Assembly (NCBI GenBank): GCA_965204905.1
Contig: OZ242042.1
Span: forward strand, 898,778-962,777
Reading direction: 5' to 3'
Length of the DNA stretch: 64,000 nt
DNA from: Dehalococcoidia bacterium
Lineage (GTDB): Bacteria > Chloroflexota > Dehalococcoidia > Lucifugimonadales > UBA3495
The first letter of the stretch is position 1, and every line of letters starts with the position of its first letter. The notes under the pieces were generated by a model, which made no database searches, was not told the origin of the DNA, and saw only the letters and a list, made by a program, of their open reading frames with translations. Shown here piece by piece: positions 1 to 64,000 of this stretch. The position numbers were made by a program, and so were the translations under genes.

Positions 1-2466
1 CGCCAGTACTGGCTGAAGTCGCCGCCGGAGATGGCAGACCTGTTCCATCGCCATCCCGACGCCGTGGCCAACACCAATGCTATCGCCGAACGCTGCTCCG
101 ACTTCAGCCTGCCCGACTACCTGGCCGGCCGATACGCCTACCCCGATTGTCCCGTGCCGCCGGGCTACGACGCCCATTCCTGGCTGCGTCGCCTGTGCGA
201 GGAGTCGGCGGCGCGGCGCTACGGGCGCATTGACCGCAGGATTGCGGAGAGGCTGGACCGGGAGTTCGACCTGATCGGCCGCCACGGGCTGGCCGGTTTC
301 TTCCTGGTCTATCACCGCATCGTCGAACTGGCCCGCGAGTGCATGCTGGAGCTGGGCTACGGACATACGGAAACTCCCCTGGAATGGTTGCCTCCCGGCC
401 GGGGTAGAGGTTCCTCGGTGTCCATGCTGGTGGGCTACCTCATCGGCCTCTCCCACGTTGACCCCTTGGAGTACGGCCTGGCCCTGGACCGGTTCCTGTC
501 CTCGGAAACCGCCCTTGTTCCCGACATCGACTTGGACTTTCCCCGCAACATCCGGGAGCGGCTCATCCTGCGGGTCATCGAGGAGTGGGGCTGGGACCAC
601 GCCGCCCTGGCCGGAATGATGCCCACCTACAAGGCGCGGGGCATCGTGCGCGACCTGGGCAAGGCCCTGGGTCTGCCGCCAGACGAGGTGGCCGCCCTGG
701 CCAGGAGCCTGGAGACCGACTCCCCTGCGGAGCTGTCCACGTCGCCCACTCTGCTGGCCCGGTGCGACCGCCCCGGCTGGCGGGACCTGCTGACCCTGTC
801 GCAGCAGCTGGCCGGCTTTCCCAAGGGGTTGGCCCAGCACCCCGGCGGAATGCTGGTGTCGTCCACTCCCCTCACCGACCTGATGCCCATCCAGCCCTCG
901 GCCATCGCCGGACGCTACGTGGCCCACTGGGACAAGGACAGCGTTGACGACGCCGGCATCCTCAAGATTGACCTGCTGGCCCTGGGCGCCCTGTCCCAGA
1001 TGCAGCAGGCGGTGCGGTTGGTGCGGTCCCGCACCGGCGTCGAGCCCGACCTCAGCCGCATCAACTACCGGGACCCGGAGGTGTTCGCCGACCTGGGACG
1101 GGGCGACACCGTGGGCGTGTTCCAGGTGGAGTCCGCCGCCCAGATGCAGACCATCGTCCGGATGCGGCCGGAGGACATCTACGACCTGGCACTGGAGGTG
1201 GCCGCGGTGCGGCCCGGCGTGGGCGCCAACGACGGCGTGGCTGAGTTCCTGCGCCGCCGGGAGGGCATGGCCTGGGACTACGACCATCCGTTGGAGCGAA
1301 ACGCGCTGGAACGGTCCATGGGGGTGATCATGTTCCAGGACCAGGTCGTGCAGCTGGGCATGGACGTGGGCGGCTTTACCGCCGCCGAGGCCGACCGGAT
1401 GCGCCGCGCCTTTGGGCGCCGCGACGGGCAACGGCTGGTAGCCCAGTACCGGGAGCGGTTCATCGTCGGATCCGGGGAGCGTGGGGTGCCGGCGGACACT
1501 GCCGAGGTCATCTTCGGCAAGTTCAACCCTCACTACATGTTTCCCGAGGGCCATGCCGTTGCCTTCGCCTTCACCGCCTACCAGATGGCGTGGCTGCGCC
1601 GGTATCACCCGCTGGAGTTCTTCGTGGCCCTGTTCAACGAGCAGCCCATGGGATTCTGGGACCTCGATACCCTCAAGCAGGACGCCCGCCGGCTGGGTAT
1701 GCGAGTGGCCCATCCCGACGTGAACCGTTCGCAGTTGCTCTGCACCGCTGAGGGCGACGACACCCTGCGCCTGGGGCTGACCTTCGTCAAGGGCGTGGAC
1801 AATCGCTTAGGAGAAACGCTGCTGCGAGCGAGAGAGGCCGGGGTGTTTGCCGATTTGTCGGACTTGCTGGCCCGGTCGGGATTGCCGCGAGAGGCTCTGG
1901 AGAACCTGGCTCGGGCCGGCGCCATGGATGCGCTGCCCGACTGCGCCGACCGGCGGAGCGTCCTGTGGCAGGTGGGCGCTGGTTACGTGTCCGGCGTGCG
2001 CCGCGGCCAACTGGCTCTGCCCCTGCCCGCCGCCAATCCTCCGCCTGCTCTAACCGCGGCCTCCCGAGCTCAGAGGACGCTGGACGAGTACGCCATGCTG
2101 GGTCTCTGTCCTGATAGTCACGTGATGGAGTTGGTGCGGCCTCAACTGGGACCGGAGGTTCTGACCAACGACGGTTTGCTGGGCTGTCGCGACGGCGACG
2201 TGGTGCGTGTGGCCGGCCGGGTGGTGCGCCGGCAGCGGCCCCTGGCCGCCGCGGTCTTCCTGACCTTGGAGGACGAGTACGGCCTGATTCCATTGGCGGT
2301 CTGGCCGGCCCAGTGGGAGCGGCTCAAGGGAGCGCTGCGCCGCTCTCTCGTCGTGGTGGAGGGACGGGTGTCCCGCCGTGACGACACCCTCAACGTGGCG
2401 GTTCACCAGGCGTGGCCGCTGTCCTTGGACCTGGACTACCGCCATGGTCGGCGGGACTGGCGATAG
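1..2466 (+). CDS. dnaE2: DNA polymerase III alpha subunit, DnaE2/ImuC-like error-prone type; 5' end outside window
   Basis: 811-aa ORF whose frame stays open back to nt 1 (RQYWLKSPPEM). Pol III alpha signatures read by eye: PDIDLDF, GVFQVESAAQ, FNEQPMGFW, and a C-terminal OB-like LTLEDEYGLIPLAVWP. The DnaE2-versus-DnaE call is a judgement, not a search. Confidence 0.8.
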   Translation, partial: RQYWLKSPPEMADLFHRHPDAVANTNAIAERCSDFSLPDYLAGRYAYPDCPVPPGYDAHSWLRRLCEESAARRYGRIDRRIAERLDREFDLIGRHGLAGFFLVYHRIVELARECMLELGYGHTETPLEWLPPGRGRGSSVSMLVGYLIGLSHVDPLEYGLALDRFLSSETALVPDIDLDFPRNIRERLILRVIEEWGWDHAALAGMMPTYKARGIVRDLGKALGLPPDEVAALARSLETDSPAELSTSPTLLARCDRPGWRDLLTLSQQLAGFPKGLAQHPGGMLVSSTPLTDLMPIQPSAIAGRYVAHWDKDSVDDAGILKIDLLALGALSQMQQAVRLVRSRTGVEPDLSRINYRDPEVFADLGRGDTVGVFQVESAAQMQTIVRMRPEDIYDLALEVAAVRPGVGANDGVAEFLRRREGMAWDYDHPLERNALERSMGVIMFQDQVVQLGMDVGGFTAAEADRMRRAFGRRDGQRLVAQYRERFIVGSGERGVPADTAEVIFGKFNPHYMFPEGHAVAFAFTAYQMAWLRRYHPLEFFVALFNEQPMGFWDLDTLKQDARRLGMRVAHPDVNRSQLLCTAEGDDTLRLGLTFVKGVDNRLGETLLRAREAGVFADLSDLLARSGLPREALENLARAGAMDALPDCADRRSVLWQVGAGYVSGVRRGQLALPLPAANPPPALTAASRAQRTLDEYAMLGLCPDSHVMELVRPQLGPEVLTNDGLLGCRDGDVVRVAGRVVRRQRPLAAAVFLTLEDEYGLIPLAVWPAQWERLKGALRRSLVVVEGRVSRRDDTLNVAVHQAWPLSLDLDYRHGRRDWR

Positions 2467-2531
2467 CGTTTTACCGGGTGGTGGGGGTTTTCACGGTCGT
2501 GGCGCCGGTGTTTTCGTCGCGGAGCGTGGTT

Positions 2532-3683
2532 TTAGACCCGGCCCCTTTCCATCGTGCACTGGAAAGAACGGGGCCGTTCGGGTCCCCTCGACGAGGTGGA
2601 GATTATCGCACTCGTCCTACCCTGCTTCTCAAGGGAGTCCGTTGGAACCGGACTGTTGGCGTTTGGATTGACGGGGTTAGGAAAATTGGGGATGTGGCTG
2701 TTGGCCAGGTGCTCAGGCATGGTGTACATCTGGACGCGATCGATGCCGTTTTGGAACATGTACGCGGTGTCGGGGCAGGTCATCCCGTCGGGTCCACCCC
2801 AGTTGCACTCATGCAGAAGGACGAACTCGCAGCCGGGGCAATCGGTTCGCTCGGTGCACTCCTCGCCGCTCACGTGCAGCCAGGCCGTTTCCTTGGACCA
2901 CCGGTGGTCTTCCGGCCCCATTCCGAAAGCTTTCCGTTTGCATTCAACGTTGTGGGTGACGTCGGCTGCTGGGTAAAACCCGTTGGCCACGTTGTCAGCC
3001 ATCGTGATGTACAGGAGATTTTCCAGTTCCGGCGGGTAGGGCGGCTCGTTGCCCTTGGGCAAGGTGCTGACGTCGATGACGAACAGGGGCAGCTTGGTGG
3101 CCTGGGCGTTTTCGATGGCGACGTTGCTCATGGTTGACCTGACGATCTCGATTATCCAGATTGGTTCGTCTTGGTCGTTGAATCCGGCGATGTCGGCGCG
3201 GGTTTTCCCGGCCGCGAGGCGGGCTTCGGTTCTGACCTCTGCCAAGTTCTGAAGAAGGTCAAAGTCATGGTAGCCCAACTGGAGTTGCTCGAATCCCTTG
3301 GGCTCGAAGTTGCTGGGTGGCGCTCCTTTGAAGATGCAGTGGACACCGTAGGTCTCATCGGGACATTGGTAGGAGATACGCCCTCGAAAGTTGCGCTGCT
3401 CGGGAGGCATCTGGAGGGACCTGCGGACTGAATCGGCTATGTCCATCTTGAGGCGGTAGTGAGCTGGCCCCTCGCCATGGCATTTGCTGTTGGAGGTGTG
3501 GGAGAAGTACTTGCGTCTGGGTTTGCTGCGTTGCAGGTCCGTCTTGGCAGCAGAACCCTGGCCATCTTTCACGATGAGGCGGTCTTCGCACGTGAAGCAC
3601 GTGAGGCCCTTCTGGCCCCTCTGGACGTCGGCGAGGCCGACGACTTGGCCGTCGAGTAAGGCGTACTGGATGGTTGGAGGCAT
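2532..3683 (-). CDS. CoiA-like competence/nuclease family protein
   Basis: Start moved to the internal ATG at 3683 (MPPTIQYALLDGQVV), which leaves a 64-nt gap to the upstream gene. The N-terminal pattern (GLTCFTCEDRLIVKDG ... YFSHTSNSKCHGEGPAHY) matches the CoiA zinc-finger-like head. The central ADIAGF...IWIIEIVRS looks like a PD-(D/E)xK core. Confidence 0.5.
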   Translation of the reverse strand: MPPTIQYALLDGQVVGLADVQRGQKGLTCFTCEDRLIVKDGQGSAAKTDLQRSKPRRKYFSHTSNSKCHGEGPAHYRLKMDIADSVRRSLQMPPEQRNFRGRISYQCPDETYGVHCIFKGAPPSNFEPKGFEQLQLGYHDFDLLQNLAEVRTEARLAAGKTRADIAGFNDQDEPIWIIEIVRSTMSNVAIENAQATKLPLFVIDVSTLPKGNEPPYPPELENLLYITMADNVANGFYPAADVTHNVECKRKAFGMGPEDHRWSKETAWLHVSGEECTERTDCPGCEFVLLHECNWGGPDGMTCPDTAYMFQNGIDRVQMYTMPEHLANSHIPNFPNPVNPNANSPVPTDSLEKQGRTSAIISTSSRGPERPRSFQCTMERGRV

Positions 3684-3747
3684 ATTGCTGAACCTCGGCT
3701 TTATGGCACCTGAGGGGCAGTGGTGTTGTCTATGGCGGAAGCTCTGG

Positions 3748-4431
3748 TTACTGGGCCAAACGGCGGTCCTTCTCGGCTTCTGCATGGTGGCCCAGGTTTT
3801 CGTGTATCCAGGCCCGCATTCGGTACGCCTCTGGGTCGTGACCTTCGAACAGTTCGATGTGGCGATTCATGTCGGTCAGCGCTCGTGTCCAGTCCGGCTT
3901 GGGCAGTTGCGTCAACGCGATGGCGCGGTGTCCGTAACCCATGGGGTGGTGCGGATCTAGCTCTACGGCGCGGCTGGCGTCCTCAACGCCCTTTTGGGGT
4001 TGGGGCGTGGCAGCGATGGTATAAGCGTGCGCTCGTCGGCGCCAGTGTCCGGCGTCATTCGGGTCGAGTTCGATCGCCGTGCTGTAGTCTGCGAGGGCCT
4101 CATCATGTCGGCCGGCGTACATATAGGCGGTTCCTCTGGCCTCGTATAGGCCGGCCACCCCTGGCTGGATCCGGGTGGCTTCGTTGTAGGCGGCTATCGC
4201 AGCGAACCACGCTGATTCCCTCATGTGTGAGTAACCCTGACGGTAGGCGGAAACCGCTTTCGGGTCGGTCAGTCCGGAAGGAGCGTCTGGATCAATGATC
4301 ATGACCTGGGACCGGTTGGGCGTCGGCAGGGAGATCTCCTGATGGCGTGGCTCGTCTTGCGGAGTTCCGGCTCGGCAGGCGAGCACGGTCGTCAACACCA
4401 TGATGACCACGGCTATGTTGTTCCATCGCAT
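3748..4431 (-). CDS. TPR-repeat lipoprotein
   Basis: Start set at MRWNNIAVVIMVLTTVLAC, a signal peptide with a lipobox Cys. Repeated TPR-like A..Y..A...P motifs follow (AIAAYNEATRIQP, ALADYSTAIELDP, ASRAVELDP). Confidence 0.75.
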   Translation of the reverse strand: MRWNNIAVVIMVLTTVLACRAGTPQDEPRHQEISLPTPNRSQVMIIDPDAPSGLTDPKAVSAYRQGYSHMRESAWFAAIAAYNEATRIQPGVAGLYEARGTAYMYAGRHDEALADYSTAIELDPNDAGHWRRRAHAYTIAATPQPQKGVEDASRAVELDPHHPMGYGHRAIALTQLPKPDWTRALTDMNRHIELFEGHDPEAYRMRAWIHENLGHHAEAEKDRRLAQ

Positions 4432-4527
4432 CCTAGCCTGCCCGCACGTTTGAACGTGAGGGCGCATTCTACCCGGTTTTCACTAAACCATCGGCGGTAG
4501 GTCCGCGCCGTCTGGTTGCCTTGTCGG

Positions 4528-5637
4528 TCACTTTTCGCAGACTACACCGTCGCCGTCGCCGTCTCGGGCGCTGGGCACCATCCATTTCGGAAATCCGCGC
4601 CCGCTGCCCTTGCTGCCTTGAACGCGTGTTTGGCCCGCTGCCTGGGCGGCGTCGCAAGAAATGTAAATGGTCACCGTCGCCGTGGGGTTCGGTCGCGCTG
4701 GCGTTCGGGTGGGGATTGCGGTCGGCATCGCCCGAGACTGGTGGTCCACGGTAAGTTGGGGACGGTTCGCGCACGTGTTGAGCATCTCGGTCAGGGCGTC
4801 ATGTTCCGCCTGGGTGACGGAGAGCGCCCAGGTGTTCTTGATGGTGATCCAGTCGATAGCGTACTGGCACCAGTAGGTGCGGTCTTCCGGTCTCCAGTCC
4901 TCGGGGCCGCGGGCACCTTTGGACCTGTTGGCGCCGGCGGTGACTGCGATTAGGTGTTGGGGATCCGCCAGGTGGTTGGCGTAGCGTTCTCGTTGGGCGT
5001 CCGACCAGTTCCAGGCTCCGCTAAGGTGGGCATTGCCCAGGGGCACCATGTGGTCGATGTCCAGCTTGCTGGGATCCGTAACGAGCGTGCTGGTGTAGGG
5101 TGCCAGCCACCGGCCGGAGTCGACGCGGCATTTTCGGTCGGTGCGGAAGCCGACTCGGGTTTGGCTTTCCGCTACTAAAACCTCCTGGCGGGCGTCTTGG
5201 CAGTCCCCGTCCGCGTCGGTCCAGTGGTTCCAGTCGTGGCGGTCGTAAGTCGGAAGGTTTGACGGGATGGCCGACACCGTCACGCGCAACGCCATTGTGG
5301 GGATGGTCGGGGATGCCGTCGGACTGGTCGGTGGTGAAGTCGGCACCGGGGTAGCTGTGGGCGGCTCGGTAGTTGCGGTCGCGATGGGAACGACGCTTGT
5401 CGACGGCGCTGGTGGCGTCGCGGTTGGTGTCGGTTCAAGCGTGTCCGTCGGGGATGGGAGCGACCGAGTCGCGGCGGGGGTGGGCGTTCCTGCGGTGGGT
5501 TCAGTGGCCGGCACCGTGGTTGCCACAGCCTGCGGCGCTGCGTCGTTGCTGCCCTGCGGCGGTGGTGGTGCGGGTTCGGTCGTGCAGGCCAGGAGCAGGG
5601 CGGTCAGGATCAGGATGACGGCAAGGAATGTTCTCAA
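4528..5637 (-). CDS. Secreted lipoprotein nuclease: DUF1524/HNH-type domain plus C-terminal Excalibur Ca-binding domain
   Basis: Lipoprotein signal (MRTFLAVILILTALLLAC) and a Pro/Thr-rich linker. His-Me finger style DIDHMVPLGNAH ... ANRSKG. C-terminal DGDGDGVVCE Excalibur motif. Confidence 0.7.
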   Translation of the reverse strand: MRTFLAVILILTALLLACTTEPAPPPPQGSNDAAPQAVATTVPATEPTAGTPTPAATRSLPSPTDTLEPTPTATPPAPSTSVVPIATATTEPPTATPVPTSPPTSPTASPTIPTMALRVTVSAIPSNLPTYDRHDWNHWTDADGDCQDARQEVLVAESQTRVGFRTDRKCRVDSGRWLAPYTSTLVTDPSKLDIDHMVPLGNAHLSGAWNWSDAQRERYANHLADPQHLIAVTAGANRSKGARGPEDWRPEDRTYWCQYAIDWITIKNTWALSVTQAEHDALTEMLNTCANRPQLTVDHQSRAMPTAIPTRTPARPNPTATVTIYISCDAAQAAGQTRVQGSKGSGRGFPKWMVPSARDGDGDGVVCEK

Positions 5638-5726
5638 CTCTGGTACTCCGTGGGACGTTGCGGGTTTGAGAGGAAACGGCGGGAATTGTCCCGCGCAATC
5701 GGCGCATCGGCAATGCTCGAAAGCGG

Positions 5727-6005
5727 TCAGAAGTCGTCCGTGGCGCTGTCCTAGGGCTCGTACTCGTCATCCACGTGGTCTGGGCAGTCGGCGGCGCTGA
5801 TGTCGCAGAACCGGCACTCTTGGTGGGTGGTGGTTACGCGTCTTACCGGTTCGTCCCTCGCGATCCGCCGGATCAGCGTGCACAGGCTCTGGACGAACTG
5901 CTCGTCGACGGCGTCGGGCGGAATGCGGGCGGTGTGGTCCCGGTATGAAACCCGCCCAGTGGGTTTGACGTTCCGGTACCGCTGGAGTGCCCTGGGGATG
6001 TGCGG
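5727..6005 (-). pseudogene. Cas4-like PD-(D/E)XK nuclease, C-terminal fragment (family A, fragment 1)
   Basis: IPRALQRYRNVKPTGRVSYRDHTARIPPDAVDEQFVQSL..QECRFCDISAADCPDHVDDEYEP aligns to the C-terminus of copy A3. A premature TAG occurs where the paralogs read EDCATDDF, and the ancestral stop is still visible at 5727-5729. The N-terminal two thirds are missing. Confidence 0.7.
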
Positions 6006-6113
6006 CTGCAACGAATCCGGAAGGACGACTGCCCGATCCGCGAGTGAACACGCCCGATTGTACCGGGGCCGCTGTCCATCAGGTTTGGTTTGTATTTTGA
6101 GACTATCCTGTCG

Positions 6114-6842
6114 TCATGGTATGTACTGCAAAAACGTCACGTCTGGACCACCGGCCGCGGCTTCTTCCTGTTCCTGTCCCACCACGAAGGGCATCGTTGT
6201 CATGCCTGTCGCTCGGTTGAATATCTGTGCCCGCTCGGCGGCCCGGCCCCGGTCTCCGTCCTGGACAGTGACGGATATCTCGATCACCGCGCAGACGACG
6301 TTGCCCTGCTGGTCCTCGCAGTGGACTATGCTGTCCGCGTCTACCAGTTGGTTGGCCTGTTGGCGGGTGATGCGTCCGTCTTCGATAGCGGGCAGGAGAA
6401 CGTTGCCCTCAAATTCGGATGCGTCCCATCGGGTTGCGAAGATGACAGCGGCTTTGTGCATGTCCAGCCGTTCTCTGACCATGCGGCGCGACTGCTCGAT
6501 GGCTTTGCTCTCGTAGTCGCTACCCGTCAGGTTGGCAATCTGGCCTGATGTGCGAGTGCCTTGCTCTATCAGGTTGTCGACCTGCCCTGATATGCGGTTC
6601 ACGTCGGTCCTGAGCTCGCTCACGTCGGCCCTGAGCTCGCTTACGTCCTCTTCCAGCCGGGTGAACCGGGCGGGTAGCAGCAGGAGTTCCTGGGTGAGGA
6701 TCTCCTTTCTGAGATCCTGGCGAATGGCGTCGTCGTTGCGGATGACGTCTACGACGTGCTTGTGGAATTCCCGTTGCAGATCGGGGTTCTGTTCCAGCGC
6801 GTCGAGGATGTCCTGCATGGTGGCGATGTTCTGTTGGGTCAT
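6114..6842 (-). CDS. Hypothetical coiled-coil protein with a possible restriction-endonuclease-like C-terminal half (DUF3782-style)
   Basis: 242-aa ORF. It has a heptad tandem repeat EDVSELRADVSELRTDV encoded by a 21-nt DNA repeat near 6590-6650. The C-terminal DADSIVHCE..VVCAVIEISV pattern is nuclease-like. It sits between the A1 gene and the A fragment. Confidence 0.5.
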   Translation of the reverse strand: MTQQNIATMQDILDALEQNPDLQREFHKHVVDVIRNDDAIRQDLRKEILTQELLLLPARFTRLEEDVSELRADVSELRTDVNRISGQVDNLIEQGTRTSGQIANLTGSDYESKAIEQSRRMVRERLDMHKAAVIFATRWDASEFEGNVLLPAIEDGRITRQQANQLVDADSIVHCEDQQGNVVCAVIEISVTVQDGDRGRAAERAQIFNRATGMTTMPFVVGQEQEEAAAGGPDVTFLQYIP

Positions 6843-6921
6843 GGTGGTTGCCTCGTTTGAATTATATCCTTGTTCGGAGCGTCACGGGAGGCCGGGTTCG
6901 GGCAAATTGCCGCCGCCCCTC

Positions 6922-7572
6922 TCAGAAGTCCTCTATGGCGGTCTCGGCCGGCTCGTGTGACACTTCCAGGCGTTCTGGGCAGTCCAGTTCGGTAATGTCG
7001 CAGAAACGGCACTCCTGCGCGCTGGGGGTGGCCGGGGGTGGGTCCGGCGCTGCCACCTTCTGGATCAGCGTGCCCAGATCACGGATGAACCCGTTGTCCA
7101 GCGCTCCCCGCGGTACTCGGGTGACGTGTCGTGGGTAGGCCACATGGCCGGCAATCATGCTGTCGTGGTACTCCGGCCTCGCCCTGGCGATGGCGTATTT
7201 GTAGATCTGGACTTGGACTGCGTGCCAGGCCTGTTCGCGGCCGGTCTTCACGTCGATGACCAGGACGTCATCACCGCGTTCCACGATCAGGTCCGGTTTG
7301 CCGACCAGGAGGGCCGTGCGGCCGCGCAGCCGGAAGACGTTTTGGTTCTCGACCGTGACGGTGTAGCCGCGGTCTTTCCACTCCTCTTTCTGCTCGTTGA
7401 GGAGCGCGGTGTGGCGCAGCATCCATTCAGATTGGTTGAAGTCAGAGGGTGGGCGATCCCAGCCCTGGTAATGGGCCTTGAACCAGACGGCCCACTCGCA
7501 GGAGTTCTCGCCGGTGAGGAGTTTGGGCAGCCAGGTTGCCCAGATGTAGGGGAAGTCTCGTTGCTCTGCCAC
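6922..7572 (-). CDS. Standalone Cas4-like PD-(D/E)XK nuclease with 4-Cys cluster (family A, copy A1)
   Basis: GTG start at 7572 chosen by homology with A2/A3, giving the same 651-nt length. Motifs: ENSCEW; GKPDLI..VLVIDVKTG (D, DxK); QVQIYKY (QxxxY); CRFCDITELDC (CxxCx5C). Confidence 0.8.
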   Translation of the reverse strand: MAEQRDFPYIWATWLPKLLTGENSCEWAVWFKAHYQGWDRPPSDFNQSEWMLRHTALLNEQKEEWKDRGYTVTVENQNVFRLRGRTALLVGKPDLIVERGDDVLVIDVKTGREQAWHAVQVQIYKYAIARARPEYHDSMIAGHVAYPRHVTRVPRGALDNGFIRDLGTLIQKVAAPDPPPATPSAQECRFCDITELDCPERLEVSHEPAETAIEDF

Positions 7573-7900
7573 GGCACGGCACCGTCCTGGGGGATTAGCC
7601 GTGGGTCGGCTTGACCTGAGTTTATTGGGTTGGCGGTTAGGTTCGCTACGGGCTGTTGTCATCAAAAACTTGGCCGCCCCGTTGGTCGGGGCGGCCGCTG
7701 TCGTGGTTAGTCCGCTACGCATCAATTGTGCCAGCCGTCGGTGCCGACGCGCTACTGGCCACTGTCAGCAATTTTGGGCTTGGCGTCGTCGACTTCGCTA
7801 TCGAGGGACGTGCGCGCCCAAACCGGCTGGTTTGGCCTGTCGGTTCTGTGGTGTCCCATCGTTAGGGTAACGGCGTTTCGGTGACATTCCCCGGTGAGGC
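7573..7900 (-). promoter_or_regulatory. Conserved non-coding leader of family A (UCR-A1), includes a C-type repeat at 7815-7890
   Basis: About 200 nt alignable by eye with 12782-12965, 31276-31470 and 42048-42380. Indels break every reading frame between copies. Contains two sub-repeats of the form TTGATGAC...CGTAGCG.AC and a terminator hairpin. Confidence 0.6.
7661..7696 (-). terminator. Intrinsic terminator inside the family A leader
   Basis: Minus-sense GGCCGCCCC-GACCAAC-GGGGCGGCC followed by AAGUUUUUGAUGA, about 95 nt upstream of the GTG start of A1. Confidence 0.55.
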
Positions 7901-8002
7901 AACGGGTAGGTCTTGGTAATCGTCGCCGGATCGTCGGGCCGCGGTAGGGGTTAACAGTGCCATCTGACGGTCATCCGTGTGCTCGTGGGGCTTCGTTGCC
8001 AC

Positions 8003-9178
8003 TTATTCGGGGAACTCGGCGGTGAGGTCCTCGATGAATTGCCACACGTTCGTCAGTTCGTCTGGTTCTGCGAGGTACCCGTCCGGCAGGTTGGCCAATC
8101 GTTCTACATCCTCTCGGTTGAAGGGCAGGGCGGCCGCGAGCTGGGACCGTTGGATAATGTCATTGGCATCTAGGGCTTCGAAAACCCTTCTCACCAATCG
8201 GGGTTCCTCAAATGGCTCAACGTCGTCGAACGGTTCGAGCGTATTCCACCCGCGTCTGTTGTAGCTGATGTAGAGCCGCCTGGATTCGTCCTTGTCGATT
8301 ATGTTGAGATCATGTGCCCGGTGAATCATCATCTTGACCGATGTGCGCCACTTGGTTTTCAGGGTTCTGAACACCTCCAAGGTCGGTCTGGTGAGGTCGG
8401 ATGAGAAAGTCTGTGCCGGCGTCAGAAATGCCGAAGCGAATCGGTCGGCCTGGGTTTCGATGAGTTTGAAGTACATTTTGGAATCGAATTCGGTGGATGA
8501 CACATTGCGGTGCAGTATCAGGTGCCCGAGTTCGTGGCCGACGTTGAATCGTGAACGGAACGCGGATTGGCCATCCGACCCCAAGACGATGTACGGTCGC
8601 TCAACCGATTCATCCCAAGTGGAAAAAGCATCGAGATTGGCGGTGCCCATCTCCATCTTCACCACGACTACCCCGTGATTCTCGGCCAGCAGGGTCATGT
8701 TGCTGATGGGTCCATCGCCCAGTTGCCAATTCCTGCGGGCCGTCCTCGCGATCTCTTCGATGTCTTGGTCGGTGATTGACCGCCAGCCACCACGGTCTTG
8801 GATTTCGGGAACATCCGCGTCGGGCAGACGCACGAATTGGCCAAGATACTGGAGTGTTTCGTGCAACCAGGTGAGCCGGTGCCTCGCGCGTGTCCTGGCT
8901 GACTTGGTCGTAGCGGCTCTGGAGCGTTCAAATACAGTCCTGTCTCGTTGCCGCGCCGGGTCCTCCACGGGCCGGAAGAAAAAAGCAGGCTTGAAATTCA
9001 AAGCGCGGCAGAGCTTGTCGAACACTGCAGGGCTGGGAGTGGTGTGCCCTTTTTCGTAAGACGAAATCGCTGACGAGGTGACACCTGATAGTTCCGCCAA
9101 GGCAATCGCAGTCATCTGTCGTGCTTCTCTGCCCTCTCTGAGCCGTTGTCCGACAAAACCTGGGCTACCAGAGCGCAT
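8003..9178 (-). CDS. XRE-type HTH fused to ImmA/IrrE (COG2856) zinc metallopeptidase
   Basis: N-terminal HTH (GQRLREGREARQMTAIALAELSGVTSSAISSYEKG) and the HELGHLILH zinc motif. Confidence 0.85.
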   Translation of the reverse strand: MRSGSPGFVGQRLREGREARQMTAIALAELSGVTSSAISSYEKGHTTPSPAVFDKLCRALNFKPAFFFRPVEDPARQRDRTVFERSRAATTKSARTRARHRLTWLHETLQYLGQFVRLPDADVPEIQDRGGWRSITDQDIEEIARTARRNWQLGDGPISNMTLLAENHGVVVVKMEMGTANLDAFSTWDESVERPYIVLGSDGQSAFRSRFNVGHELGHLILHRNVSSTEFDSKMYFKLIETQADRFASAFLTPAQTFSSDLTRPTLEVFRTLKTKWRTSVKMMIHRAHDLNIIDKDESRRLYISYNRRGWNTLEPFDDVEPFEEPRLVRRVFEALDANDIIQRSQLAAALPFNREDVERLANLPDGYLAEPDELTNVWQFIEDLTAEFPE

Positions 9179-9824
9179 GTTGCTTCCCTCCTTCCTGCGT
9201 CACCACGGTGACCCGGAAATCTTCGGTAACGTGTTCAAGGTCGGTGTGAGCGGTTGCGATCGAAGCAAGGTGCTCGTCTAGGTCGATGACGTCCGGTAGG
9301 TACTGGTCATCAATGTCGAGCATCCTGATCACTGTGAACCCGTGGCGTTGATGGTGGCCGGCTTCGGGTCCGTGTAATAATTGGAGATACAATGAGTGCT
9401 GGTCGTGAGGATTTGGTACCGGCATGATCTTGAGGTCGTGTCCTGCGATTCGAAAGTACGTTTGGCGCATGGCGTAGCGGCTTCGGTGGGCTGCCTTCCT
9501 GGGCACCCGATGCCGCCCTGTAACGGAGGACACGGTGATCAGCACGTTCTCCACCGTAACGATCACGTGATGGTGCGAACGGCGCGGGTTCGTGGGAAGA
9601 TCAGTTATGGGTCCTCCATCGGCTCCGCCGACGTCGAAGACCTCTTGGTTGATGTTGTGGTGCAGAAGCTGGCTGAACGCCGTTTTCGCGATGCGTTGGT
9701 CGTAGCCCTTTTCCACCAGGTCCGCGCCGGTTGCGCTGTAGGCACGCTTGATAGCGCTGTTAACGCCATCCAGAGCTTTGACGACTGCCGGAGAATCCAA
9801 TTCCAAAACTGGATATTGCACCAT
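9165..9824 (-). CDS. Hypothetical protein co-transcribed with the HTH-ImmA/IrrE gene
   Basis: 219-aa ORF overlapping the downstream gene by 14 nt. No motif recognised. Confidence 0.55.
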   Translation of the reverse strand: MVQYPVLELDSPAVVKALDGVNSAIKRAYSATGADLVEKGYDQRIAKTAFSQLLHHNINQEVFDVGGADGGPITDLPTNPRRSHHHVIVTVENVLITVSSVTGRHRVPRKAAHRSRYAMRQTYFRIAGHDLKIMPVPNPHDQHSLYLQLLHGPEAGHHQRHGFTVIRMLDIDDQYLPDVIDLDEHLASIATAHTDLEHVTEDFRVTVVTQEGGKQHALW

Positions 9825-10069
9825 GATCTAGCTCCAATAATTGAAACGATGTGCGCTTCAATTATTATACGCAATTCGCGCAAAATTTCAAGTTTCGATC
9901 CCCTGCGCTGTGCGGTGCCGCTCACGCTCGTGAGTGTGGTCCCTGCCGCGCTGTTCGGCTATTGACTTGGTACTCTGCGCTGGCGGTCATGTCGTTCATC
10001 CTCTGTCGCCATGTCAGCTCGCTGTGGTGGTTATTATTGGTGGTCGGCCAGCAGGTGAATGGCGAGGCC

Positions 10070-10462
10070 CTAGCGCTCTTCGGCGTCCGCGGACACAAAC
10101 CCGGTGATAGCCGTTTCGGCCCGTTCTATCCAGGCCAAGGCTTCGTCGTTCGTGTACGTGACCGCCGGGTCCTTTTCGGCAAGCAGTCGCTGCTCGTTGA
10201 CGACAATGAAGGTTTCGGCGAAGTCGCGTATGCCCTGGGCGTAGCCGGCGAAGTCTCCATGTACGCGGTCAACGACTGCATCGCCGCCCAGTGCCATGTA
10301 GGTGCGGTTCCACTCCGGCAGGCTGCGGTCCGCTTCGGAAGAACCCACTAACGTGTCGGCGCTGCTGCGGGCCAGGGCGTGGTACATAGCGTAGTAGGTG
10401 GAGCTGACGGAGAGACGGAGTTGGGCCTGCTGGATTGGGCTGGACGGCGGACTGGCCGCCAT
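10070..10462 (-). CDS. HEPN-like helical protein whose 5' end is cut off by an IS insertion
   Basis: SSTYYAMYHALARS is a HEPN-style helix. An IS end lies 8 nt upstream of the ATG. The original first codons (MNWQNLIN) with a GGAGG RBS are at 11952-11975 beyond the IS. Confidence 0.45.
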   Translation of the reverse strand: MAASPPSSPIQQAQLRLSVSSTYYAMYHALARSSADTLVGSSEADRSLPEWNRTYMALGGDAVVDRVHGDFAGYAQGIRDFAETFIVVNEQRLLAEKDPAVTYTNDEALAWIERAETAITGFVSADAEER

Positions 10463-10470
10463 CTCCCGCG

Positions 10471-11951
10471 CTAGCAGTCTGTCTGAAGATTAGGTTTTGT
10501 TGTTGATGGGACCGTGTTTTGGCGAGGGTTCACGCCGGTTGGGGGATGGGTGACGGTGGACTGACCGACAGACGAGAGTGGCGGAAGAGCTTGAGCAGGT
10601 TGTGGCCGGTGCAGATCAGCGACCACTCGCCCGCAACCTTGTCCAATCCCCGCAGCAGGAACTGCCGGAAGCCTCGGCCCTGCTTGATCTGGCCGAACAC
10701 CGGCTCCACCGTCTGCATGCGTAGCGCGTATCTCTTGCGACCCCGTTTGGTCTGCAACTTGCGGCGCATCCGGTCCCTGGGAGAGAGAGCTTTGGGGATG
10801 CGTCCTTTGGGTGCGGGCGGTGGTTTGTACCCGTGGCGGGTCTTCTCCGGCGCGACGAACGGGTCGGTGCCCAGGGCGTGTAAATCGGCAACGGCCTTTG
10901 CCGAGTAGTAACCGGCGTCGGCGGACACCTCCCGGGGCGCCACTCCCACATTGGCGATGGTCTCCTCGATCATCACCACCGCCTGCTGCTTGTCCGAGGC
11001 CTGAGTGGTGGCTCGGGCCGCAATGATCACCTGATGCTCATGGTCCACCACCGCCTGACAGTTGTAAGCCTGCAGGAAGTCCCGTCCCCCAGGACCGGGC
11101 ATGATGCGGGACTCCGGGTCAGTGAAGTTGCGCTGGGCCTGGTCATCGGGCACCCCAGGATGATCCTTGCCCTCCTCTGCGGCGCGCTCCGCCTCGGCCA
11201 TGGCCTCGGCTTCCAGCGCCGCCATGGCCTCCCGGATCTTCTCCAACCGACCCTCCCGAAAGGACAACTCCTCCGGCAACTCATCACCGCGCTTGTCCCT
11301 GCCATACCGGCGATCCTCCTCCTCATCCACCTCCTGGGCGCGGCGCAGCAACTCATCCACCTCACCCTGCAACTGCGCTTCCTTCTCTTGCATACGCTGG
11401 TAACTCATCGCCTTGTGCTTCGATGCGTTGGCCCGGACCTTGGTGCCGTCCAGCGCCACGTGGCCCAACTTCACCAGTCCCGCCCGCTGGCACAGCAACA
11501 ACACCTGCAGGAACAATCCCGACAGCGCCGCCAGGTGGTCCTTGCGGAAGTCCGAGATGGTGCGAAAGTCCGGCGTGTTGTTGGCCGCCAGCACCCGGAA
11601 GGCGATGCCTTCATGCAGTCTGGTGGCGATGCGCCGCGATGACGGCACCCCGACGCAATAGGCGTACAGCAGCACCTTCACCATCATCTTGGGATTGTAG
11701 GGCGGGCCACCGCGCCGCTCCTGCTCGTAGCGGGCCGTGATCTCCGACAGGTCCAACTGGTCCACCACGTCTGAGATGAAATAGGCCAGGTGACCCTCGG
11801 GCAACCACTCCTGCAGCGCCGCCGGCATCAGCAACTGCTGGTCAGGATCGTAAGGCAGATAGGTCTTGCTCATCACCGGCTCCCAACGACTGGACTGCCC
11901 CCATCATACGCTCTCCACCTCGCTGGCCCTGTTTCTCAGACAGGCTGCTAG
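10471..11951 (-). mobile_element. IS1182/IS5-like insertion sequence
   Basis: Imperfect terminal inverted repeats: CTAGCAGTCTGTCTGAAGA at 10471 and the reverse complement CTAGCAGCCTGTCTGAGAA at 11951. CTAG is present at both junctions (10471-10474 and 11948-11951), consistent with a 4-bp target duplication. One transposase ORF. Confidence 0.85.
10530..11876 (-). CDS. DDE transposase, IS1182-type (DUF772 N-terminus)
   Basis: LPEGHLAYFISDVVDQLDLS..GGPPYNPKMMVKVLLYAYCVGVPSSRRI and C-terminal FGQIKQGRGFRQFLLRGLDKVAGEWSLICTGHNLLKL. Confidence 0.9.
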   Translation of the reverse strand: MMSKTYLPYDPDQQLLMPAALQEWLPEGHLAYFISDVVDQLDLSEITARYEQERRGGPPYNPKMMVKVLLYAYCVGVPSSRRIATRLHEGIAFRVLAANNTPDFRTISDFRKDHLAALSGLFLQVLLLCQRAGLVKLGHVALDGTKVRANASKHKAMSYQRMQEKEAQLQGEVDELLRRAQEVDEEEDRRYGRDKRGDELPEELSFREGRLEKIREAMAALEAEAMAEAERAAEEGKDHPGVPDDQAQRNFTDPESRIMPGPGGRDFLQAYNCQAVVDHEHQVIIAARATTQASDKQQAVVMIEETIANVGVAPREVSADAGYYSAKAVADLHALGTDPFVAPEKTRHGYKPPPAPKGRIPKALSPRDRMRRKLQTKRGRKRYALRMQTVEPVFGQIKQGRGFRQFLLRGLDKVAGEWSLICTGHNLLKLFRHSRLSVSPPSPIPQPA

Positions 11952-12130
11952 GTTGATGAGGTTTTGCCAGTTCATGGATGGGCCTCCCGGGCAAATGGGA
12001 TTGATGGTCGAGATGTAGCAGGTTGTCGGGGGCAAAGTTTGGCTGTCCGGGTTGATGCCGCTGTTATTCGCCTGCTGGATGTTGCGCAGTTCCGGAGAGG
12101 GTTCGGTGCCGGTCTCTTCCCCCTCGTTGG

Positions 12131-12781
12131 TCAGAAGTCGGCGGTGGTTCCTTCTCCGTTCTGGGAGGCCTGGTCCACACGGTCGGGGCAGTCTGCGTCA
12201 GTAATGTCGCTTCTGCGACATTCCGCTTGGCTAGGCACCAGGATCGCCGGTTTAGCAGTTGCCGCTCTGCGGATCAGCGCTGTCAACTTGGCGACGAACG
12301 GGTCGTCATTGGTCAGTGCCGACACGTCCACGGCGTGGTCTTGGTAAGCGACATGCCCGGTGACCATCCGGCCTCGGTAGTGGTTCAGTGCCAATGGTAC
12401 AGCGTACTGGTAGATCATCACCTGGACGGCGTGGGATGGCCCGGCCCGGCCGGTCTTCGCGTCGATGATCACCACCTCTTGATCCTTCTGGGCGATGAGG
12501 TCGGGTTTGCCGGCCAGCGTTGCTAGGTTCCCGCGCAGGCGGAAGCTGTTCTGGTCCTCGGCGTAGACCCGGTATCCTCGCTCCTGCCAATCGTCTCTGA
12601 CTTCGTTGAGGAGCGCGGTGTGGTCGAGGAGCCAACGCGTCTGGTCAAAGTCCGACCGCGGCCGGTCCCAGCCCTGGTAATGGGCCTTGAACCAGACGGC
12701 CCACTCGCAGGAGTTCTCGCCGGTGAGCAGCCTCGGCAGCCAGGTTGCCCAGATGTAGGGGAAATCTCGTTGCTCTGCCAC
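12131..12781 (-). CDS. Cas4-like PD-(D/E)XK nuclease (family A, copy A2), Fe-S motif degraded
   Basis: Same length and motifs as A1/A3 (GKPDLI, IIDAKTG, QVMIYQY). The C-terminal CxxC reads CRRS (AECRRSDITDADC), so one cluster Cys is lost. Confidence 0.75.
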   Translation of the reverse strand: MAEQRDFPYIWATWLPRLLTGENSCEWAVWFKAHYQGWDRPRSDFDQTRWLLDHTALLNEVRDDWQERGYRVYAEDQNSFRLRGNLATLAGKPDLIAQKDQEVVIIDAKTGRAGPSHAVQVMIYQYAVPLALNHYRGRMVTGHVAYQDHAVDVSALTNDDPFVAKLTALIRRAATAKPAILVPSQAECRRSDITDADCPDRVDQASQNGEGTTADF

Positions 12782-12965
12782 GGCACGGCACCGTCCGGAA
12801 GATTAGCCGTGGGTCGGCTTGACCCGAGTGTATTGGGCGGTCGGTTGGGCGCGCTACTGGCTGCTGTCATCAAAAAACTTGGCCGCCCCGTTGGTCGGAG
12901 CGGCCGGTGTCGCGGTTCGTCCGCGACGCGTTAATTGTGCCAGTCGTTGGCTCGGGCACGCTACG
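12782..12965 (-). promoter_or_regulatory. Family A leader copy (UCR-A2)
   Basis: Aligns by eye to 7573-7760 and 31276-31470. Confidence 0.6.
12871..12905 (-). terminator. Intrinsic terminator in UCR-A2
   Basis: Minus-sense GGCCGCUCC-GACCAAC-GGGGCGGCC followed by a U6 tract. The single substitution gives U:G in minus sense but C:A in plus sense. Confidence 0.55.
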
Positions 12966-13088
12966 ACTTGCTATCATAAATCTCTGGGCAAGCTTACTGG
13001 TCGTTTCACGACGAGGGTATATCTGCGGCGAGGGAGGGCGGTCGGCTCCTCATAATTGCCCCAAAAGAAATTCAGCTTGGGGTGTGTT

Positions 13089-13631
13089 ATGGGTGAAGAA
13101 GGATTTTTCTCTTGGTGGCTGCGGCTGGGCGTGTTTTGGCTGTGCCTTTCAGTTGCGATCTCCGTGGCCTCGTTCATTTTTGGTGGATCTGATTGGCTGA
13201 CTGTTGGGATAGGCTTGGTGGTTCGATGGGTCGTCGTTTCGGTCTCTATCGCGGTTGGGGTCGGGCTGTGCATCTTCGCTGAGCGACTTTGGGACATTCT
13301 GACCGTCACCGAGTCCCGCCGTAGCAAACGCCGCAGTCAAGTCGTTGCTGGACTATCGGGGGTCGGATTTACTCGGGATCCGGCAAATCCCGACGTTTGG
13401 GTCGGAGGCGTTGTTGGTGTAGAAGTCAGGTGCGACGTCTCGGCGGGTATGTTCGCGCAGGTCTGCGCTTGCAGGCATTCCTATGCGGCTGATCGTCCGT
13501 GCTCAATCTGTTCTGCCCAACATTCCTACGCTCCCGGCCTGCTGTGTACGGATTGTCCGCCGGGTCAGCTGGCCCAAGTTATCGAAGCGCTCAAGATGGA
13601 CGGTGTGGCTGCACGCGCACAGGGAACCTAG
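13089..13631 (+). CDS. Hypothetical membrane protein with Cys-rich C-terminus
   Basis: ATG at 13089 preferred over the TTG at 13056. Three hydrophobic segments, then CACRHSY..CSICSAQHSY..CTDC. Confidence 0.4.
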   Translation: MGEEGFFSWWLRLGVFWLCLSVAISVASFIFGGSDWLTVGIGLVVRWVVVSVSIAVGVGLCIFAERLWDILTVTESRRSKRRSQVVAGLSGVGFTRDPANPDVWVGGVVGVEVRCDVSAGMFAQVCACRHSYAADRPCSICSAQHSYAPGLLCTDCPPGQLAQVIEALKMDGVAARAQGT

Positions 13632-13645
13632 TTACACCGTCTCAG

Positions 13646-14113
13646 CTAGTGCGCTGTGGCTGGGAGTCCCTCGCCGTCGGGTTCGTGACGGTCACTTTTC
13701 CGCCGGCCCGGTCGCCCTTGGCCCTCGATGTCTTGGTACTCCCGGCAGGTGTCGGCGAGGGTGCCGTCGGAGAGTATGACCTTCTCGTTGCCGCAGTCGC
13801 AGGTGCGCTCCAGGATCTGGAGGGCGAGGTCGAACTCCCGGTTTCCCGCGACATCGGCGTTGCAGTGTACACGCCTGATCCTATCATAGTGCTGGGAGTA
13901 CTTAGCGTAAGCGGACTGGCGCTTGTTGGCCTTGATATCCGCTCTACCGTGGGCGAGCCACTAGCCCAGGGTAACCGGAGAAATGTTGACGCCGCACTCG
14001 TGGGCTTGCCTACCTGACGACTTCCTGGTAAGTCGGATCGGTTTCTGGGAGGGCGCGTAGCCGGAGACGTTCTGAGCGGTGAAGAATCCGAGGCGGCTCG
14101 TGTGGTTCACCAT
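13646..14113 (-). pseudogene. Small HTH + zinc-ribbon gene (family B, copy B4), nonsense-mutated
   Basis: The C-terminal half is recognisably family B (REFDLALQILERTCDCGNEKVILSDGTLADTC), while the N-terminal third is diverged. An in-frame TAG replaces the Lys of the conserved TLGKW motif (reads TLG*WLAHGRADIKANKRQ). Confidence 0.7.
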
Positions 14114-14166
14114 GGTGCCCTCCGTGTTGTTTTCGTTTCCGCTCCTTTGTTGGTGGCGGATATGCA

Positions 14167-14250
14167 CCCAGACGGCCTGGTTTGGCTTGGGGGATCTGCG
14201 GTGGTCATTGATTAGGGTAACGGCGTTTCAGGCCAAGCGGTGGCGTCTGG
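14167..14250 (+). repeat. C-type structured repeat
   Basis: CCCAGACGGCCTGGTTTGG...TAGGGTAACGGCGTTT...GGTGGCGTCTGG. The two ends are complementary. It lies immediately 5' of B4 on the minus strand. Confidence 0.7.
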
Positions 14251-14321
14251 TGTCGCCGTGGTGGGTCTCTGTGCCGGCTGCCGGGCGGGAAAATAGTCCG
14301 ACAATCTGGGCGGTGTTAGCC

Positions 14322-14411
14322 GCGCTCAGGCGGGCCCGTTTGGGCCACGGCGGTGTTGGGCAAGGGAAATCGGCGAGCCTGCCGCGGCGCCAAACGGTGG
14401 CGTCCGGGCGC
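14322..14411 (+). repeat. E-type structured repeat
   Basis: GCGCTCAGGCGGGCCCGTTTGG ... GCCAAACGGTGGCGTCCGGGCGC. Confidence 0.7.
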
Positions 14412-14777
14412 GTTCTGGATGGCCACGCTGGCCGGGACGGGGTGGTCACCGCCGTCTCGGGTCGCGTTGGTGGCCCGGGCGGTGCGTTTTGCGGGAGGTG
14501 TGTCTGGCGATGGCATCCGGTGATGCTTTGTCAGGCGGCCGTCCTCAAATCCCGTTCCAAACGGTCCTCATCGCTCCTGGGCGGGTCAAGGTCGTCGTCT
14601 CCGTATTGGCCAAGAACCTGAGGAGCAGGAACAGTCGCCCTTACCGCCATCCAACCCCTGACCTGCCGCAGTCATAGCGGTCCACATCGCCATCCCGTTC
14701 CAGCCGGCAAACGCCCAAGTCGCTGACGGTGGAGCCGCCGCGTTCGGCAACCGCTACCAACCGTTAGTTGAAGAGCG

Positions 14778-15221
14778 TCACGTCGTCCCGCAGTCGGTGG
14801 AGTCATCGTAAGACGTGGCGTCTGCATCCAGGCAGACCAAGGTTCGCCACCCCGGGTAGGCCGGCGAGTAGTCGTAGGGCAAAGGCCCCTCCTGCTGGAC
14901 TAGCAAATGCTCGACGTCTTTGTCATCCATGGACCAGTTGAACCTCACCGTGTTGGCGCCGGAACCGGTGTGGCTCAACCCCAGGTTGCCGGGAGCGTCA
15001 ATGCGCTTGCGGTTCGCGTTGGCCGCACCCATCATCCGGCGATGTCCGTTGGCCTTGCGCACCTCGATCCGGCAGACGTAACTCCGGTCCGAATCCAACC
15101 CGTCGAAAACCGCGGTCTTGTGACGCCGGCTCAACTGGATGGTTTCCCATTGGCAACCAGGTTCTTGGAGTCGCCACTTGGCGACCGGTCCGACGTAGTT
15201 GTGGTTCGGCCGGGAACCCAC
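14778..15221 (-). CDS. Hypothetical protein with Fn3-like segments
   Basis: 147-aa ORF. YVCRIEVRKANG and TVRFNWS resemble Fn3 strands. Confidence 0.4.
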   Translation of the reverse strand: MGSRPNHNYVGPVAKWRLQEPGCQWETIQLSRRHKTAVFDGLDSDRSYVCRIEVRKANGHRRMMGAANANRKRIDAPGNLGLSHTGSGANTVRFNWSMDDKDVEHLLVQQEGPLPYDYSPAYPGWRTLVCLDADATSYDDSTDCGTT

Positions 15222-15241
15222 GTCAAAAACAGCTCGTCGTG

Positions 15242-15679
15242 CTAGAGTGCCTCCAAGGCGAACGGTACTCGCTTGTCCATGGGACCATAGGGGAACAGGT
15301 ACTTGGCCTTCGACTGGATGCGCTCGCCGTCGACGAGCATCGAGACGGTGAACCCGTAGGCGGCGGCGGTCGCATCAGTTCGATCCATACGGACCTCGGC
15401 CTCGCGGGCGTCGTCCTCGACGGATACGCTGGTGTTTGACATGCGTCGGTAGCCGTCGTCGGTCCAGGGGTCGAGTTCTGTTGCCGAGGCGTCACGCCCT
15501 CGGATACCCTCCAGCGGAGGATGAACGCGTCCCCGGTGTCCCTCACCCTGATGACGGGTTCGGCGACGCCCGCTCCTGCCGCGGGCAACGGCATGGTCAA
15601 TGACCAGTTCCGCTGCGGCCAACGCCAGGGAGACCAGCATGGCGGTCAGGCGGATTGTTGTGGTTCGCTTTCTGTTCAT
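15242..15679 (-). CDS. Hypothetical secreted protein
   Basis: Start set at MNRKRTTTIRLTAMLVSLALAAA, which looks like a signal peptide. Confidence 0.45.
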   Translation of the reverse strand: MNRKRTTTIRLTAMLVSLALAAAELVIDHAVARGRSGRRRTRHQGEGHRGRVHPPLEGIRGRDASATELDPWTDDGYRRMSNTSVSVEDDAREAEVRMDRTDATAAAYGFTVSMLVDGERIQSKAKYLFPYGPMDKRVPFALEAL

Positions 15680-15759
15680 TGGCCAGGCTTTGCGCAATTT
15701 TTTGGGAAAGTAAAAGGACGGGGCAATCTGGTCTGACCCCACCTGAAAAGTCCCAGCCC

Positions 15760-16434
15760 ATGTTCACCTTACCCACTGCCATTGTACCGATACTCGCCCC
15801 CTTCGGAATGCTGTTCAGCAACCCGACCTGGCGGAAGGGCCAGCTCCTGCTGGTGGGCACGATCCTAACCACTGGGTAGCACTCCGTGGCGGCGGCGCTG
15901 CGCGTAATGGGACGCAGCGACCAGGATGACTACTCCCGCTATCACGAGGAGTTCAATCGGGCGGTATGGTCGTTCCGTGGGGTCGGCCGCGTCCTGCTGG
16001 TGTTGCTGCTTCAGCACCTGGACCGAGGCGACGGTCGCTTGGTCTTCGGTATGGACGAAACCCTGGAACGCCGTCGCGGTTCCAAGATGAGGGCCTGCGA
16101 CGTCTACCGGGACGCGGTGCGTTCCAGCCGACATGAGCTGGTCAAGGCTAGTGGCCTGCGCTGGATCTCCTTGATGTGGCTGGGGCACGTGTCCTGGGCC
16201 GGACGTCATTGGGCGTTGCCGGTGCTCACCGTACTGGCGCCATTGTCGCGCTACTACCAGCAGCAGGGACGCCGGCACAAGAATCTGACTGAATGGGCCA
16301 AGCAGATGGTGATGCAGTCGCACCTGTGGCAGGCGTCGGAAGATTTTTCACTGTCCGCAACCAGCGTCGATACGCAGGAACATCCTGACACCCGGTACCA
16401 CCAAATGATGAACTCCCTCGCTTACGCCGCCTGA
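15760..16434 (+). pseudogene. IS701/IS4-like DDE transposase remnant
   Basis: APFGMLFSNPTWRKGQLLLVGTIL..AAALRVMG..LVFGMDETLERRRGSKM..VKASGLRWISLMWL..WALPVLTVLAP. An in-frame TAG lies at 15877-15879 and the C-terminal half is missing. Confidence 0.6.
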
Positions 16435-16489
16435 ACTGCGCAAGGTCCAGCGTGTGTGTCGATTTGGCTTGCCCGAGGCGAACCGTAAA

Positions 16490-19400
16490 TTATTGGGTTG
16501 ACGGTTGACAAGTGGGCAAGCCGGTGATGGACAAATCATTGGTAGTGATTTGCAACAATGCCTGCGGGATACACCCGGTGAATGAGTTGACTTTAACCAA
16601 GAGCGTGTGCAACCCCGGCGGATTCGCCAACGTAGCCGGAATGGAGCCGCTCAACTGGTTATGGCTCAACTGGAGGATCTCGAGTTCAGTCAAATTGCCC
16701 AGTTCGTCGGGAATGGCTCCCGTCAGGTTGTTGCCGCTCAGGATCAGGAAGTCCAATTCTAGCAACTGGCCCAATTCACTAGGGATCGACCCTGACAGTT
16801 CATTGTTCGACAGGAAAAGCGCTTCCAGGGCATCCATGTTGCCAAGATCGGCCGGTATGGAGCCCGTGAGCCTGTTGTTGTGCAGGTACAGCAGACGCAG
16901 ATTTTCCATAGTGCCGATTTCCACCGGGATGGATCCGGTGAGTTGGTTGCCTTGGAGATTGAGGCGATCGAGGTTTATCAACCCGCTGAATCCCTTTGGA
17001 AGGCTGCCGCTCAGGCCCTGATTCGACAGATTTATCCTCTCGACGCCGTCGATATCTCGCTCGAATCCCAAGCCATCCCAAGCGCCCATGTTCCGCTCGA
17101 GGCCCCAATTGAGGGAACCGGTGGTCCCCTCCAAGGTGCTCTTGTTTGCAAGTAATATGGTGCAATCGCGCACCAGACCCGGGAAGTCCGCAGCCTGGAA
17201 CACGGCGATCCATTGGTAAGCGACGGGTGCAGAGAATTCGCTCCATTCTGCGGTATAGTAGACACCGTTGCCCCGTGCTCGTACACGGAACGCATAAGCA
17301 TCCGCGCACGTGGGAAGATTTCCGGGCGTGAAGGTGGCGGCGTCCGCGGACACTGGGGCGAGGGTTGCCCATTCGTCCGATTGCGACGCCCGGTATTGTA
17401 CTTCCCGGGACGCGAAGTTCGTGTCGGCATCCCACGATACCGTGAAAGTTCCGGATGACAGGGAGACGCCTAATCCGGCAGGAACCGGCGTTTGCGCCAA
17501 GATTCTGATACTGATCTCCTTGGACCAGTCGGAATGCCCTGCGTGGTTCGTGGCCCGAACACGGTAAGTGTGGTCGTTGCCCGGCACGGTGTTGGTGTCC
17601 CGGTAACCGGTCGCATTGACCCCGGGGGCAGGGGAAACATCGACGAATGCGCCACTCCCTAATTTTCGTTGGAGTTGAATCCCGGAGCGCGGGTTGTCGT
17701 CAGCCGGGGGCAACTCCCAGTACAGGTTGATGACGGAATTGTTTTCCAATTGGGTGCTGAGGTTCCCCAAAGCAGCCGGCGCCAAAAGTCGAGGTTGTAG
17801 GGTGATTTCCTGAGACCATGTCGCCGCTTCACCGACCTTGTTGCGGGCCTTGACGCGGTAGACGTAGGCGTTGCCGGTCTGGAGGCCTGTGTCGGTATAG
17901 GACAACTGGTTCGCGCCCAGGGTGGATGACACGTCATCCCATTGGACGGGTTGATCAAACGTGCTCTGGCGCTGCAGCCGATATCCAGTGACGGGGCTAC
18001 CACCGTCTTCCGACGGTTCAGACCACTGCATCATGACACTGGTCTGTCCGAACGTCGATCCTTGGAAATCGGTGACCTGCCCGGGTGAGGTGGCGAGAGT
18101 CTGCAAAGCAAATACGTTGGACCATTCGGCCTCGCCGATGCCGTTCACGGCCAACAGGCGGTACTCGTACACAGTGTTGGGTTTCAAGTTCTGAACAGCG
18201 TAATTTTTGGCGTTCACTTCCGGCGCAGGGGTAACGTCCCCAAATTCACTGTCCGCTTCCCGTTGCTGTAGCCGGTAGCCCGTGATCGGGGCATGGTTGT
18301 GGGCTGGCGTGGTCCAGATGAGATCCACATCGCTGGCAGAGATCGCGCTTGACCTAAGATCCCCAATCCGGTCCGGCGCGGCGGCGTCGCAGTAGAGAAG
18401 GCCTAGCCGATCCAGGTCGTGTGTCTGTATTTCCCGCAAGGCTCCGGGTATGCAGCCGGTAAACCTATTGTTGGAGAGTTCGAGCGTGGTCAGCGGCAAA
18501 TCAGCCAAACCCGCGGGTATTTCTCCAATGAGAGCGTTGTTGGACAGGTCCAGTATCTTCAGGCCAGTCAGAGAAAACAATTCGTCCGGGATGATCCCTC
18601 CCAGTGCGTTCCTTTCAAGATAGATGGCCGTAACCCGTTCGGGTGTTCCTCCTCGGACCACGCCTAGCCAGTTCGAGATGTGGAGATTCCTCGCCCAATT
18701 GAGTCGTGGAGCGCTGCCGCGCAACTTGTCGTGGGCTTCAATGAGCGCCGAGCAATCCCTGACCAGGAGACGATTGTTTGCCGGGTTGCTCACCGCCCCG
18801 CCGGATGCGCACGCCGGTACTAGCGGTGGTGGGGACGGCGTGAAGGTGGTGGTTTCGCCGTCATTGGGAGTGATGTCGTTGTAGGCCCCCATGTCGCGGT
18901 AATGCCGGTTCAGATCCGACGTATTGGCAATCCGCTTACCGGCGTGGGAGTCAGACGCCGCGGCAGCAGCGACGCGGGTCTTGAGATTCGACAAGGTCTC
19001 GATGTGTTCAGCATCGCCCTCATGGGTACCGTAACGGACGGCATACTCAACGTCATCCAAGGTCTGGATGTCCCATTGGGCGACGACTTGCCAGGCTTCG
19101 GTGGCAACATTACCGTGTGCCGCCATTGGAGTTAAAAACAGCACGGCCTGCCTATCCTTTAGGGCGTCGACCAGTTCGGTCTCAGCTAGGGCCAAGACAG
19201 CGTCGTTTTGCTTCAGGTAGTTGTCCTTGGTCATCAGCGATGCATCGCCGTAGAGGCCTCTTGCGTGTTCTTTAACGTACAGATTATAGGACCGTGTCGT
19301 GTTCGATTGCCCGTAGGTTACGGTGAGAGTATCGGCACCGCTGCCCAGCAAGTACACCGAAGTGCTGTAATCCGCGTAACAAGCTAGCACGCGGCCATCA

Positions 19401-19894
19401 TCGAAGGCACCGCCGTCAATGAGATGGTTAAAGTTGGCCTTCATGGCGTCGCGATACTGGGGCGCGATAGCGTAGGCGTAGGCGTCGAATGCGGCCCGAA
19501 GGTGCTCCGCCGATGGTAGTTCCGCATCCTCATCGAGGCTCAACATGAACTTCACTGCCGCTTCCCGTTGGGCGTTCGTCCGGACTGTGGTCTGCCACGA
19601 GCAACGTGCCGAGTTTGCGACTGCGGTCCCTTGGGCGACAATGTGGGTTGGAGACGCTCCAGCGCCGTATAGGCCAAATTCCAAAACCTCTTCCAACGTG
19701 GGGACTTCATACTCGAACATCGCCCCGGAAGAAGGAGGATGGAGAAAGTTAATCCCGGACACGTCGCGCGGAAAGGTGTCTGGCCTGGGCATCACTCCGG
19801 TAGCCTCGGGAGCTCTGCACGCGATGGCGAGCAACGCGAGCAGCAGCGTGGCGACAAGGGCGAAAATTCTCAATGTGCTCATGGTCAGTTTCAC
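16490..19894 (-). CDS. Large secreted protein: two plant-type LRR blocks flanking several Fn3 domains
   Basis: Signal peptide. LRR consensus such as [36 protein letters not shown]. Several Fn3 units ([26 protein letters not shown]). Confidence 0.85.
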   Translation of the reverse strand: [1134 protein letters not shown]

Positions 19895-21141
19895 GGGTGG
19901 TGGCGATTCAAGGGGTCGAATAAAATCTCGTGTTCGGTAGTGCGAACGTCAATCACGCTCAGAAACGGTGTCTCGAATAGATAGATGGCGATCCGGGTGC
20001 CGTCCGGCGACCAGGACGCGGTTGGGCTCCTGCTTGTGGACGATCCAGTGACGGGGAGTTCGGTAAGCGACGGACTGCCCACGTCCCAAAGGTAGACCTT
20101 TGTCGGTGTCGATTGGTCGACTCGGTCGTCGATAGTCCGCTGGGCGACGATCACCATCCGGGAGCCCGCTGGAGAGGGCAGTACACGCTGCACCCAACCG
20201 AGATCTTGCGCCATCCGGCGGTCCGCGGCCAACCCGGTTCCTTCGGGTTGGACAATGGACAAATCCCGGGTGAGGTTGACAACGTTCTCTCGGTTCCATC
20301 CGTCCGGGTCCACGCTGCGGAGGACGGTGTGTTTCACCCCGTCCACGAGAGCGCGTTCCGCGTAGTACAACTTGCCGTCAGTTGACCAGCCCGGTACGGA
20401 CAGGTCCTCCATGGAGCTCACGACTATGGCCTCATTCCTCCCGTCGCGGTCCACCGCGTGGAATACGTTGGGTTCGCGCCGAGGTCGGCGGTCCTGGCGG
20501 TCGACTATGACCAGCCAGGAACTGTCTTGAGACCACACTATATCGGCCGCGTTGAAGTGACTGCCCTTTGACCAGGACCGCTCCAATCTGTCGCCGGTGA
20601 GCAATTTCACGACGCGCCTGGTTTCCTCCGCGTGGGAGTACGCCAACCTAGAGCCGTCCGGGGACCAGCGCATTGGGCCGGGCAGCACGATCACCCCTCG
20701 TTCCTCGTATTCGGTGTCTGGTCTCCTCCCCGCCTCATTGGTGACGCGCAACCGCAATCGGAAGTCATCAGGATCGACGGAGTAGTAGGCGAGGCGACCT
20801 GTGGAGGAAAGTTGTGGGGAGTAGCGCCACCTCCTGTCTCCGTCGTCCGGCACCGTCACGGAAGTTCCGTCCAGCACGCTAACGAGGCGGATCTCGTTCT
20901 CCACGTTGATGAAGATGTGTCGCCCATCGTTGCTCCATTGCGGCGTTCGGTCGGCGCTGTTGGTTATGGCGGACCGGATCGCCGGCGCCATCCGGCCTTG
21001 TTCCGTCCGGGTGTAGTCCACCCAGCCATAGACCAGCGTGCCGGCGAAGTACAATAAAGGGACGAGCACCATCCCGCCAACGATCCACTTCAGGATGCGC
21101 CGGCGTCCACGGCGATGAGATTGCTGTCCTTCTTCCGTCAT
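19891..21141 (-). CDS. Membrane-anchored PD40/TolB-like beta-propeller protein
   Basis: WSPDGSRLAY, WSTDGKLYY and WSPDGTRIA repeats. Start set at the ATG that forms an ATGA overlap with the upstream stop (21138-21141). Its own stop overlaps the downstream start at 19891-19894. Confidence 0.75.
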   Translation of the reverse strand: MTEEGQQSHRRGRRRILKWIVGGMVLVPLLYFAGTLVYGWVDYTRTEQGRMAPAIRSAITNSADRTPQWSNDGRHIFINVENEIRLVSVLDGTSVTVPDDGDRRWRYSPQLSSTGRLAYYSVDPDDFRLRLRVTNEAGRRPDTEYEERGVIVLPGPMRWSPDGSRLAYSHAEETRRVVKLLTGDRLERSWSKGSHFNAADIVWSQDSSWLVIVDRQDRRPRREPNVFHAVDRDGRNEAIVVSSMEDLSVPGWSTDGKLYYAERALVDGVKHTVLRSVDPDGWNRENVVNLTRDLSIVQPEGTGLAADRRMAQDLGWVQRVLPSPAGSRMVIVAQRTIDDRVDQSTPTKVYLWDVGSPSLTELPVTGSSTSRSPTASWSPDGTRIAIYLFETPFLSVIDVRTTEHEILFDPLNRHHP

Positions 21142-24100
21142 GGGTAAAGCGTCTGATATAAGGCCCACATGCCCATGATGTCCAATGGATGTGGTGAGCA
21201 ATCGGGTTCATCGTCAATTGACTCGACTTTGTCGTCGTAATTCATCACCGACTCCGCTACAGTCGGGTGGGCCTGCTCGTACAGGCTGACTCCCTGCAGG
21301 AGTTCCAGGATGCTGAAGCCGGATAGGCCGAAGGCATGGCCAGTTTCGTGGAGCACCAGCTCAAACGGATATCCCACCGATTGGCCTGCGGTGGCGGAAT
21401 TGTTTTCACAGTCGTTGAAGTGGATGCTCCCCGGTGCGCCGAGGAAAGCTGCTTTTTCCCAAGGGTTCAAGTCTCTCTTGTTGAACAGAATATCCACCCC
21501 ATTGCCGGGAACGTTCAACCGTACACCGGCATGCGCGTCGCTTCCGTACGCATTGGAGATGGTGCATGCGGGGGCGCTGAAAACGCAGATGCCGTGTAAC
21601 TCGTGGATGAACCCGGCGAAATGGAATCTCGAGACCGGATCGCCGTCCACCATATAGATCTCGTTCACGCTGGAATTCACCCGGGCGGTGGTGTAAGGCT
21701 CAAAATAGACCAAGATGGGTATCAACGCCAACTCCGGTGGGAGCTGCCCGTCCGGCTTGACCTCGCCAATATCGCAATCTGTGCCGATCATGGTCTCACT
21801 CGATTGGATCAAGTTGCCGGTCCCAGTCGTCCAACGGTTGAACGCCGCATTGATCAGGCGGGCCCACAATTCGGTCTCGTTACCAGTAGTATTCGGGTCG
21901 TCCTTGAACGTGTTCCGACAAATGCGATAGGTGTAGGTCCGGTCAGGCCAATGGCCAAAGAAGGGGAACGTGCCGACCGTCTGGTCCTTAGGGGGCATGC
22001 GGATAGCTGGCCAGACGTAGGCGTTCCGCCCCGCAAATACTTGGATGCCGGCGGCATCTCGATAAGTCATTTGGACCGCGTACACATCCTCCCGATCCAG
22101 AGAACTGAGTACTTGCTCCTGTCCGTCCGCGACGTTCGCCGAAACGTTTAACGGTATCCCGTAATTGTGGGGATTCCAATTTGAGACATTGGATTCATCC
22201 AATATCTTGCGGACTACTAATTTGCGTTCGGTGGCATTCGTTGGCAATGCTCCCCAAACGACGGACGCCGTGCCACGGTTGGTGGGGTTACCCGCACTGT
22301 CGCCGTTGGTCCTGGTGATGGGAGAGTCGATGACCTTCACTCTGGTTGAACCCTCCGCGTAGTTAGTGTTCAACCTCCTCGCTTGCACCAAGAACGTATC
22401 CTCGACGTCATCGATTAGATAGTCATCCAGGTTCAGGTCGTGGTAATAAGTGGTCCCGTCCTGGATAGGCGTGAACACCTCCGAAACGGTGCCGAAGGAA
22501 TTGATCTCGTAGGAGGTGGCGAAGGGCACACGCGTCCATTGAATGCGAGCCCGGCGCCCCTCCAGATCGGAGGCGATAGGTATGACTTTAAGGTTCGGAT
22601 CGTTCAGTTTGTTCAGTGTCAGTGCTTGGCTCCAATCCGTCCAGTAACCGCAGTAATCGCTGGTCGCATCCCCGCACCGACGTGCCTTCACTTGGTACGT
22701 TCCGCCTGCGTTCAGGCCGGTGAAGGAGTGCGGTGACCCGGTGCTGGCGTAAATTTGACCGTTGTTCGGCCAGGTGCCGCCGGGCAATTGCTGCCGGATC
22801 TCAACCTGGTGCTGTCCGGTTTGATTCACAGAGTTCGTCCAAGTCAATGGCGTATAGTTGAGCTTCGCTTGGAGTGGGTCAGTAGGGTGGCGAGAGAGCG
22901 AATCCAGGGTTGGCCGCGGTGGCATTCTTATCAGGGCACTCCAACTGCCACAATTGGTGTGATTGGAATTGCGGCACCGCTGTGCCCGTGCGCCGTAGTC
23001 GCCTATCGTCACGACGCCGATGTCCACGGATTGGGCGATGTTGGCGTTACTGGAGAGGGTCACATTCTTGGTGGTGATCGCACTGGCTGGCGGGCCCACG
23101 GGCACGTAATGGTGGAGCGCCACCCTATAGTAGTGGTTGGTGCTCTGGCTCCAAGTGCTGGGCTTGTAATGGAAAGTGAGGGTGCCGCTGGTGGTCCTGC
23201 TCACCACCAGGTAAAGGGCGGTGGGTGCCGGTGGTGGGGGCGCCGGTGGTGGGGGCGGTGGACGAGTTGGCGTCGGCGTATTGGTGGCCGTTGCAGGTGG
23301 CGGTGTGGTGCTACTAACAGGGACGTTGATGGTGAACCTAATGGAATGCGACAGGGAGCACCCGCCCGCCGCATTGCAGTGCTGAACTTTGGCGGTGTAA
23401 TCGCCGTCCGTCCACTGGTTGGTTCCCGTGATCACCAAGGTGGTGGTATCCAGAGCGTCGGATATGGAACTATTGGAGTAGACGGTCGTGGTGGAACCGT
23501 CCCTCTTGATCTCTATCTCGTAATGGTCGGGGTTGTCGCCCAAGATGTCGGTTCCCGCTTCCCAAGTCAGGGTGACGCTGCCCGTGCCGGAGTACGAGAC
23601 CGCATCGTCGCCGTTTCTAGGTGTGGGAGGTCGCCGTTCTTTCTGGATCAGGGCCGTCGCCAGTTTGTCCCCGCTCACAATGTTGCCCTCATGGAACGTC
23701 AATGTCACTGACGAGTAATGAACATCAAAGGCATCATCTTCGACCTTGATCCGGATGCGCGACCCGTCGGGGACGGCGAATGCTCCCCGGTCGGCCTCGT
23801 TGTCGATGTTCTTGGTGTTCAGGACGGTGCCGGAGCTGTTCAACCGCTCCACTAGGATGTCGCCCGCCAGATCCTTATTCGTTCCAGTGGCGTAGTCCAC
23901 GTCGATGTAGACCGTTCCTGTTCCGGTGGGAACGGTCCAGACGCTGGAGGTTCCGCCCAGACGGATCGGGTTGGGAGTGAAGCTGTAGACCGTTCTGGCC
24001 GCCAGCGTGGTGCCGGTCACAACGGCGCTGGGCGACCCGTAAGTGGTTGAATACGGGGCACCGTCGCCACGGGTTCGCACCTGGAACTGGTACGTGGTTT

Positions 24101-25547
24101 CCTCGGACAGGCTGGTGACCGTATAGGAGGTTGATGACGTGTACTTGAGAGACCAGGTAGTGGTGCCGCTCTCGCGGTATTCGACCCGGTAGCGGGCGGC
24201 GTCCTGGACCCCGTCCCAGGAAAGGGCTATGGAACTGCTGGTGACGGCTCCGGTCGCCAGATTAGTTGGCGCAGGCGCCAGTGCCGGGGCGGTGTATGAG
24301 ACGCTGTCCGAGTCGTAGGACGAGCACGTCGGTCCAGTAGTCTTGCAGGAACGCACGTAGAAGGTTGCTCGTATGGTTGCGCCGGCGGCGAGACTGCCAT
24401 AGGACACCAAGATTTCATCCGTCTCGTAGCACTCGTCTCCGCTGAACTTATCGCAGTCGTCCGGAGTGTCGTCCTGTATCTGCGTGACAGCGGAGGTGGT
24501 GTCGGTGCTGCACGTCCCGCCGGCAGGGCAGGTCTGGATGACGTAGTAAGTGTCGTAATAGTCCTCATCATCCGCCACGCGCTCGAACTCTGCTTTGGCG
24601 TACCCGTTGGACGTGAATTGGTCCGTCCAGAATGCGTCCACCACCGGCTTCTCCGGTGCGTCCGGCGGTGGTGTTGGCGTCGGCGCAGGTGTCGTAGGCT
24701 CCGGAGGCGTAGTGCCGTTGGATTCGACGGTCAGCGTCACCGCCGCTGAGCAGTTGTTAGTGGTGTCGGCCTCGTTCAAGACGGCGGTTACACACGCGCC
24801 GTAGTAGTAAGTGCCGTCCGAAGACGGGGCGGTGAAATTGTAGACATGGACGCTCTTCTGGAGTTGCAGGATGATGGGAACATCCTGGGTCGTGAGCAAG
24901 GTGTCGAACCGGGAGATGATCGCATTCGTCGACCGGTAGAACTTCAATGTGGTGGCGGGCGAAGGATTTCCGCCCTCGTTGTGAACCTCGACGCCGATGC
25001 GCACGTCACCGCCGGGCTCCACCTCATCAGGGATCACCAGCGGGTGCAGGACTTCCAGATCGGGGCGTTCCTCCTCCTGATCCCCAGCGGCCCTTCGCTC
25101 CGGTGGCCAAGAATCGAGACCGGAACCGTCAGCGCCTCCGACCACAACGGGCGCGGATGCGGCGATGAGCTGTCCCGCTTGCTGGGGATTCTCGCAGCGG
25201 GCCCGAACCGTGACTTCACTCACGCCGCGAGCGTTGCCGCGTATCGTCACCGTCTCGGTTCCGACGCTCGTCATGCGGCCCACGGCGATGTCCGGAGCCA
25301 GAACTTCAAGCGTTCCTGGGTCAATGTTCCAGGCGCGCCAGTGGAACGTAGCCGTCTGCCCTACGGGAATGTTCCGGGGAACGTCCACGAAGTGGATGCG
25401 GCACTCCGCTTGCTGGCCGGACTTCCCGTTGGTTACGGGTGTCGCGTCCTGACTGAGGGCGGGTTTGGTGGGCTGCCAAGCGACTAGCACAATGGCGAAG
25501 ACGACCACTACGGCCGCTAAGGCGACAAAGAGCGTTCTCAAAATCAT
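21138..25547 (-). CDS. Giant secreted protein: CARDB/Fn3-like domains with a C-terminal HExxH metalloprotease
   Basis: 1469 aa, N-terminal TM/signal segment, Pro/Thr linkers, Fn3 units (YRVEYRESGTTTW), and zinc motif VLHETGHAFGL near the C-terminus. Confidence 0.8.
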   Translation of the reverse strand: MILRTLFVALAAVVVVFAIVLVAWQPTKPALSQDATPVTNGKSGQQAECRIHFVDVPRNIPVGQTATFHWRAWNIDPGTLEVLAPDIAVGRMTSVGTETVTIRGNARGVSEVTVRARCENPQQAGQLIAASAPVVVGGADGSGLDSWPPERRAAGDQEEERPDLEVLHPLVIPDEVEPGGDVRIGVEVHNEGGNPSPATTLKFYRSTNAIISRFDTLLTTQDVPIILQLQKSVHVYNFTAPSSDGTYYYGACVTAVLNEADTTNNCSAAVTLTVESNGTTPPEPTTPAPTPTPPPDAPEKPVVDAFWTDQFTSNGYAKAEFERVADDEDYYDTYYVIQTCPAGGTCSTDTTSAVTQIQDDTPDDCDKFSGDECYETDEILVSYGSLAAGATIRATFYVRSCKTTGPTCSSYDSDSVSYTAPALAPAPTNLATGAVTSSSIALSWDGVQDAARYRVEYRESGTTTWSLKYTSSTSYTVTSLSEETTYQFQVRTRGDGAPYSTTYGSPSAVVTGTTLAARTVYSFTPNPIRLGGTSSVWTVPTGTGTVYIDVDYATGTNKDLAGDILVERLNSSGTVLNTKNIDNEADRGAFAVPDGSRIRIKVEDDAFDVHYSSVTLTFHEGNIVSGDKLATALIQKERRPPTPRNGDDAVSYSGTGSVTLTWEAGTDILGDNPDHYEIEIKRDGSTTTVYSNSSISDALDTTTLVITGTNQWTDGDYTAKVQHCNAAGGCSLSHSIRFTINVPVSSTTPPPATATNTPTPTRPPPPPPAPPPPAPTALYLVVSRTTSGTLTFHYKPSTWSQSTNHYYRVALHHYVPVGPPASAITTKNVTLSSNANIAQSVDIGVVTIGDYGARAQRCRNSNHTNCGSWSALIRMPPRPTLDSLSRHPTDPLQAKLNYTPLTWTNSVNQTGQHQVEIRQQLPGGTWPNNGQIYASTGSPHSFTGLNAGGTYQVKARRCGDATSDYCGYWTDWSQALTLNKLNDPNLKVIPIASDLEGRRARIQWTRVPFATSYEINSFGTVSEVFTPIQDGTTYYHDLNLDDYLIDDVEDTFLVQARRLNTNYAEGSTRVKVIDSPITRTNGDSAGNPTNRGTASVVWGALPTNATERKLVVRKILDESNVSNWNPHNYGIPLNVSANVADGQEQVLSSLDREDVYAVQMTYRDAAGIQVFAGRNAYVWPAIRMPPKDQTVGTFPFFGHWPDRTYTYRICRNTFKDDPNTTGNETELWARLINAAFNRWTTGTGNLIQSSETMIGTDCDIGEVKPDGQLPPELALIPILVYFEPYTTARVNSSVNEIYMVDGDPVSRFHFAGFIHELHGICVFSAPACTISNAYGSDAHAGVRLNVPGNGVDILFNKRDLNPWEKAAFLGAPGSIHFNDCENNSATAGQSVGYPFELVLHETGHAFGLSGFSILELLQGVSLYEQAHPTVAESVMNYDDKVESIDDEPDCSPHPLDIMGMWALYQTLYP

Positions 25548-25598
25548 TGGCTTCCTTCAAGGGTACTTTGGTGCTGGGAAATTGGCAGTGATTTACAT

Positions 25599-25632
25599 GA
25601 GAGCCGTACCGCAAGACCGCGGTACGGCTCTC
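25599..25632 (-). terminator. Stem-loop downstream of the Fn3 fragment
   Basis: GAGAGCCGTACCGC..GCGGTACGGCTCTC, about 13 bp of stem, with no clear U tract. Confidence 0.35.
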
Positions 25633-25724
25633 ACGAATGCGTTCCAGTTCAACGCGTTCTGCCCAAATGATCTCCCGTACCGCGCAACGACGCCTCGGAA
25701 CTCAGGATGACCTTATGCACCTGT

Positions 25725-25850
25725 TCATTCTGCCCTGATTCTCAGAACCGGAGTCTGCGGGCCTTTGCCGTTGTTCTTGACGGCCTTGACCCGGTAGGCG
25801 TACCGCGTGCCAACGTCCACGTGCTCATCCACGTAGCCCGTGCTGTCCTT
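25725..25850 (-). pseudogene. Orphan Fn3-domain C-terminal fragment
   Basis: My translation: DSTGYVDEHVDVGTRYAYRVKAVKNNGKGPQTPVLRIRAE*. It has the same ending style as the 50722-51576 protein. There is no start, and a stop lies just upstream. Confidence 0.5.
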
Positions 25851-26029
25851 TCAGGCCAACTCAAAATGCGGTAACAAGAATCTGGAGCAACTAATAGTCG
25901 GTATCAATTTCATCGGGGCAATAATTTCGCCGGAGGCGCGGCGTCCGGCGCGGGGCAGGGTTATGTGTGTCGGGGGTGGCGGTTCAATCTCGATCCATGG
26001 AGCTGTTCTGTTGAACGGCGCATAGCATA

Positions 26030-26110
26030 CACTATTTTCGCGGCGTGGGCGTAATATTACTATGATATATGGCGCTAATAGGATAATTTTATGTAATATA
26101 TGCCCAAACA
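26030..26110 (+). promoter_or_regulatory. AT-rich tract upstream of the GAF gene, possible promoter
   Basis: TAATATTACTATGATATATGGCGCTAATAGGATAATTTTATGTAATATATG stands out in GC-rich DNA. No specific -35/-10 assignment is made. Confidence 0.25.
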
Positions 26111-26194
26111 CGCTGTGATGCCGGAGGCCTGCCGGTATCAAGGCCACGGAAACGAGGCCGCTCCCCGGGTGAATCGAGGTGGACGATCAGACGT

Positions 26195-26640
26195 ATGGAA
26201 GAGCTGATTCGAGAGAACCGGGCGCTGCGGGAGCGTCTGACACGGTTGAGCGAGGCCAGCCTCCGCATCAGCGAAGGCCCGGACTTCGGCGCCGTGCTGC
26301 AGGGCGTGCTGGACTCCGCCCGCTCGCTCATCGGCGCCCGCTACGGAGTGGTGGCCCTCCTGGACGATTCCGGCAGATTGCAGGACCTGCACTTCTCCGG
26401 CATGACCAACACGGAGGCGGAGTTATTTCGCCAATTGCCGGACGGAATGCAACTGTTTGAATACCTGAGCCGCCTGCCCCAGCCCCTCAGGCTCCCGGAC
26501 CTGCTGGAGCACATCCGGTCAACGGAGCATCTGATGGATCTCCGTCCGCCGATAGCGGTGGGGCCGGTGGTGCCCTTCCTGGCGGCTCCCGTGCTCCACC
26601 GGGGCGAGCGCGTCGGCAACTTCTTCCTGTCCAATCGCGC
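26195..26640 (+). pseudogene. GAF-domain N-terminal part of a disrupted GAF-LuxR regulator
   Basis: GAF-like LDSARSLIGARYGVVALLD...APVLHRGERVGNFFLSN. After about 26640 the translation turns into unrelated sequence and stops. Confidence 0.6.
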
Positions 26641-26780
26641 TTGCTGGGGCAGGATCGGTGCAACTCGGTCGAAACCGCCCACTTGGTCTGCATTTCGGGC
26701 ATGGACCTGACGGAGGTCGCAAGCATCTTGTCGGGGTGTTGTTGATGTGCAGTCCGTCTGGATCAACCCCCGCTCCCGCG

Positions 26781-26935
26781 GTGTCGTCCCTGTTCTTCGG
26801 TCTCATGGCACTGGCGGCAGGCGTCGGCGAGGGTGCCGTCGGGGAGTATGGTCTTCTCGTTGCCGCAGTCGCAGGTGCGCTCGAGGATCTGGAGGGCGAG
26901 GTCGAACTCGCGGGTGCGGTTGGCATCGTCGATGT
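26781..26935 (-). pseudogene. Family B fragment (B5), C-terminal zinc-ribbon part only
   Basis: Encodes ..ANRTREFDLALQILERTCDCGNEKTILPDGTLADACRQC.. and is nearly identical at DNA level to B1/B2. Confidence 0.6.
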
Positions 26936-27001
26936 TGCAGACCTGCCTCGTTGTCAGACACGCACGGAATTCACCGGTATTGCGGCAGTGTGAGGTGGTA
27001 A

Positions 27002-27280
27002 TCAGGATTGGTGGCTGTCTCCATTTAGCCTCTCCGCGTGGCTGTTTGATGCGTTTCTATTACCGCACCTGTCGACGATTATCAAAATGGTAACTGCCCC
27101 GGGTACGGACAGTGCGATGACTGAAGTTAGTTGCAGTGCTGCGATTGGAGGCAGCCCTAGGTATCCGGTTGCGGCGTTTATGGCGGCACTGCCGATCATG
27201 CCGGCTGCCCATATCCCGCCTATTTTGAGTGCCGTTTTCAACGAATGCCCCTTTGAATCGATGCTCAAGGTTTTAGTCAT
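27002..27280 (-). CDS. Small hypothetical membrane protein
   Basis: 92 aa with two hydrophobic helices (IGGIWAAGMIGSAAINAATGYLGL, IAALQLTSVIALSVPGAVTILIIV). Locally AT-richer. Confidence 0.4.
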   Translation of the reverse strand: MTKTLSIDSKGHSLKTALKIGGIWAAGMIGSAAINAATGYLGLPPIAALQLTSVIALSVPGAVTILIIVDRCGNRNASNSHAERLNGDSHQS

Positions 27281-27307
27281 TGTGCGGAATATTTCGGTGC
27301 CTGTATC

Positions 27308-27470
27308 GAAAGTCCCCTATGGCAGCCTCAGGCCGGCTCGTATGCCCCTTCCAGCCGTTCGGGGCAGTCCAGGTCGGTTATGTCGCAGAAACGACGCTCC
27401 TGCGCGCTTGGGACGGGCGGTGGATTCGGTGCTGCCACCTTACGGATCAGCGCGCCCTGGCGAGCGCGTC
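27308..27470 (-). pseudogene. Cas4-like nuclease C-terminal fragment (family A, fragment 2)
   Basis: ..LIRKVAAPNPPPVPSAQERRFCDITDLDCPERLEGAYEPA* aligns to the A1 tail (LIQKVAAPDPPPATPSAQECRFCDITELDCPERLE). The first Cys of CxxC is mutated to Arg. Confidence 0.6.
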
Positions 27471-27640
27471 GTTTGTGCGGGCGTTGTCTGAGTCTGCGGC
27501 CGCGCTGTTCGATAATTTGCGTCCATCGTTGGTGCAGACAGTGCTCGGCTTGATCGCTGGCGCTACCCCACCATGCCAGCTTTGGGCTGTTACAATTCGC
27601 CCTACAACCCTAAACTAACGAAACTTGTTGGAGAGTAATC

Positions 27641-28168
27641 ATGGCTGTTTCTGCCGGGATATCAAATGCGCTGGAACGTAACTGGGGGATGGTGGACCGC
27701 GCTATAGACGGGCTGAGTGATGAGACATTGGCGCGGCGGATATCCGACAGCGACAATTCCATCGGTTGGCTCCTCTTCCACATGAGCCGTGTGGTGGACG
27801 TTTTCATGAATACCAGGTTCCAAGGCAAGGCTCAGATATGGATAGAGGACGGTTGGTGCGAGAAATTCGGCCTGAGCGACGATCCGGAGACGACCGGCCA
27901 AGGCTGGGACGCGGCGCGCGTCGCAGCGTGGCCGCTTCCCTCCAAGGACGTCCTGGTGGGGTACTACGAGGCCATGAAGGCCTGCTGCCGGGAGTATATG
28001 TCCTCCGTGACCGACGAGGAGTTGAGCGCCACCATTAGCCTGAGGCCCGGTGCGGACCCCGAGCCGAAAGAGACCATCATGGGTGTCCTGGTCTTTGACA
28101 ACATCGTGCACGGAGGCCAGATAGCCTTCCTGCGCGGCCACTTGGAAGGCATGGGCTGGTTCGTCTAG
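27641..28168 (+). CDS. DinB/YfiT-like four-helix-bundle protein
   Basis: 175 aa. NWGMVDRAIDGLSDETLARR...SIGWLLFHMSRV...HGGQIAFLRGHLEG is typical of the DinB_2 style. Confidence 0.75.
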   Translation: MAVSAGISNALERNWGMVDRAIDGLSDETLARRISDSDNSIGWLLFHMSRVVDVFMNTRFQGKAQIWIEDGWCEKFGLSDDPETTGQGWDAARVAAWPLPSKDVLVGYYEAMKACCREYMSSVTDEELSATISLRPGADPEPKETIMGVLVFDNIVHGGQIAFLRGHLEGMGWFV

Positions 28169-28207
28169 CCCGAATGGAGGCTGCCGGTCAAGTTCTGCAG
28201 GTTTACC

Positions 28208-28239
28208 GAAGAGCACGGCTTGAGCTTGCCGTGCTCTTC
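28208..28239 (+). terminator. Perfect 12-bp stem-loop after the DinB-like gene
   Basis: GAAGAGCACGGC-TTGAGCTT-GCCGTGCTCTTC, 40 nt after the stop. No U tract. Confidence 0.45.
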
Positions 28240-28250
28240 ATTACCTCGGC

Positions 28251-28436
28251 ATGGACGTGCTGGGTCTCTTGGCCTTTGGGTGGGACACGGAGCACATCGG
28301 CGCCGAGTTGGGGATGACGGACCGCACGCTATGGAACCACATCACCAGCCTGCGCGTGAAGCTGGGCGCGAAGTCGCGCCTCGAGGTCGTGGTGGCTGCG
28401 ACGCGCTTGGGGACCCTCACGCTTGACCAACGGTGA
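28251..28436 (+). pseudogene. LuxR/GerE-type HTH, C-terminal part of the disrupted GAF-LuxR regulator
   Basis: LGLLAFGWDTEHIGAELGMTDRTLWNHITSLRVKLGAKSRLEVVVAATRLG. No receiver or sensor part is attached. Confidence 0.6.
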
Positions 28437-28612
28437 TTGTGTTGACGGGGTTCTTTTGCTGCGTGTTCGAGCGTAGGCGAGGCGGTCATTGCCTCGCGCG
28501 ACCGGAGAACTCAGATTCGGCATGGTGAGGCAGAGAGCGTGGTACTGGGTGTGGTAACCTGTTCGACTGGTTAGTCGGGCGGTGGAAGATCCTCGCTCGG
28601 CATCATTTCGCT

Positions 28613-28984
28613 GTGCTTCTGCTCACGGTGTTTGTGCCGGTGGGTCTGCCTTTTGCCGTGGAGTTGTTGCCAGTCGATTGTTGGTGGGTCAGGGCTCTCA
28701 TTTACTTGGGTGTGCTGTTGGTCTGGGCGGTATGCGTGGTGCTGGTATTTTCTTGGTTGGTTGAACGGGACACTGGCGAGGTGAGTGAGCTTGTCTCTGA
28801 ACAAACTCGACCGCTCGCGGAAGGTCTCGAACAGGTCAGGGGCGACCATGGAAAATTGATAGACGATCTTCGGTCTGAGTTGGCGGACCTAGAGATTAGG
28901 ACTCGGTCCGCGGTCGAGGGATGGGTGGGACATTGGCGCCCAAAGCGATCCGGATTCGGGCGTCGATCACGGTTGGTCCGGTAA
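28613..28984 (+). CDS. Hypothetical membrane/coiled-coil protein
   Basis: 123-aa ORF with two hydrophobic segments then a charged helix. Weak support. Confidence 0.3.
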   Translation: MLLLTVFVPVGLPFAVELLPVDCWWVRALIYLGVLLVWAVCVVLVFSWLVERDTGEVSELVSEQTRPLAEGLEQVRGDHGKLIDDLRSELADLEIRTRSAVEGWVGHWRPKRSGFGRRSRLVR

Positions 28985-29467
28985 TAGTTTCCGTAGCCCT
29001 CCTGAGACGGGACGGGGCTGAGCGTCAATCTTTTCTGATGAGGGTCCGCCGAGGTCTACGGAGGGTGTGGCGCTTGTTTTGGGAACACGGCGTCGTGCCT
29101 GAATCACGGTCTGCTGAACTCGACCTGCATCGGCTGTCGGTATTGGTGATGGAAGTGCTGATGGCTTGTGGGGAGTCCATACTCAGCGGTCGGTGGTGTC
29201 TGCGTGTTGTTGCGGATGCCTTCAGAGCGGCTCAGTCGGGTCGGGCGCGACTGCCGTTGTGATCTCGTGGCCTGACGGTGTCGCGCGCGAAACCCGCCCG
29301 TCTGGGCGCGCGCTGACCGTTCGTTTGGGATAGGTTGCGGCAACAAAAAGCGGCTCGGTCGAGCTGCTGGGAGTTTGGTCTGGTTAGGCCCGTCATTCTT
29401 GCTTTTGTTTCAGGATGAGAGGGCCTGCAGGTTCGTTGTGTTAGCCCCTCTGGAATTTTCGTTCTCC

Positions 29468-30523
29468 TTAGAAGCGGAACAGGTTGATTTGATGCCTGTT
29501 CGGGACTCCTAAGAAGTCATACCAGGGCTGACGCGGCTCTTTGGCCGCGTAGTCATAGTCGCCCGCCATTAGCTCGTCGAAGTTGTCGTACGCGGTCAGG
29601 ATGGCTTGTTGTCGCTTCTGGCCGTAGGCGTCCCACACGAATGGGTTGATGTACCAGTTTTCGCTAAACAGGATGATCTCTGCTGAAACTGCGGCTTGCA
29701 GCTCCGTGCCGTTGGTTGTTGCTATGTGGCCGAAAAACCTTTCGGCCTCGCTGTTGCCCACGTAACTTGCGATTACAACGTGCTCGCCGTGCTTGGGGAT
29801 CACGGTCAACGACCAGGAACAGTTCGGCTCCCGGTTAGTCAACAGCTTTGTCTGCTCCAAAGGTAAGATTTGGCCTGTATTTCGGTCCATGGCCATGTCT
29901 GCTGAGCTGTGGGCTTGCGCCGCTGCCACAATGGGTGTCTTCGTTTTGACCATCCTGACAAGGTGCTTGATCCTGATCGCCGGTCGATAATCGTCACTCA
30001 CTGACCCGAGTCCCTGCCCTAATCTATTCGCAAGGTTGATCATCGCCCGCAGTCTGTAAGAGGGACGAATGTGAGGTGGCATTGCTGGGTGTACAAATTT
30101 CGAGGTGGGTCCAGTCATCCTTAACTGCTTCCATAGTTCCAGCAAAGCTGCCCTGTACATCATCAGGTCGAGTATTCGGTTGTCCTTGATGTCCGCGTCA
30201 GGTCTTTCGATCTCTTTAAACAGGTCTTCGTGGTGCCTGCAAACGAACGGGCCTGTTGATGCCCTGTTGATTCCTATCTTTTCGGCCCGGGCAACTTGGC
30301 TGAATTCGCCTGAAGCGTCTGTCTCTGGTCTACCTATCAATTGCGTGACGTGGTTTGCGACTTGGATGCTCCGCAAGATGTTCCTTGGAACCGTGTGCGA
30401 TCGGATTGGCTTCCCTTGGCAGTCAGGCGAGAAAAGACACCGGTTAGGGTCGTTTTGCCAGATATCCTGCATGCTTTGCCAGAACTCGCGCTGGAGGTGG
30501 GTGTCTTTTCCTTTCTGCTGCAT
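29468..30523 (-). CDS. Hypothetical 351-aa protein downstream of Cas4-like A3
   Basis: Long ORF in a visibly AT-richer segment, 101 nt downstream of A3. Conserved-looking PIRSHTVPRNIL and FVCRHHEDLFKEIE. No family recognised. Confidence 0.6.
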   Translation of the reverse strand: MQQKGKDTHLQREFWQSMQDIWQNDPNRCLFSPDCQGKPIRSHTVPRNILRSIQVANHVTQLIGRPETDASGEFSQVARAEKIGINRASTGPFVCRHHEDLFKEIERPDADIKDNRILDLMMYRAALLELWKQLRMTGPTSKFVHPAMPPHIRPSYRLRAMINLANRLGQGLGSVSDDYRPAIRIKHLVRMVKTKTPIVAAAQAHSSADMAMDRNTGQILPLEQTKLLTNREPNCSWSLTVIPKHGEHVVIASYVGNSEAERFFGHIATTNGTELQAAVSAEIILFSENWYINPFVWDAYGQKRQQAILTAYDNFDELMAGDYDYAAKEPRQPWYDFLGVPNRHQINLFRF

Positions 30524-30624
30524 GGTGTTCTCTATAGGGTGCTTGCCGAAGTAATCGGCCTCTCCAACCTACCTGATGCTAATGTTGTGTCCAATCATTT
30601 TATAACGACGCTCGCCTGTTCGCT

Positions 30625-31275
30625 CTAGAAGTCGTCGGTGGCGCAGTCCTCGGGCTCGTACTCGTCTTCCAAGCGTTCCGGGCAGTCTGCGGCCGTGATG
30701 TCGCAGAAGCAGCACTCCTGTCGGCTGAGCACTCGTCTTGCCGGTTCGTCGGCTGACAGGCGGCGGATCAGCGCGCCCAGGTTCTGGATGAACTGCTCGT
30801 CGACGGCCTCTGCCGAAACGCGGACCGTGTGATCGCGGTAGGTGACCTGCCCCCTGAGTTTGGCGTTTCGATACCGCTGGAGTGCCTTGGGGATGGCGTA
30901 CAGGTAGATCATGACCTGGACGGTGTGGCTTGGGCTTTGGTGGCCGGTCTTGGCGTCGACGATGACGGCGTGGTCCTCCCTGCGGGCGATGATGTCAGGT
31001 CGGCCGGCGAGTGTCGCGGTCTTGCCGTGGAGTTCAAACCGGTTTTGGGCCTCGATGTCGACGTCGTGGCCGCCGACGGTCCAGTTGGCGATGCGCTGGT
31101 TGAGGAGCGCGCTGTGGTCGAGCATCGACTTGGCTCGGTCGAAGTCGGACGGGACGCGTTCCCAGCTTTGATGGTGGGCCTTGAACCAGATGGCCCACTC
31201 GCAGGAGTTCTCGCCGGTGAGTAGCCTGGGCAGCCAGGTTGCCCAGATGTAGGGGAAATCTCGTTGCTCGGCCAC
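30625..31275 (-). CDS. Cas4-like PD-(D/E)XK nuclease (family A, copy A3)
   Basis: GTG start. ENSCEW, GRPDII..AVIVDAKTG, QVMIYLY and CCFCDITAADC. Confidence 0.8.
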   Translation of the reverse strand: MAEQRDFPYIWATWLPRLLTGENSCEWAIWFKAHHQSWERVPSDFDRAKSMLDHSALLNQRIANWTVGGHDVDIEAQNRFELHGKTATLAGRPDIIARREDHAVIVDAKTGHQSPSHTVQVMIYLYAIPKALQRYRNAKLRGQVTYRDHTVRVSAEAVDEQFIQNLGALIRRLSADEPARRVLSRQECCFCDITAADCPERLEDEYEPEDCATDDF

Positions 31276-31470
31276 GGCACGGCGCCGTCCGGAGGATTAG
31301 CCGTGGGTCAGCTTGACCTGAGTGTATTGGGCGGTTTGGGTGCGCTACGGGCTGCTGTCATCAAAAACTTGGCCGCCCCGTTGGTCAGGGCGGCCGGTGT
31401 CGCGGTTGGTCCGTGACGTGTCCATTGTGTCAGGTGTGGGCTCGGGTTCGCCAAGGCTTGGTGTCATCAA
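31276..31470 (-). promoter_or_regulatory. Family A leader copy (UCR-A3)
   Basis: Aligns by eye to the other UCR-A copies. Confidence 0.6.
31361..31395 (-). terminator. Intrinsic terminator in UCR-A3
   Basis: Minus-sense GGCCGCCCU-GACCAAC-GGGGCGGCC followed by AAGUUUUUGAUGA. The closing pair is U:G in minus sense. Confidence 0.55.
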
Positions 31471-31574
31471 TCGTTGGGGACGGTTGGGTTTGGTTCCGGC
31501 GCAGGAACGGACGGGGCAGAGGTCGGTCGGGTCTGCCGGGTTTGCCGTTGGCGGCGTTTTTGATGGTGGGCGGG

Positions 31575-31625
31575 CCTTACGTCGATCGCCGGTGCGGTCG
31601 TCCATGGTCCTCGAGGTCTTGGGGT
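31575..31625 (-). pseudogene. Family B 3'-terminal remnant (B6)
   Basis: cgatcgccggtgcggtcgtccatggtcctcgaggtcttgg matches the last codons of B2 (QDLEDQGRP.RR). Confidence 0.4.
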
Positions 31626-31771
31626 CTTCGGCTCGGCTGTTGGTGAACTGCTTGCAGAGGGTGTTTTGGTCGACCGGTTGGTAGCTGGGCATGTCCTGTC
31701 TGAGCTGTTCAGTCACCGGTTTCCCTACCATTGGCTCACGTCTGTCCTTCGGTAGTTTCGGGAGTGAGCAA

Positions 31772-32533
31772 ATGCTTGGTATGGGACTCAGTACGCCGGC
31801 TGCGGTCGCCGTGGCGTCCAAGGATATCCGGGTTTACTTTGGCAGCCCGATGGCGTACATCGTCGCGATGACGTTCATGTTAGCTACGGGTGTTGCTTTC
31901 CTGTGGGATCTCGGTTCCCCGTTCCCGGAGGCGTCCTTGGCGAATTTCTTTGGGGGAAGCGTTCACGCCGGGAACGTGTTTGGCGCTGCCCTCGTGCTTA
32001 TACCGTTGGGCCCGATCTTGACGATGCGTCTTTTGGCTGAGGAGCGGAAGATGGGTACCTTGGAGTTATTGCTCACTGCACCGGTGCGCGATTGGGAGGT
32101 GATACTGGGCAAGTACTTGGCCAGTCTGGTCTTCTTGGTCTTCATGCTGGTTCTAACGGGCTACTATGTGTTGCTCCTCTCTGTGTTCGGGCGCCCGGAC
32201 GTTGGTCCGATCCTTTCTGGCTACTTGGGGATAGTGCTGTATGGGATGGTCGCCTTGTCGGTCGGGATTTTTTCTTCCGTGTTGACGAGCAATCAGGTCG
32301 TTGCTGCGGTGTTGGGAACCGGCATTATGGGTCTGCTCTATGGAGTGAGCCGACTGGGACAGGTGGTTGGCGGGACATTTGGTGACCTTCTGGTCTTGGT
32401 GGGATTGGAGGGTCGGCTGGATGATTTCATCGTGGGGATCGTTGATTCTTCCAGCATCGTTTATTTCGTTTCTCTGGTCTGCTTGTTCTTGTTCTTGGCT
32501 TGGCGTGTTCTCGAATCGCGGCGCTGGCGGTAG
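31772..32533 (+). CDS. ABC-2 type transporter permease (GldF-like), with no ATPase partner nearby
   Basis: KDIRVYFGSPMAYIV, LLAEERKMGTLELLLTAPVRDWEVILGKYLA, and six hydrophobic segments. Confidence 0.7.
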   Translation: MLGMGLSTPAAVAVASKDIRVYFGSPMAYIVAMTFMLATGVAFLWDLGSPFPEASLANFFGGSVHAGNVFGAALVLIPLGPILTMRLLAEERKMGTLELLLTAPVRDWEVILGKYLASLVFLVFMLVLTGYYVLLLSVFGRPDVGPILSGYLGIVLYGMVALSVGIFSSVLTSNQVVAAVLGTGIMGLLYGVSRLGQVVGGTFGDLLVLVGLEGRLDDFIVGIVDSSSIVYFVSLVCLFLFLAWRVLESRRWR

Positions 32534-32537
32534 GCAC

Positions 32538-32990
32538 TCACATCTCGGCCGTTCGTTTCTGTGATGCTTGTGTGATTTTGCGCCGGGCCGGCCGTCCTTG
32601 GTCCTCGAGGTCCTGACACTGTCTGCAGGATTCGGCGAGGGTGCCGTCGGGGAGTATGGTCTTCTCGTTCCCGCAGTCGCAGGTTCGCTCCAGGATCTGG
32701 AGGGCGAGGTCGAACTCCCGGGTGCGGTTGGCGTCGGCGGCGCAGTGTTCGCGCTTGAGTTGGTCGAATTTGATAGCGAACCGGGCGTAGGCGGTTTGAC
32801 GCTTGTTGGCTTTGATGTCGGCGCGGCCTTTGGAGACCCACTTGCCGAGGGTGCTGGGGGACATGGAGACGCCGTACTCGCTGGCGTGTCTGACGACGTC
32901 GTGGTAGGTGCCGTCGGTATCGGGGAGGGCGCGCAGGACGGCGGCGATGTTCGGAGCGGTGAATTGTGCGGTGTTGTTGAAGTTGGTCAT
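32538..32990 (-). CDS. Small HTH + zinc-ribbon protein (family B, copy B1)
   Basis: 150 aa. HTH-like YHDVVRHASEYGVSMSPSTLGKWVSKGR, then CDCGNEK...CRQC. Confidence 0.7.
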   Translation of the reverse strand: MTNFNNTAQFTAPNIAAVLRALPDTDGTYHDVVRHASEYGVSMSPSTLGKWVSKGRADIKANKRQTAYARFAIKFDQLKREHCAADANRTREFDLALQILERTCDCGNEKTILPDGTLAESCRQCQDLEDQGRPARRKITQASQKRTAEM

Positions 32991-33038
32991 GGTGTCCTCC
33001 TGGTGGCTCTCGGTTTCTCCTCCAGGTGTGGGACTTGT

Positions 33039-33126
33039 GCTTGGACGGGCTCAGTTTGGGCTGATTGGCCGGGCCGGCCCGTCGGGTAGGATAACGGCGG
33101 TTGGGGCGAAACGGTATTGTCTTGGG
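33039..33126 (+). repeat. C-type structured repeat, 5' of B1
   Basis: GCTTGGACGGGCTCAGTTTGGG...GGGTAGGATAACGG...GCGAAACGGTATTGTCTTGGG. Confidence 0.7.
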
Positions 33127-33511
33127 TTGCTGTGCAGGGCCTTTTCAAAGTTGTGCGATTGAAGTCTATCCGCTCGTCCTGAGCTGCCGTAGGTCCGCCA
33201 GTGGCGGGTCGAAGGACGCGCTCGTGGTTCGACGGGCTCCCGCCTCAGGCGGACGTTCCGCACCATGAGCGAGCACAGGGGACTTTGGAGCGGCCCTGGT
33301 TGCTGTGGCGGGCTGATTATCAGGGCACCGGGTAGCGGAACGGGCGACCCATCAGAAACACGCCAAATCCGGCCCGTAGCCGAATTTTTGCGCCGCCCTC
33401 GAATAGTATTGTGGAATCGAGGAGAGGCCGTCACGGGGCGTCTGGGAGGTGTCCTCGCCCCTTCATTTTTCGGGGTTGTGCGTCCGTTCTACCCGCGTGG
33501 GGTGAGAGTGT

Positions 33512-33558
33512 GCGAGACATGGGCGGAGCGAGGTCACACCGCTCCGCCCATGTCTCGC
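33512..33558. other. Perfect 19-bp inverted repeat
   Basis: GCGAGACATGGGCGGAGCG-aggtcacac-CGCTCCGCCCATGTCTCGC, about 140 nt downstream of the 33699 stop. Confidence 0.6.
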
Positions 33559-33698
33559 AGCTACACCGGTTGGATTGATATATGTTTTGCGTCTTGGTTG
33601 TCTCCGGGTCTTCGTGGTGCTTGGCGTTATCGTGCCGGCGAAGAGGCTCTGGCATACGATGCCGGAGCCTGTGCTGAAGGTCTGCCGGTTCGTCTGAT

Positions 33699-35288
33699 TT
33701 AGCGAAAGCTCTCGAGCATTGCTCTTATCTGGGCCTTGAGGTCCAGTATCCGCCCGGCCGTCCGTTCACTCGGATTTGCTTCCTCGATCTTGTTCAGCAC
33801 TTCCAGGGCTGTTCCCCATTCTATTGTGATCCCTGATCTTTCGCTCCAGTTCATCAGCAAGTCGGTAGCTAGGTCAGGGTACGAGGACACCGCGCTTGAG
33901 CGTTTGAGCTCGATGAAAAGTGGAATGTCCGGTCCGTTCCATGGGGTCGCTTTTGCTAGTGTCACGGCTTCGGCGAAAGGTTCGGTCAGGTGGGGCACCC
34001 ACCCAACCATGTGGGTGCCCTCCGCCGGGCTGATCGGTTTGGGAGAACCCCTGTTGCGGTCTTGCCAATATTCCCTGACCCAGCGCTCCCACCAGTCTTT
34101 CTGCTGTTCGACGTCGGCTTCCCGGAGCCTGTTTTTCACGGCCTCGGCGACGAGCTCAGCCGTTTCCTTGCTGCTGGTTTTGACGGTTTCCTTGAGCCAC
34201 TCCCTTGGTTCCGCGGCGTAATGGCAGAGTAGCTTCGTGTATGCGTCGGCGAAGAGGCGTTTGGCACTGAGTTCGTTGTTCGGTTGCTCGACGAGTTCAC
34301 TGAATTTGTCCTGGAAAATATTCCCCAGCACTTGGGCCACTTGTGGGGTGATATTCTGTGCTTCGACTAGCCCACCCCATGCGGCTCTCTCTCTGTTCCC
34401 ACCGCTAGTGAACATCGGTTGGATGATTTCTTCGGCCCACGGCTGGTCAACGTGCCACAGAAACCCGGCCTGTCCCGCGAGGATTGCCGCGCCCAGGTTT
34501 CCTTTGAGAGAGTCATCGGCAACGATCTGGTTAAGACCCCTCATGCTGGTGGGACTGAATCTTTCTCTCTGCGATGTCCGTGTCCTGACGGCTGTCGATT
34601 CTAGCCAGAACGTGGTGAGGTATCCCATCTGGTAGAAGTTGAACGCTGCTTCGTGCCACCCTTGAACCGGAATATCTTCGCCGCTTCTGAGGTGGTCCCA
34701 TAGCGGCAGCGCCACCTGCTCTGCTTCGTCGATGAGATTGATGGCGTAGCTTTTGCCTCCGTTTCTCGTCAAAGCGTGAAGGCTTTCGGCTATGTCCCCG
34801 GCGTGGTGCGTGTAGACGTCTTGCATGGAGAACCATTCCAGAACTTTCCGGTATTGCTCCTCTTGCAGGTCGGCCACACGCCATCCCGATATGATGTCTT
34901 TCCATACAGGCTCCGACCACTGCCGTTGCTTGGCCAATTCTCGGGCTACGCCGTCCCCCCATTGGGGGTTTTGGCGCGTCGTCTCCTGAACGCTCCACAG
35001 GCCTGGTATGAGTTCCTCGGGTTGCGCCTGGCGGTTGCTCTCCATGAGCCAACTGACGAGTTGCTCTGCCGCCGTTTCCTTCAGGGAATCCGGTGTGAAA
35101 GGGTCGCCGCTGATGACCACGGGTTCACTTATCATCAGCCCCGGCTGTAGCGGGTCTGTCCATTCCCAACTGTGTGCTTCCTCCATCGGCGCGATCTCAT
35201 CCCTGAGTATCTGGCACTCCGGGGCGGTTTCTTGCAATGCCTTCAGCAGGTTGTACCGGCGGCGCTCGGTTGCGTTCTGAGCGGTCAT
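33699..35288 (-). CDS. Large all-helical Trp-rich partner of the SIR2 protein (DUF4020-like, from memory)
   Basis: 529 aa with its own RBS GAGGAAGAG, 23 nt after the SIR2 stop. C-terminal WWERWVREYWQDRNRG...MVGWVPHL. Confidence 0.7.
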   Translation of the reverse strand: MTAQNATERRRYNLLKALQETAPECQILRDEIAPMEEAHSWEWTDPLQPGLMISEPVVISGDPFTPDSLKETAAEQLVSWLMESNRQAQPEELIPGLWSVQETTRQNPQWGDGVARELAKQRQWSEPVWKDIISGWRVADLQEEQYRKVLEWFSMQDVYTHHAGDIAESLHALTRNGGKSYAINLIDEAEQVALPLWDHLRSGEDIPVQGWHEAAFNFYQMGYLTTFWLESTAVRTRTSQRERFSPTSMRGLNQIVADDSLKGNLGAAILAGQAGFLWHVDQPWAEEIIQPMFTSGGNRERAAWGGLVEAQNITPQVAQVLGNIFQDKFSELVEQPNNELSAKRLFADAYTKLLCHYAAEPREWLKETVKTSSKETAELVAEAVKNRLREADVEQQKDWWERWVREYWQDRNRGSPKPISPAEGTHMVGWVPHLTEPFAEAVTLAKATPWNGPDIPLFIELKRSSAVSSYPDLATDLLMNWSERSGITIEWGTALEVLNKIEEANPSERTAGRILDLKAQIRAMLESFR

Positions 35289-35311
35289 AGCGTCTCTTCC
35301 TCGTTGGAGTC

Positions 35312-37201
35312 CTATCGGAGGGCCTCGACTACGCGTCGTCGATAGTCATCGCTGAGATCCTTGAATTCCTCAATGAGCAGTTGGTCCGTCTCAAGATTTC
35401 TCCCGCTGTCCATGGGCACGGCCTTCCTAAATAGCCACTCGACTTTTTCGTGTGCCCTTTGGTCCGGTCTCATGCGGACTGAATGGACGGCGAGCCTTCT
35501 TGCCAGCGGGGACTGGGAGGCTATCAGGCGGTCCAGCCATGATTCCAGCAGTTCCGGTTCATTCTGTCCCATCCACTCCAAGCAGTCTCTGGCGATGTTC
35601 ACCATCTGGTCGATGCCCGCTTCTCGGCGGTTGCCTTGGGAATCCCCTATCATGTGACGGCCTGAAGAGTCTGTGTCGCGTTCGGCGGTGGCCAGACCCC
35701 ATTGCTCCAGGGTTCTATGTCGGTTTTCGATATGCCTCACCGCGTGGTCCAGGGTTATGGCCGCGACCGTTCCCATGTGCTGGTTCACGTTGGCCCAGGC
35801 CGCCGACAATATCCAGGCCTCTCCCAAGGTCGTCAGCTCGATTTGGTTCCCTGCGGGTCGCCTTGGTTGCGCTCTGATGACAGGCCGGAACAATTCGTCG
35901 AAGATGTTCGCGGCTTCTTGGTATAGTTCGCTCTGCACACCTAGTTCAGCCAGCCGGTATAGGCCGTCCGATTTGCGGGCATCCTGGTCTGCTGGGGTTG
36001 CTGAGAGCAGGTACGATACCCATCGGCTTATCGTGCTGGACGTTCTGGTATGTCCATCATCGAGGAGCCGGTGGGTGATGTCCCACCAGATTTGCGGATG
36101 GAGTTTTTGTCCGGCTTGCGTGATCGTGGCTATGGCTTCGTCTGGGTCGTGAGCAGCAAGCAGTCGCGCCAACCACGTCAGAAGCGTGCCATTTTCCGTG
36201 ATGGGCGCGTCGTCAAAAGCCCCCGCGACGTACTGCTTGTCTATGCACCACTCGACCCATCGGAGGCTCTGTGCGTTCGCTGTGAATGCCGGCGTGAGTT
36301 CCGGGTCCTGCAATGCTCGGTCGATGATGTTCTGCGATCCTGTGTCAAGGGGAGGATTCGGTTGGCTCGCTATTTGCGCGATCATCTGGTGCCATGTTGA
36401 GGAAGACCTTCTCTGGTACTCCGCCAGCTCGGCGATGGCTTCGGCTGCCTCGTCATGGTTTTGGTTTTCCCCTAGTTGGTAAGCGATGGGTTCTATACCT
36501 AGAGAATGCCAACTTTGATTGCCAACCGTCAGTTCGTGCGTGAGAATGAACCTCCGCGCTGGTTCGTTGCTGGTCGGCATGGCCCGCGCCAGATAGCGCA
36601 CTATCGGGTCTTGGTGGCTGTAGCCGACGAAGAGGACGTGCTGTGTCCTGAAAAGTCCTTGGAGGAACTCCAGTGCCCAGCGTTCGTCCAAGTATGCTCT
36701 GCCTATGTCTGAGTCCGTTAGGACCATGTCTTGAGGCTGGTCAATTACTCCGTGCAGGTCCACTATTCCGGTGAATCGTCCGCAGGGCGGAAGTGCCGGC
36801 GCAGCGTAAACTTTCCCGGTTTGTTGGATTTCCTTTCCTGCGCTCGTCGCCTCGAACAATTGGTCGAAGTTGGTGGTTACGAGTTTTGGCGTCGCCCCCC
36901 TTGGTCGAATGTCCAACAGGTCTCGATGAAGTTGGTTTGGATGGGCGCCCGTGAGTTGCTCAACGATGTAGGCTCTTATGTCGCGTCCCTCCATTTCAAG
37001 CCTACCGAGGAACTGATCGTCATTTTCCTCTTCGGTTCGGTTCACTTGGAAGTGCTCCTGCACTTGTTTTAGCAGAAGAGGAAAACTGGGCAGGTTCGAT
37101 GGGCTTGGGATCGACACGCCAGCTCCGGCGAAGACCACCAAGTTATCGTCGCGGAGTGCGTTCATCAGCCTATCGTTGAATTCTACGTTCCCGAGTTTCA
37201 T
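35312..37201 (-). CDS. SIR2_2-family (sirtuin-like NADase-type) protein with a helical C-terminal extension
   Basis: LVVFAGAGVSIPS (GAGxS), VTTNFDQLFE and IVDLHGV. About 350 aa of helical repeats follow. Confidence 0.85.
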   Translation of the reverse strand: MKLGNVEFNDRLMNALRDDNLVVFAGAGVSIPSPSNLPSFPLLLKQVQEHFQVNRTEEENDDQFLGRLEMEGRDIRAYIVEQLTGAHPNQLHRDLLDIRPRGATPKLVTTNFDQLFEATSAGKEIQQTGKVYAAPALPPCGRFTGIVDLHGVIDQPQDMVLTDSDIGRAYLDERWALEFLQGLFRTQHVLFVGYSHQDPIVRYLARAMPTSNEPARRFILTHELTVGNQSWHSLGIEPIAYQLGENQNHDEAAEAIAELAEYQRRSSSTWHQMIAQIASQPNPPLDTGSQNIIDRALQDPELTPAFTANAQSLRWVEWCIDKQYVAGAFDDAPITENGTLLTWLARLLAAHDPDEAIATITQAGQKLHPQIWWDITHRLLDDGHTRTSSTISRWVSYLLSATPADQDARKSDGLYRLAELGVQSELYQEAANIFDELFRPVIRAQPRRPAGNQIELTTLGEAWILSAAWANVNQHMGTVAAITLDHAVRHIENRHRTLEQWGLATAERDTDSSGRHMIGDSQGNRREAGIDQMVNIARDCLEWMGQNEPELLESWLDRLIASQSPLARRLAVHSVRMRPDQRAHEKVEWLFRKAVPMDSGRNLETDQLLIEEFKDLSDDYRRRVVEALR

Positions 37202-37852
37202 GAGCGTTCGCGCTTCAATTGGTCCACTGACTTAGGACACGGACCGGACTGCAGTCGCCGGTGAATCGGACAACGGGAGTGCCTTGTTTCGTGGCTTCCC
37301 GTTCGTCACCGAGCATGGTGGCCGCGACCGTTTTGACGCCGCGTCGCGAGCACGAATCATTGAGCCTGGGGCGTCTCGAGAACGCCTCGGGCTTATCCGG
37401 CGAAGCGGCTTGAAGCAAGCCCAACGCGGTGGCGTCTTGTTCCACGCTGGACCGGGACGGTGATGCCCAGCCAGTTGCCGGCAATCTTGTTCCACTCCAT
37501 TCGCGTGTCCGTTGGGACTATCCCAACGTTCCGTCCTTGGGGCAGGAGCCTGACGGGCGGAGAACCGTGTAGCGGCGGTTTGGACGGCCGGCTATGATGT
37601 TCGCAAACAGACCGTCGAAACGCGATTGTGGATGCCAATGTTACATCGGGCTAAGGTTTCGGTAAAGTAGCGCGGCGTCGGCCCATGATTTCGGTACCCC
37701 GCGGAGTCGATACCAACCCGTTTGGCTACCCTGCAGCCACAGTCATCTGACAGCGGCACGATCATGGCGATTTACCAAGTTATCTCCAGTCAGGACGGTT
37801 GCGGAATTCGTCGGTATATTCGTCAATATCCGCCCCTGATCCCAAGGATTTG

Positions 37853-37868
37853 GAGTAACGAAATTTCC
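37853..37868 (+). repeat. Junction motif copy M1 (GAGTAACGAAATTTCC)
   Basis: One mismatch to the GAGTAGCGAAATTTCC consensus. It sits where the B gene is missing next to an orphan C repeat. Confidence 0.6.
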
Positions 37869-37917
37869 CCGGTGGCCACCAGGCGGTCTTCGTTGTCTCC
37901 TCCAGGTGGGGCTTGTG

Positions 37918-38005
37918 CTCAGACGGGCTCAGTTGGGCTGCATGGCCGTACCGGCCCGGGGCGGGTAGGATAAAGGGGTTTCAGGCGAAACGGTAGTGTC
38001 TGGGG
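37918..38005 (+). repeat. C-type structured repeat (orphan, B gene lost)
   Basis: CTCAGACGGGCTCAGTTGGG...GGGTAGGATAAAGG...GCGAAACGGTAGTGTCTGGGG. Confidence 0.7.
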
Positions 38006-38160
38006 TTGCGGAGGCGGGCTGTTTATCGGGGTGCCGGGTATTGGAACGGGCGGCTCGAGTGGGCCGCCCTATCGTGTGAGTGGGTTTGGTTGGTGTGATC
38101 TCGGGACGGGGACGGTGTTGGGTTCGGAGCCTTACGACACGGGTATCTTGGTGGCGTTGG

Positions 38161-38621
38161 TCATGCTTCCCCTGCCGGTGTCCTTGATGGCTCGACCGGG
38201 TATATGTAGCCGGTGCCGTCCATGGTGGCGTTTTCGGCGTGGGTGATCAAGGTGGCGATTATGGTGGTGCTGGGGCGAATGCGACACCGGCACGATTGGA
38301 TCTTTGTTGGTCCTGTTCGTTGCTGTGGGCGAGGACGTACGTTGAGCTGACGGTGCCGGGCAGACCCTCGGGGTCGTGGACGTGGTGTACGCTGTTGTAC
38401 TGATGCCTTCGCGCCAACGGGATTGGTCAACCAGCGGTTAGGTCGCTGGTTGGGGTGAACCCTGCGCGCGGAATATGGTCGGTATAGCCGGCGTAGTCGG
38501 GACGGTCGTGGATGCTGACCCTGCTCAGTCCCAGGTGTTGGTGCAGGCGCCAATGCCGTTCGTGTCGACGTCGCTCCAGTTGAATCTTGCCTTGGCCGAC
38601 AGTCGGGAGGTGGGCGGGCAA
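38161..38621 (-). pseudogene. Degraded Fn3-type gene (paralog of 47482-47931)
   Basis: About 460 nt alignable by eye with 47482-47931. The coding frame switches between copies, and the ending NATMDGTGYIYPVEP resembles the Fn3 tail TTYIYRVEA of 50722-51576. Confidence 0.4.
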
Positions 38622-38638
38622 TATGAGTGGCTTGGGCT

Positions 38639-38728
38639 GCGCTCAGGCGGGCCCGCTTTGGTTTTGTGCTCGTTGGGCACGGGAAGACGCCGAGTAAGCC
38701 GCGGCGCCAAACGGTGGCGTCTGGGCGC
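38639..38728 (+). repeat. E-type structured repeat
   Basis: GCGCTCAGGCGGGCCCGCTTTGG...GCCAAACGGTGGCGTCTGGGCGC. Confidence 0.7.
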
Positions 38729-39061
38729 GTGCTGACTGGCCCGGTTGGACGGGACTGGGCGTTCGACGCCGCCTTGGGTCGTGTAAATGTCGGGGCGGCG
38801 GTTGCGTCAGGCTGGGCCGTCCGTTTTGCGGGCGGTAGAAGTCGTCATGCTGGGCGAGCGTGTGGTTGTGGCGTCGTGCTTGGTTGTGGGGTCGACTTTG
38901 ACCGGGGCGCGGACGTGGAAACGGCTGCCCCATTGATAGGAGCGGCCGGCGTCGCGGTGATCGGTGCCGTGTTGATTGTGCCGGTTGCGGATGGCGAAGC
39001 GTGACGGCCCGGCGTCATCGGATCGCGAGCCGGGCGTTCTCGGCTTGCTGGTGGCGGAGCG

Positions 39062-39144
39062 TTCAGGCGGGCTGGTTTGGCCTGCTGGGTCCGTGGTGGC
39101 CCATGCAGCGTATGAGCGGTTGAGGCCAAACGGGGGAGTCTGGG
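39062..39144 (+). repeat. C-type structured repeat (diverged)
   Basis: TTCAGGCGGGCTGGTTTGG...GCCAAACGGGGGAGTCTGGG. Confidence 0.55.
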
Positions 39145-39510
39145 TTAGCTATGGCGCCTTCGTTCGCGTCAGACGAGACTGAGACATGGGGGATTGTTCC
39201 GGAGCAATTGGATGCCCTGGTTGGCTTGGGCGTGCCGCGGATTAGCCCGAATCCACCGAAGGGATGCGGTGGGGCTGGTCAGACGGGGTATGAAAGATCA
39301 GTGGAAGGGCCGGCAGGGGTTTGATCCCGATGGATTGGTATAAGTGCCGAGTGTGTCAGGGGAGCGATGGGGGGTTTTTGGCGGGTCGCGGTGCCGGTGG
39401 CAGGCGAGATCAGCATGCCGATTACATCAGGAGACACGCGGGGACTAGCCTGGTGCAGATTTGCGAGGCAGTTGGACAGTCTGGCAGTCGGGTGAGACGC
39501 TGTTGGGCGA

Positions 39511-39860
39511 TCAGGAGGGTAGAGGCAGGGCGCGCAATCGGGCCAGAGCGCTGCTGAACTGGTTCTGCCAGGGCTAGCCTTGGGGCAGATGCAAAGTGAG
39601 GCGGCGGGCCGAGCGAGTGATGCGTCCGGCCAGGGAGAAGAAACGTCGTCGGGGGGTCTTGGTGGTTGCCACCGGCTCACCCAGCCCGATGCGCGTCCTC
39701 CAGCGTGCCAAGTTGTGCGCGATGCCCCCGTTTCGAGTATGGGGCAGGCTCTGTACGGCCAGCCAAGCGGCGTTGGCGGTAAAGCGTCCCGAGGGTTCGA
39801 AGCTGTTCGGGCAATGTTGCAGGCCCGGTTCCGGGGATGTTCGAGTCTGAGTAGCGAAAC
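39511..39860 (-). pseudogene. IS1380-family transposase, C-terminal part only
   Basis: GRFTANAAWLAV..AHNLARW..GLGEPVATTKTPRRRFFSLAGRITRSARRLTLHLPQG*PWQNQF. An in-frame TAG at 39574-39576 replaces Trp. The N-terminal part is deleted up to motif M2. Confidence 0.65.
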
Positions 39861-40012
39861 GGCCTATCTTGTTTGCCAGGTGGATTGAAAGTCTTTTCGA
39901 TTGGCGGTATTGTAGATCCACGTGAACCCATCAGGGTCCTCCTCGATATCAGAGGGCACAAGGAGCCTGGTGACTTGAACCCCGGGGCGTTGGTTTAGCC
40001 GACGCCCCGTAC
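39849..40012 (+). other. Conserved ~165-nt unit X1 (starts with motif M2, ends in a hairpin)
   Basis: Aligns by eye with 54854-55020. Hairpin GGGGCGTTGG-tttag-CCGACGCCCC at 39984-40008. Confidence 0.55.
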
Positions 40013-40045
40013 CTATGGGCTAATCCTGCGCCGCCGGGGTAGTAG

Positions 40046-40225
<180 letters not shown>

Positions 40226-40272
40226 AATGCGGTAACGTAACGAATATGACCCTTCGCCAGGTATTAGCCCGA

Positions 40273-41901
40273 TCAAGATTGGACGCCGATGATCTTGTCC
40301 CAGTCGGTTGACTGCTGGTAGGCGTAGGCGGCCCTCATGAGGAGCGGGTCGTCGAAGTAGCGGCCGACCAGCTGCATGCTGACTGGGAGACCAGCTGACG
40401 ACTTGCCCACGGGAAGGGCGAGGGCTGGATGCCCGGTGTAGTTGAAGGGCAGAGTGTTGTGAGAGACGCTCGAGTTCACCGTCGCCAGGTTCTCCTCCAC
40501 GGCCTCCAGGTAGCTACCCGGAGTTTGGTTCTTGGGCGCCGTCATGATGCATGTGGGCATCACGAGCACGTCGAGGTTAGCAAGTACGGCGTCATAGGCT
40601 TTGATGTAGGTGGGACGCACATTCTGGGCCTTGGCGTACACCCGGCCGTGGTAGTTGCGCCGGCTCAACTCGGCGGCGATGAGCGACAGCTTGCTGCGTG
40701 GCGCAAGCACGTCGGCCTGAGAGGCCCACAGCTTGTTAATGGCGGCGATGACGGAGGCGGGGTAGTAGGTCCGGGCGAAGGCGCCGAAGAACCCAGTTTT
40801 AAAAATGGCGAGGGCGCCTTCGCCCGTGAGCGCGGCCTGGGCCGCGCGGATGGTGTGGTGCTCCGGGACGGACACCTGGGATACGTCGGCACCTGCCTCT
40901 GCGAGGACGTCGACCGCCGCCATCACCAGGTCGCGCACATCGGCCTCGGCATCGTCGAAGCCCTCCTCGAGCACCCCGATGCGCAGCCCGGACACACCGT
41001 CGGCCAGCCGGCCGAGCAGGTCAATGCTGGTGGGGACGTTTCGTGTCTGGCGGGGATCGTAAGGGTCGTAACCCGCCGTGGCCTGGAGGGTAGCCGCTGC
41101 ATCCTCCACGGTACGGGTCAACGGACCCGTGTAGTCGATGCTCTGGTCCGAGCCGAAGCCGATACCGAAATGCGACAGCAATCCGAAGGTGGGCTTGTGT
41201 CCGACGATGCCGGAGAAAGCCGCCGGGATACGGATGGAGCCGCCCTGGTCGCCGCCGAAGGAGATGTCCACATCCCCGGCGGCCACGGCCGCGGCGGAGC
41301 CCGAGGACGAACCGCCGGTCACGTGATGGTGGTCGTGGGGATTGAGGGGACGGCCGTAGTCGCCGATGGCGCCGCCGGTGCCGAAGCCTCCACTCAGGCC
41401 GTTCATGACGTTCTTGCCGATGATCGTGCCCCCCTCCTTCAGCACCCGGGTGACGACAGTTGCGTCGAAGTCGGGGATGAAGCCTTCGAGGGCGAAGGAG
41501 CCGAAGCTCATGGGTATGCCTGCCACGGCGATGTGGTCCTTGTAACTGACTGTCTTGCCGGCAAGCAGACCTTCGGCCGCCCCTTCGATTCGGCATTTCC
41601 ACATCCAGGCGTTGAGTGGGTCTTCTTCCGCGCTCGGCCGGTACCCGGGCTCGCGGGCGGTAGAGACCATCGGAGGTTTGGGCTCCTCCAACCGGGCCTG
41701 CACGAAGGTGTCCAACTGTCCCAGCTGTTCCACCAGGTACTTCTGGTACGTAACGGCCTCATCGGGACTCAGGTGAATCCCCAACTCCTTGGCCACGGCC
41801 ACCACTTCATCGACGTCAGGTGCTGCGTACATGAGGCTCTTCTCCTCTGACTGTAGACTTCCTGGATCGGCGGGATTTGAATCGAGATTTTCTATTTCCA
41901 C
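40273..41901 (-). CDS. Amidase-signature family enzyme (GatA-like amidase)
   Basis: GGSSSGSAAAVAAG signature and 542 aa from a GTG start. An alternative ATG lies at 41832. Confidence 0.9.
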   Translation of the reverse strand: MEIENLDSNPADPGSLQSEEKSLMYAAPDVDEVVAVAKELGIHLSPDEAVTYQKYLVEQLGQLDTFVQARLEEPKPPMVSTAREPGYRPSAEEDPLNAWMWKCRIEGAAEGLLAGKTVSYKDHIAVAGIPMSFGSFALEGFIPDFDATVVTRVLKEGGTIIGKNVMNGLSGGFGTGGAIGDYGRPLNPHDHHHVTGGSSSGSAAAVAAGDVDISFGGDQGGSIRIPAAFSGIVGHKPTFGLLSHFGIGFGSDQSIDYTGPLTRTVEDAAATLQATAGYDPYDPRQTRNVPTSIDLLGRLADGVSGLRIGVLEEGFDDAEADVRDLVMAAVDVLAEAGADVSQVSVPEHHTIRAAQAALTGEGALAIFKTGFFGAFARTYYPASVIAAINKLWASQADVLAPRSKLSLIAAELSRRNYHGRVYAKAQNVRPTYIKAYDAVLANLDVLVMPTCIMTAPKNQTPGSYLEAVEENLATVNSSVSHNTLPFNYTGHPALALPVGKSSAGLPVSMQLVGRYFDDPLLMRAAYAYQQSTDWDKIIGVQS

Positions 41902-42047
41902 CGGTCCCGGCCTTATCTGATGAAACGAGGGGAGAGTACGCCCGCCCCTGGAAGCCTGTCAACAATCATCCCCCCGCCTTCAGGTTCGATTTCACTCTTC
42001 CCCAGCTTATGCGAGCATTATTCATGGTCATACAGAACCACGGTAAG

Positions 42048-42380
42048 CCACGGCGCGGCACCGTCCGATGGAGTAGCCGTGGGTCGGCCTGTCTCGAGTC
42101 TATGGGGCGGTGCGTTGGGGTCGCGCTATGGGCGGCTGTCATCAAAAACTTGGCCGCCCCGTTGGTCAGGGCGGCCGGTGTCGCGGTTGGTCCGCGACGG
42201 GTCCATTGTGTCAGTTGTGGGCTCAGGTCCGCTACGGCTTGGTGTCATCAGATTGCCGCTCTGATGCCGCTGTCTTCGCTATCGAGGGACGCGCGCCCAG
42301 ACGGGCTGTGCTGGCTTGTCGGGTCTGCCGTGTCCCATCGTTGGGTAACCGCGTTTTGGCCGAAATGGGAGTGTGTGGGG
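42048..42380 (-). promoter_or_regulatory. Family A leader copy (UCR-A4) with no Cas4-like gene, about 150 nt upstream of the amidase; includes a C-type repeat at 42296-42380
   Basis: Aligns with UCR-A1/A3 over its whole length and even retains the CCAC (GTG start) remnant at 42048. Confidence 0.6.
42141..42176 (-). terminator. Intrinsic terminator in UCR-A4
   Basis: Same hairpin and U5 tract as UCR-A3. Confidence 0.55.
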
Positions 42381-42571
42381 TCGTCGTGTCACGTCGGAGG
42401 GTTGCCTGCCGGGTAGCAATAGGTGCGGCTCATAACTGGCCGCCCTTGGGTGTCAATCAGGGAGATTTCGTTACTCCGATCCCAGATCGTTCTCGTAAGG
42501 GACTGTCCAGCAATCTGACAGGTTTCGTAACCGGCCGGGCGGTTTCTCAGGAACACGCTCTGGTTGCATGC

Positions 42572-42943
42572 TCACTGGCCAGTCTCGTCGCTGATCACCT
42601 GGCGCAGTTGGACGATGCCTTGTGTCGTTGCCCGCCGTGCGGTCCTGAGTTCTGTTGGGCTCAGGTTGGCTTGGTAGAAGTGGGAATGCAGTCTTTCGGC
42701 GGCTGCCCAGTCCGAAACCCACCGTTCTGAACCCTGCAGGTCGCGCAGGTTGGTTGCAGTGTTGCGGTACGTTCCGTGGCTCAATGCCGGCCATCCTCTG
42801 AGTTCTGACACGGCCAGCGATAGTTGGGCATAGGCCCCCCACAGTAGTTCGGCGGCAATCATGGTGTTGCCGCCGGGGTTGAATTCTTGGTTGGAGCGTT
42901 CCATGAACTCCATGCTGGCGTCGAGCCGCTGCTGGGTGTTCAT
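42572..42943 (-). CDS. Hypothetical helical protein, PaREP1/HEPN-like pattern
   Basis: AAELLWGAYAQLSLAVSELRGWPALSH. 4-nt overlap with the upstream gene. Confidence 0.4.
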   Translation of the reverse strand: MNTQQRLDASMEFMERSNQEFNPGGNTMIAAELLWGAYAQLSLAVSELRGWPALSHGTYRNTATNLRDLQGSERWVSDWAAAERLHSHFYQANLSPTELRTARRATTQGIVQLRQVISDETGQ

Positions 42944-43632
42944 GCGGTTGCCCGCCTCTCGGCGTTCAGGTGGTTCGCCAGCTGGATGGCTCGCCTGGCG
43001 AAATTCCTGGCGTCTTCGTCGGAGCCGTTTTCGCTGTCGTATCCCATGCTGAACTTTACCAAGTCGGGCTGGGCCATGGCGGCGCTGAACGCGCTGGTCA
43101 GGTTATGGCCTAACTCTGATGAGTCGGCTAAGGCTTGGTGAACATCCCAGGTGATTTCTGGGTTCCGCCCAGTTGCCAGTAGTTCGACAGCTTCGTGGAC
43201 TCCGTCTTCGTCGTGGGACCAACCGTTTCGGGCGGCGATGGCGGCTATGGAACATATCACGGCGCTGGCCAGGCTTTCCGTGGCTTGCTGGTGTTGCATA
43301 TCCAGAAAATACAGGTCGGCTCGACTGAAGTAGTGAGTGGCTCGCTCGGTGGCGACTTCGTCTATGGTGTCGCTGAACTTATCTGCGACTGGAGCGTAGT
43401 CACGTTGGCTGTGCTGGTGCATTTGGGGGTGTATGGCGCCCTTCGTTGCTACGGCCGCCATGTGGGCGGCGTTGAGGGCGTCGGTGATCGGACGGCGGCT
43501 CTTGCTCACATCAACCCTTGCCAGCAGGTTATTCCGCAGTCTGTCGGCTTCGGCGGCGTTGACGGTGCCGACTTCCTTCTCGTAGGCGGCGATGGCGACG
43601 CGTTCCGCCAGGTCCAAGATGGTTTCATTCAT
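42940..43632 (-). CDS. Hypothetical helical protein, second PaREP1/HEPN-like pattern
   Basis: ATESLASAVICSIAAIAARNGWSHDEDGVH. Confidence 0.4.
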   Translation of the reverse strand: MNETILDLAERVAIAAYEKEVGTVNAAEADRLRNNLLARVDVSKSRRPITDALNAAHMAAVATKGAIHPQMHQHSQRDYAPVADKFSDTIDEVATERATHYFSRADLYFLDMQHQQATESLASAVICSIAAIAARNGWSHDEDGVHEAVELLATGRNPEITWDVHQALADSSELGHNLTSAFSAAMAQPDLVKFSMGYDSENGSDEDARNFARRAIQLANHLNAERRATA

Positions 43633-44103
43633 GCTGGTCTGCTCCCGTATGATGCGGGCCGCGTCGGTTTGGCAAGCCTCGAGTTTTGGCGACGCCCTTG
43701 ACCAACTGGAGCCGGCTGGTCAGTTCTTTTCGGGGGCTTGGTGGACATCGCGGTGGGCAAGTTCGGCGCGGGCTTGAACTCGTAGCTGACGGCAGTTTGT
43801 AACTAGAGTAACCTTTTTGCAACGGTTTGGTCAGTCTATATTCCCTACAATGGCCACGCCGGCGGGAAGTAACGCATCCCGCCGGCTGGACGGATGGAAT
43901 GAGGTTGTCATCCGCCCCGTCCAGAGGGCCGGGTCCGGCAAGGAACCGGCACTTGAAATTTGAAAGTCATCTGGCTCCGTGCGTTCCGCATGGTTCGGAC
44001 TCGTCCCACACCGCGTTTACCGGGTTCCGATGCGCCACAGCGCCAGGCGCACCAAACCGGCAAACGACTGACCGCATTCCTTATCGGCGAAAATCGACAG
44101 GCC

Positions 44104-44523
44104 CTACGGCGATCGCCGGGGCGGTCGTCCTTGGTCTTCAAGGTCCTGGCACTGGCGGCAGGTGTCGGCGAGGGTGCCGTCGGGGAGTATGGTCTTCTCG
44201 TTGCCGCAGTCGCAGGTTCGCTCCAGGATCTGGAGAGCGAGGTCGAACTCCCGGGTGCGGTTGTCGGCGGCGGCGCAGTGTTCGCGCTTGAGTTTGTCGT
44301 ACTTCAGGGCGAACCGGGCGTAGGCGGTTTGACGCTTGTTGGCCTTGATGTCGGAGCGGCCTTTGGAGACCCACTTGCCGAGGGTGGTGGGGGACAGGGC
44401 GACGCCGTACTCGCTGACCTGTCTGATGACGTCGTGGTAGGTGCCGTCGGTATCGGGGAGGGCGCGCAGGACGGCGGCGATGTTCGGAGCGGTGAATCGT
44501 GCGGTCTTGTTATCGTTGGCCAT
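44104..44523 (-). CDS. Small HTH + zinc-ribbon protein (family B, copy B2)
   Basis: 139 aa. TLGKWVSKGRSDIKANKRQTAYARFA and CDCGNEK..CRQC. Confidence 0.7.
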   Translation of the reverse strand: MANDNKTARFTAPNIAAVLRALPDTDGTYHDVIRQVSEYGVALSPTTLGKWVSKGRSDIKANKRQTAYARFALKYDKLKREHCAAADNRTREFDLALQILERTCDCGNEKTILPDGTLADTCRQCQDLEDQGRPPRRSP

Positions 44524-44570
44524 GGTGTCCTCCTGGCAGTCTTCGTTCTCTCCTCCAGGTGGGACTTGTG

Positions 44571-44656
44571 CTCAGCCGGGCTGGTTTGGCCTATTTGGCC
44601 GTACGGGCCCGTGGGGTAGGATAACGGTGTTTGGGGCGAAATGGTAGCGTCTCGGG
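44571..44656 (+). repeat. C-type structured repeat, 5' of B2
   Basis: CTCAGCCGGGCTGGTTTGG...GGGTAGGATAACGG...GCGAAATGGTAGCGTCTCGGG. Confidence 0.7.
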
Positions 44657-44666
44657 TTGCTTACCA

Positions 44667-44682
44667 GGCGATTTCGCTACTC
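44667..44682 (-). repeat. Junction motif copy M3
   Basis: Plus strand GGCGATTTCGCTACTC, reverse complement GAGTAGCGAAATCGCC. Confidence 0.6.
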
Positions 44683-44777
44683 CAAAGTAGGCGTGCCTAC
44701 CGGGTCTTCGAGTGAGGTGCACATGGTACCTACCGACATACTTCAGAGGTTGCTCAGACGGCGGAAAATGAAAAGAG

Positions 44778-45041
44778 GTGAATGGCATGGATTTTGTGAT
44801 AGTCATGATCGTCGGAGCGATCTTGATCGCCACTACGGCCACAATCGCCAGTTCAATCGCAGGGCGGAAGGCGGCTGAGCGACAGCAGAGGTCGTTCAAT
44901 GATGACCGGATCGTAGCCGAGGTCAGAATCAGGGTTACCTCCACCGTCGCTTGGATCTGGGCCACAGTGTGCACCGCTTTGTTCGGGAGCGGGGCCGTTT
45001 TGTACAAGGTCGGCGACATCGTTGCCGCTCTGTGCAGATAG
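44778..45041 (+). CDS. Small hypothetical membrane protein
   Basis: 87 aa with two hydrophobic helices. It lies between the inverted motif copies M3 and M4. Confidence 0.35.
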   Translation: MNGMDFVIVMIVGAILIATTATIASSIAGRKAAERQQRSFNDDRIVAEVRIRVTSTVAWIWATVCTALFGSGAVLYKVGDIVAALCR

Positions 45042-45116
45042 CTCGCACTTGGACGACGGGTCGGGATGCCGTTACTTGGATTGCCCTACCACACCAATTG
45101 TGAGGGCATACCGGCA

Positions 45117-45132
45117 GAGTAGCGAAATTTCC
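45117..45132 (+). repeat. Junction motif copy M4 (GAGTAGCGAAATTTCC)
   Basis: Exact consensus. Confidence 0.6.
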
Positions 45133-45970
45133 TACCAACGACAGAATTGCATATCTCGAAAGCCACCTGATCTGCGGCGCAACGCGGCCACCATCGCGAC
45201 GTTTTGCGTCACCCAATAACCCGTGCTCCACGAGCACGCACAGCGACCGCGGAGCCCAATCGCCCGCGGTCTGCTGTTTGACCTCAACGACCTGACAAGA
45301 TGACTCGTCCAGCCAAAACCGGATGACACCCCATGCTATGCCACCGCACATTAGGCGAATACAACGTGCAGGACCGGACAGTGCTGCCCCATCAAGGTAA
45401 CAAGGAGCCCAAATCCTTTCCACCTTGATCGCCGAACGCTACCAGCGCAGGTCGTCGGGCATCACCCCCAACCCGGCCATTTCGGAATGAGAACGTATCT
45501 TCGCGAACCGCATCGAACCGCCCCCGCCATCGGCCGGGTGATGCACCACGTCGTTATCCTGGAATTCGACGTACGCGGATACCAGACTGATGCAGCCCAC
45601 CAGCCAGGCCAGTCAGAGTAGGTGAACCCGCAAAATTAATCGACGGAAATTCGACAAATCTAGTTGACGCGGGACAGTCCTTCGCAGCCGAAAAGTGCGC
45701 CTTCCCACCAGCCGGAACGACTACGCCCACGCGCTGAATGACAGTCGTGAGGGCACGACCAACGTGTACCTCAGTCGCCCAACACATCAACCGGTTGGAC
45801 GCGAGGTCACCATCGTGATATGTTCCCTGCCGGGGCCTCCTTTACACCTCGGAACAGCTCATGTCCCTGATGGAAGGTAAGCCGCCCTGGCGAGAGCCCA
45901 CACCCAGGCAACCAGGCTGCTAGCAAGAGTTGGCAGACGGCGTGGCTCTTCGCGGCCAAGAGGTGCTAGA

Positions 45971-46732
45971 ATGCGCGACCAATTCGTCGGCGACGTGGGA
46001 GACTTCGGCAAGTACGGCCTGATCCGTCGCCTCACCGGGCTCACCGACCCCGAAAAGTCCGACCCCGCCCTAACACTAGGCGTGGTCTGGTACTACCGCG
46101 ACGACGAGCTCGACCCGCACAGCAAACACGGCAAGTTCGTCCGATACCTGTGCCCAACCAGCAAGAACAAGAAAGAGTACAAGGCCTGCGACCACGACCT
46201 GTGGAAGGAGCTCGGCAAACTGGTAAAGCCGGGGCATCGACGCGTTCATCGCGTCATGCAATCTCCAATCCTCCCCGCCGGCACCAAATACTTCCCCAAC
46301 AGGTTGGACTTCGCCGACACCAAGCAAAACGAGAAACCTGAACAATTTCGCGCCCGTTGGCTCCAAGAAGCGGCCCAGAAGGTCAGCGGAACAGACATCG
46401 TGTACCTTGATCCTGACGATGGGCTGCTGCCGGCATCCGCGAAACTACACACGGCGAAAGGCTGCAAATACGCCGATAAAGGCGACTTGCAAACTTTCCG
46501 AGAGCGTGGTCAAAGCGTCGTACTCTACCAGACTCAACGCGGCAAAAGCATAAAAAATCGGATCGCAGACATCAGGAAACTCTATCCTGATGCCATCGCC
46601 ATGTGGTTTCACCGAGGCAACGCACGGCTCTTCTTCATCCTCCCGCAAACCAAACATCGAAAGACCATAACCGACCGCATCGACCGAATGCTCAAAACCG
46701 ACTGGAAAAATCACTTCACCAAGTGTCCCTGA
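45971..46732 (+). CDS. Hypothetical 253-aa protein
   Basis: Clean ORF. The N-terminal FVGDVGDFGKYGLIRRL and the later IVYLDPDDGL faintly recall the RlmJ-type AGNxADxLKH and DPxx motifs. No confident family call. Confidence 0.6.
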   Translation: MRDQFVGDVGDFGKYGLIRRLTGLTDPEKSDPALTLGVVWYYRDDELDPHSKHGKFVRYLCPTSKNKKEYKACDHDLWKELGKLVKPGHRRVHRVMQSPILPAGTKYFPNRLDFADTKQNEKPEQFRARWLQEAAQKVSGTDIVYLDPDDGLLPASAKLHTAKGCKYADKGDLQTFRERGQSVVLYQTQRGKSIKNRIADIRKLYPDAIAMWFHRGNARLFFILPQTKHRKTITDRIDRMLKTDWKNHFTKCP

Positions 46733-46849
46733 CCAACGCACGCTCCATCCCGACGTCCATCACCCTCTCAAAATCACGGGATTCACACACCCATCGGGGC
46801 GACAATCCGCCTGAGGCGGATGCACCCACGAAATCACTCACCAACACCA

Positions 46850-46865
46850 GAGTAGCGAAATTTTC
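46850..46865 (+). repeat. Junction motif copy M5 (GAGTAGCGAAATTTTC)
   Basis: One mismatch. 118 nt after the stop of the 253-aa gene. Confidence 0.6.
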
Positions 46866-47124
46866 TAGTTGCTTACGGCTGCTGGTTTGACCTTGAGGTG
46901 CTGCCGGTGCGCGGGCGACCGGGATGATAGTTGCTGGTATGGCGAGCGTGGACAGTGCCGATAGTCCTGACGGTATCCATCAGTTCCGTTGAATGACGCG
47001 TTTTCCTCAACTCGTGATGTGTTCGGATCGCGGTGAAGAGTCGGTGTGAGGCAGGATGGTGCTGGCCATGGCTTTGGCCGGTTTGCGAGTTGGGAATGGG
47101 CCGACAATGTGGGGGTTCCGGGTT

Positions 47125-47215
47125 GCGCTCAGGCTCTCCCGTTTGAGCATTCTCGGTGTTGGGCGGGGGGAATTCGGTGAGCCCGCCGCGGTGCCAAACG
47201 TTAACGCCTGGCGTC
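47125..47215 (+). repeat. E-type structured repeat (degenerate)
   Basis: GCGCTCAGGCTCTCCCGTTTGAG...GTGCCAAACGTTAACGCCTGGCG. Confidence 0.5.
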
Positions 47216-47283
47216 GCGGTGGCGCGGCGCTGCGGCCGGCTTCCGGGTGTGAAAATGGCTGGGCAATGGGAGCTGCTTGGGCT

Positions 47284-47370
47284 GCGCTCAGGCGGGCCAT
47301 TTTCGGTTCTGTGGGTTTTGGGCAGAAGAATTACGCCGAGCAAGCCGGGTCGCCAAACGGTGGCATCTGG
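47284..47370 (+). repeat. E-type structured repeat
   Basis: GCGCTCAGGCGGGCCATTTTCGG...CGCCAAACGGTGGCATCTGG. Confidence 0.65.
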
Positions 47371-47472
47371 TGACGCCGTGGCGGGTCGCTAGGCTGGCTG
47401 CCGGGTAATGAAAGGGTCTTTGCTGAGGCGTCCTGCTGGTGGGTAAGGTTCTGCCATGTGGGTTCGCACGGA

Positions 47473-47488
47473 GCAGTTTCGCTACGGG
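47473..47488 (-). repeat. Junction motif copy M6
   Basis: Plus strand GCAGTTTCGCTACGGG, reverse complement CCCGTAGCGAAACTGC. Confidence 0.5.
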
Positions 47489-47931
47489 TTGGTGCCGTAT
47501 GGGACGTTGATCTCGGCGTCGTTTGAAACGCTTGCCTTGCTGTTGTCCTCGATGGCTTCGACTGGGTAGATGCAGTGGGTGACGTTCATGATGGTGTTTT
47601 CGGCGTAGGTGATCGAGGGGCCGATTATGGTGGTGTCGGGTTCTCTCCGACACCGGCACGATTGGATCTTTTCTGGTCCTGGTCGTTGCTGTGGATGAGG
47701 CGTTACGTCGCGCTGACGTTCTCGGCTAAATCCCCGGGGTCGTGGACGTGGTGTACGTTGTTGTGCTGGTACGTCCACACGAAATGGTTTGCTCAACCAA
47801 GCGTTTTTGTCGCTGGTTGGGGTGAACCCTGCGCACGGTATATGGTCGGTATCGCCGGCGCAATCGGGTCGGTCGTGGATGCTGACCTTGCTCGGTCCCA
47901 GGCTGTTGATGCCGGCGCCAATGCCGTTCAT
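47482..47931 (-). pseudogene. Degraded Fn3-type gene (paralog of 38161-38621)
   Basis: The 149-aa ORF is open, but third-position GC is only coding-like in its last third. The middle is better in another frame, which ends in a stop (..VHHVHDPGDLAENVSAT*). Confidence 0.4.
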
Positions 47932-48007
47932 GTCTACGTGGCTCCGGTTGAACGTTGGTTTGGCCGCCGGGCGGCAAAATGGCCGGGCAATCTGAGCGGC
48001 TTGGGCT

Positions 48008-48098
48008 GCGCTCAGGCTTTCCTGTTTCGGTTCTGTGGATGTTGAGCAGGAAATTGACGCCGAGCAAGCCGCGGCGCCAAACGGTGGCGTCTGGGCGC
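48008..48098 (+). repeat. E-type structured repeat
   Basis: GCGCTCAGGCTTTCCTGTTTCGG...GCCAAACGGTGGCGTCTGGGCGC. Confidence 0.7.
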
Positions 48099-48418
48099 GT
48101 TCTGGCTGGCCCGGTTAAACGGGACCGGGAGGTCGACACCGTCTTGGGTCGCGTTGGTGGCCCGGGCGACGGTCGCGTCAGGCTGGGCCGTCCGTTTTAC
48201 GGTTGGCAGAAGCCGGCATGCTGGGCGAGAGCGTGGCGGTGACGTCGTGCTTGGTGGTGGTAGTGCCGACTTTGCCCGGGGCGCGGATGTGGAAAAGGCC
48301 GCCGCGTTGGTAGGAGCGGCCGGCGATGTGCTGATTGTGCTGTTCGGGGATGGCGACGAGTTGCGGCCCGATGTTATCGGATTGAGGGCCCGGTGTCGTC
48401 GGCTTGATGGTGGCGGAC

Positions 48419-48503
48419 GCGCTCAGGCGGGCTGGTTTGGGTTGTTGGGTCCGTATGGCCCTTGGTTAGGGTAACGGCGTTTCATACGAAATGGCGGCGT
48501 CTG
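48419..48503 (+). repeat. C-type structured repeat
   Basis: GCGCTCAGGCGGGCTGGTTTGGG...TTAGGGTAACGGCGTTT...AAATGGCGGCGTCTGG. Confidence 0.7.
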
Positions 48504-48890
48504 GCGGTGTTGTGGGTGGTCGTTAGGACAAATGGGGTGCAGCAAAAAGGGCGGCTGGTGTGGACTGCACTTGGACGTCAACTGGTCGCTGTTGGTTATG
48601 CTGGCATGTGTGTGCAGTGGGTTGCTCGGCTGTCAGTCGGTGCCCCGTCAAGTTGCTGAGCGACTCCTGCGCCCGAGGATCTGCTGCGGTGGCGGATGGC
48701 TTTTTCCTGTGGACCCTGCTAACCCATCAAAACGGATCCGAGTGTGACTGCCGTCGCATTGCCCGCCCTTGTTGCGGGCCGAACCGATTCCAGTACGGCA
48801 TCGCGTGTTGGGCACGGCTTTGCGGCAAATGACCCTACGTGATAGGTTACTTCTCGGTAACGGCAGTTTTCACCCGATGCGGGGTATCGA

Positions 48891-49256
48891 GTGGCGTCCG
48901 AAATTGTTGACCTCAAAAATGTACCGGTTTACCTTATCGTGGCTTTTGCCCTTGTCATGGTCGTGGTGCCTGCTGCAGCGGCGCTTGTTCCGACAATTGC
49001 GAGCGCCATGCGTCGCCAGCGGTCAGCCAGATTTCGGACTGAACTGAGGTGGTACCTGCGGGCTGTTATATGGTGTGCAGTCGCGGCGTTAGTGATTGCG
49101 GTTGCGGCCGCGTTTATCACAATCACTGTGTCAGTTTGGACGGACCTAGAGAAAACGTCGAAACCAGCGGATCAGGGAGGGGGCGAGCATCCGCAGCATC
49201 TTATAGGAGACGAAGAGGAAGGCGCCAATCCAGGCGACCGTGGCGACGGTGAATAG
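48891..49256 (+). CDS. Small hypothetical membrane protein
   Basis: 121 aa with two long hydrophobic helices. Its 3' end overlaps a convergent ORF, so only one of the two may be real. Confidence 0.3.
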   Translation: MASEIVDLKNVPVYLIVAFALVMVVVPAAAALVPTIASAMRRQRSARFRTELRWYLRAVIWCAVAALVIAVAAAFITITVSVWTDLEKTSKPADQGGGEHPQHLIGDEEEGANPGDRGDGE

Positions 49257-49475
49257 TACTGCGCCGGTAGCCACCGTAAAAAGTGAATTTTCGTGGTCGC
49301 CCCAAATAACCAGAATGGTTCCAGTGACGGTACAGGCGGCAGCGGCTATCAGAAGGTAATTTAACCAATCCATGCCGGTGGCTTTTGAGCCATCCGCACG
49401 GTTGTGCCCATTCTGCTGTTCCGTCGTGCTGGACGCCTCGATCGCGTCCTCGTTGTTCACATGCGGATTTGCCAT
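49146..49475 (-). CDS. Small hypothetical membrane protein
   Basis: 109 aa with three hydrophobic helices (LLIAAAACTVTGTILVIW, FTVATGAVLFTVATVAWIGAFLFV). Confidence 0.35.
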   Translation of the reverse strand: MANPHVNNEDAIEASSTTEQQNGHNRADGSKATGMDWLNYLLIAAAACTVTGTILVIWGDHENSLFTVATGAVLFTVATVAWIGAFLFVSYKMLRMLAPSLIRWFRRFL

Positions 49476-50106
49476 CGGTGAGCACCTGTGGCCGCCATAT
49501 TATCGCAACCTCAATTAACTGACAAACGTGAGTGTGTTCTGCGTAGGGTGTTTCTCGGGTCGGGCGCTGGTCTACCGGGAGATGGAAATCGCTGGTAAGT
49601 TGCCGCCCCAACGACCAACAATGCCCTAAATCCAAACGGCATCACTGCCGCCGGTACGGTTGAGTTTACGGAATCTGGTATATCTGATTTTCCGTTTCCT
49701 GATAGCCGGCTACGCCTCCCAAAAGATGGGCGCGCCATGGGGGTATTATTTTTGTCCATGAGAAGCCTGCCTGCACACGGCTCTCCGTGCAAAGCCCGGA
49801 GCGTATCGGTGTCCTGACACAGGGACTGGTCAACCGCGGAATCGTCGTTTCCGATCATGCCCGTGGCGCTTGGTGCCTGACCCGTAGGATTCTACCGATT
49901 GGTTTCCTACTGGCGACCGTTCCAGTCAATGAGGACTAGCCGCAACGGCTGATCGTCTTCATGCGGTCGGACGCCGACAAATCCGTGCCGCGAAGAAGCA
50001 TGGGATTTCCTGACGATTGGCTGGCCTCTCCATATGGCGTAGGCACTCGCCGCCGGGAGGGAAAGTGAACGCGGAGGTTGATGCCCTGGTTGTCGCTGCC
50101 ACTCGG

Positions 50107-50469
50107 TCAAATTCTGGGTAGCGAAATTTCCTGCGTCATCTTCTCGTTGCCGCAGTCGCAGGTGCGCTCCAGGATCTGGAGGGCGAGGTCGAACCCGTGG
50201 GTGCGGTTGGCGTCGGCTGCGCAGTGCTCGCGCTTGAGTTGATCGTATTTCTGGGCGAACCGGGCGTAAGCGGTTTTACGCCTGTTGGCCTTGAGGTCGG
50301 TGCGGCCTTTGGAGACCCACTTGCCGAGGGTGGTGGGGAACAGGGTGACGCCGTACTCGCGGACCTGTCTGACGACGTCGTTGTAGGTGCCGTCGGTATC
50401 GGGGAGGGCGCGCAGGACGGCGGCGATGTTCGGAGCGGTGAATTGTGCGGTGTTGTTGAAGTTGGTCAT
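50107..50469 (-). pseudogene. Family B copy B3, truncated inside the zinc ribbon
   Basis: Near-identical to B1 for 107 aa. Homology stops right after CDCGNEK, exactly at motif copy M7, so the second Cys pair is lost. Confidence 0.65.
50116..50131 (+). repeat. Junction motif copy M7 (GGGTAGCGAAATTTCC)
   Basis: One mismatch. It marks the B3 truncation point. Confidence 0.6.
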
Positions 50470-50518
50470 GGTGTCCTCCTGGTGGCTCTCGGTTTCTCCT
50501 CCAGGTGTGGGACTTGTG

Positions 50519-50606
50519 CTTGGACGGGCTCAGTTTGGGCTGATTGCCCGTACCGGCCCGTCAGGTAGGATAACGATGTCTCGGGCGAGACGGTAGTGCT
50601 TGGGGT
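50519..50606 (+). repeat. C-type structured repeat, 5' of B3
   Basis: Almost identical to 33039-33126 in its first half. Confidence 0.7.
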
Positions 50607-50721
50607 TGCGGTGGCAGGCTATTTGTCGAGGTGCCGGGTAGTGGAAAGGGCGGCCCATTCGAGCTGCCCTTGCGTTTGGTGGTTTTCCCGGCGTAGTCGG
50701 ACCGGGGGTATTTGGCTTGCC

Positions 50722-51576
50722 TTACGGGATGGCAATCTCGGCGGCGTTGGTCATGTCGCTCTCGCCGTTGGCCTTGAGGGCTTCCACCCGGTAGATGTAG
50801 GTGGTGCCGCTCGCGGCGGTGGAGTCCGTGTAGGACGTGTCGGACAGGTCCACTGGGAACCTGGTCCAGTCGATGGGCCGGTCTCCCGCCACCCGGCGCT
50901 TGACCTGTTGGGTGGTGTAGTTGGGGTTGGTGTGTCCGGTCCACGTGAGGGACACGTTCCCGCCGCTGATGGTAGCGCTGAGTCCTGTAGGGGGCATCCT
51001 CTCGGGAGGGGGCGTTGGTGTCGGGTTAGGTGTGGGCGCTGGGTCGCTTGGCGGGTCCTGTGCTCCAGCCGTGGCGCTCACGTCTGCGGATCTGGTTCTG
51101 CCGGATTGGTTGATTGCGATGACCCGGTAGGTGTACGCCGTGTTGCCGGTCAGGTTAGTGACCGTTGCCTGTAGGTCTCCTGTCCATGTCACGCCGTAGG
51201 CTTCGTCTTTGCCGTCTTCTTGGAATGGGAGTTTGCGGAATCTCTTGGCCGTGCCGTCCCACTGCTGGACCTCGTAGCTGTCGGCCAGTCTTGCCGTGTC
51301 CCACTGGATCGTAACTCTTCCGCCGGATAGTCCGGTTGCGGTTGGCTGTGGCGTTGCGGGCTTGGTTTCGACCACTATTCTTGGTGCCCAGAGTGACACT
51401 TGGGAGGCTGATGTGGCCTGTACCGTCATGGCGTAGTAGCTTCCGAGGCACGTGTTCCTGACGGTGTGCCCCGTGTTCGAGGCGATTCCGCTACTCGGAT
51501 TTTCATTGGACAACAGCGGAAATGGGTCGCCGTGGTGACGGCTTTCGTCGGTAGACTGAGAAAGCCCCGCTGGCAC
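50722..51576 (-). CDS. Protein with two Fn3 domains joined by a Pro/Thr linker
   Basis: VTIQWDT..YTYRVIAINQSG and VSLTWTG..YIYRVEALKANG. The real start may be the ATG at 51429, because the upstream part covers motif M8. Confidence 0.65.
   Translation of the reverse strand: MPAGLSQSTDESRHHGDPFPLLSNENPSSGIASNTGHTVRNTCLGSYYAMTVQATSASQVSLWAPRIVVETKPATPQPTATGLSGGRVTIQWDTARLADSYEVQQWDGTAKRFRKLPFQEDGKDEAYGVTWTGDLQATVTNLTGNTAYTYRVIAINQSGRTRSADVSATAGAQDPPSDPAPTPNPTPTPPPERMPPTGLSATISGGNVSLTWTGHTNPNYTTQQVKRRVAGDRPIDWTRFPVDLSDTSYTDSTAASGTTYIYRVEALKANGESDMTNAAEIAIP
51481..51496 (-). repeat. Junction motif copy M8
   Basis: Plus strand GGCGATTCCGCTACTC, reverse complement GAGTAGCGGAATCGCC. Confidence 0.5.
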
Positions 51577-51618
51577 TCGCCAGAGGGGCTTTTGCGTGGG
51601 CTGCTCTCTGCACGGTGT

Positions 51619-52014
51619 TTAATTGGTCTGGCTTGGCTTGAGCATCATCTCAAGGAACTCAGCGCTGCGGCAGTTCGGGCACTGGATGTCGAGTGCTGGT
51701 GATGATATTGGTACTGCGACCTTGCACTCGACGCAGTAGAACTGGTAGAACTTCTCCCACTCAGCATCGTCCTTTGGTTCAGGAAGTGCATCGTTTCCTT
51801 CGTCGATGCGTCTTTGCAACCTGAAGCAGATGCGCCTGCTTTCGTTCCGCAATTCGGTTTCGAAGTCGCTGAGCTCCTCTTTTTCTGACCAGTAGGTCAT
51901 AAGATCGTTTCCGATGTCGAGCACTCTTTGGACGCCTTCTGTGGATAGTTCCATGAGTGCTTCCCGCAGGACCAGCCTAGTGGCGATGAGTTGAGCCATT
52001 TCCTTTGTTTCCAT
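51619..52014 (-). CDS. Hypothetical protein with C-terminal zinc ribbon
   Basis: 131 aa. CVECKV...CPNCRS. Confidence 0.5.
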   Translation of the reverse strand: METKEMAQLIATRLVLREALMELSTEGVQRVLDIGNDLMTYWSEKEELSDFETELRNESRRICFRLQRRIDEGNDALPEPKDDAEWEKFYQFYCVECKVAVPISSPALDIQCPNCRSAEFLEMMLKPSQTN

Positions 52015-52149
52015 AGTTGCTCCTTTTGGGTCTCGTTAGAGGGTGCAATTGCAATCTAGAAAGCAGGCCGGAAAGCCCTGGTTGGGAAGAGTGATAGCGC
52101 CAGTGTTGGCGACCTGAGCCAAGCCAGTGCCAAGGTTGGTAGCAGGTGG

Positions 52150-53922
52150 TGATCCACGCCGAGATTCCCGCCAATTTCAGTGATGGTGACGACGCCGTGG
52201 GGGTTATCGCCAGGATCTCCGAACCACGCCGGTTTGGTTGGCCAGCAGGGTCAAGTTGGCCACTGTGGCGGCCAGGTACAACTGGCACTTGGTCTTGACC
52301 CGTCCGAAGTAGCGAGCCTGCCGGATGCCCAACTGCTCCAGTCGAGCCAGTCTATGCTCCGCCACCACCCGTAGCTGCCGGTACTGATCGTAGTCGGCGC
52401 TTTGCTGCAAGGCCCGCGCCGATTGCAGCAAGCCTTCCTGGGGGTGGATCAGCACCTGGCGTCCCTTCCTGCCCTTGGCCGCAAAGCACTGGGACCGCAA
52501 CAGGCAGCCCTGGCACACCGCACCGTCAAACCGGAAAGCTTGCAGCCGACGCACCGTCCCAGTAATGTCGGTGCGTTTCCCCGCCGGCACGATGGTGCGA
52601 GTGATCTGTCCTGCCGGACAGGTGCAGCTTCCCGCCGACAGGTCGATGCTGAAGTCTTCCTTGGGGAAACATTTCCGGTTGGGACGACCCGGCACTCGGG
52701 CCACCAGCCTGCGCCCAGCATCTGCGGAAACCTGACGGGTGCTGCCGTCGCCGTAGGCGGTGTCCCCCAAGGCCTCCACCACCGCCACATCGGCGCTGGC
52801 CTCGCTCTGTTCCACCAACTCCAGCGCCCCCAGATTATCGGGAGCGTTCCCCGGCAACACATCCACCGCGGTGATCAATTGGCTGTCGGTGTCCACCACC
52901 ACAGCGGCCTTGTGTCCGTCAAAACGCCGGCTCTTGCTCTTGTGGCCGTGGCGCATCTGTAGATCGTGTACCGACACCATCCGGTCCTTGCTCACACCAT
53001 CTTTCAGGCTCACCCCGCCGTCATCATCGCCACCGCTGTCGCGCTTCACGTCCTGGAGCAGTAATTGTCCCAGCAAATCCGCCGTGTCAACCATCGCCTG
53101 CCGCTCGGCGCTGTCGACGGGCACCCAGTCTTGGGTTTGCCGAGCCAACTCCAGCAACCGGTCGGCGTCGGCCACAATCTGTCCCAACAACCTCCGCCGC
53201 GCCCGACGGTTGGACCAGTCGATGACCGCTTCCCCCTTCACGCTACTGCCCACGTAGCGTTTGTAACCCTGGCCCTCCGCCCAGCGCCGCACCGGCACAC
53301 CGTCCACCGCCGCCAGCGCCCGCATCAGCTTCACGATGCCGTCGCCCAGAAGATTGTAAGTGTCCTTCACCGCACCGCGTCCCAGGACGTAGGTCGTGTC
53401 CATGGCCACCCGCATCCCACGCTTTCCCTTCAGGTAGCCGGCCTCCCGCGCGAGCCGCAGGCTCTGCTTGAATACCTCACGCACCTTGTCGTGCAAAATC
53501 AACTGCGCTCGGAACACCTGCAGCGTGCTCTTGGCAAAGGGCCGATCCTCGATCTCAATGCCCAACGCTACCTTCCACCGGATGTCGAAATCGGCTCTGG
53601 CCTTGGCCTCGGCGTCGCTCACCTTGTCGTGGGTCTGCAACAACAGCGCCGTGGCCAGCAGGCTCGGCGGCACGCTGACCCGCCCATTGTCCATGCAGTA
53701 CAACTCGGCGAAGTCGGCGTCGCGAAACAGCTGGCCCCGCAATGACGCCAGCAGCCGATAGAAGGTGTCTCGGCCCACCAGGTCCAGGTACAACTGGTCC
53801 GCCTCCCAAAGCCCCCTCTGGTCGGATCGCTCGCCCATCATGGTCTCTCTCACTTCGCTCCGCTATCTCAACTGGCCCGGAGTATAACTCCCTACTCCAT
53901 CAACCGGGGTTTCCGACCGCAT
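52150..53922 (-). mobile_element. IS1182/IS5-like insertion sequence (ends approximate)
   Basis: The right end is placed where homology with the truncated second copy (54355-54523) stops (GGGGTTTCCGRCCG). The left end is not resolved. Confidence 0.6.
52204..53853 (-). CDS. DDE transposase with DUF772-type N-terminus
   Basis: 549 aa. GRVSVPPSLLATALLLQTHDKVSDAEA..DIRWKVALG, and C-terminal GIRQARYFGRVKTKCQLYLAATVANL. Confidence 0.85.
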   Translation of the reverse strand: MRETMMGERSDQRGLWEADQLYLDLVGRDTFYRLLASLRGQLFRDADFAELYCMDNGRVSVPPSLLATALLLQTHDKVSDAEAKARADFDIRWKVALGIEIEDRPFAKSTLQVFRAQLILHDKVREVFKQSLRLAREAGYLKGKRGMRVAMDTTYVLGRGAVKDTYNLLGDGIVKLMRALAAVDGVPVRRWAEGQGYKRYVGSSVKGEAVIDWSNRRARRRLLGQIVADADRLLELARQTQDWVPVDSAERQAMVDTADLLGQLLLQDVKRDSGGDDDGGVSLKDGVSKDRMVSVHDLQMRHGHKSKSRRFDGHKAAVVVDTDSQLITAVDVLPGNAPDNLGALELVEQSEASADVAVVEALGDTAYGDGSTRQVSADAGRRLVARVPGRPNRKCFPKEDFSIDLSAGSCTCPAGQITRTIVPAGKRTDITGTVRRLQAFRFDGAVCQGCLLRSQCFAAKGRKGRQVLIHPQEGLLQSARALQQSADYDQYRQLRVVAEHRLARLEQLGIRQARYFGRVKTKCQLYLAATVANLTLLANQTGVVRRSWR

Positions 53923-53947
53923 CTCCAGTGGGTCGGCATAGTCGTAC

Positions 53948-54334
53948 TCATGGGTCTTCGGAAAGGCGTATGACAGAGGATTCGTCTGCGAGGAAGTCGA
54001 TGCGGATCTCGTCTTCGCCGGTGTGGTGGGGCAGGCGTATCGCAATCCAGTAGCAGTACGGAGCCAAGTTCTCGAGGTGGATGGAGGCATTTTCGTGGTG
54101 GATGAGGGGATCGGAGGTGATGATGTCGTCGGACGGCTCTACTTCCCAGACATCGAGTGGTGTTGTCGCAGGTTCGGTGAACATGGTGAAGACACGGAGG
54201 TCCTCGGAGGTGCGTACAGCAAGAGACAAGCTGAACCGGCCCAGGCGTGAGACGGTGACCTGGGCGCTGCGGGCAAGGATCTCGTCGACGTGTTGTGGGT
54301 CGTCTGGGAAGAGGCGGACTTCGATGCTATTCAT
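53948..54334 (-). CDS. Hypothetical 128-aa protein trapped between a full and a truncated IS copy
   Basis: Clean ORF with no recognised motif. Confidence 0.45.
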   Translation of the reverse strand: MNSIEVRLFPDDPQHVDEILARSAQVTVSRLGRFSLSLAVRTSEDLRVFTMFTEPATTPLDVWEVEPSDDIITSDPLIHHENASIHLENLAPYCYWIAIRLPHHTGEDEIRIDFLADESSVIRLSEDP

Positions 54335-54354
54335 GGTGCTCAGCCACCACTAAG

Positions 54355-54523
54355 GTTGTTGTCGGGACAATACGGCTCAGCGACATCGCGGAACAACTGG
54401 TCCGATTCCCAAAGTCCTCTCTGATCGGACCGCTCCCCCGACATCGCACTCTTCACTCCGCTAGCTTGGCTGGCCTGGAGTATAATCCGCTACTCCATAA
54501 ACTGGGGTTTCCGGCCGAATTTC
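54355..54523 (-). mobile_element. Truncated second copy of the 52150-53922 IS (5' end plus first ~35 codons)
   Basis: MSGERSDQRGLWESDQL parallels MMGERSDQRGLWEADQL. The upstream 90 nt align with 53854-53922. Confidence 0.65.
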
Positions 54524-54760
54524 TAGGGCGAAGAGGCGTCGCTGTAGGGTCTTGGAGGTCGCCACCGGCTCGCCCAGTCCCCAGATGGTGAGCCGGCGTG
54601 ACCGGCGAGAGCATATCGGCATCGACCAAAGGGCGGAGATCGTCGAAGGCAATGCAGATGCGGTCAGGCTGCTTGCGTAGTAGCATCCGATGGGTGCTCC
54701 TCGTTTCGGGCTGGTTTTGTGATTCAAAAACCATTATCCCCGAAGCCGGGAGCACTTTCT
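54524..54760 (-). pseudogene. IS1380-family transposase, internally deleted and interrupted
   Basis: N-terminal MLLRKQPDRICIAFDDLRPLVDADM is joined out of frame to GLGEPVATSKTLQRRLFAL (the same segment as in 39511-39860), then cut by the truncated IS. Confidence 0.55.
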
Positions 54761-54853
54761 TATCCCTTCAGCGCGCTGTCACACTTAATCTTTTCGGTGG
54801 ATTGGCGCTTAGGCACATCCCCGCGTATCGCGTTGTTTTCCTGCCCGGTTTTG

Positions 54854-55020
54854 GAGTGGCGAGATTTTCACGGCTTGAACGTTTGCGATTGAAGTGGAGA
54901 GGTGTTGGTGGTACGATCTTCTCACGTAAACCCACCGGTACCCTACTCGGCAATAGAGGGCGAAAGGGGCTGGTCACTTGAACCCCGGGGTGTTGGTCAG
55001 CCAACGCCCCGTACTTTTTG
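54854..55020 (+). other. Conserved ~165-nt unit X2 (degenerate motif, hairpin, T5 tract)
   Basis: GAGTGGCGAGATTTTC ... GGGGTGTTGG-tcag-CCAACGCCCC GTACTTTTTG. Homologous to X1. Confidence 0.55.
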
Positions 55021-55460
55021 AGATAGATCTCTATCCGTTGGGGCGTTTGTTGGCGGAGACTGCTCTGGCGGTTGTGGACGCGACGGCGGGTTTGGACTAT
55101 CAGGGGATGCGGCTATATGGGTCTTACGATCCGGTGAGTGCTGCCGGGAACCGACAGCGTAACTGGTTTACCAATTTTGCCAGCCAAGTTCCGGGAGAAT
55201 CGGTGACGGCCGTGCCGCGGCAGAGGAAGCGGACTGGTCCGGTCTGTCCTTCCTGCAACGATGTGGTGGAGCGTTGCCCGGATTGCGGGAGCGATATGCG
55301 GGGTACCGAGGAGAAGGGCGTGGACACGCGCATTGCGACGGATATGGTCAGCTTGGCGTGGGTTGACCAGTACGACGTGGCTGTGCTGGTGTCGTCCGAC
55401 CGGGACTTCGTACCTGTCGTCCAGTTCTTGGACAGCAGGGCAATCAAGGTGGTGCGATGA
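54978..55460 (+). pseudogene. NYN/LabA-like (PIN-fold) domain protein with inserted zinc ribbon, N-terminus replaced
   Basis: GVDTRIATDMVSLAWVDQYDVAVLVSSDRDFVPVVQFL and CPSC..CPDC. The first ~15 codons are the X2 hairpin, so the native 5' end is gone. Confidence 0.6.
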
Positions 55461-55577
55461 GGTCATGGCAGCGTTCGAGCAGGAGTTGGGCCTGTATGGC
55501 GTCGGCGGCCGCAATTGACGTTCCGAGTTCACGGGTGGATTCGGTGGGCCTGTAGGGCTCTTCTTGGGTCGGCGGAA

Positions 55578-55605
55578 TGCAAAGAGCCGCCATTGCGGCG
55601 GCTCT
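55578..55605 (-). terminator. Stem-loop with short U tract (paralog of 62796-62821)
   Basis: Minus-sense AGAGCCGCC-GCAA-UGGCGGCUCU UUGC. Confidence 0.4.
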
Positions 55606-55740
55606 GGGATCGGTGACGGTGGGTATGCTACGGCGTTGGCGGTGACGTCGGTGGCGTTCCTGCTGGCTTTGAAATCCCGTGGTTGGGCAAAGAGACTGAG
55701 AGGGTTTGATTTGGCCTATAGCTAGGCCGGCGCCTTTGAT

Positions 55741-55828
55741 GTAGGGTAGTGGAGATTGGAGCGAAACGGTGGCGTCTGGTGTTGTCATGGCGGGTCTCCG
55801 GGCTGGCTGCCGGGTATGAAAATGGGGT
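55741..55828 (+). repeat. 3' half of a C-type repeat plus its conserved extension
   Basis: GCGAAACGGTGGCGTCTGGTG...GGCTGGCTGCCGGGTATGAAAATGG, as at 14231-14296 and 47351-47417. Confidence 0.55.
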
Positions 55829-55838
55829 GCTCAAGGGA

Positions 55839-56242
55839 ACGGTCTGGTCATGGGAGTTTCTGGACAAGCGGGATCCCGTTCAACTGGAGGGACCGTCTGG
55901 TGCTGGCAAGAAATTTCTCGCCCAGATCTTGGGCTACTCGGCCATCCGCGTCGGACGCGCTGTGCGCGTCATCATTGACTTCCTCTGCCTCTACAGCCCA
56001 CTGCCCACCAGTCGGCCGATCTTTACGAACTCATCCTCAACCGCCGCCGTTCCTCCGGTTTCGTCATCACCAGCAACCGGGCCGTGGACGAGTGACTGAG
56101 CCTCTTCGACGATCCCATCCTCGGCAACAGCGCTTTGGATCGTTTGGCCAACGCCAGCTGCCAGATCGTCATCGAGGGTACCAGCTACCCGGAACGGCTG
56201 TCCCCACACCGCGTCCTGCTGGGTGCTACAGGAGGTGATTGA
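55839..56242 (+). pseudogene. IS21-family IstB helper ATPase remnant
   Basis: WEFLDKRDPVQLEGPSGAGKKFLAQILG (Walker A), then after a frame change ADLYELILNRRRSSGFVITSNRAVDE*LSLFDDPILGNSALDRLANAS with an in-frame TGA. Confidence 0.7.
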
Positions 56243-56333
56243 CCGCCAAATAGCAACCTGATATTGATCAAAATCGCCACGCGCCCAAGGTGGTACATAG
56301 CCCTTGGCGATCACTGGCTCAATGTCCGGGTCC

Positions 56334-57942
56334 GTTGAGAAAGTCGCCGAACGGGAGCAGGATCTACCGAGGCATGGGCTTGCTGTGTTGCGTCCACCGG
56401 GTTAGCCATCCAATCCACGATGACCGCACCACGAAATTAGCGACTGCATCGTCGGTGGCGTGCCCCGCGTTGGCGGCAATTGCGTCGGCGGGGGCCACCG
56501 GACCGGGCGGCCCGACGCCGCGCCCCAGTTTCCGCACCATCTTCAGCACGTTGTGTGCCAACGCCGCCATGTAGCCCTCGCAGTCCACCTTCCAGAGTCC
56601 CCGCAACCGGGACTTCTCCCATCCCAATCGGTCAAGAGAACCGAAGGTTCCTTCCGCGATGGTCTTACGCCGGACGCTCTCCCGCCAGTACGCCGCAGTG
56701 CGGTTGCGCTCCCGGGCTCTCGCATACTCCGGGTGATATATCGTTACTCCGAAGAAACGTCGTTTTTGCCCCGGCGGGAGGCAGGTGTCCTTGATGGGGC
56801 AGGCCTGACAATCCTTCTGACGCGCCACGTATTGGTAGGACCGCTGCCGTTTGTGGTACGTACTCCGGCGCAGGATTTTGCCCTGTGGGCAAACCAGGTG
56901 GTCGCCGTGATAGACGAAATCGCCGCTGGCCACCATGCTGGTTTCCTGCTTGGGATGGATGGGAATATACGCGGTGATGTCCTGTTCCTCCAGCAGATGC
57001 CGGAGCCGACCATCACTGTAGCCGGTGTCAGCAGCCAGTGACACCGGTTGCAGTGGGAGACCCTCCAGCAGGCCAGCGACGGCTTTCGATTCCCGTTCCG
57101 AGGCATGGGTTACCCCTCGGGAGAGGATGAACCCGCCCAGGTCAACGATGACGTTCTCCTGGTACTGCAATCCCGACACCTTGCCGGCCCTGGTGGTCCT
57201 CCAGCGAGCGTCGGTATCAACTGGGTTCAGCGGCATCCGGCCTTCTGGGCTCTGGAAGTACCGCACTTCCTCATGTTCAACACCGTCGTCATCCACGGTG
57301 GTCGTGGTCAGCACGAAGAGGCCGTTTTCCTCGATGGCCTGTTCCTTGAACTCCGCCACGGTCAACCCGCTGGGCGCCAGGTCATACCCGCTCACGTTGG
57401 CCTTGACCAGGCTGGCATCGACGTACATCTCCGGCGACAACATCCCCAACCGCAGCAACTCGTCGTTCAGGCCGTCGAATATCGCCGTGAAGCCGTCCCG
57501 ACCGATCCGGTCGATGAAGTGGCTGATGGAAGAATGGTCAAACACCGGGTCGTCGATGGTCAGGAAACAGAACCAGCGGTAGCAGATGTTCTCCGAGATG
57601 GTGGAGCACAGCCGGCGGAAGGAGGCGATGTTGTACAGCGAGCAGATCAGCAGCGCTCTCACCATCACCTCAGGATGGATGGCGGGTCTGCCGAAGTCGG
57701 GGCAATAGCATTCTTCCAGGGGTTCGACCAGCTTGGCGAAATCCAACTGCTCGTCAATGCGGATCAGCAGGTGATTAGGATCAATGAAATCCCGCAGCTG
57801 CTTGGTGGTGAACTGAAACAGGGTGGAGTCGCGGCGGCTTCGGTCCAGAGGCTCGATCATAGGCACCATCGGCAACGGCGGATTTCCCGGCATTGTAGCC
57901 GAACTCATCATTGAACCCCACAATCAAGCCGACTTTTTCAAC
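56334..57942 (-). mobile_element. IS1182-like insertion sequence
   Basis: Terminal inverted repeats GTTGAGAAAGTCGCC (56334-56348) and the reverse complement GTTGAAAAAGTCGGC (57928-57942). No target duplication recognised. Confidence 0.7.
56364..57923 (-). CDS. DDE transposase, IS1182-type
   Basis: IDPNHLLIRIDEQLDF..GRPAIHPEVMVRALLICSLYNIASFRRL..YRWFCFL..FDHSSISHF, and C-terminal RLRGLWKVDCEGYMAALAHNVLKM. Confidence 0.9.
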   Translation of the reverse strand: MWGSMMSSATMPGNPPLPMVPMIEPLDRSRRDSTLFQFTTKQLRDFIDPNHLLIRIDEQLDFAKLVEPLEECYCPDFGRPAIHPEVMVRALLICSLYNIASFRRLCSTISENICYRWFCFLTIDDPVFDHSSISHFIDRIGRDGFTAIFDGLNDELLRLGMLSPEMYVDASLVKANVSGYDLAPSGLTVAEFKEQAIEENGLFVLTTTTVDDDGVEHEEVRYFQSPEGRMPLNPVDTDARWRTTRAGKVSGLQYQENVIVDLGGFILSRGVTHASERESKAVAGLLEGLPLQPVSLAADTGYSDGRLRHLLEEQDITAYIPIHPKQETSMVASGDFVYHGDHLVCPQGKILRRSTYHKRQRSYQYVARQKDCQACPIKDTCLPPGQKRRFFGVTIYHPEYARARERNRTAAYWRESVRRKTIAEGTFGSLDRLGWEKSRLRGLWKVDCEGYMAALAHNVLKMVRKLGRGVGPPGPVAPADAIAANAGHATDDAVANFVVRSSWIGWLTRWTQHSKPMPR

Positions 57943-57968
57943 AAGCCCGTCCGCGGCGTTTCACAGCC

Positions 57969-58313
57969 ATGGCCTTGGTTGGGTTGCTTTCGTATTTCGC
58001 CGCCCGCAACCACGCTGCATTAGTCAATTGGACCGCACTCGCCGGCGGTTTGACTATGCTGACATTGGCAACGTCCGCGCCGGATTGCAATCCGGTGGGA
58101 AGCATTGTCTCCGGCTTGATGATTGCCGCCATGTTCGCTGGCGCCGGATCGATAAAGGTATGGCTGGCAGGCAACACCAGCAGGCCACGCGCCAATTCCC
58201 GGAACATTCCGGTGATCCTCTTTGTCCGGTGCAGTGCTACGGCTTACATGGTGATTGTGGCTCTGTTTGCGGTTTTGGCGACGTTCAACGGTGCTATCAA
58301 CGTCGATATATAG
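57969..58313 (+). CDS. Hypothetical membrane protein
   Basis: 114 aa with four hydrophobic segments. Preferred over the overlapping Arg-rich 288-aa frame. Confidence 0.4.
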   Translation: MALVGLLSYFAARNHAALVNWTALAGGLTMLTLATSAPDCNPVGSIVSGLMIAAMFAGAGSIKVWLAGNTSRPRANSRNIPVILFVRCSATAYMVIVALFAVLATFNGAINVDI

Positions 58314-58337
58314 GGCGCAATCCTGATTTTCTGTGGA

Positions 58338-58826
58338 TTGGGCATAACGGCTGCTGGCACGCTGTCTGTAAGGCGGAATCCGCGGAATATCATCGCTTTG
58401 TTGGGAGTCACGATTTCAATAGTGGGGGCAGCTATCGAAATGGACCGAGCGTTTCTCAAACACGATGCTCCGTTCGAGACCTGGCAGGTCCTACTGGTAG
58501 CTGCGCTGATGTGGATGGTGTTGATACTGCCTCTGGCTTTCGATACAGCCAACAGCGCGATCCGCCGTCTGGGTTTGTTCCTAGTCGCCCTGTTGGCCGG
58601 AGCCTTCACATCTCTGATGGCGGTTGGGATACTGATGCTTATTGTCGGCACATGCGGCGGCGTGCTATCCCCAGCCTCGTGGAGTACCGTCCTTACTATA
58701 GGTGGCCTGATCGGACTTGGCGCCGTCGTATGCACGTTTCATGTTGTTCGTCGGCAGTTGGGACCCAGAGGCATTAGCCTCGGCAATGCTCGTCACGCTT
58801 GCACGGGCGCGTTGCTGTCATCCTGA
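58338..58826 (+). CDS. Hypothetical membrane protein
   Basis: 162 aa with five hydrophobic segments. Confidence 0.4.
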   Translation: MGITAAGTLSVRRNPRNIIALLGVTISIVGAAIEMDRAFLKHDAPFETWQVLLVAALMWMVLILPLAFDTANSAIRRLGLFLVALLAGAFTSLMAVGILMLIVGTCGGVLSPASWSTVLTIGGLIGLGAVVCTFHVVRRQLGPRGISLGNARHACTGALLSS

Positions 58827-59131
58827 CCCATGACTGGTGCACCATCAGGACGTGCGGAATCGCCAACTTCTGCGCGGGGGATCGACTGGCACTGACGGCT
58901 AGGGTTTCGGCGGCATTACCTAAATTTTTGATTTCCGAACTTTGTGCACAATTCTCGTTTGCCAGGGTGGTTCACGTAAGCATCGGATGTTGCATATTCT
59001 TGGTATTTCACTGCTGTCGGTTATCGAAGTCGCCGCATGATCATGCCCCAAATGGCCTACGTATGGGTAATCGGGTCAGTGCTTCCCACGCAGTATCCGC
59101 CAACCTCCCTAACGGTAGTGCCGTCACCACA

Positions 59132-59638
59132 TCACCGCGCCATCAAAAGATCACGAAGTTCGGCAATGCTGTTCGCGATATGGTCTGGTCTTGACGCCAC
59201 CAGTTCCGAAGGATCCGCGATTCCCCAAGTGGCACCTATTGAAATTACATTCGCCGACCTTGAGGCTTGGGTATCATGCGGTCTGTCGCCGATATGCACG
59301 ACTTCACTTGGTGTGAACCCTGACCGTTCCATAACGATATGCAAGCAAGATGGGTCAGGCTTCCGACGAGCCATATCACGGTATCCGATGACTAAATTTT
59401 CGGCTACCGGCCACTCTCTCAGGCCGGCTACTATCTCGGCACAGCGCCTGGGGCTGTGTGTGACGATTGCCAGCGTTTGTCCATTGGCAGCCAATTCGGT
59501 CAAAAGCTCATCCACTCCGGTATAGGGTTCAACTTGGCTCATCTCCTGGAAAACAGCCTGCCATTGCTGTCGATTGCGAAGGCTTTCCAGGTGACTCGTG
59601 TCGACCAGTGTCTGATCGAAATCGAATACGATCAGCAT
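59132..59638 (-). CDS. HAD-superfamily phosphatase
   Basis: Motif I DFDQTLVDT, later VTHSPR and IGDRPHD. Overlaps the upstream gene by 7 nt. Confidence 0.85.
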   Translation of the reverse strand: MLIVFDFDQTLVDTSHLESLRNRQQWQAVFQEMSQVEPYTGVDELLTELAANGQTLAIVTHSPRRCAEIVAGLREWPVAENLVIGYRDMARRKPDPSCLHIVMERSGFTPSEVVHIGDRPHDTQASRSANVISIGATWGIADPSELVASRPDHIANSIAELRDLLMAR

Positions 59639-60693
59639 GAGTGCCCTCCTTTCTTGAAAGATGATCTCTCCAGATAATGGAGAAACTCCGACGGTTTAGA
59701 AAAACCCCGAGCACCCATTTCGTTTACCAACTTTCTATTGCCGTTCGTCGCTGGATTGTCAGTGAAGCCTTCGATAGGTTGGAAGCAGGCTAACTCGCGT
59801 CCGTTACCCTGTGCCAAACAAAACCGCGCCGTGTGCATCGCACCGCCATCAACGTCTGTTTCAACGACAAATACACAATCTGAAAGGCCGCTTTGAATAC
59901 GGTCCCGTGCTACGAATGCCCACCGGCCGACTTTGGCGCCGGGAGGGTGTTCGCTGACAAGGGCCCCCCCGACGTCGATGATACTCTGCGCTAAATCGCG
60001 GTTCTCCCTTGGATAGACCCGGTCGAGGCCTTGAGCCATCACAGCTACCGTCGTACCACCCAATCTGACGCACTCGGCATGAGCCTCAGCATCACAGCCG
60101 TGTGCTAGGCCACTGACCACGGCTCCCCCACAGCGCACCACGACTTCGGAAACTCTCTTGGAAACGTCTCTGCCTCGATCTGTTGGTTCTCTCGTTCCAA
60201 CAACCGCCACGGACTTCGCGTATCCCAAAGCTTCGTTGTTCCCCAGCACATACAACAACGGCGGTGCCGATGCTCTGGCTGGTTGAAGGTCCCTCAAATG
60301 TTTGAGCCGTTCGGGATAACCATCGTCGAAAAACGAATACACGCTGATGTCCAGTGATTCACAGTGGTCGAGGATGTCGAGTCCGTCTCGCCACGCGGAT
60401 CTTAGCTTTTCCTCCGGGACCTCGCCGTTGCCTAGGGGGTCAGCTAGTTCGCGGAAGATGTCCTCTCCGTTCAGCGTATTCGTGTCGATCGATACCGAGC
60501 TGATGCCGCCCCAGCGATCCACCGACCGGAACGCGGTATCAGGCCCCACGCGTGGCAGTCGCATCAGGGCTAGTAACAGCACACGATAGTCAAAGGCGTT
60601 CAGCGCTGTGGCATCCGCCGTACCACTATTGCCGACCACTTGGGCATCACCTTGCTGACCGTGTTGGCTGTCTAATTCAAGTTGGACTGGCAT
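59632..60693 (-). CDS. DprA/Smf-like Rossmann (SLOG-fold) protein, divergent paralog 2
   Basis: SVAVVGTREPTDRGRDV...AVVSGLAHGCDAEAHAECVRLGGTTVAVMAQGLDRVYPREN...FVARDRIQSGLSD..VVETDVDGGAMHTA. Confidence 0.75.
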   Translation of the reverse strand: MPVQLELDSQHGQQGDAQVVGNSGTADATALNAFDYRVLLLALMRLPRVGPDTAFRSVDRWGGISSVSIDTNTLNGEDIFRELADPLGNGEVPEEKLRSAWRDGLDILDHCESLDISVYSFFDDGYPERLKHLRDLQPARASAPPLLYVLGNNEALGYAKSVAVVGTREPTDRGRDVSKRVSEVVVRCGGAVVSGLAHGCDAEAHAECVRLGGTTVAVMAQGLDRVYPRENRDLAQSIIDVGGALVSEHPPGAKVGRWAFVARDRIQSGLSDCVFVVETDVDGGAMHTARFCLAQGNGRELACFQPIEGFTDNPATNGNRKLVNEMGARGFSKPSEFLHYLERSSFKKGGHSC

Positions 60694-60729
60694 GAGGGCT
60701 CGAATGGTGTTTGCTCGGGTCTGGCAAGC

Positions 60730-61383
60730 CTATTCGACGATATCGTCTGAATTGGGAACTCGCCTGGCGATGAAGAGACCGATAACCGGAATACCTGGCA
60801 AGTGTTCGTTCAATAATCGTTTGACCGCTTTGAAATGCGAGCCGGTGGTCAACACGTCGTCTACGACAGCGATAAATTCGGGTTGTGGTGCGAGTAAGTT
60901 GGTGTCGATGTTGTACCCCTCGGCTATCTCTTCCGGGCCGCGCCTTACATCCGAAAGGTGAGCAGGATCGTAGCTGAGCGGTTGGACGATCAGTTCCCGA
61001 ACGTCCAATGGCCGAGCGGGTCGAACCAAACGAAGCATTTCGCCCAAGCGATCATCGTAAAGCGGATCGGTGCGCGCTTTCGACGGTGGGACTGGAACGA
61101 ATGTTATCCTGTCCAGGCGGTCCTGTCCCACAGCGACTCGGAAAGCATTGGCCACCGTTCGGATTGCCTGTCCCTTGTAGCGCCATTCAGGCCGATCTCG
61201 GCGGTCGACGGACTTCTTCATGTTGAGGATAAGGTTGTTGGTCTGACTGTAGGCGTATCCGGCACGCGCCGTGTATTCGCCCAAGAAGTGACAAACGTCG
61301 CCGTCAGTCAAATACCAATGATCTTGACGTTGCAGTTCGTCAATCCTCGACCACCGTTGTGGAAAGGTGTTGGCGGATGTCAT
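60730..61383 (-). CDS. Phosphoribosyltransferase, ComF-like
   Basis: Start moved to the ATG at 61383 (MTSANTF). PRPP loop FIAVVDDVLTTGSH and upstream FVPVPPSK. Confidence 0.8.
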   Translation of the reverse strand: MTSANTFPQRWSRIDELQRQDHWYLTDGDVCHFLGEYTARAGYAYSQTNNLILNMKKSVDRRDRPEWRYKGQAIRTVANAFRVAVGQDRLDRITFVPVPPSKARTDPLYDDRLGEMLRLVRPARPLDVRELIVQPLSYDPAHLSDVRRGPEEIAEGYNIDTNLLAPQPEFIAVVDDVLTTGSHFKAVKRLLNEHLPGIPVIGLFIARRVPNSDDIVE

Positions 61384-62248
61384 CGTACTCCCTGACGCGA
61401 ATGGCCCCGCGCTTTTCCATTTCCGCTGGCCACGTGATAGCTTCGTTGGCGAAACAGTTATCGAAGATGAACAGCTTCCTGTTTTGACGAAGTGCCGCAC
61501 GCGCTTGATGTAATGTGCCCGCAGTGTCGCTCACCTCGACTATGACAGTTGCGTCTGTGAGAGCTGTCATCGTCGCGTTCCTTTCGGGGAAGAATGATCG
61601 GTTGCTGCGGTAGTCCTGTTGGCCGTACCGTTTCACCGGTACTTGGCTCACGACCAGATAATGGTCGGCGAGATAGCGTTGCAGGTTCGCGTGTTCGCTC
61701 GGATATGACTCCGACAAAGGGGTTCCGATAACCGCAAAAGTCCGTCCATTCTCCTCCAAGGCGGTTTCGTGGGCCCGGCGGTCTACACCGGCAGCTAAAC
61801 CGGACACCACCGTTATATCGTCTCCCACCAGTGAACGGACCAAATCCGCGGTTACAGCCAAACCTTCTGATGAAGCCTTGCGAGTCCCAACCACCGCAAC
61901 GGCTGGTGAATGGACCAAATCCCACCAGCCTTGGTAATAGAGCAACTCGACGGGGTTTGCCGCGTCTCGGAGTTTGACCGGGTAATCGCCGGTACCGTTG
62001 ATCTGGACACCGAAACCCGCGACGCCCACGCGTTCAAATTCCTGGTGGACAAATTCGGCGTGGTTGTAGGCGACGTCATGGTCAACGAAATCAGAGGGCA
62101 AACATTCCGGGCAGAGGGCGAACCGGTGTGCCAGACTCTCGAACGTGGTGCCTCTCTCGCACCATAGCGCTTCATATGCCCCCATCTCTAGGAATGGTGA
62201 AACGGCGCCAGTGACCAGGTCCGATTGCTGGAGGGTCAAATCAACCAC
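61340..62248 (-). CDS. DprA/Smf-like Rossmann (SLOG-fold) protein, paralog 1
   Basis: AVAVVGTRKASSEGLAVTADL...VVSGLAAGVDRRAHETALEENGRTFAVIGTPLSESYPSEH...FPERNATMTALTDATVIVEVSDTAGTLHQA. Confidence 0.8.
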   Translation of the reverse strand: MVDLTLQQSDLVTGAVSPFLEMGAYEALWCERGTTFESLAHRFALCPECLPSDFVDHDVAYNHAEFVHQEFERVGVAGFGVQINGTGDYPVKLRDAANPVELLYYQGWWDLVHSPAVAVVGTRKASSEGLAVTADLVRSLVGDDITVVSGLAAGVDRRAHETALEENGRTFAVIGTPLSESYPSEHANLQRYLADHYLVVSQVPVKRYGQQDYRSNRSFFPERNATMTALTDATVIVEVSDTAGTLHQARAALRQNRKLFIFDNCFANEAITWPAEMEKRGAIRVREYDDIRQHLSTTVVED

Positions 62249-62795
62249 TGGAAACCTCCTTTAACGGGCATTCTGGGGTCGCGACGATGGTATGCCAACC
62301 TTAAACCGAGTGTCAACGTGGATCCCGGTCTGGCTGACGTGTGCGTGCGCGGTGGTAGCACCTGACGATGAGAACTGAGCGATTACCAGTCCGCGGACGA
62401 GCTCGTACCCCGGATTATCGTAGAACAATTGTACCGCTGGCCTACAGGCTGTGCAACATGGAACATGAAGCTGGATTTCTCCTGAACTTCACACCCCAGT
62501 GGTACCCGTTCCTGCCGCCCTTGGCAGTACGCCTCGTCGGAGGCTTCCACTCCCTCTCGCGCCGGCCCATTCTGACCATCTCTTCGGCCATGGCTAGGTA
62601 TGGGTCTGGTAGGTTTGGGACCAAATCGATTGCTCGCAGGGCGGCGGCCCCCGCTCTTGGGTAGTCTTGGTCGCCTATGAGGTCGTGGTATTGGTCGAGC
62701 TGGAGTTGGGTCTGTATGGCGTCGGCGGTTATCGGTGGCGTTCCGGGTTGGCGGGTGGGCGGTGGGCATGCGGGATTCTCCTTGGACCGGCGGGA

Positions 62796-62821
62796 TGCAA
62801 AAAGCCGCAATTTCGGCGGCT
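62796..62821 (-). terminator. Intrinsic terminator downstream of the 63030 gene
   Basis: Minus-sense AGCCGC-CGAAAUU-GCGGCU followed by UUUUGCAU. Confidence 0.5.
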
Positions 62822-63029
62822 CGGGTTGGTGATCGGTTTTTGCTGGGTCTGATCTGTTGTTTGCCGCGAGGGAGCTACGCTCTCTTCCGCCGGTTCACGG
62901 TCAGCACTGTTGTCGCGATCAGTGCTGTCGTTACCGACATAGGTGGTGGCCATCCGTTCAGGACCAGCAGCGTCGTGATGGCCGAACCATCGTTCCGGCC
63001 TGACGCTAGACGACGATGGTCCAGTTGGT

Positions 63030-64000
63030 CTATCGCCCAAGACCATCTAAGTGTTCGAATCTCTTCTCCAGCACCTCGCGTGGCACTAGGGGTTCGTCGC
63101 CGTGGGCTTGCACCAATCGACGGAAGAATTCATCCCAGCCAAATTCAAACGTCTCATCCTGACCGTTCATCATGAGAGTTGCTCTCATTTTTCTCTCATG
63201 CAAACGGTCTCCAATCCCAAAACGTGGGAGACCAAATATCTTCGTCCAGGTGACGCTTTCCTCATTATCGATACCCGCTTGGTCCAACATACGCTGTTCA
63301 TCCACTGTCAATTGGTTTGCGAAGAACATAGCGAACTCGGATGGAGTTCCATGGATTTTCGCGCGTTCGCTTATAATCTGAGCTATAGAACTTACATTTT
63401 GGATCGCAGCTATTACGTCGTGTCGGCTGGAGTCAATGGATAAATTCACAAGCATGCCGCGCAGAACACCCACGAAATCCCTTACCCTGATCCTTGATAC
63501 AAACTCAACAATGGCATCAAAGAGCTCTTCGACCTTCAGTTTGGATCCGATCAATCGGTCGGGCCCCAACGTCCCTCTTCTAGAGAAAATGTCATGGACG
63601 AATCCATTGGAGACCACGCAATACCTGTGGTGCTCAAGCGTGTGGAATATTTCGGTCAACTTGACGCTTCCGGCTGGCTGGCCGTCATAATCGTAAATCG
63701 GCACATCGAGATTACCCTGACCGCTGAAATCCTCTAGCAGCGTGCGCACCTGTATCCCTGAGAGGAGTAAAGCGTCCCGTAGGATTTCTTCTTGTCGATG
63801 GATGATTGCATCTGCCCACTCTGCTTCTGGCAAGGTAACGATTTTGGTGCCTGAACTCGGGTCTATCTGCTCGACAAGGGCTTGAGAATCCGCCGGTACT
63901 CCCCTTTCTAGTTCCGACACGAGACGCCGTGAGCGAAATACCGGTCTGACGGCCTCGTCTATCGCGTGGAGGAAACTGCCGTGGATGATCTGGCGGCCGC
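63030..64000 (-). CDS. Hypothetical protein, possibly 5'-partial
   Basis: 296-aa ORF from the GTG at 63920, but the frame remains open to the window edge. No motif recognised. Confidence 0.55.
   Translation of the reverse strand, partial: GRQIIHGSFLHAIDEAVRPVFRSRRLVSELERGVPADSQALVEQIDPSSGTKIVTLPEAEWADAIIHRQEEILRDALLLSGIQVRTLLEDFSGQGNLDVPIYDYDGQPAGSVKLTEIFHTLEHHRYCVVSNGFVHDIFSRRGTLGPDRLIGSKLKVEELFDAIVEFVSRIRVRDFVGVLRGMLVNLSIDSSRHDVIAAIQNVSSIAQIISERAKIHGTPSEFAMFFANQLTVDEQRMLDQAGIDNEESVTWTKIFGLPRFGIGDRLHERKMRATLMMNGQDETFEFGWDEFFRRLVQAHGDEPLVPREVLEKRFEHLDGLGR

Follow-up and report, generated by a model that had tools for sequence, protein, structure and literature searches.

A probable expanded four-gene form of the Shosta (ShosTA) anti-phage cassette in a Dehalococcoidia bacterium

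Four adjoining minus-strand genes in the 64,000 nucleotide stretch of Dehalococcoidia DNA analysed here (the window) code for two DprA-like proteins, a phosphoribosyltransferase (PRTase) and a HAD hydrolase, raising the question of whether this combination is linked to DNA uptake, a nucleotide pathway or phage defence. A sequence-only reading had favoured a nucleotide-signal, modified-nucleoside or anti-phage module. Matches to the PADLOC ShosA and ShosT models uphold the anti-phage part and argue against a nucleotide-signalling pathway, and they point to Shosta (ShosTA), which had not been recognised although it is known and experimentally characterised (PMC11961720; PMC12961424). By sequence, all four proteins are assigned to Shosta components or the Shosta family, and the cluster probably represents an expanded, four-gene form of the Shosta-family anti-phage type IV toxin-antitoxin/abortive-infection cassette, likely forming one operon.

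The packing of the four minus-strand genes between 59132 and 62248 (Table 1) is as the sequence-only reading had described it. In the order A1-T-A2-HAD, A1 and T overlap by 44 nt (61340-61383), T and A2 are separated by 36 nt (60694-60729) with no remnant of a further PRTase gene (X, see below) in between, and A2 and HAD overlap by 7 nt (59632-59638). A consensus scan identified only one promoter-like site upstream of the four genes, a consensus match alone (10/12 positions), which lies 38 nt upstream of the shosA1 start and at the extreme edge of the block conserved in a second contig, while a scan for minus-strand terminator-like sites found none within the cassette. The higher AT content and neighbouring IS noted earlier are also borne out, with a GC content of 0.556 in the cluster and 0.600 in the window as a whole (which puts the cluster at the 3rd percentile of segments of its size) and an IS transposase gene (DUF772/DDE_Tnp_1_6) at 56364-57923, the end of which is 1,209 nt from the HAD stop codon. 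As a separate observation, a DSR1-like gene is located 22 kb from the cassette.

Table 1. Positions in the window of the four genes, the promoter-like site and the conserved block
Feature	Position	Strand	Description
shosA1 (A1)	61340-62248	minus	302 aa; DprA-like putative antitoxin, A1 type
shosT, short form (T)	60730-61383	minus	217 aa; putative PRTase-only toxin
shosA2 (A2)	59632-60693	minus	353 aa; DprA-like putative antitoxin, A2 type
HAD gene	59132-59638	minus	168 aa; small free-standing HAD hydrolase
Promoter-like site TTGACA-18-TACCAT	62287..62316	minus	consensus scan
Entire conserved cassette	59128..62316	minus	promoter-like site and four genes; blastn block common with contig L011

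Both DprA-like proteins match the Pfam DNA_processg_A profile (6.8e-51 for A1, 9.5e-54 for A2), as expected of the two diverged DprA-type proteins seen earlier. A1 further matches the PADLOC ShosA model PDLC03961 at 5.6e-91 and A2 matches PADLOC ShosA at 5.6e-64, while matches to the PADLOC PsyrA model are far weaker (2e-24 and 7e-30, respectively). The two are ShosA paralogues sharing 32% identity, and A2 is 38% identical to the annotated ShosA of phage PfAC02a. PDB matches for A1 include ShosA (9vzo/8zva, ~3.5e-20) and DprA (3uqz, 4e-24), and A2 matches ShosA 8zva (1e-21). Both proteins fall below the cut-off of the NCBIfam dprA equivalog TIGR00732 (151.4 bits for A1 and 171.6 bits for A2 against 191.15) and of the PRK10736 equivalog (115 and 130 against 495), in agreement with the earlier rejection of a role in DNA uptake. 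ShosA has been shown experimentally to be an antitoxin which binds ssDNA and RecA, and residues R139, R234 and R261 of E. coli ShosA are needed for its antitoxin activity (PMC11961720; PMC12961424). All three of these ssDNA-contacting positions align with arginine in both A1 and A2, and 12 aligned sequences show no variation at R139 and R234. With these arginines kept in both paralogues, the proposal that they bind or cleave a nucleotide-like molecule is not supported. The RecA-contact positions K200/R206 of E. coli ShosA are occupied by S/Q in A1 and R/A in A2, although these contacts were mapped with E. coli RecA and could change along with the RecA of the host.

The open reading frame of T (60730-61500, minus strand) could extend to a GTG at 61500, but a start at the ATG at 61383 is favoured by the family alignment, in which M1, S3, F7 and P8 are nearly invariant. 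There are 1,944 relatives of T with lengths of 215-225 aa. T contains the motif VVDDVLTTGSH and matches the PADLOC ShosT model PDLC03962 (3.1e-44); the Pfam search yielded no significant match, with E-values of 0.27 for Pribosyltran, the profile proposed earlier as a check, and 0.24 for the ComF-like PRTase_3. The best PDB fold matches of its AF2 model (pLDDT 88.8) are the ShosT crystal structures 8zvc/8zvd (E 4.5e-4, probability 1.0), a moderate match with a TMq of 0.48. The PRPP-loop residues D175, D176, T180 and G181 do not vary among 64 relatives, and the DD pair corresponds to D331/D332 of E. coli ShosT, which are essential for toxicity (PMC11961720, PMC12961424). Similarity to E. coli ShosT is limited to the fold, as the protein in the PDB was not retrieved with T by phmmer or by the family profile. 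The earlier description of T as a ComF-type PRTase therefore holds for PRTase, on the PADLOC and fold matches, and fails for ComF-type. H. pylori ComF is the third fold match (E 7e-4), a fold neighbour only, and the T family has a single invariant cysteine (C31) and hence no 4-Cys zinc finger, so that T was rejected as a ComF/ComFC competence PRTase.

The HAD protein carries the motif DFDQT and matches Pfam HAD_2 (1.6e-23), in keeping with the HAD phosphatase predicted earlier. It is 31% identical to residues 6-148 of the long ShosT of PfAC02a (BLASTP, E 1e-17), and comparison with this N-terminal domain gives an hhalign probability of 98.9 and an HMM E-value of 6.9e-25. On these sequence comparisons it corresponds, as a split, free-standing protein, to the HAD/pyrophosphatase domain at the N-terminus of long ShosT proteins, rather than to the dephosphorylating step of a pathway as had been supposed. 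This link runs via the Pseudomonas PfAC02a ShosT; the N-terminal domain of E. coli ShosT was neither retrieved with the HAD protein by sequence nor present among its top 50 fold matches. The HAD domain of E. coli ShosT is active on PPi, and toxicity drops slightly when this domain is mutated (PMC11961720). Fold matches of the AF2 model (pLDDT 96.2) include the Bacteroides thetaiotaomicron type III pyrophosphatase 3qu7 (E 2e-10), which together with PpaX-type pyrophosphatases is among the most strongly matching specific fold and profile neighbours. The catalytic residues D6, D8, T10, T60, S62, K93, D118 and D122 are invariant within the family, the modelled cap is unusually small (~40 residues), and weak, sub-threshold Pfam similarity was found to PNK3P (E 0.0045) and NIF (E 0.0038).

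An independent metagenome contig (L011) carries all four genes at identical lengths and in identical order, in agreement with the expectation that the order would be conserved elsewhere. In blastn, the cassette aligns with positions 5068-8259 of L011 in one piece over 3,202 nt at 76.3% DNA identity, with exact common boundaries around the four genes and unrelated flanks on both sides, and the recurrence of this 3.2-kb block indicates that the arrangement is beyond chance. All four genes are under purifying selection, with dN/dS values against L011 of 0.09 (A1), 0.16 (T), 0.11 (A2) and 0.12 (HAD), those of A2 and HAD being obtained at a dS above 1. The four-gene form was found only in these two contigs; its halves are each widespread. 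An A1-type gene is normally found directly upstream of a short shosT, in ~40 loci of which 27 are IMG/VR viral contigs (L001-L009, L012, L013 and L055-L081; Bradyrhizobium, Dyella, Alphaproteobacteria MAGs and IMG/VR viral contigs). The order A-T is the rule in this ShosT clade, and no HAD gene was found within ~5 kb of the A1-T pair in ~38 of these loci. The A2 type is normally located between PRTase X and a HAD gene, the latter always after A2 in the loci surveyed, and ~25 such X-A2-HAD loci, often in defence islands, were observed (L014-L019 and L021-L048; Rhizobium leguminosarum, Rhodobacter capsulatus and others). PRTase X is 14-23% identical to T and matches PADLOC ShosT at ~1e-9 to 1e-10, and X-A2-HAD represents a split, three-gene Shosta form that is undescribed in the literature searched. 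Genes found next to related loci include those of Wadjet (JetB/JetD, SbcC-type ATPase), Kiwa, R-M, SMODS and DarT-Macro, a co-occurrence with defence islands that the sequence-only reading had proposed as a check. The discrete cassette, the nearby IS, the DSR1-like gene, the A1-T pairs on viral contigs and the defence-gene neighbours of relatives together represent a mobile, defence-island context.

The reference system, ShosTA of E. coli APEC O1 and KTE181 (Kimelman 2012; Rousset 2022; Millman 2022; Pu 2025, PMC11961720; Yang 2026, PMC12961424), likewise is a small mobile cassette with a PRTase toxin bearing a PRPP-loop DD motif, a DprA-like antitoxin with the three ssDNA arginines and a toxin-associated pyrophosphatase module of the HAD type. 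It consists, however, of two genes in the order T-A with a single 424-aa pyrophosphatase-PRTase fusion, whereas the four genes here run A-T-A-HAD and include two ShosA paralogues with different residues at the RecA-contact positions, a PRTase-only T and a HAD gene at the far end, two genes downstream of T. The Pseudomonas filamentous phage PfAC02a (OR790968) encodes an annotated long ShosT and ShosA adjoining Kiwa; its ShosT shares the HAD domain and a PRPP loop which aligns with that of the T family, but HAD and PRTase are joined in one 478-aa protein, followed by the only ShosA. The A1-T half of the cassette belongs with the two-gene loci as a typical representative, with the same overlapping layout and identities of 42-66% for T and 54-78% for A1, although in those loci neither a second ShosA nor a HAD gene lies within ~5 kb. 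The A2-HAD half is a member of the three-gene loci, sharing the abutting layout and defence-island context (39-46% identity for A2, 44-63% for HAD), but these have their own X directly upstream of A2. The cassette is thus a hybrid of two Shosta subtypes, ShosA1-ShosT and PRTase X-ShosA2-HAD, in which the ShosA1-ShosT pair occupies the usual position of X. PsyrTA/RqlHI also combines a DprA-like antitoxin with a PRTase-containing toxin, but PsyrT/RqlH contains a RecQ-like helicase part (PMC4670107) and the PADLOC PsyrT model PDLC03928 spans 689 positions, while T has only 217 aa, lacks the helicase part and has no PsyrT match in PADLOC; with the much weaker PsyrA matches, this identity was rejected. 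A type III retron with a PRTase effector was likewise rejected, as none of the neighbouring ORFs encodes an RT and no Rfam family was found at 54000-64000 with E-values up to 0.1.

The hybrid might alternatively comprise two abutting, independent units, a complete A1-T Shosta system and a toxin-less A2-HAD remnant lacking its own X, in which A2-HAD would be an orphan antitoxin/immunity pair that does not serve T and acts, for example, in anti-addiction against incoming X-type systems or in DNA repair. Each module stands alone in many loci, T-family toxins normally occur without a HAD, L036 and L039 are natural cases of A2-HAD next to a truncated remnant of X, and in L084 both subtypes are complete and in tandem as separate systems, with a separate promoter-like site (TTGACT-N17-TACCAT) before A1. 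The short T-A2 gap without any X remnant, the exact boundaries of the L011 block around all four genes and the one upstream promoter-like site nevertheless make this explanation unlikely, and purifying selection on A2 and HAD is as strong as that on A1 and T, which is unexpected for leftovers of a dead toxin-antitoxin system while compatible with an independent function.

It is also rather improbable that the HAD protein acts on the antitoxin side. In that reading its substrates would be 3'-phosphates at damaged DNA ends or the nucleotide made by the PRTase, and by dephosphorylating them it would aid repair or detoxification by ShosA2 instead of promoting the PRTase reaction. Translational coupling links the HAD gene to A2 and not to the PRTase gene, through the overlap seen here and the abutting genes of the X-A2-HAD loci, and both its very small modelled cap and its sub-threshold similarity to the macromolecule phosphatases PNK3P and NIF would suit such a role; the homologous domain is, however, fused to the toxin and not the antitoxin in long ShosT, its E. 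coli counterpart contributes slightly to toxicity as a PPi hydrolase (PMC11961720), and its top specific neighbours include pyrophosphatases. An ordinary dprA/comF uptake locus, or a small-molecule pathway in which the DprA/SLOG proteins would be LOG-like nucleotide-binding enzymes handling a modified nucleoside or nucleotide-like signal, is very improbable. DprA is a member of the SLOG superfamily, A1 weakly matches the SLOG LDcluster4 model (E 7e-4, under the cut-off) and H. pylori ComF is among the fold matches of T. Against this, all four proteins map onto Shosta components, ShosA is an experimentally demonstrated ssDNA and RecA binder whose DNA-binding arginines are kept, both DprA-like proteins score too low for dprA, T lacks a significant ComF-like profile match and zinc-finger cysteines, and the genes form a small mobile cassette found in prophage-like DNA and in defence islands.

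For the favoured four-gene Shosta cassette, we infer the enzymatic roles, toxicity, defence function and co-transcription, and that A2 and the HAD protein serve T; the functions are carried over by homology from E. coli ShosTA, whose PRTase lacks detectable sequence similarity to T. T would act as a PRPP-dependent PRTase toxin which perturbs purine/nucleotide metabolism and damages DNA replication, while ShosA1 and ShosA2 would be labile ssDNA- and RecA-binding antitoxins that counteract this damage but do not bind the toxin. ShosA activity may be lost on phage infection, owing to host shut-off and/or phage ssDNA, and toxicity would then be released. For the HAD protein, hydrolysis of the PPi that the PRTase sets free is the most likely role; this would pull the toxic reaction forward, although T may not need the HAD protein, since short ShosT proteins as a rule function in its absence.

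Module exchange between Shosta subtypes is tentatively suggested, whereby the native PRTase of a split three-gene system gave way to a short PRTase toxin together with the ShosA encoded upstream of it, leaving one toxin served by two diverged ShosA proteins and by a pyrophosphatase acting in trans. Should the four genes cooperate, ShosA and the pyrophosphatase would act generically on PRTase-inflicted damage or chemistry, as predicted for type IV toxin-antitoxin systems, so that toxins would be interchangeable, and the two ShosA paralogues could sense distinct phage signals, broadening the range of triggers. The X-ShosA-HAD loci, which are widespread, would then be an undescribed Shosta subtype, offering separation-of-function material for the ShosT acceptor substrate and the role of the pyrophosphatase. 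In other respects, the locus is one more defence cassette from the known Shosta family and no new kind of biology. In nature the putative pyrophosphatase is split from the PRTase in the fairly common three-gene form and, with its ShosA, has been recombined with another PRTase clade that normally lacks it. These arrangements are natural separation-of-function constructs for pyrophosphatase action in trans, its toxin specificity and the interchangeability of ShosA between toxins, and annotation tools with a two-gene Shosta definition may miss or under-describe them.

The four minus-strand genes shosA1, shosT, shosA2 and the small HAD gene (products A1, T, A2 and HAD; Table) constitute a variant form of the known Shosta (ShosTA) system, a toxin-antitoxin pair which defends against phages (Rousset 2022; Millman 2022). 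The ORFs were found as the sequence-only reading had described them, with a 44-nt overlap, a 36-nt gap and a 7-nt overlap between successive genes. This spacing follows from an ATG at 61383 as the start of shosT, the mechanical ORF of which reaches up to a GTG at 61500; the ATG is accepted as the true start on the strength of 1,944 relatives of T, which are 215-225 aa in length and share the same N-terminal MTS..FP.R motif. The DprA-type and HAD assignments were likewise borne out by Pfam, which finds DNA_processg_A in each of the two DprA-type proteins and HAD_2 in the fourth gene product. The AT-richness and nearby insertion sequence pointed out in that reading were also observed, the GC content of the cluster being 0.556 against 0.600 for the window (3rd percentile) and an IS5/IS1182-like transposase ending 1.2 kb from it.

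Table. Positions of the Shosta-like genes and of other features in the window
Feature	Position	Strand	Length (aa)
shosA1 (A1)	61340-62248	-	302
shosT (T, PRTase)	60730-61383	-	217
shosA2 (A2)	59632-60693	-	353
HAD	59132-59638	-	168
AT-rich ORF upstream of the cassette	63030-63920	-	296
Transposase nearer the cassette	56364-57923	-	
Transposase farther from the cassette	52204-53853	-	
NYN/LabA-like small nuclease	54978-55460	+	
DSR1-like gene, both ORFs	33699-37201	-	
DSR1-like, N-terminal ORF	35312-37201	-	629
DSR1-like, C-terminal ORF	33699-35288	-	529
Cas4-like nuclease	30625-31275	-	
Three surface-type proteins	16490-25547	-	1,134, 436, 1,469

Both A1 and A2 match the PADLOC model of the antitoxin ShosA (5.6e-91 and 5.6e-64, respectively), while T matches that of the toxin ShosT (3.1e-44). 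ShosT is a PRPP-binding phosphoribosyltransferase (PRTase) with a HAD-like pyrophosphatase domain at its N-terminus, and ShosA is a dimeric DprA-like protein that binds ssDNA and RecA rather than the toxin; the triggers proposed are phage ssDNA and the shutting down of host transcription by the phage (PMC11961720; PMC12961424). A1 and A2, which share 32% identity, are related to the solved ShosA chains 8zva and 9vzo (~1e-20 to 1e-21), and A2 is the paralogue nearer to the ShosA annotated in the Pseudomonas filamentous phage PfAC02a (38% identity versus 27% for A1). Exact look-ups of A2 and of P0005 returned no match. When aligned with E. coli ShosA, both proteins retain the three ssDNA-binding arginines, and conservation is not strict at the two residues that contact RecA. 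The link between T and the solved ShosT is made through fold and the PADLOC model only, since searching the PDB with the sequence of T gave only noise and a 64-sequence profile of its family recovered just the PRPP loop of APRT (E ~0.6) and not ShosT. The best fold matches of the AlphaFold model of T (pLDDT 88.8) are the ShosT crystal structures 8zvc and 8zvd (E 4.5e-4, probability 1.0), followed by Helicobacter pylori ComF, PyrR and APRT. The PRPP-loop DD, which is essential for ShosT toxicity (PMC11961720; PMC12961424), is invariant in the T family.

Like Shosta, the cluster thus encodes a PRTase toxin whose PRPP loop is intact and a DprA-like antitoxin with DNA-binding arginines, in a mobile or defence context, but it differs in gene number and order, in its unfused pyrophosphatase and in its duplicated antitoxin, for which reason it is classed as a variant. 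Of the functions proposed from the sequence, the anti-phage module is upheld by the PADLOC matches and the novel nucleotide-signal pathway is not. A role in DNA uptake had already been disfavoured in that reading, and a competence dprA/comF locus is rejected here because neither A1 nor A2 reaches the curated score threshold of true competence DprA and T has no significant Pfam match. PsyrTA was ruled out by PADLOC comparison. A retron effector was also rejected; Rfam searches over 54000-64000 gave no RNA family and no tRNA genes occur in the window, and thus neither a retron ncRNA nor a tRNA integration site was found.

In E. coli ShosT, residues 1-164 form the HAD-like pyrophosphatase and residues 165-424 the PRTase (PMC11961720), whereas T consists of the PRTase only and HAD is encoded separately. 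Searches of HAD against the PDB, by sequence and by fold, retrieved generic HAD-IA phosphatases and the Bacteroides thetaiotaomicron pyrophosphatase, and not E. coli ShosT. The latter pyrophosphatase, a type III enzyme which is among the fold matches of the HAD model (pLDDT 96.2), is the reference used by Pu et al. for the ShosT N-domain (PMC11961720). A tblastn search of A2 against phage genomes identified an annotated long ShosT in PfAC02a. This 478-aa 'HAD family hydrolase/phosphoribosyltransferase' precedes ShosA and has Kiwa as a neighbour, and the fusion supports the split-domain idea. HAD shares 31% identity with its residues 6-148 (E 1e-17; hhalign probability 98.9; HAD family HMM E 6.9e-25) and scores 66 bits against it, compared to 46 bits for the best PDB match, a solved HAD. 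Judged by these comparisons, HAD is the split-off counterpart of the ShosT N-domain. It is not the stump of a truncated long ShosT, as the small HADs form a complete family of 164-170 aa with all catalytic motifs invariant, and the HAD gene of the window is under purifying selection. The profiles of T and of X, a second PRTase family described below, both match only the PRPP loop of the long-ShosT PRTase domain (E ~1e-7), neither being clearly closer; the separate and fused forms may be related by fission or by fusion.

HMMs built for T, X, A1-type ShosA, A2-type ShosA and HAD were run on the ORFs of a first set of loci, drawn from genomes, metagenomes and IMG/VR; loci added afterwards were treated separately. 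The order A1-T occurs in about 40 loci, 27 of which are on IMG/VR viral contigs, and in every T-family locus with upstream sequence the A1-type ShosA overlaps or abuts the toxin start. Aside from the window and the contigs L011 and L084, no HAD is found within ~5 kb of these pairs. A2-type ShosA and the small HAD (~165 aa) belong instead to a three-gene order, X-A2-HAD, observed in about 25 loci and in every small-HAD locus whose upstream sequence is long enough. These loci (L014-L019 and L021-L048; e.g. L015:4364-6498 and L019:4347-6513) derive from Rhizobium, Rhodobacter and many metagenome contigs. They usually lie next to other defence genes, their neighbours including Wadjet, Kiwa, R-M and SMODS as well as group II introns and integrases. 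The PRTase X, ~222 aa in length, has only 14-23% identity to T, although it shares the DD..T.G loop and matches the PADLOC ShosT model (~1e-9 to 1e-10). Decay forms include two loci where only the C-terminal 90 aa of X remain beside intact ShosA and HAD (L036:1695-3474 and L039:2417-4196) and three where the A2-type ShosA is truncated and HAD intact (L040, L041 and L051). A literature search retrieved no description of a split, three-gene or four-gene Shosta, and X-A2-HAD is apparently an undescribed three-gene split form. This is the more general by-product of the analysis; the split pyrophosphatase and the proposed toxin swap, while not very surprising, would be useful to the specialist for dissecting Shosta.

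Further related proteins are encoded at two sites. Directly downstream of the X-A2-HAD unit in L014 (2757-4985), a 742-aa protein carries an S1 domain, a faint fn3 match and a stretch resembling PRTase X, which scores 171 bits against the X HMM; this protein is possibly another PRTase effector, in fused form. In the P2-like Salmonella phage SopEPhi (L082; AY319521, 11098-12646), orf14 and orf15, both annotated as 'unknown', code for a short ShosT of 193 aa (PADLOC 6.1e-17) and a ShosA (4.6e-71), constituting an unannotated Shosta adjoining the portal gene.

The complete order A1-T-A2-HAD, a probable hybrid of the A1-T and X-A2-HAD architectures, occurs among the loci examined only in the window and L011. 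Evidence on whether it forms one system points both ways; an integrated four-gene Shosta variant is most likely, the main rival being a complete A1-T Shosta merely juxtaposed with a toxin-less A2-HAD. Juxtaposition is favoured by the metagenome contig L084 (499-4651), in which both complete systems occur in tandem, X-A2-HAD followed by A1-T, separated by a 107-nt spacer with its own candidate promoter-like site. Against it, blastn aligns the window to L011 in one block (3,202 nt, 76% identity) that begins 68 nt upstream of shosA1, stops 4 nt past the HAD stop codon and has unrelated flanks. A candidate promoter-like site, TTGACA-18-TACCAT by consensus match, lies at the upstream edge of this block, and a scan of 58700-63100 found no terminator-like site on the minus (coding) strand. 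All four genes are intact and identical or nearly so in length in the two contigs, with dN/dS values of 0.09 (A1), 0.16 (T), 0.11 (A2) and 0.12 (HAD) at a dS of ~1, indicating strong purifying selection. On the side of juxtaposition, the A2 and HAD of L084 share only 43-45% identity with those of the window, as opposed to 71% for A1 and 62% for T, so the two Shosta subtypes came together at least twice independently. This repeated association could reflect functional synergy or plain defence-island clustering.

The putative mechanism of the cassette is drawn by homology to E. coli ShosTA. T would use up PRPP in phosphoribosyl transfer, upsetting purine metabolism and DNA replication, and HAD would most likely hydrolyse the PPi by-product in trans, favouring the PRTase reaction. 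ShosA1 and ShosA2 would bind ssDNA, and presumably RecA, and offset the damage until infection takes this protection away. As a minority alternative, HAD may act alongside A2, to which it is translationally coupled, as a phosphatase of DNA ends or nucleotides; its very small cap also speaks for this.

Several other features occur in the window. The AT-rich ORF (GC ~0.49) ~0.8 kb from the shosA1 start has no match in Pfam, PADLOC or NCBIfam, and no counterpart adjoins the cassette in L011 or any other locus. The two transposases have the same domain set (DUF772 and DDE_Tnp_1_6) but a mutual identity of only 23%; the farther one shares 78% identity with a transposase fragment 234 nt upstream of the L011 cassette, hinting that the host genomes or mobile elements are related. 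The DSR1-like gene is either naturally split or frameshifted; the PADLOC Dsr1 model is matched in its N-terminal part by the first ORF (1.3e-35), which carries a SIR2_2 domain, and in its C-terminal part by the second (1.4e-08). The NYN/LabA-like nuclease (PADLOC HEC-09, 1.1e-11) and the Cas4-like PD-(D/E)XK nuclease (7.8e-10) may be further defence-related genes. The three consecutive, very large surface-type proteins contain fn3, LRR, PD40 and CARDB repeats.
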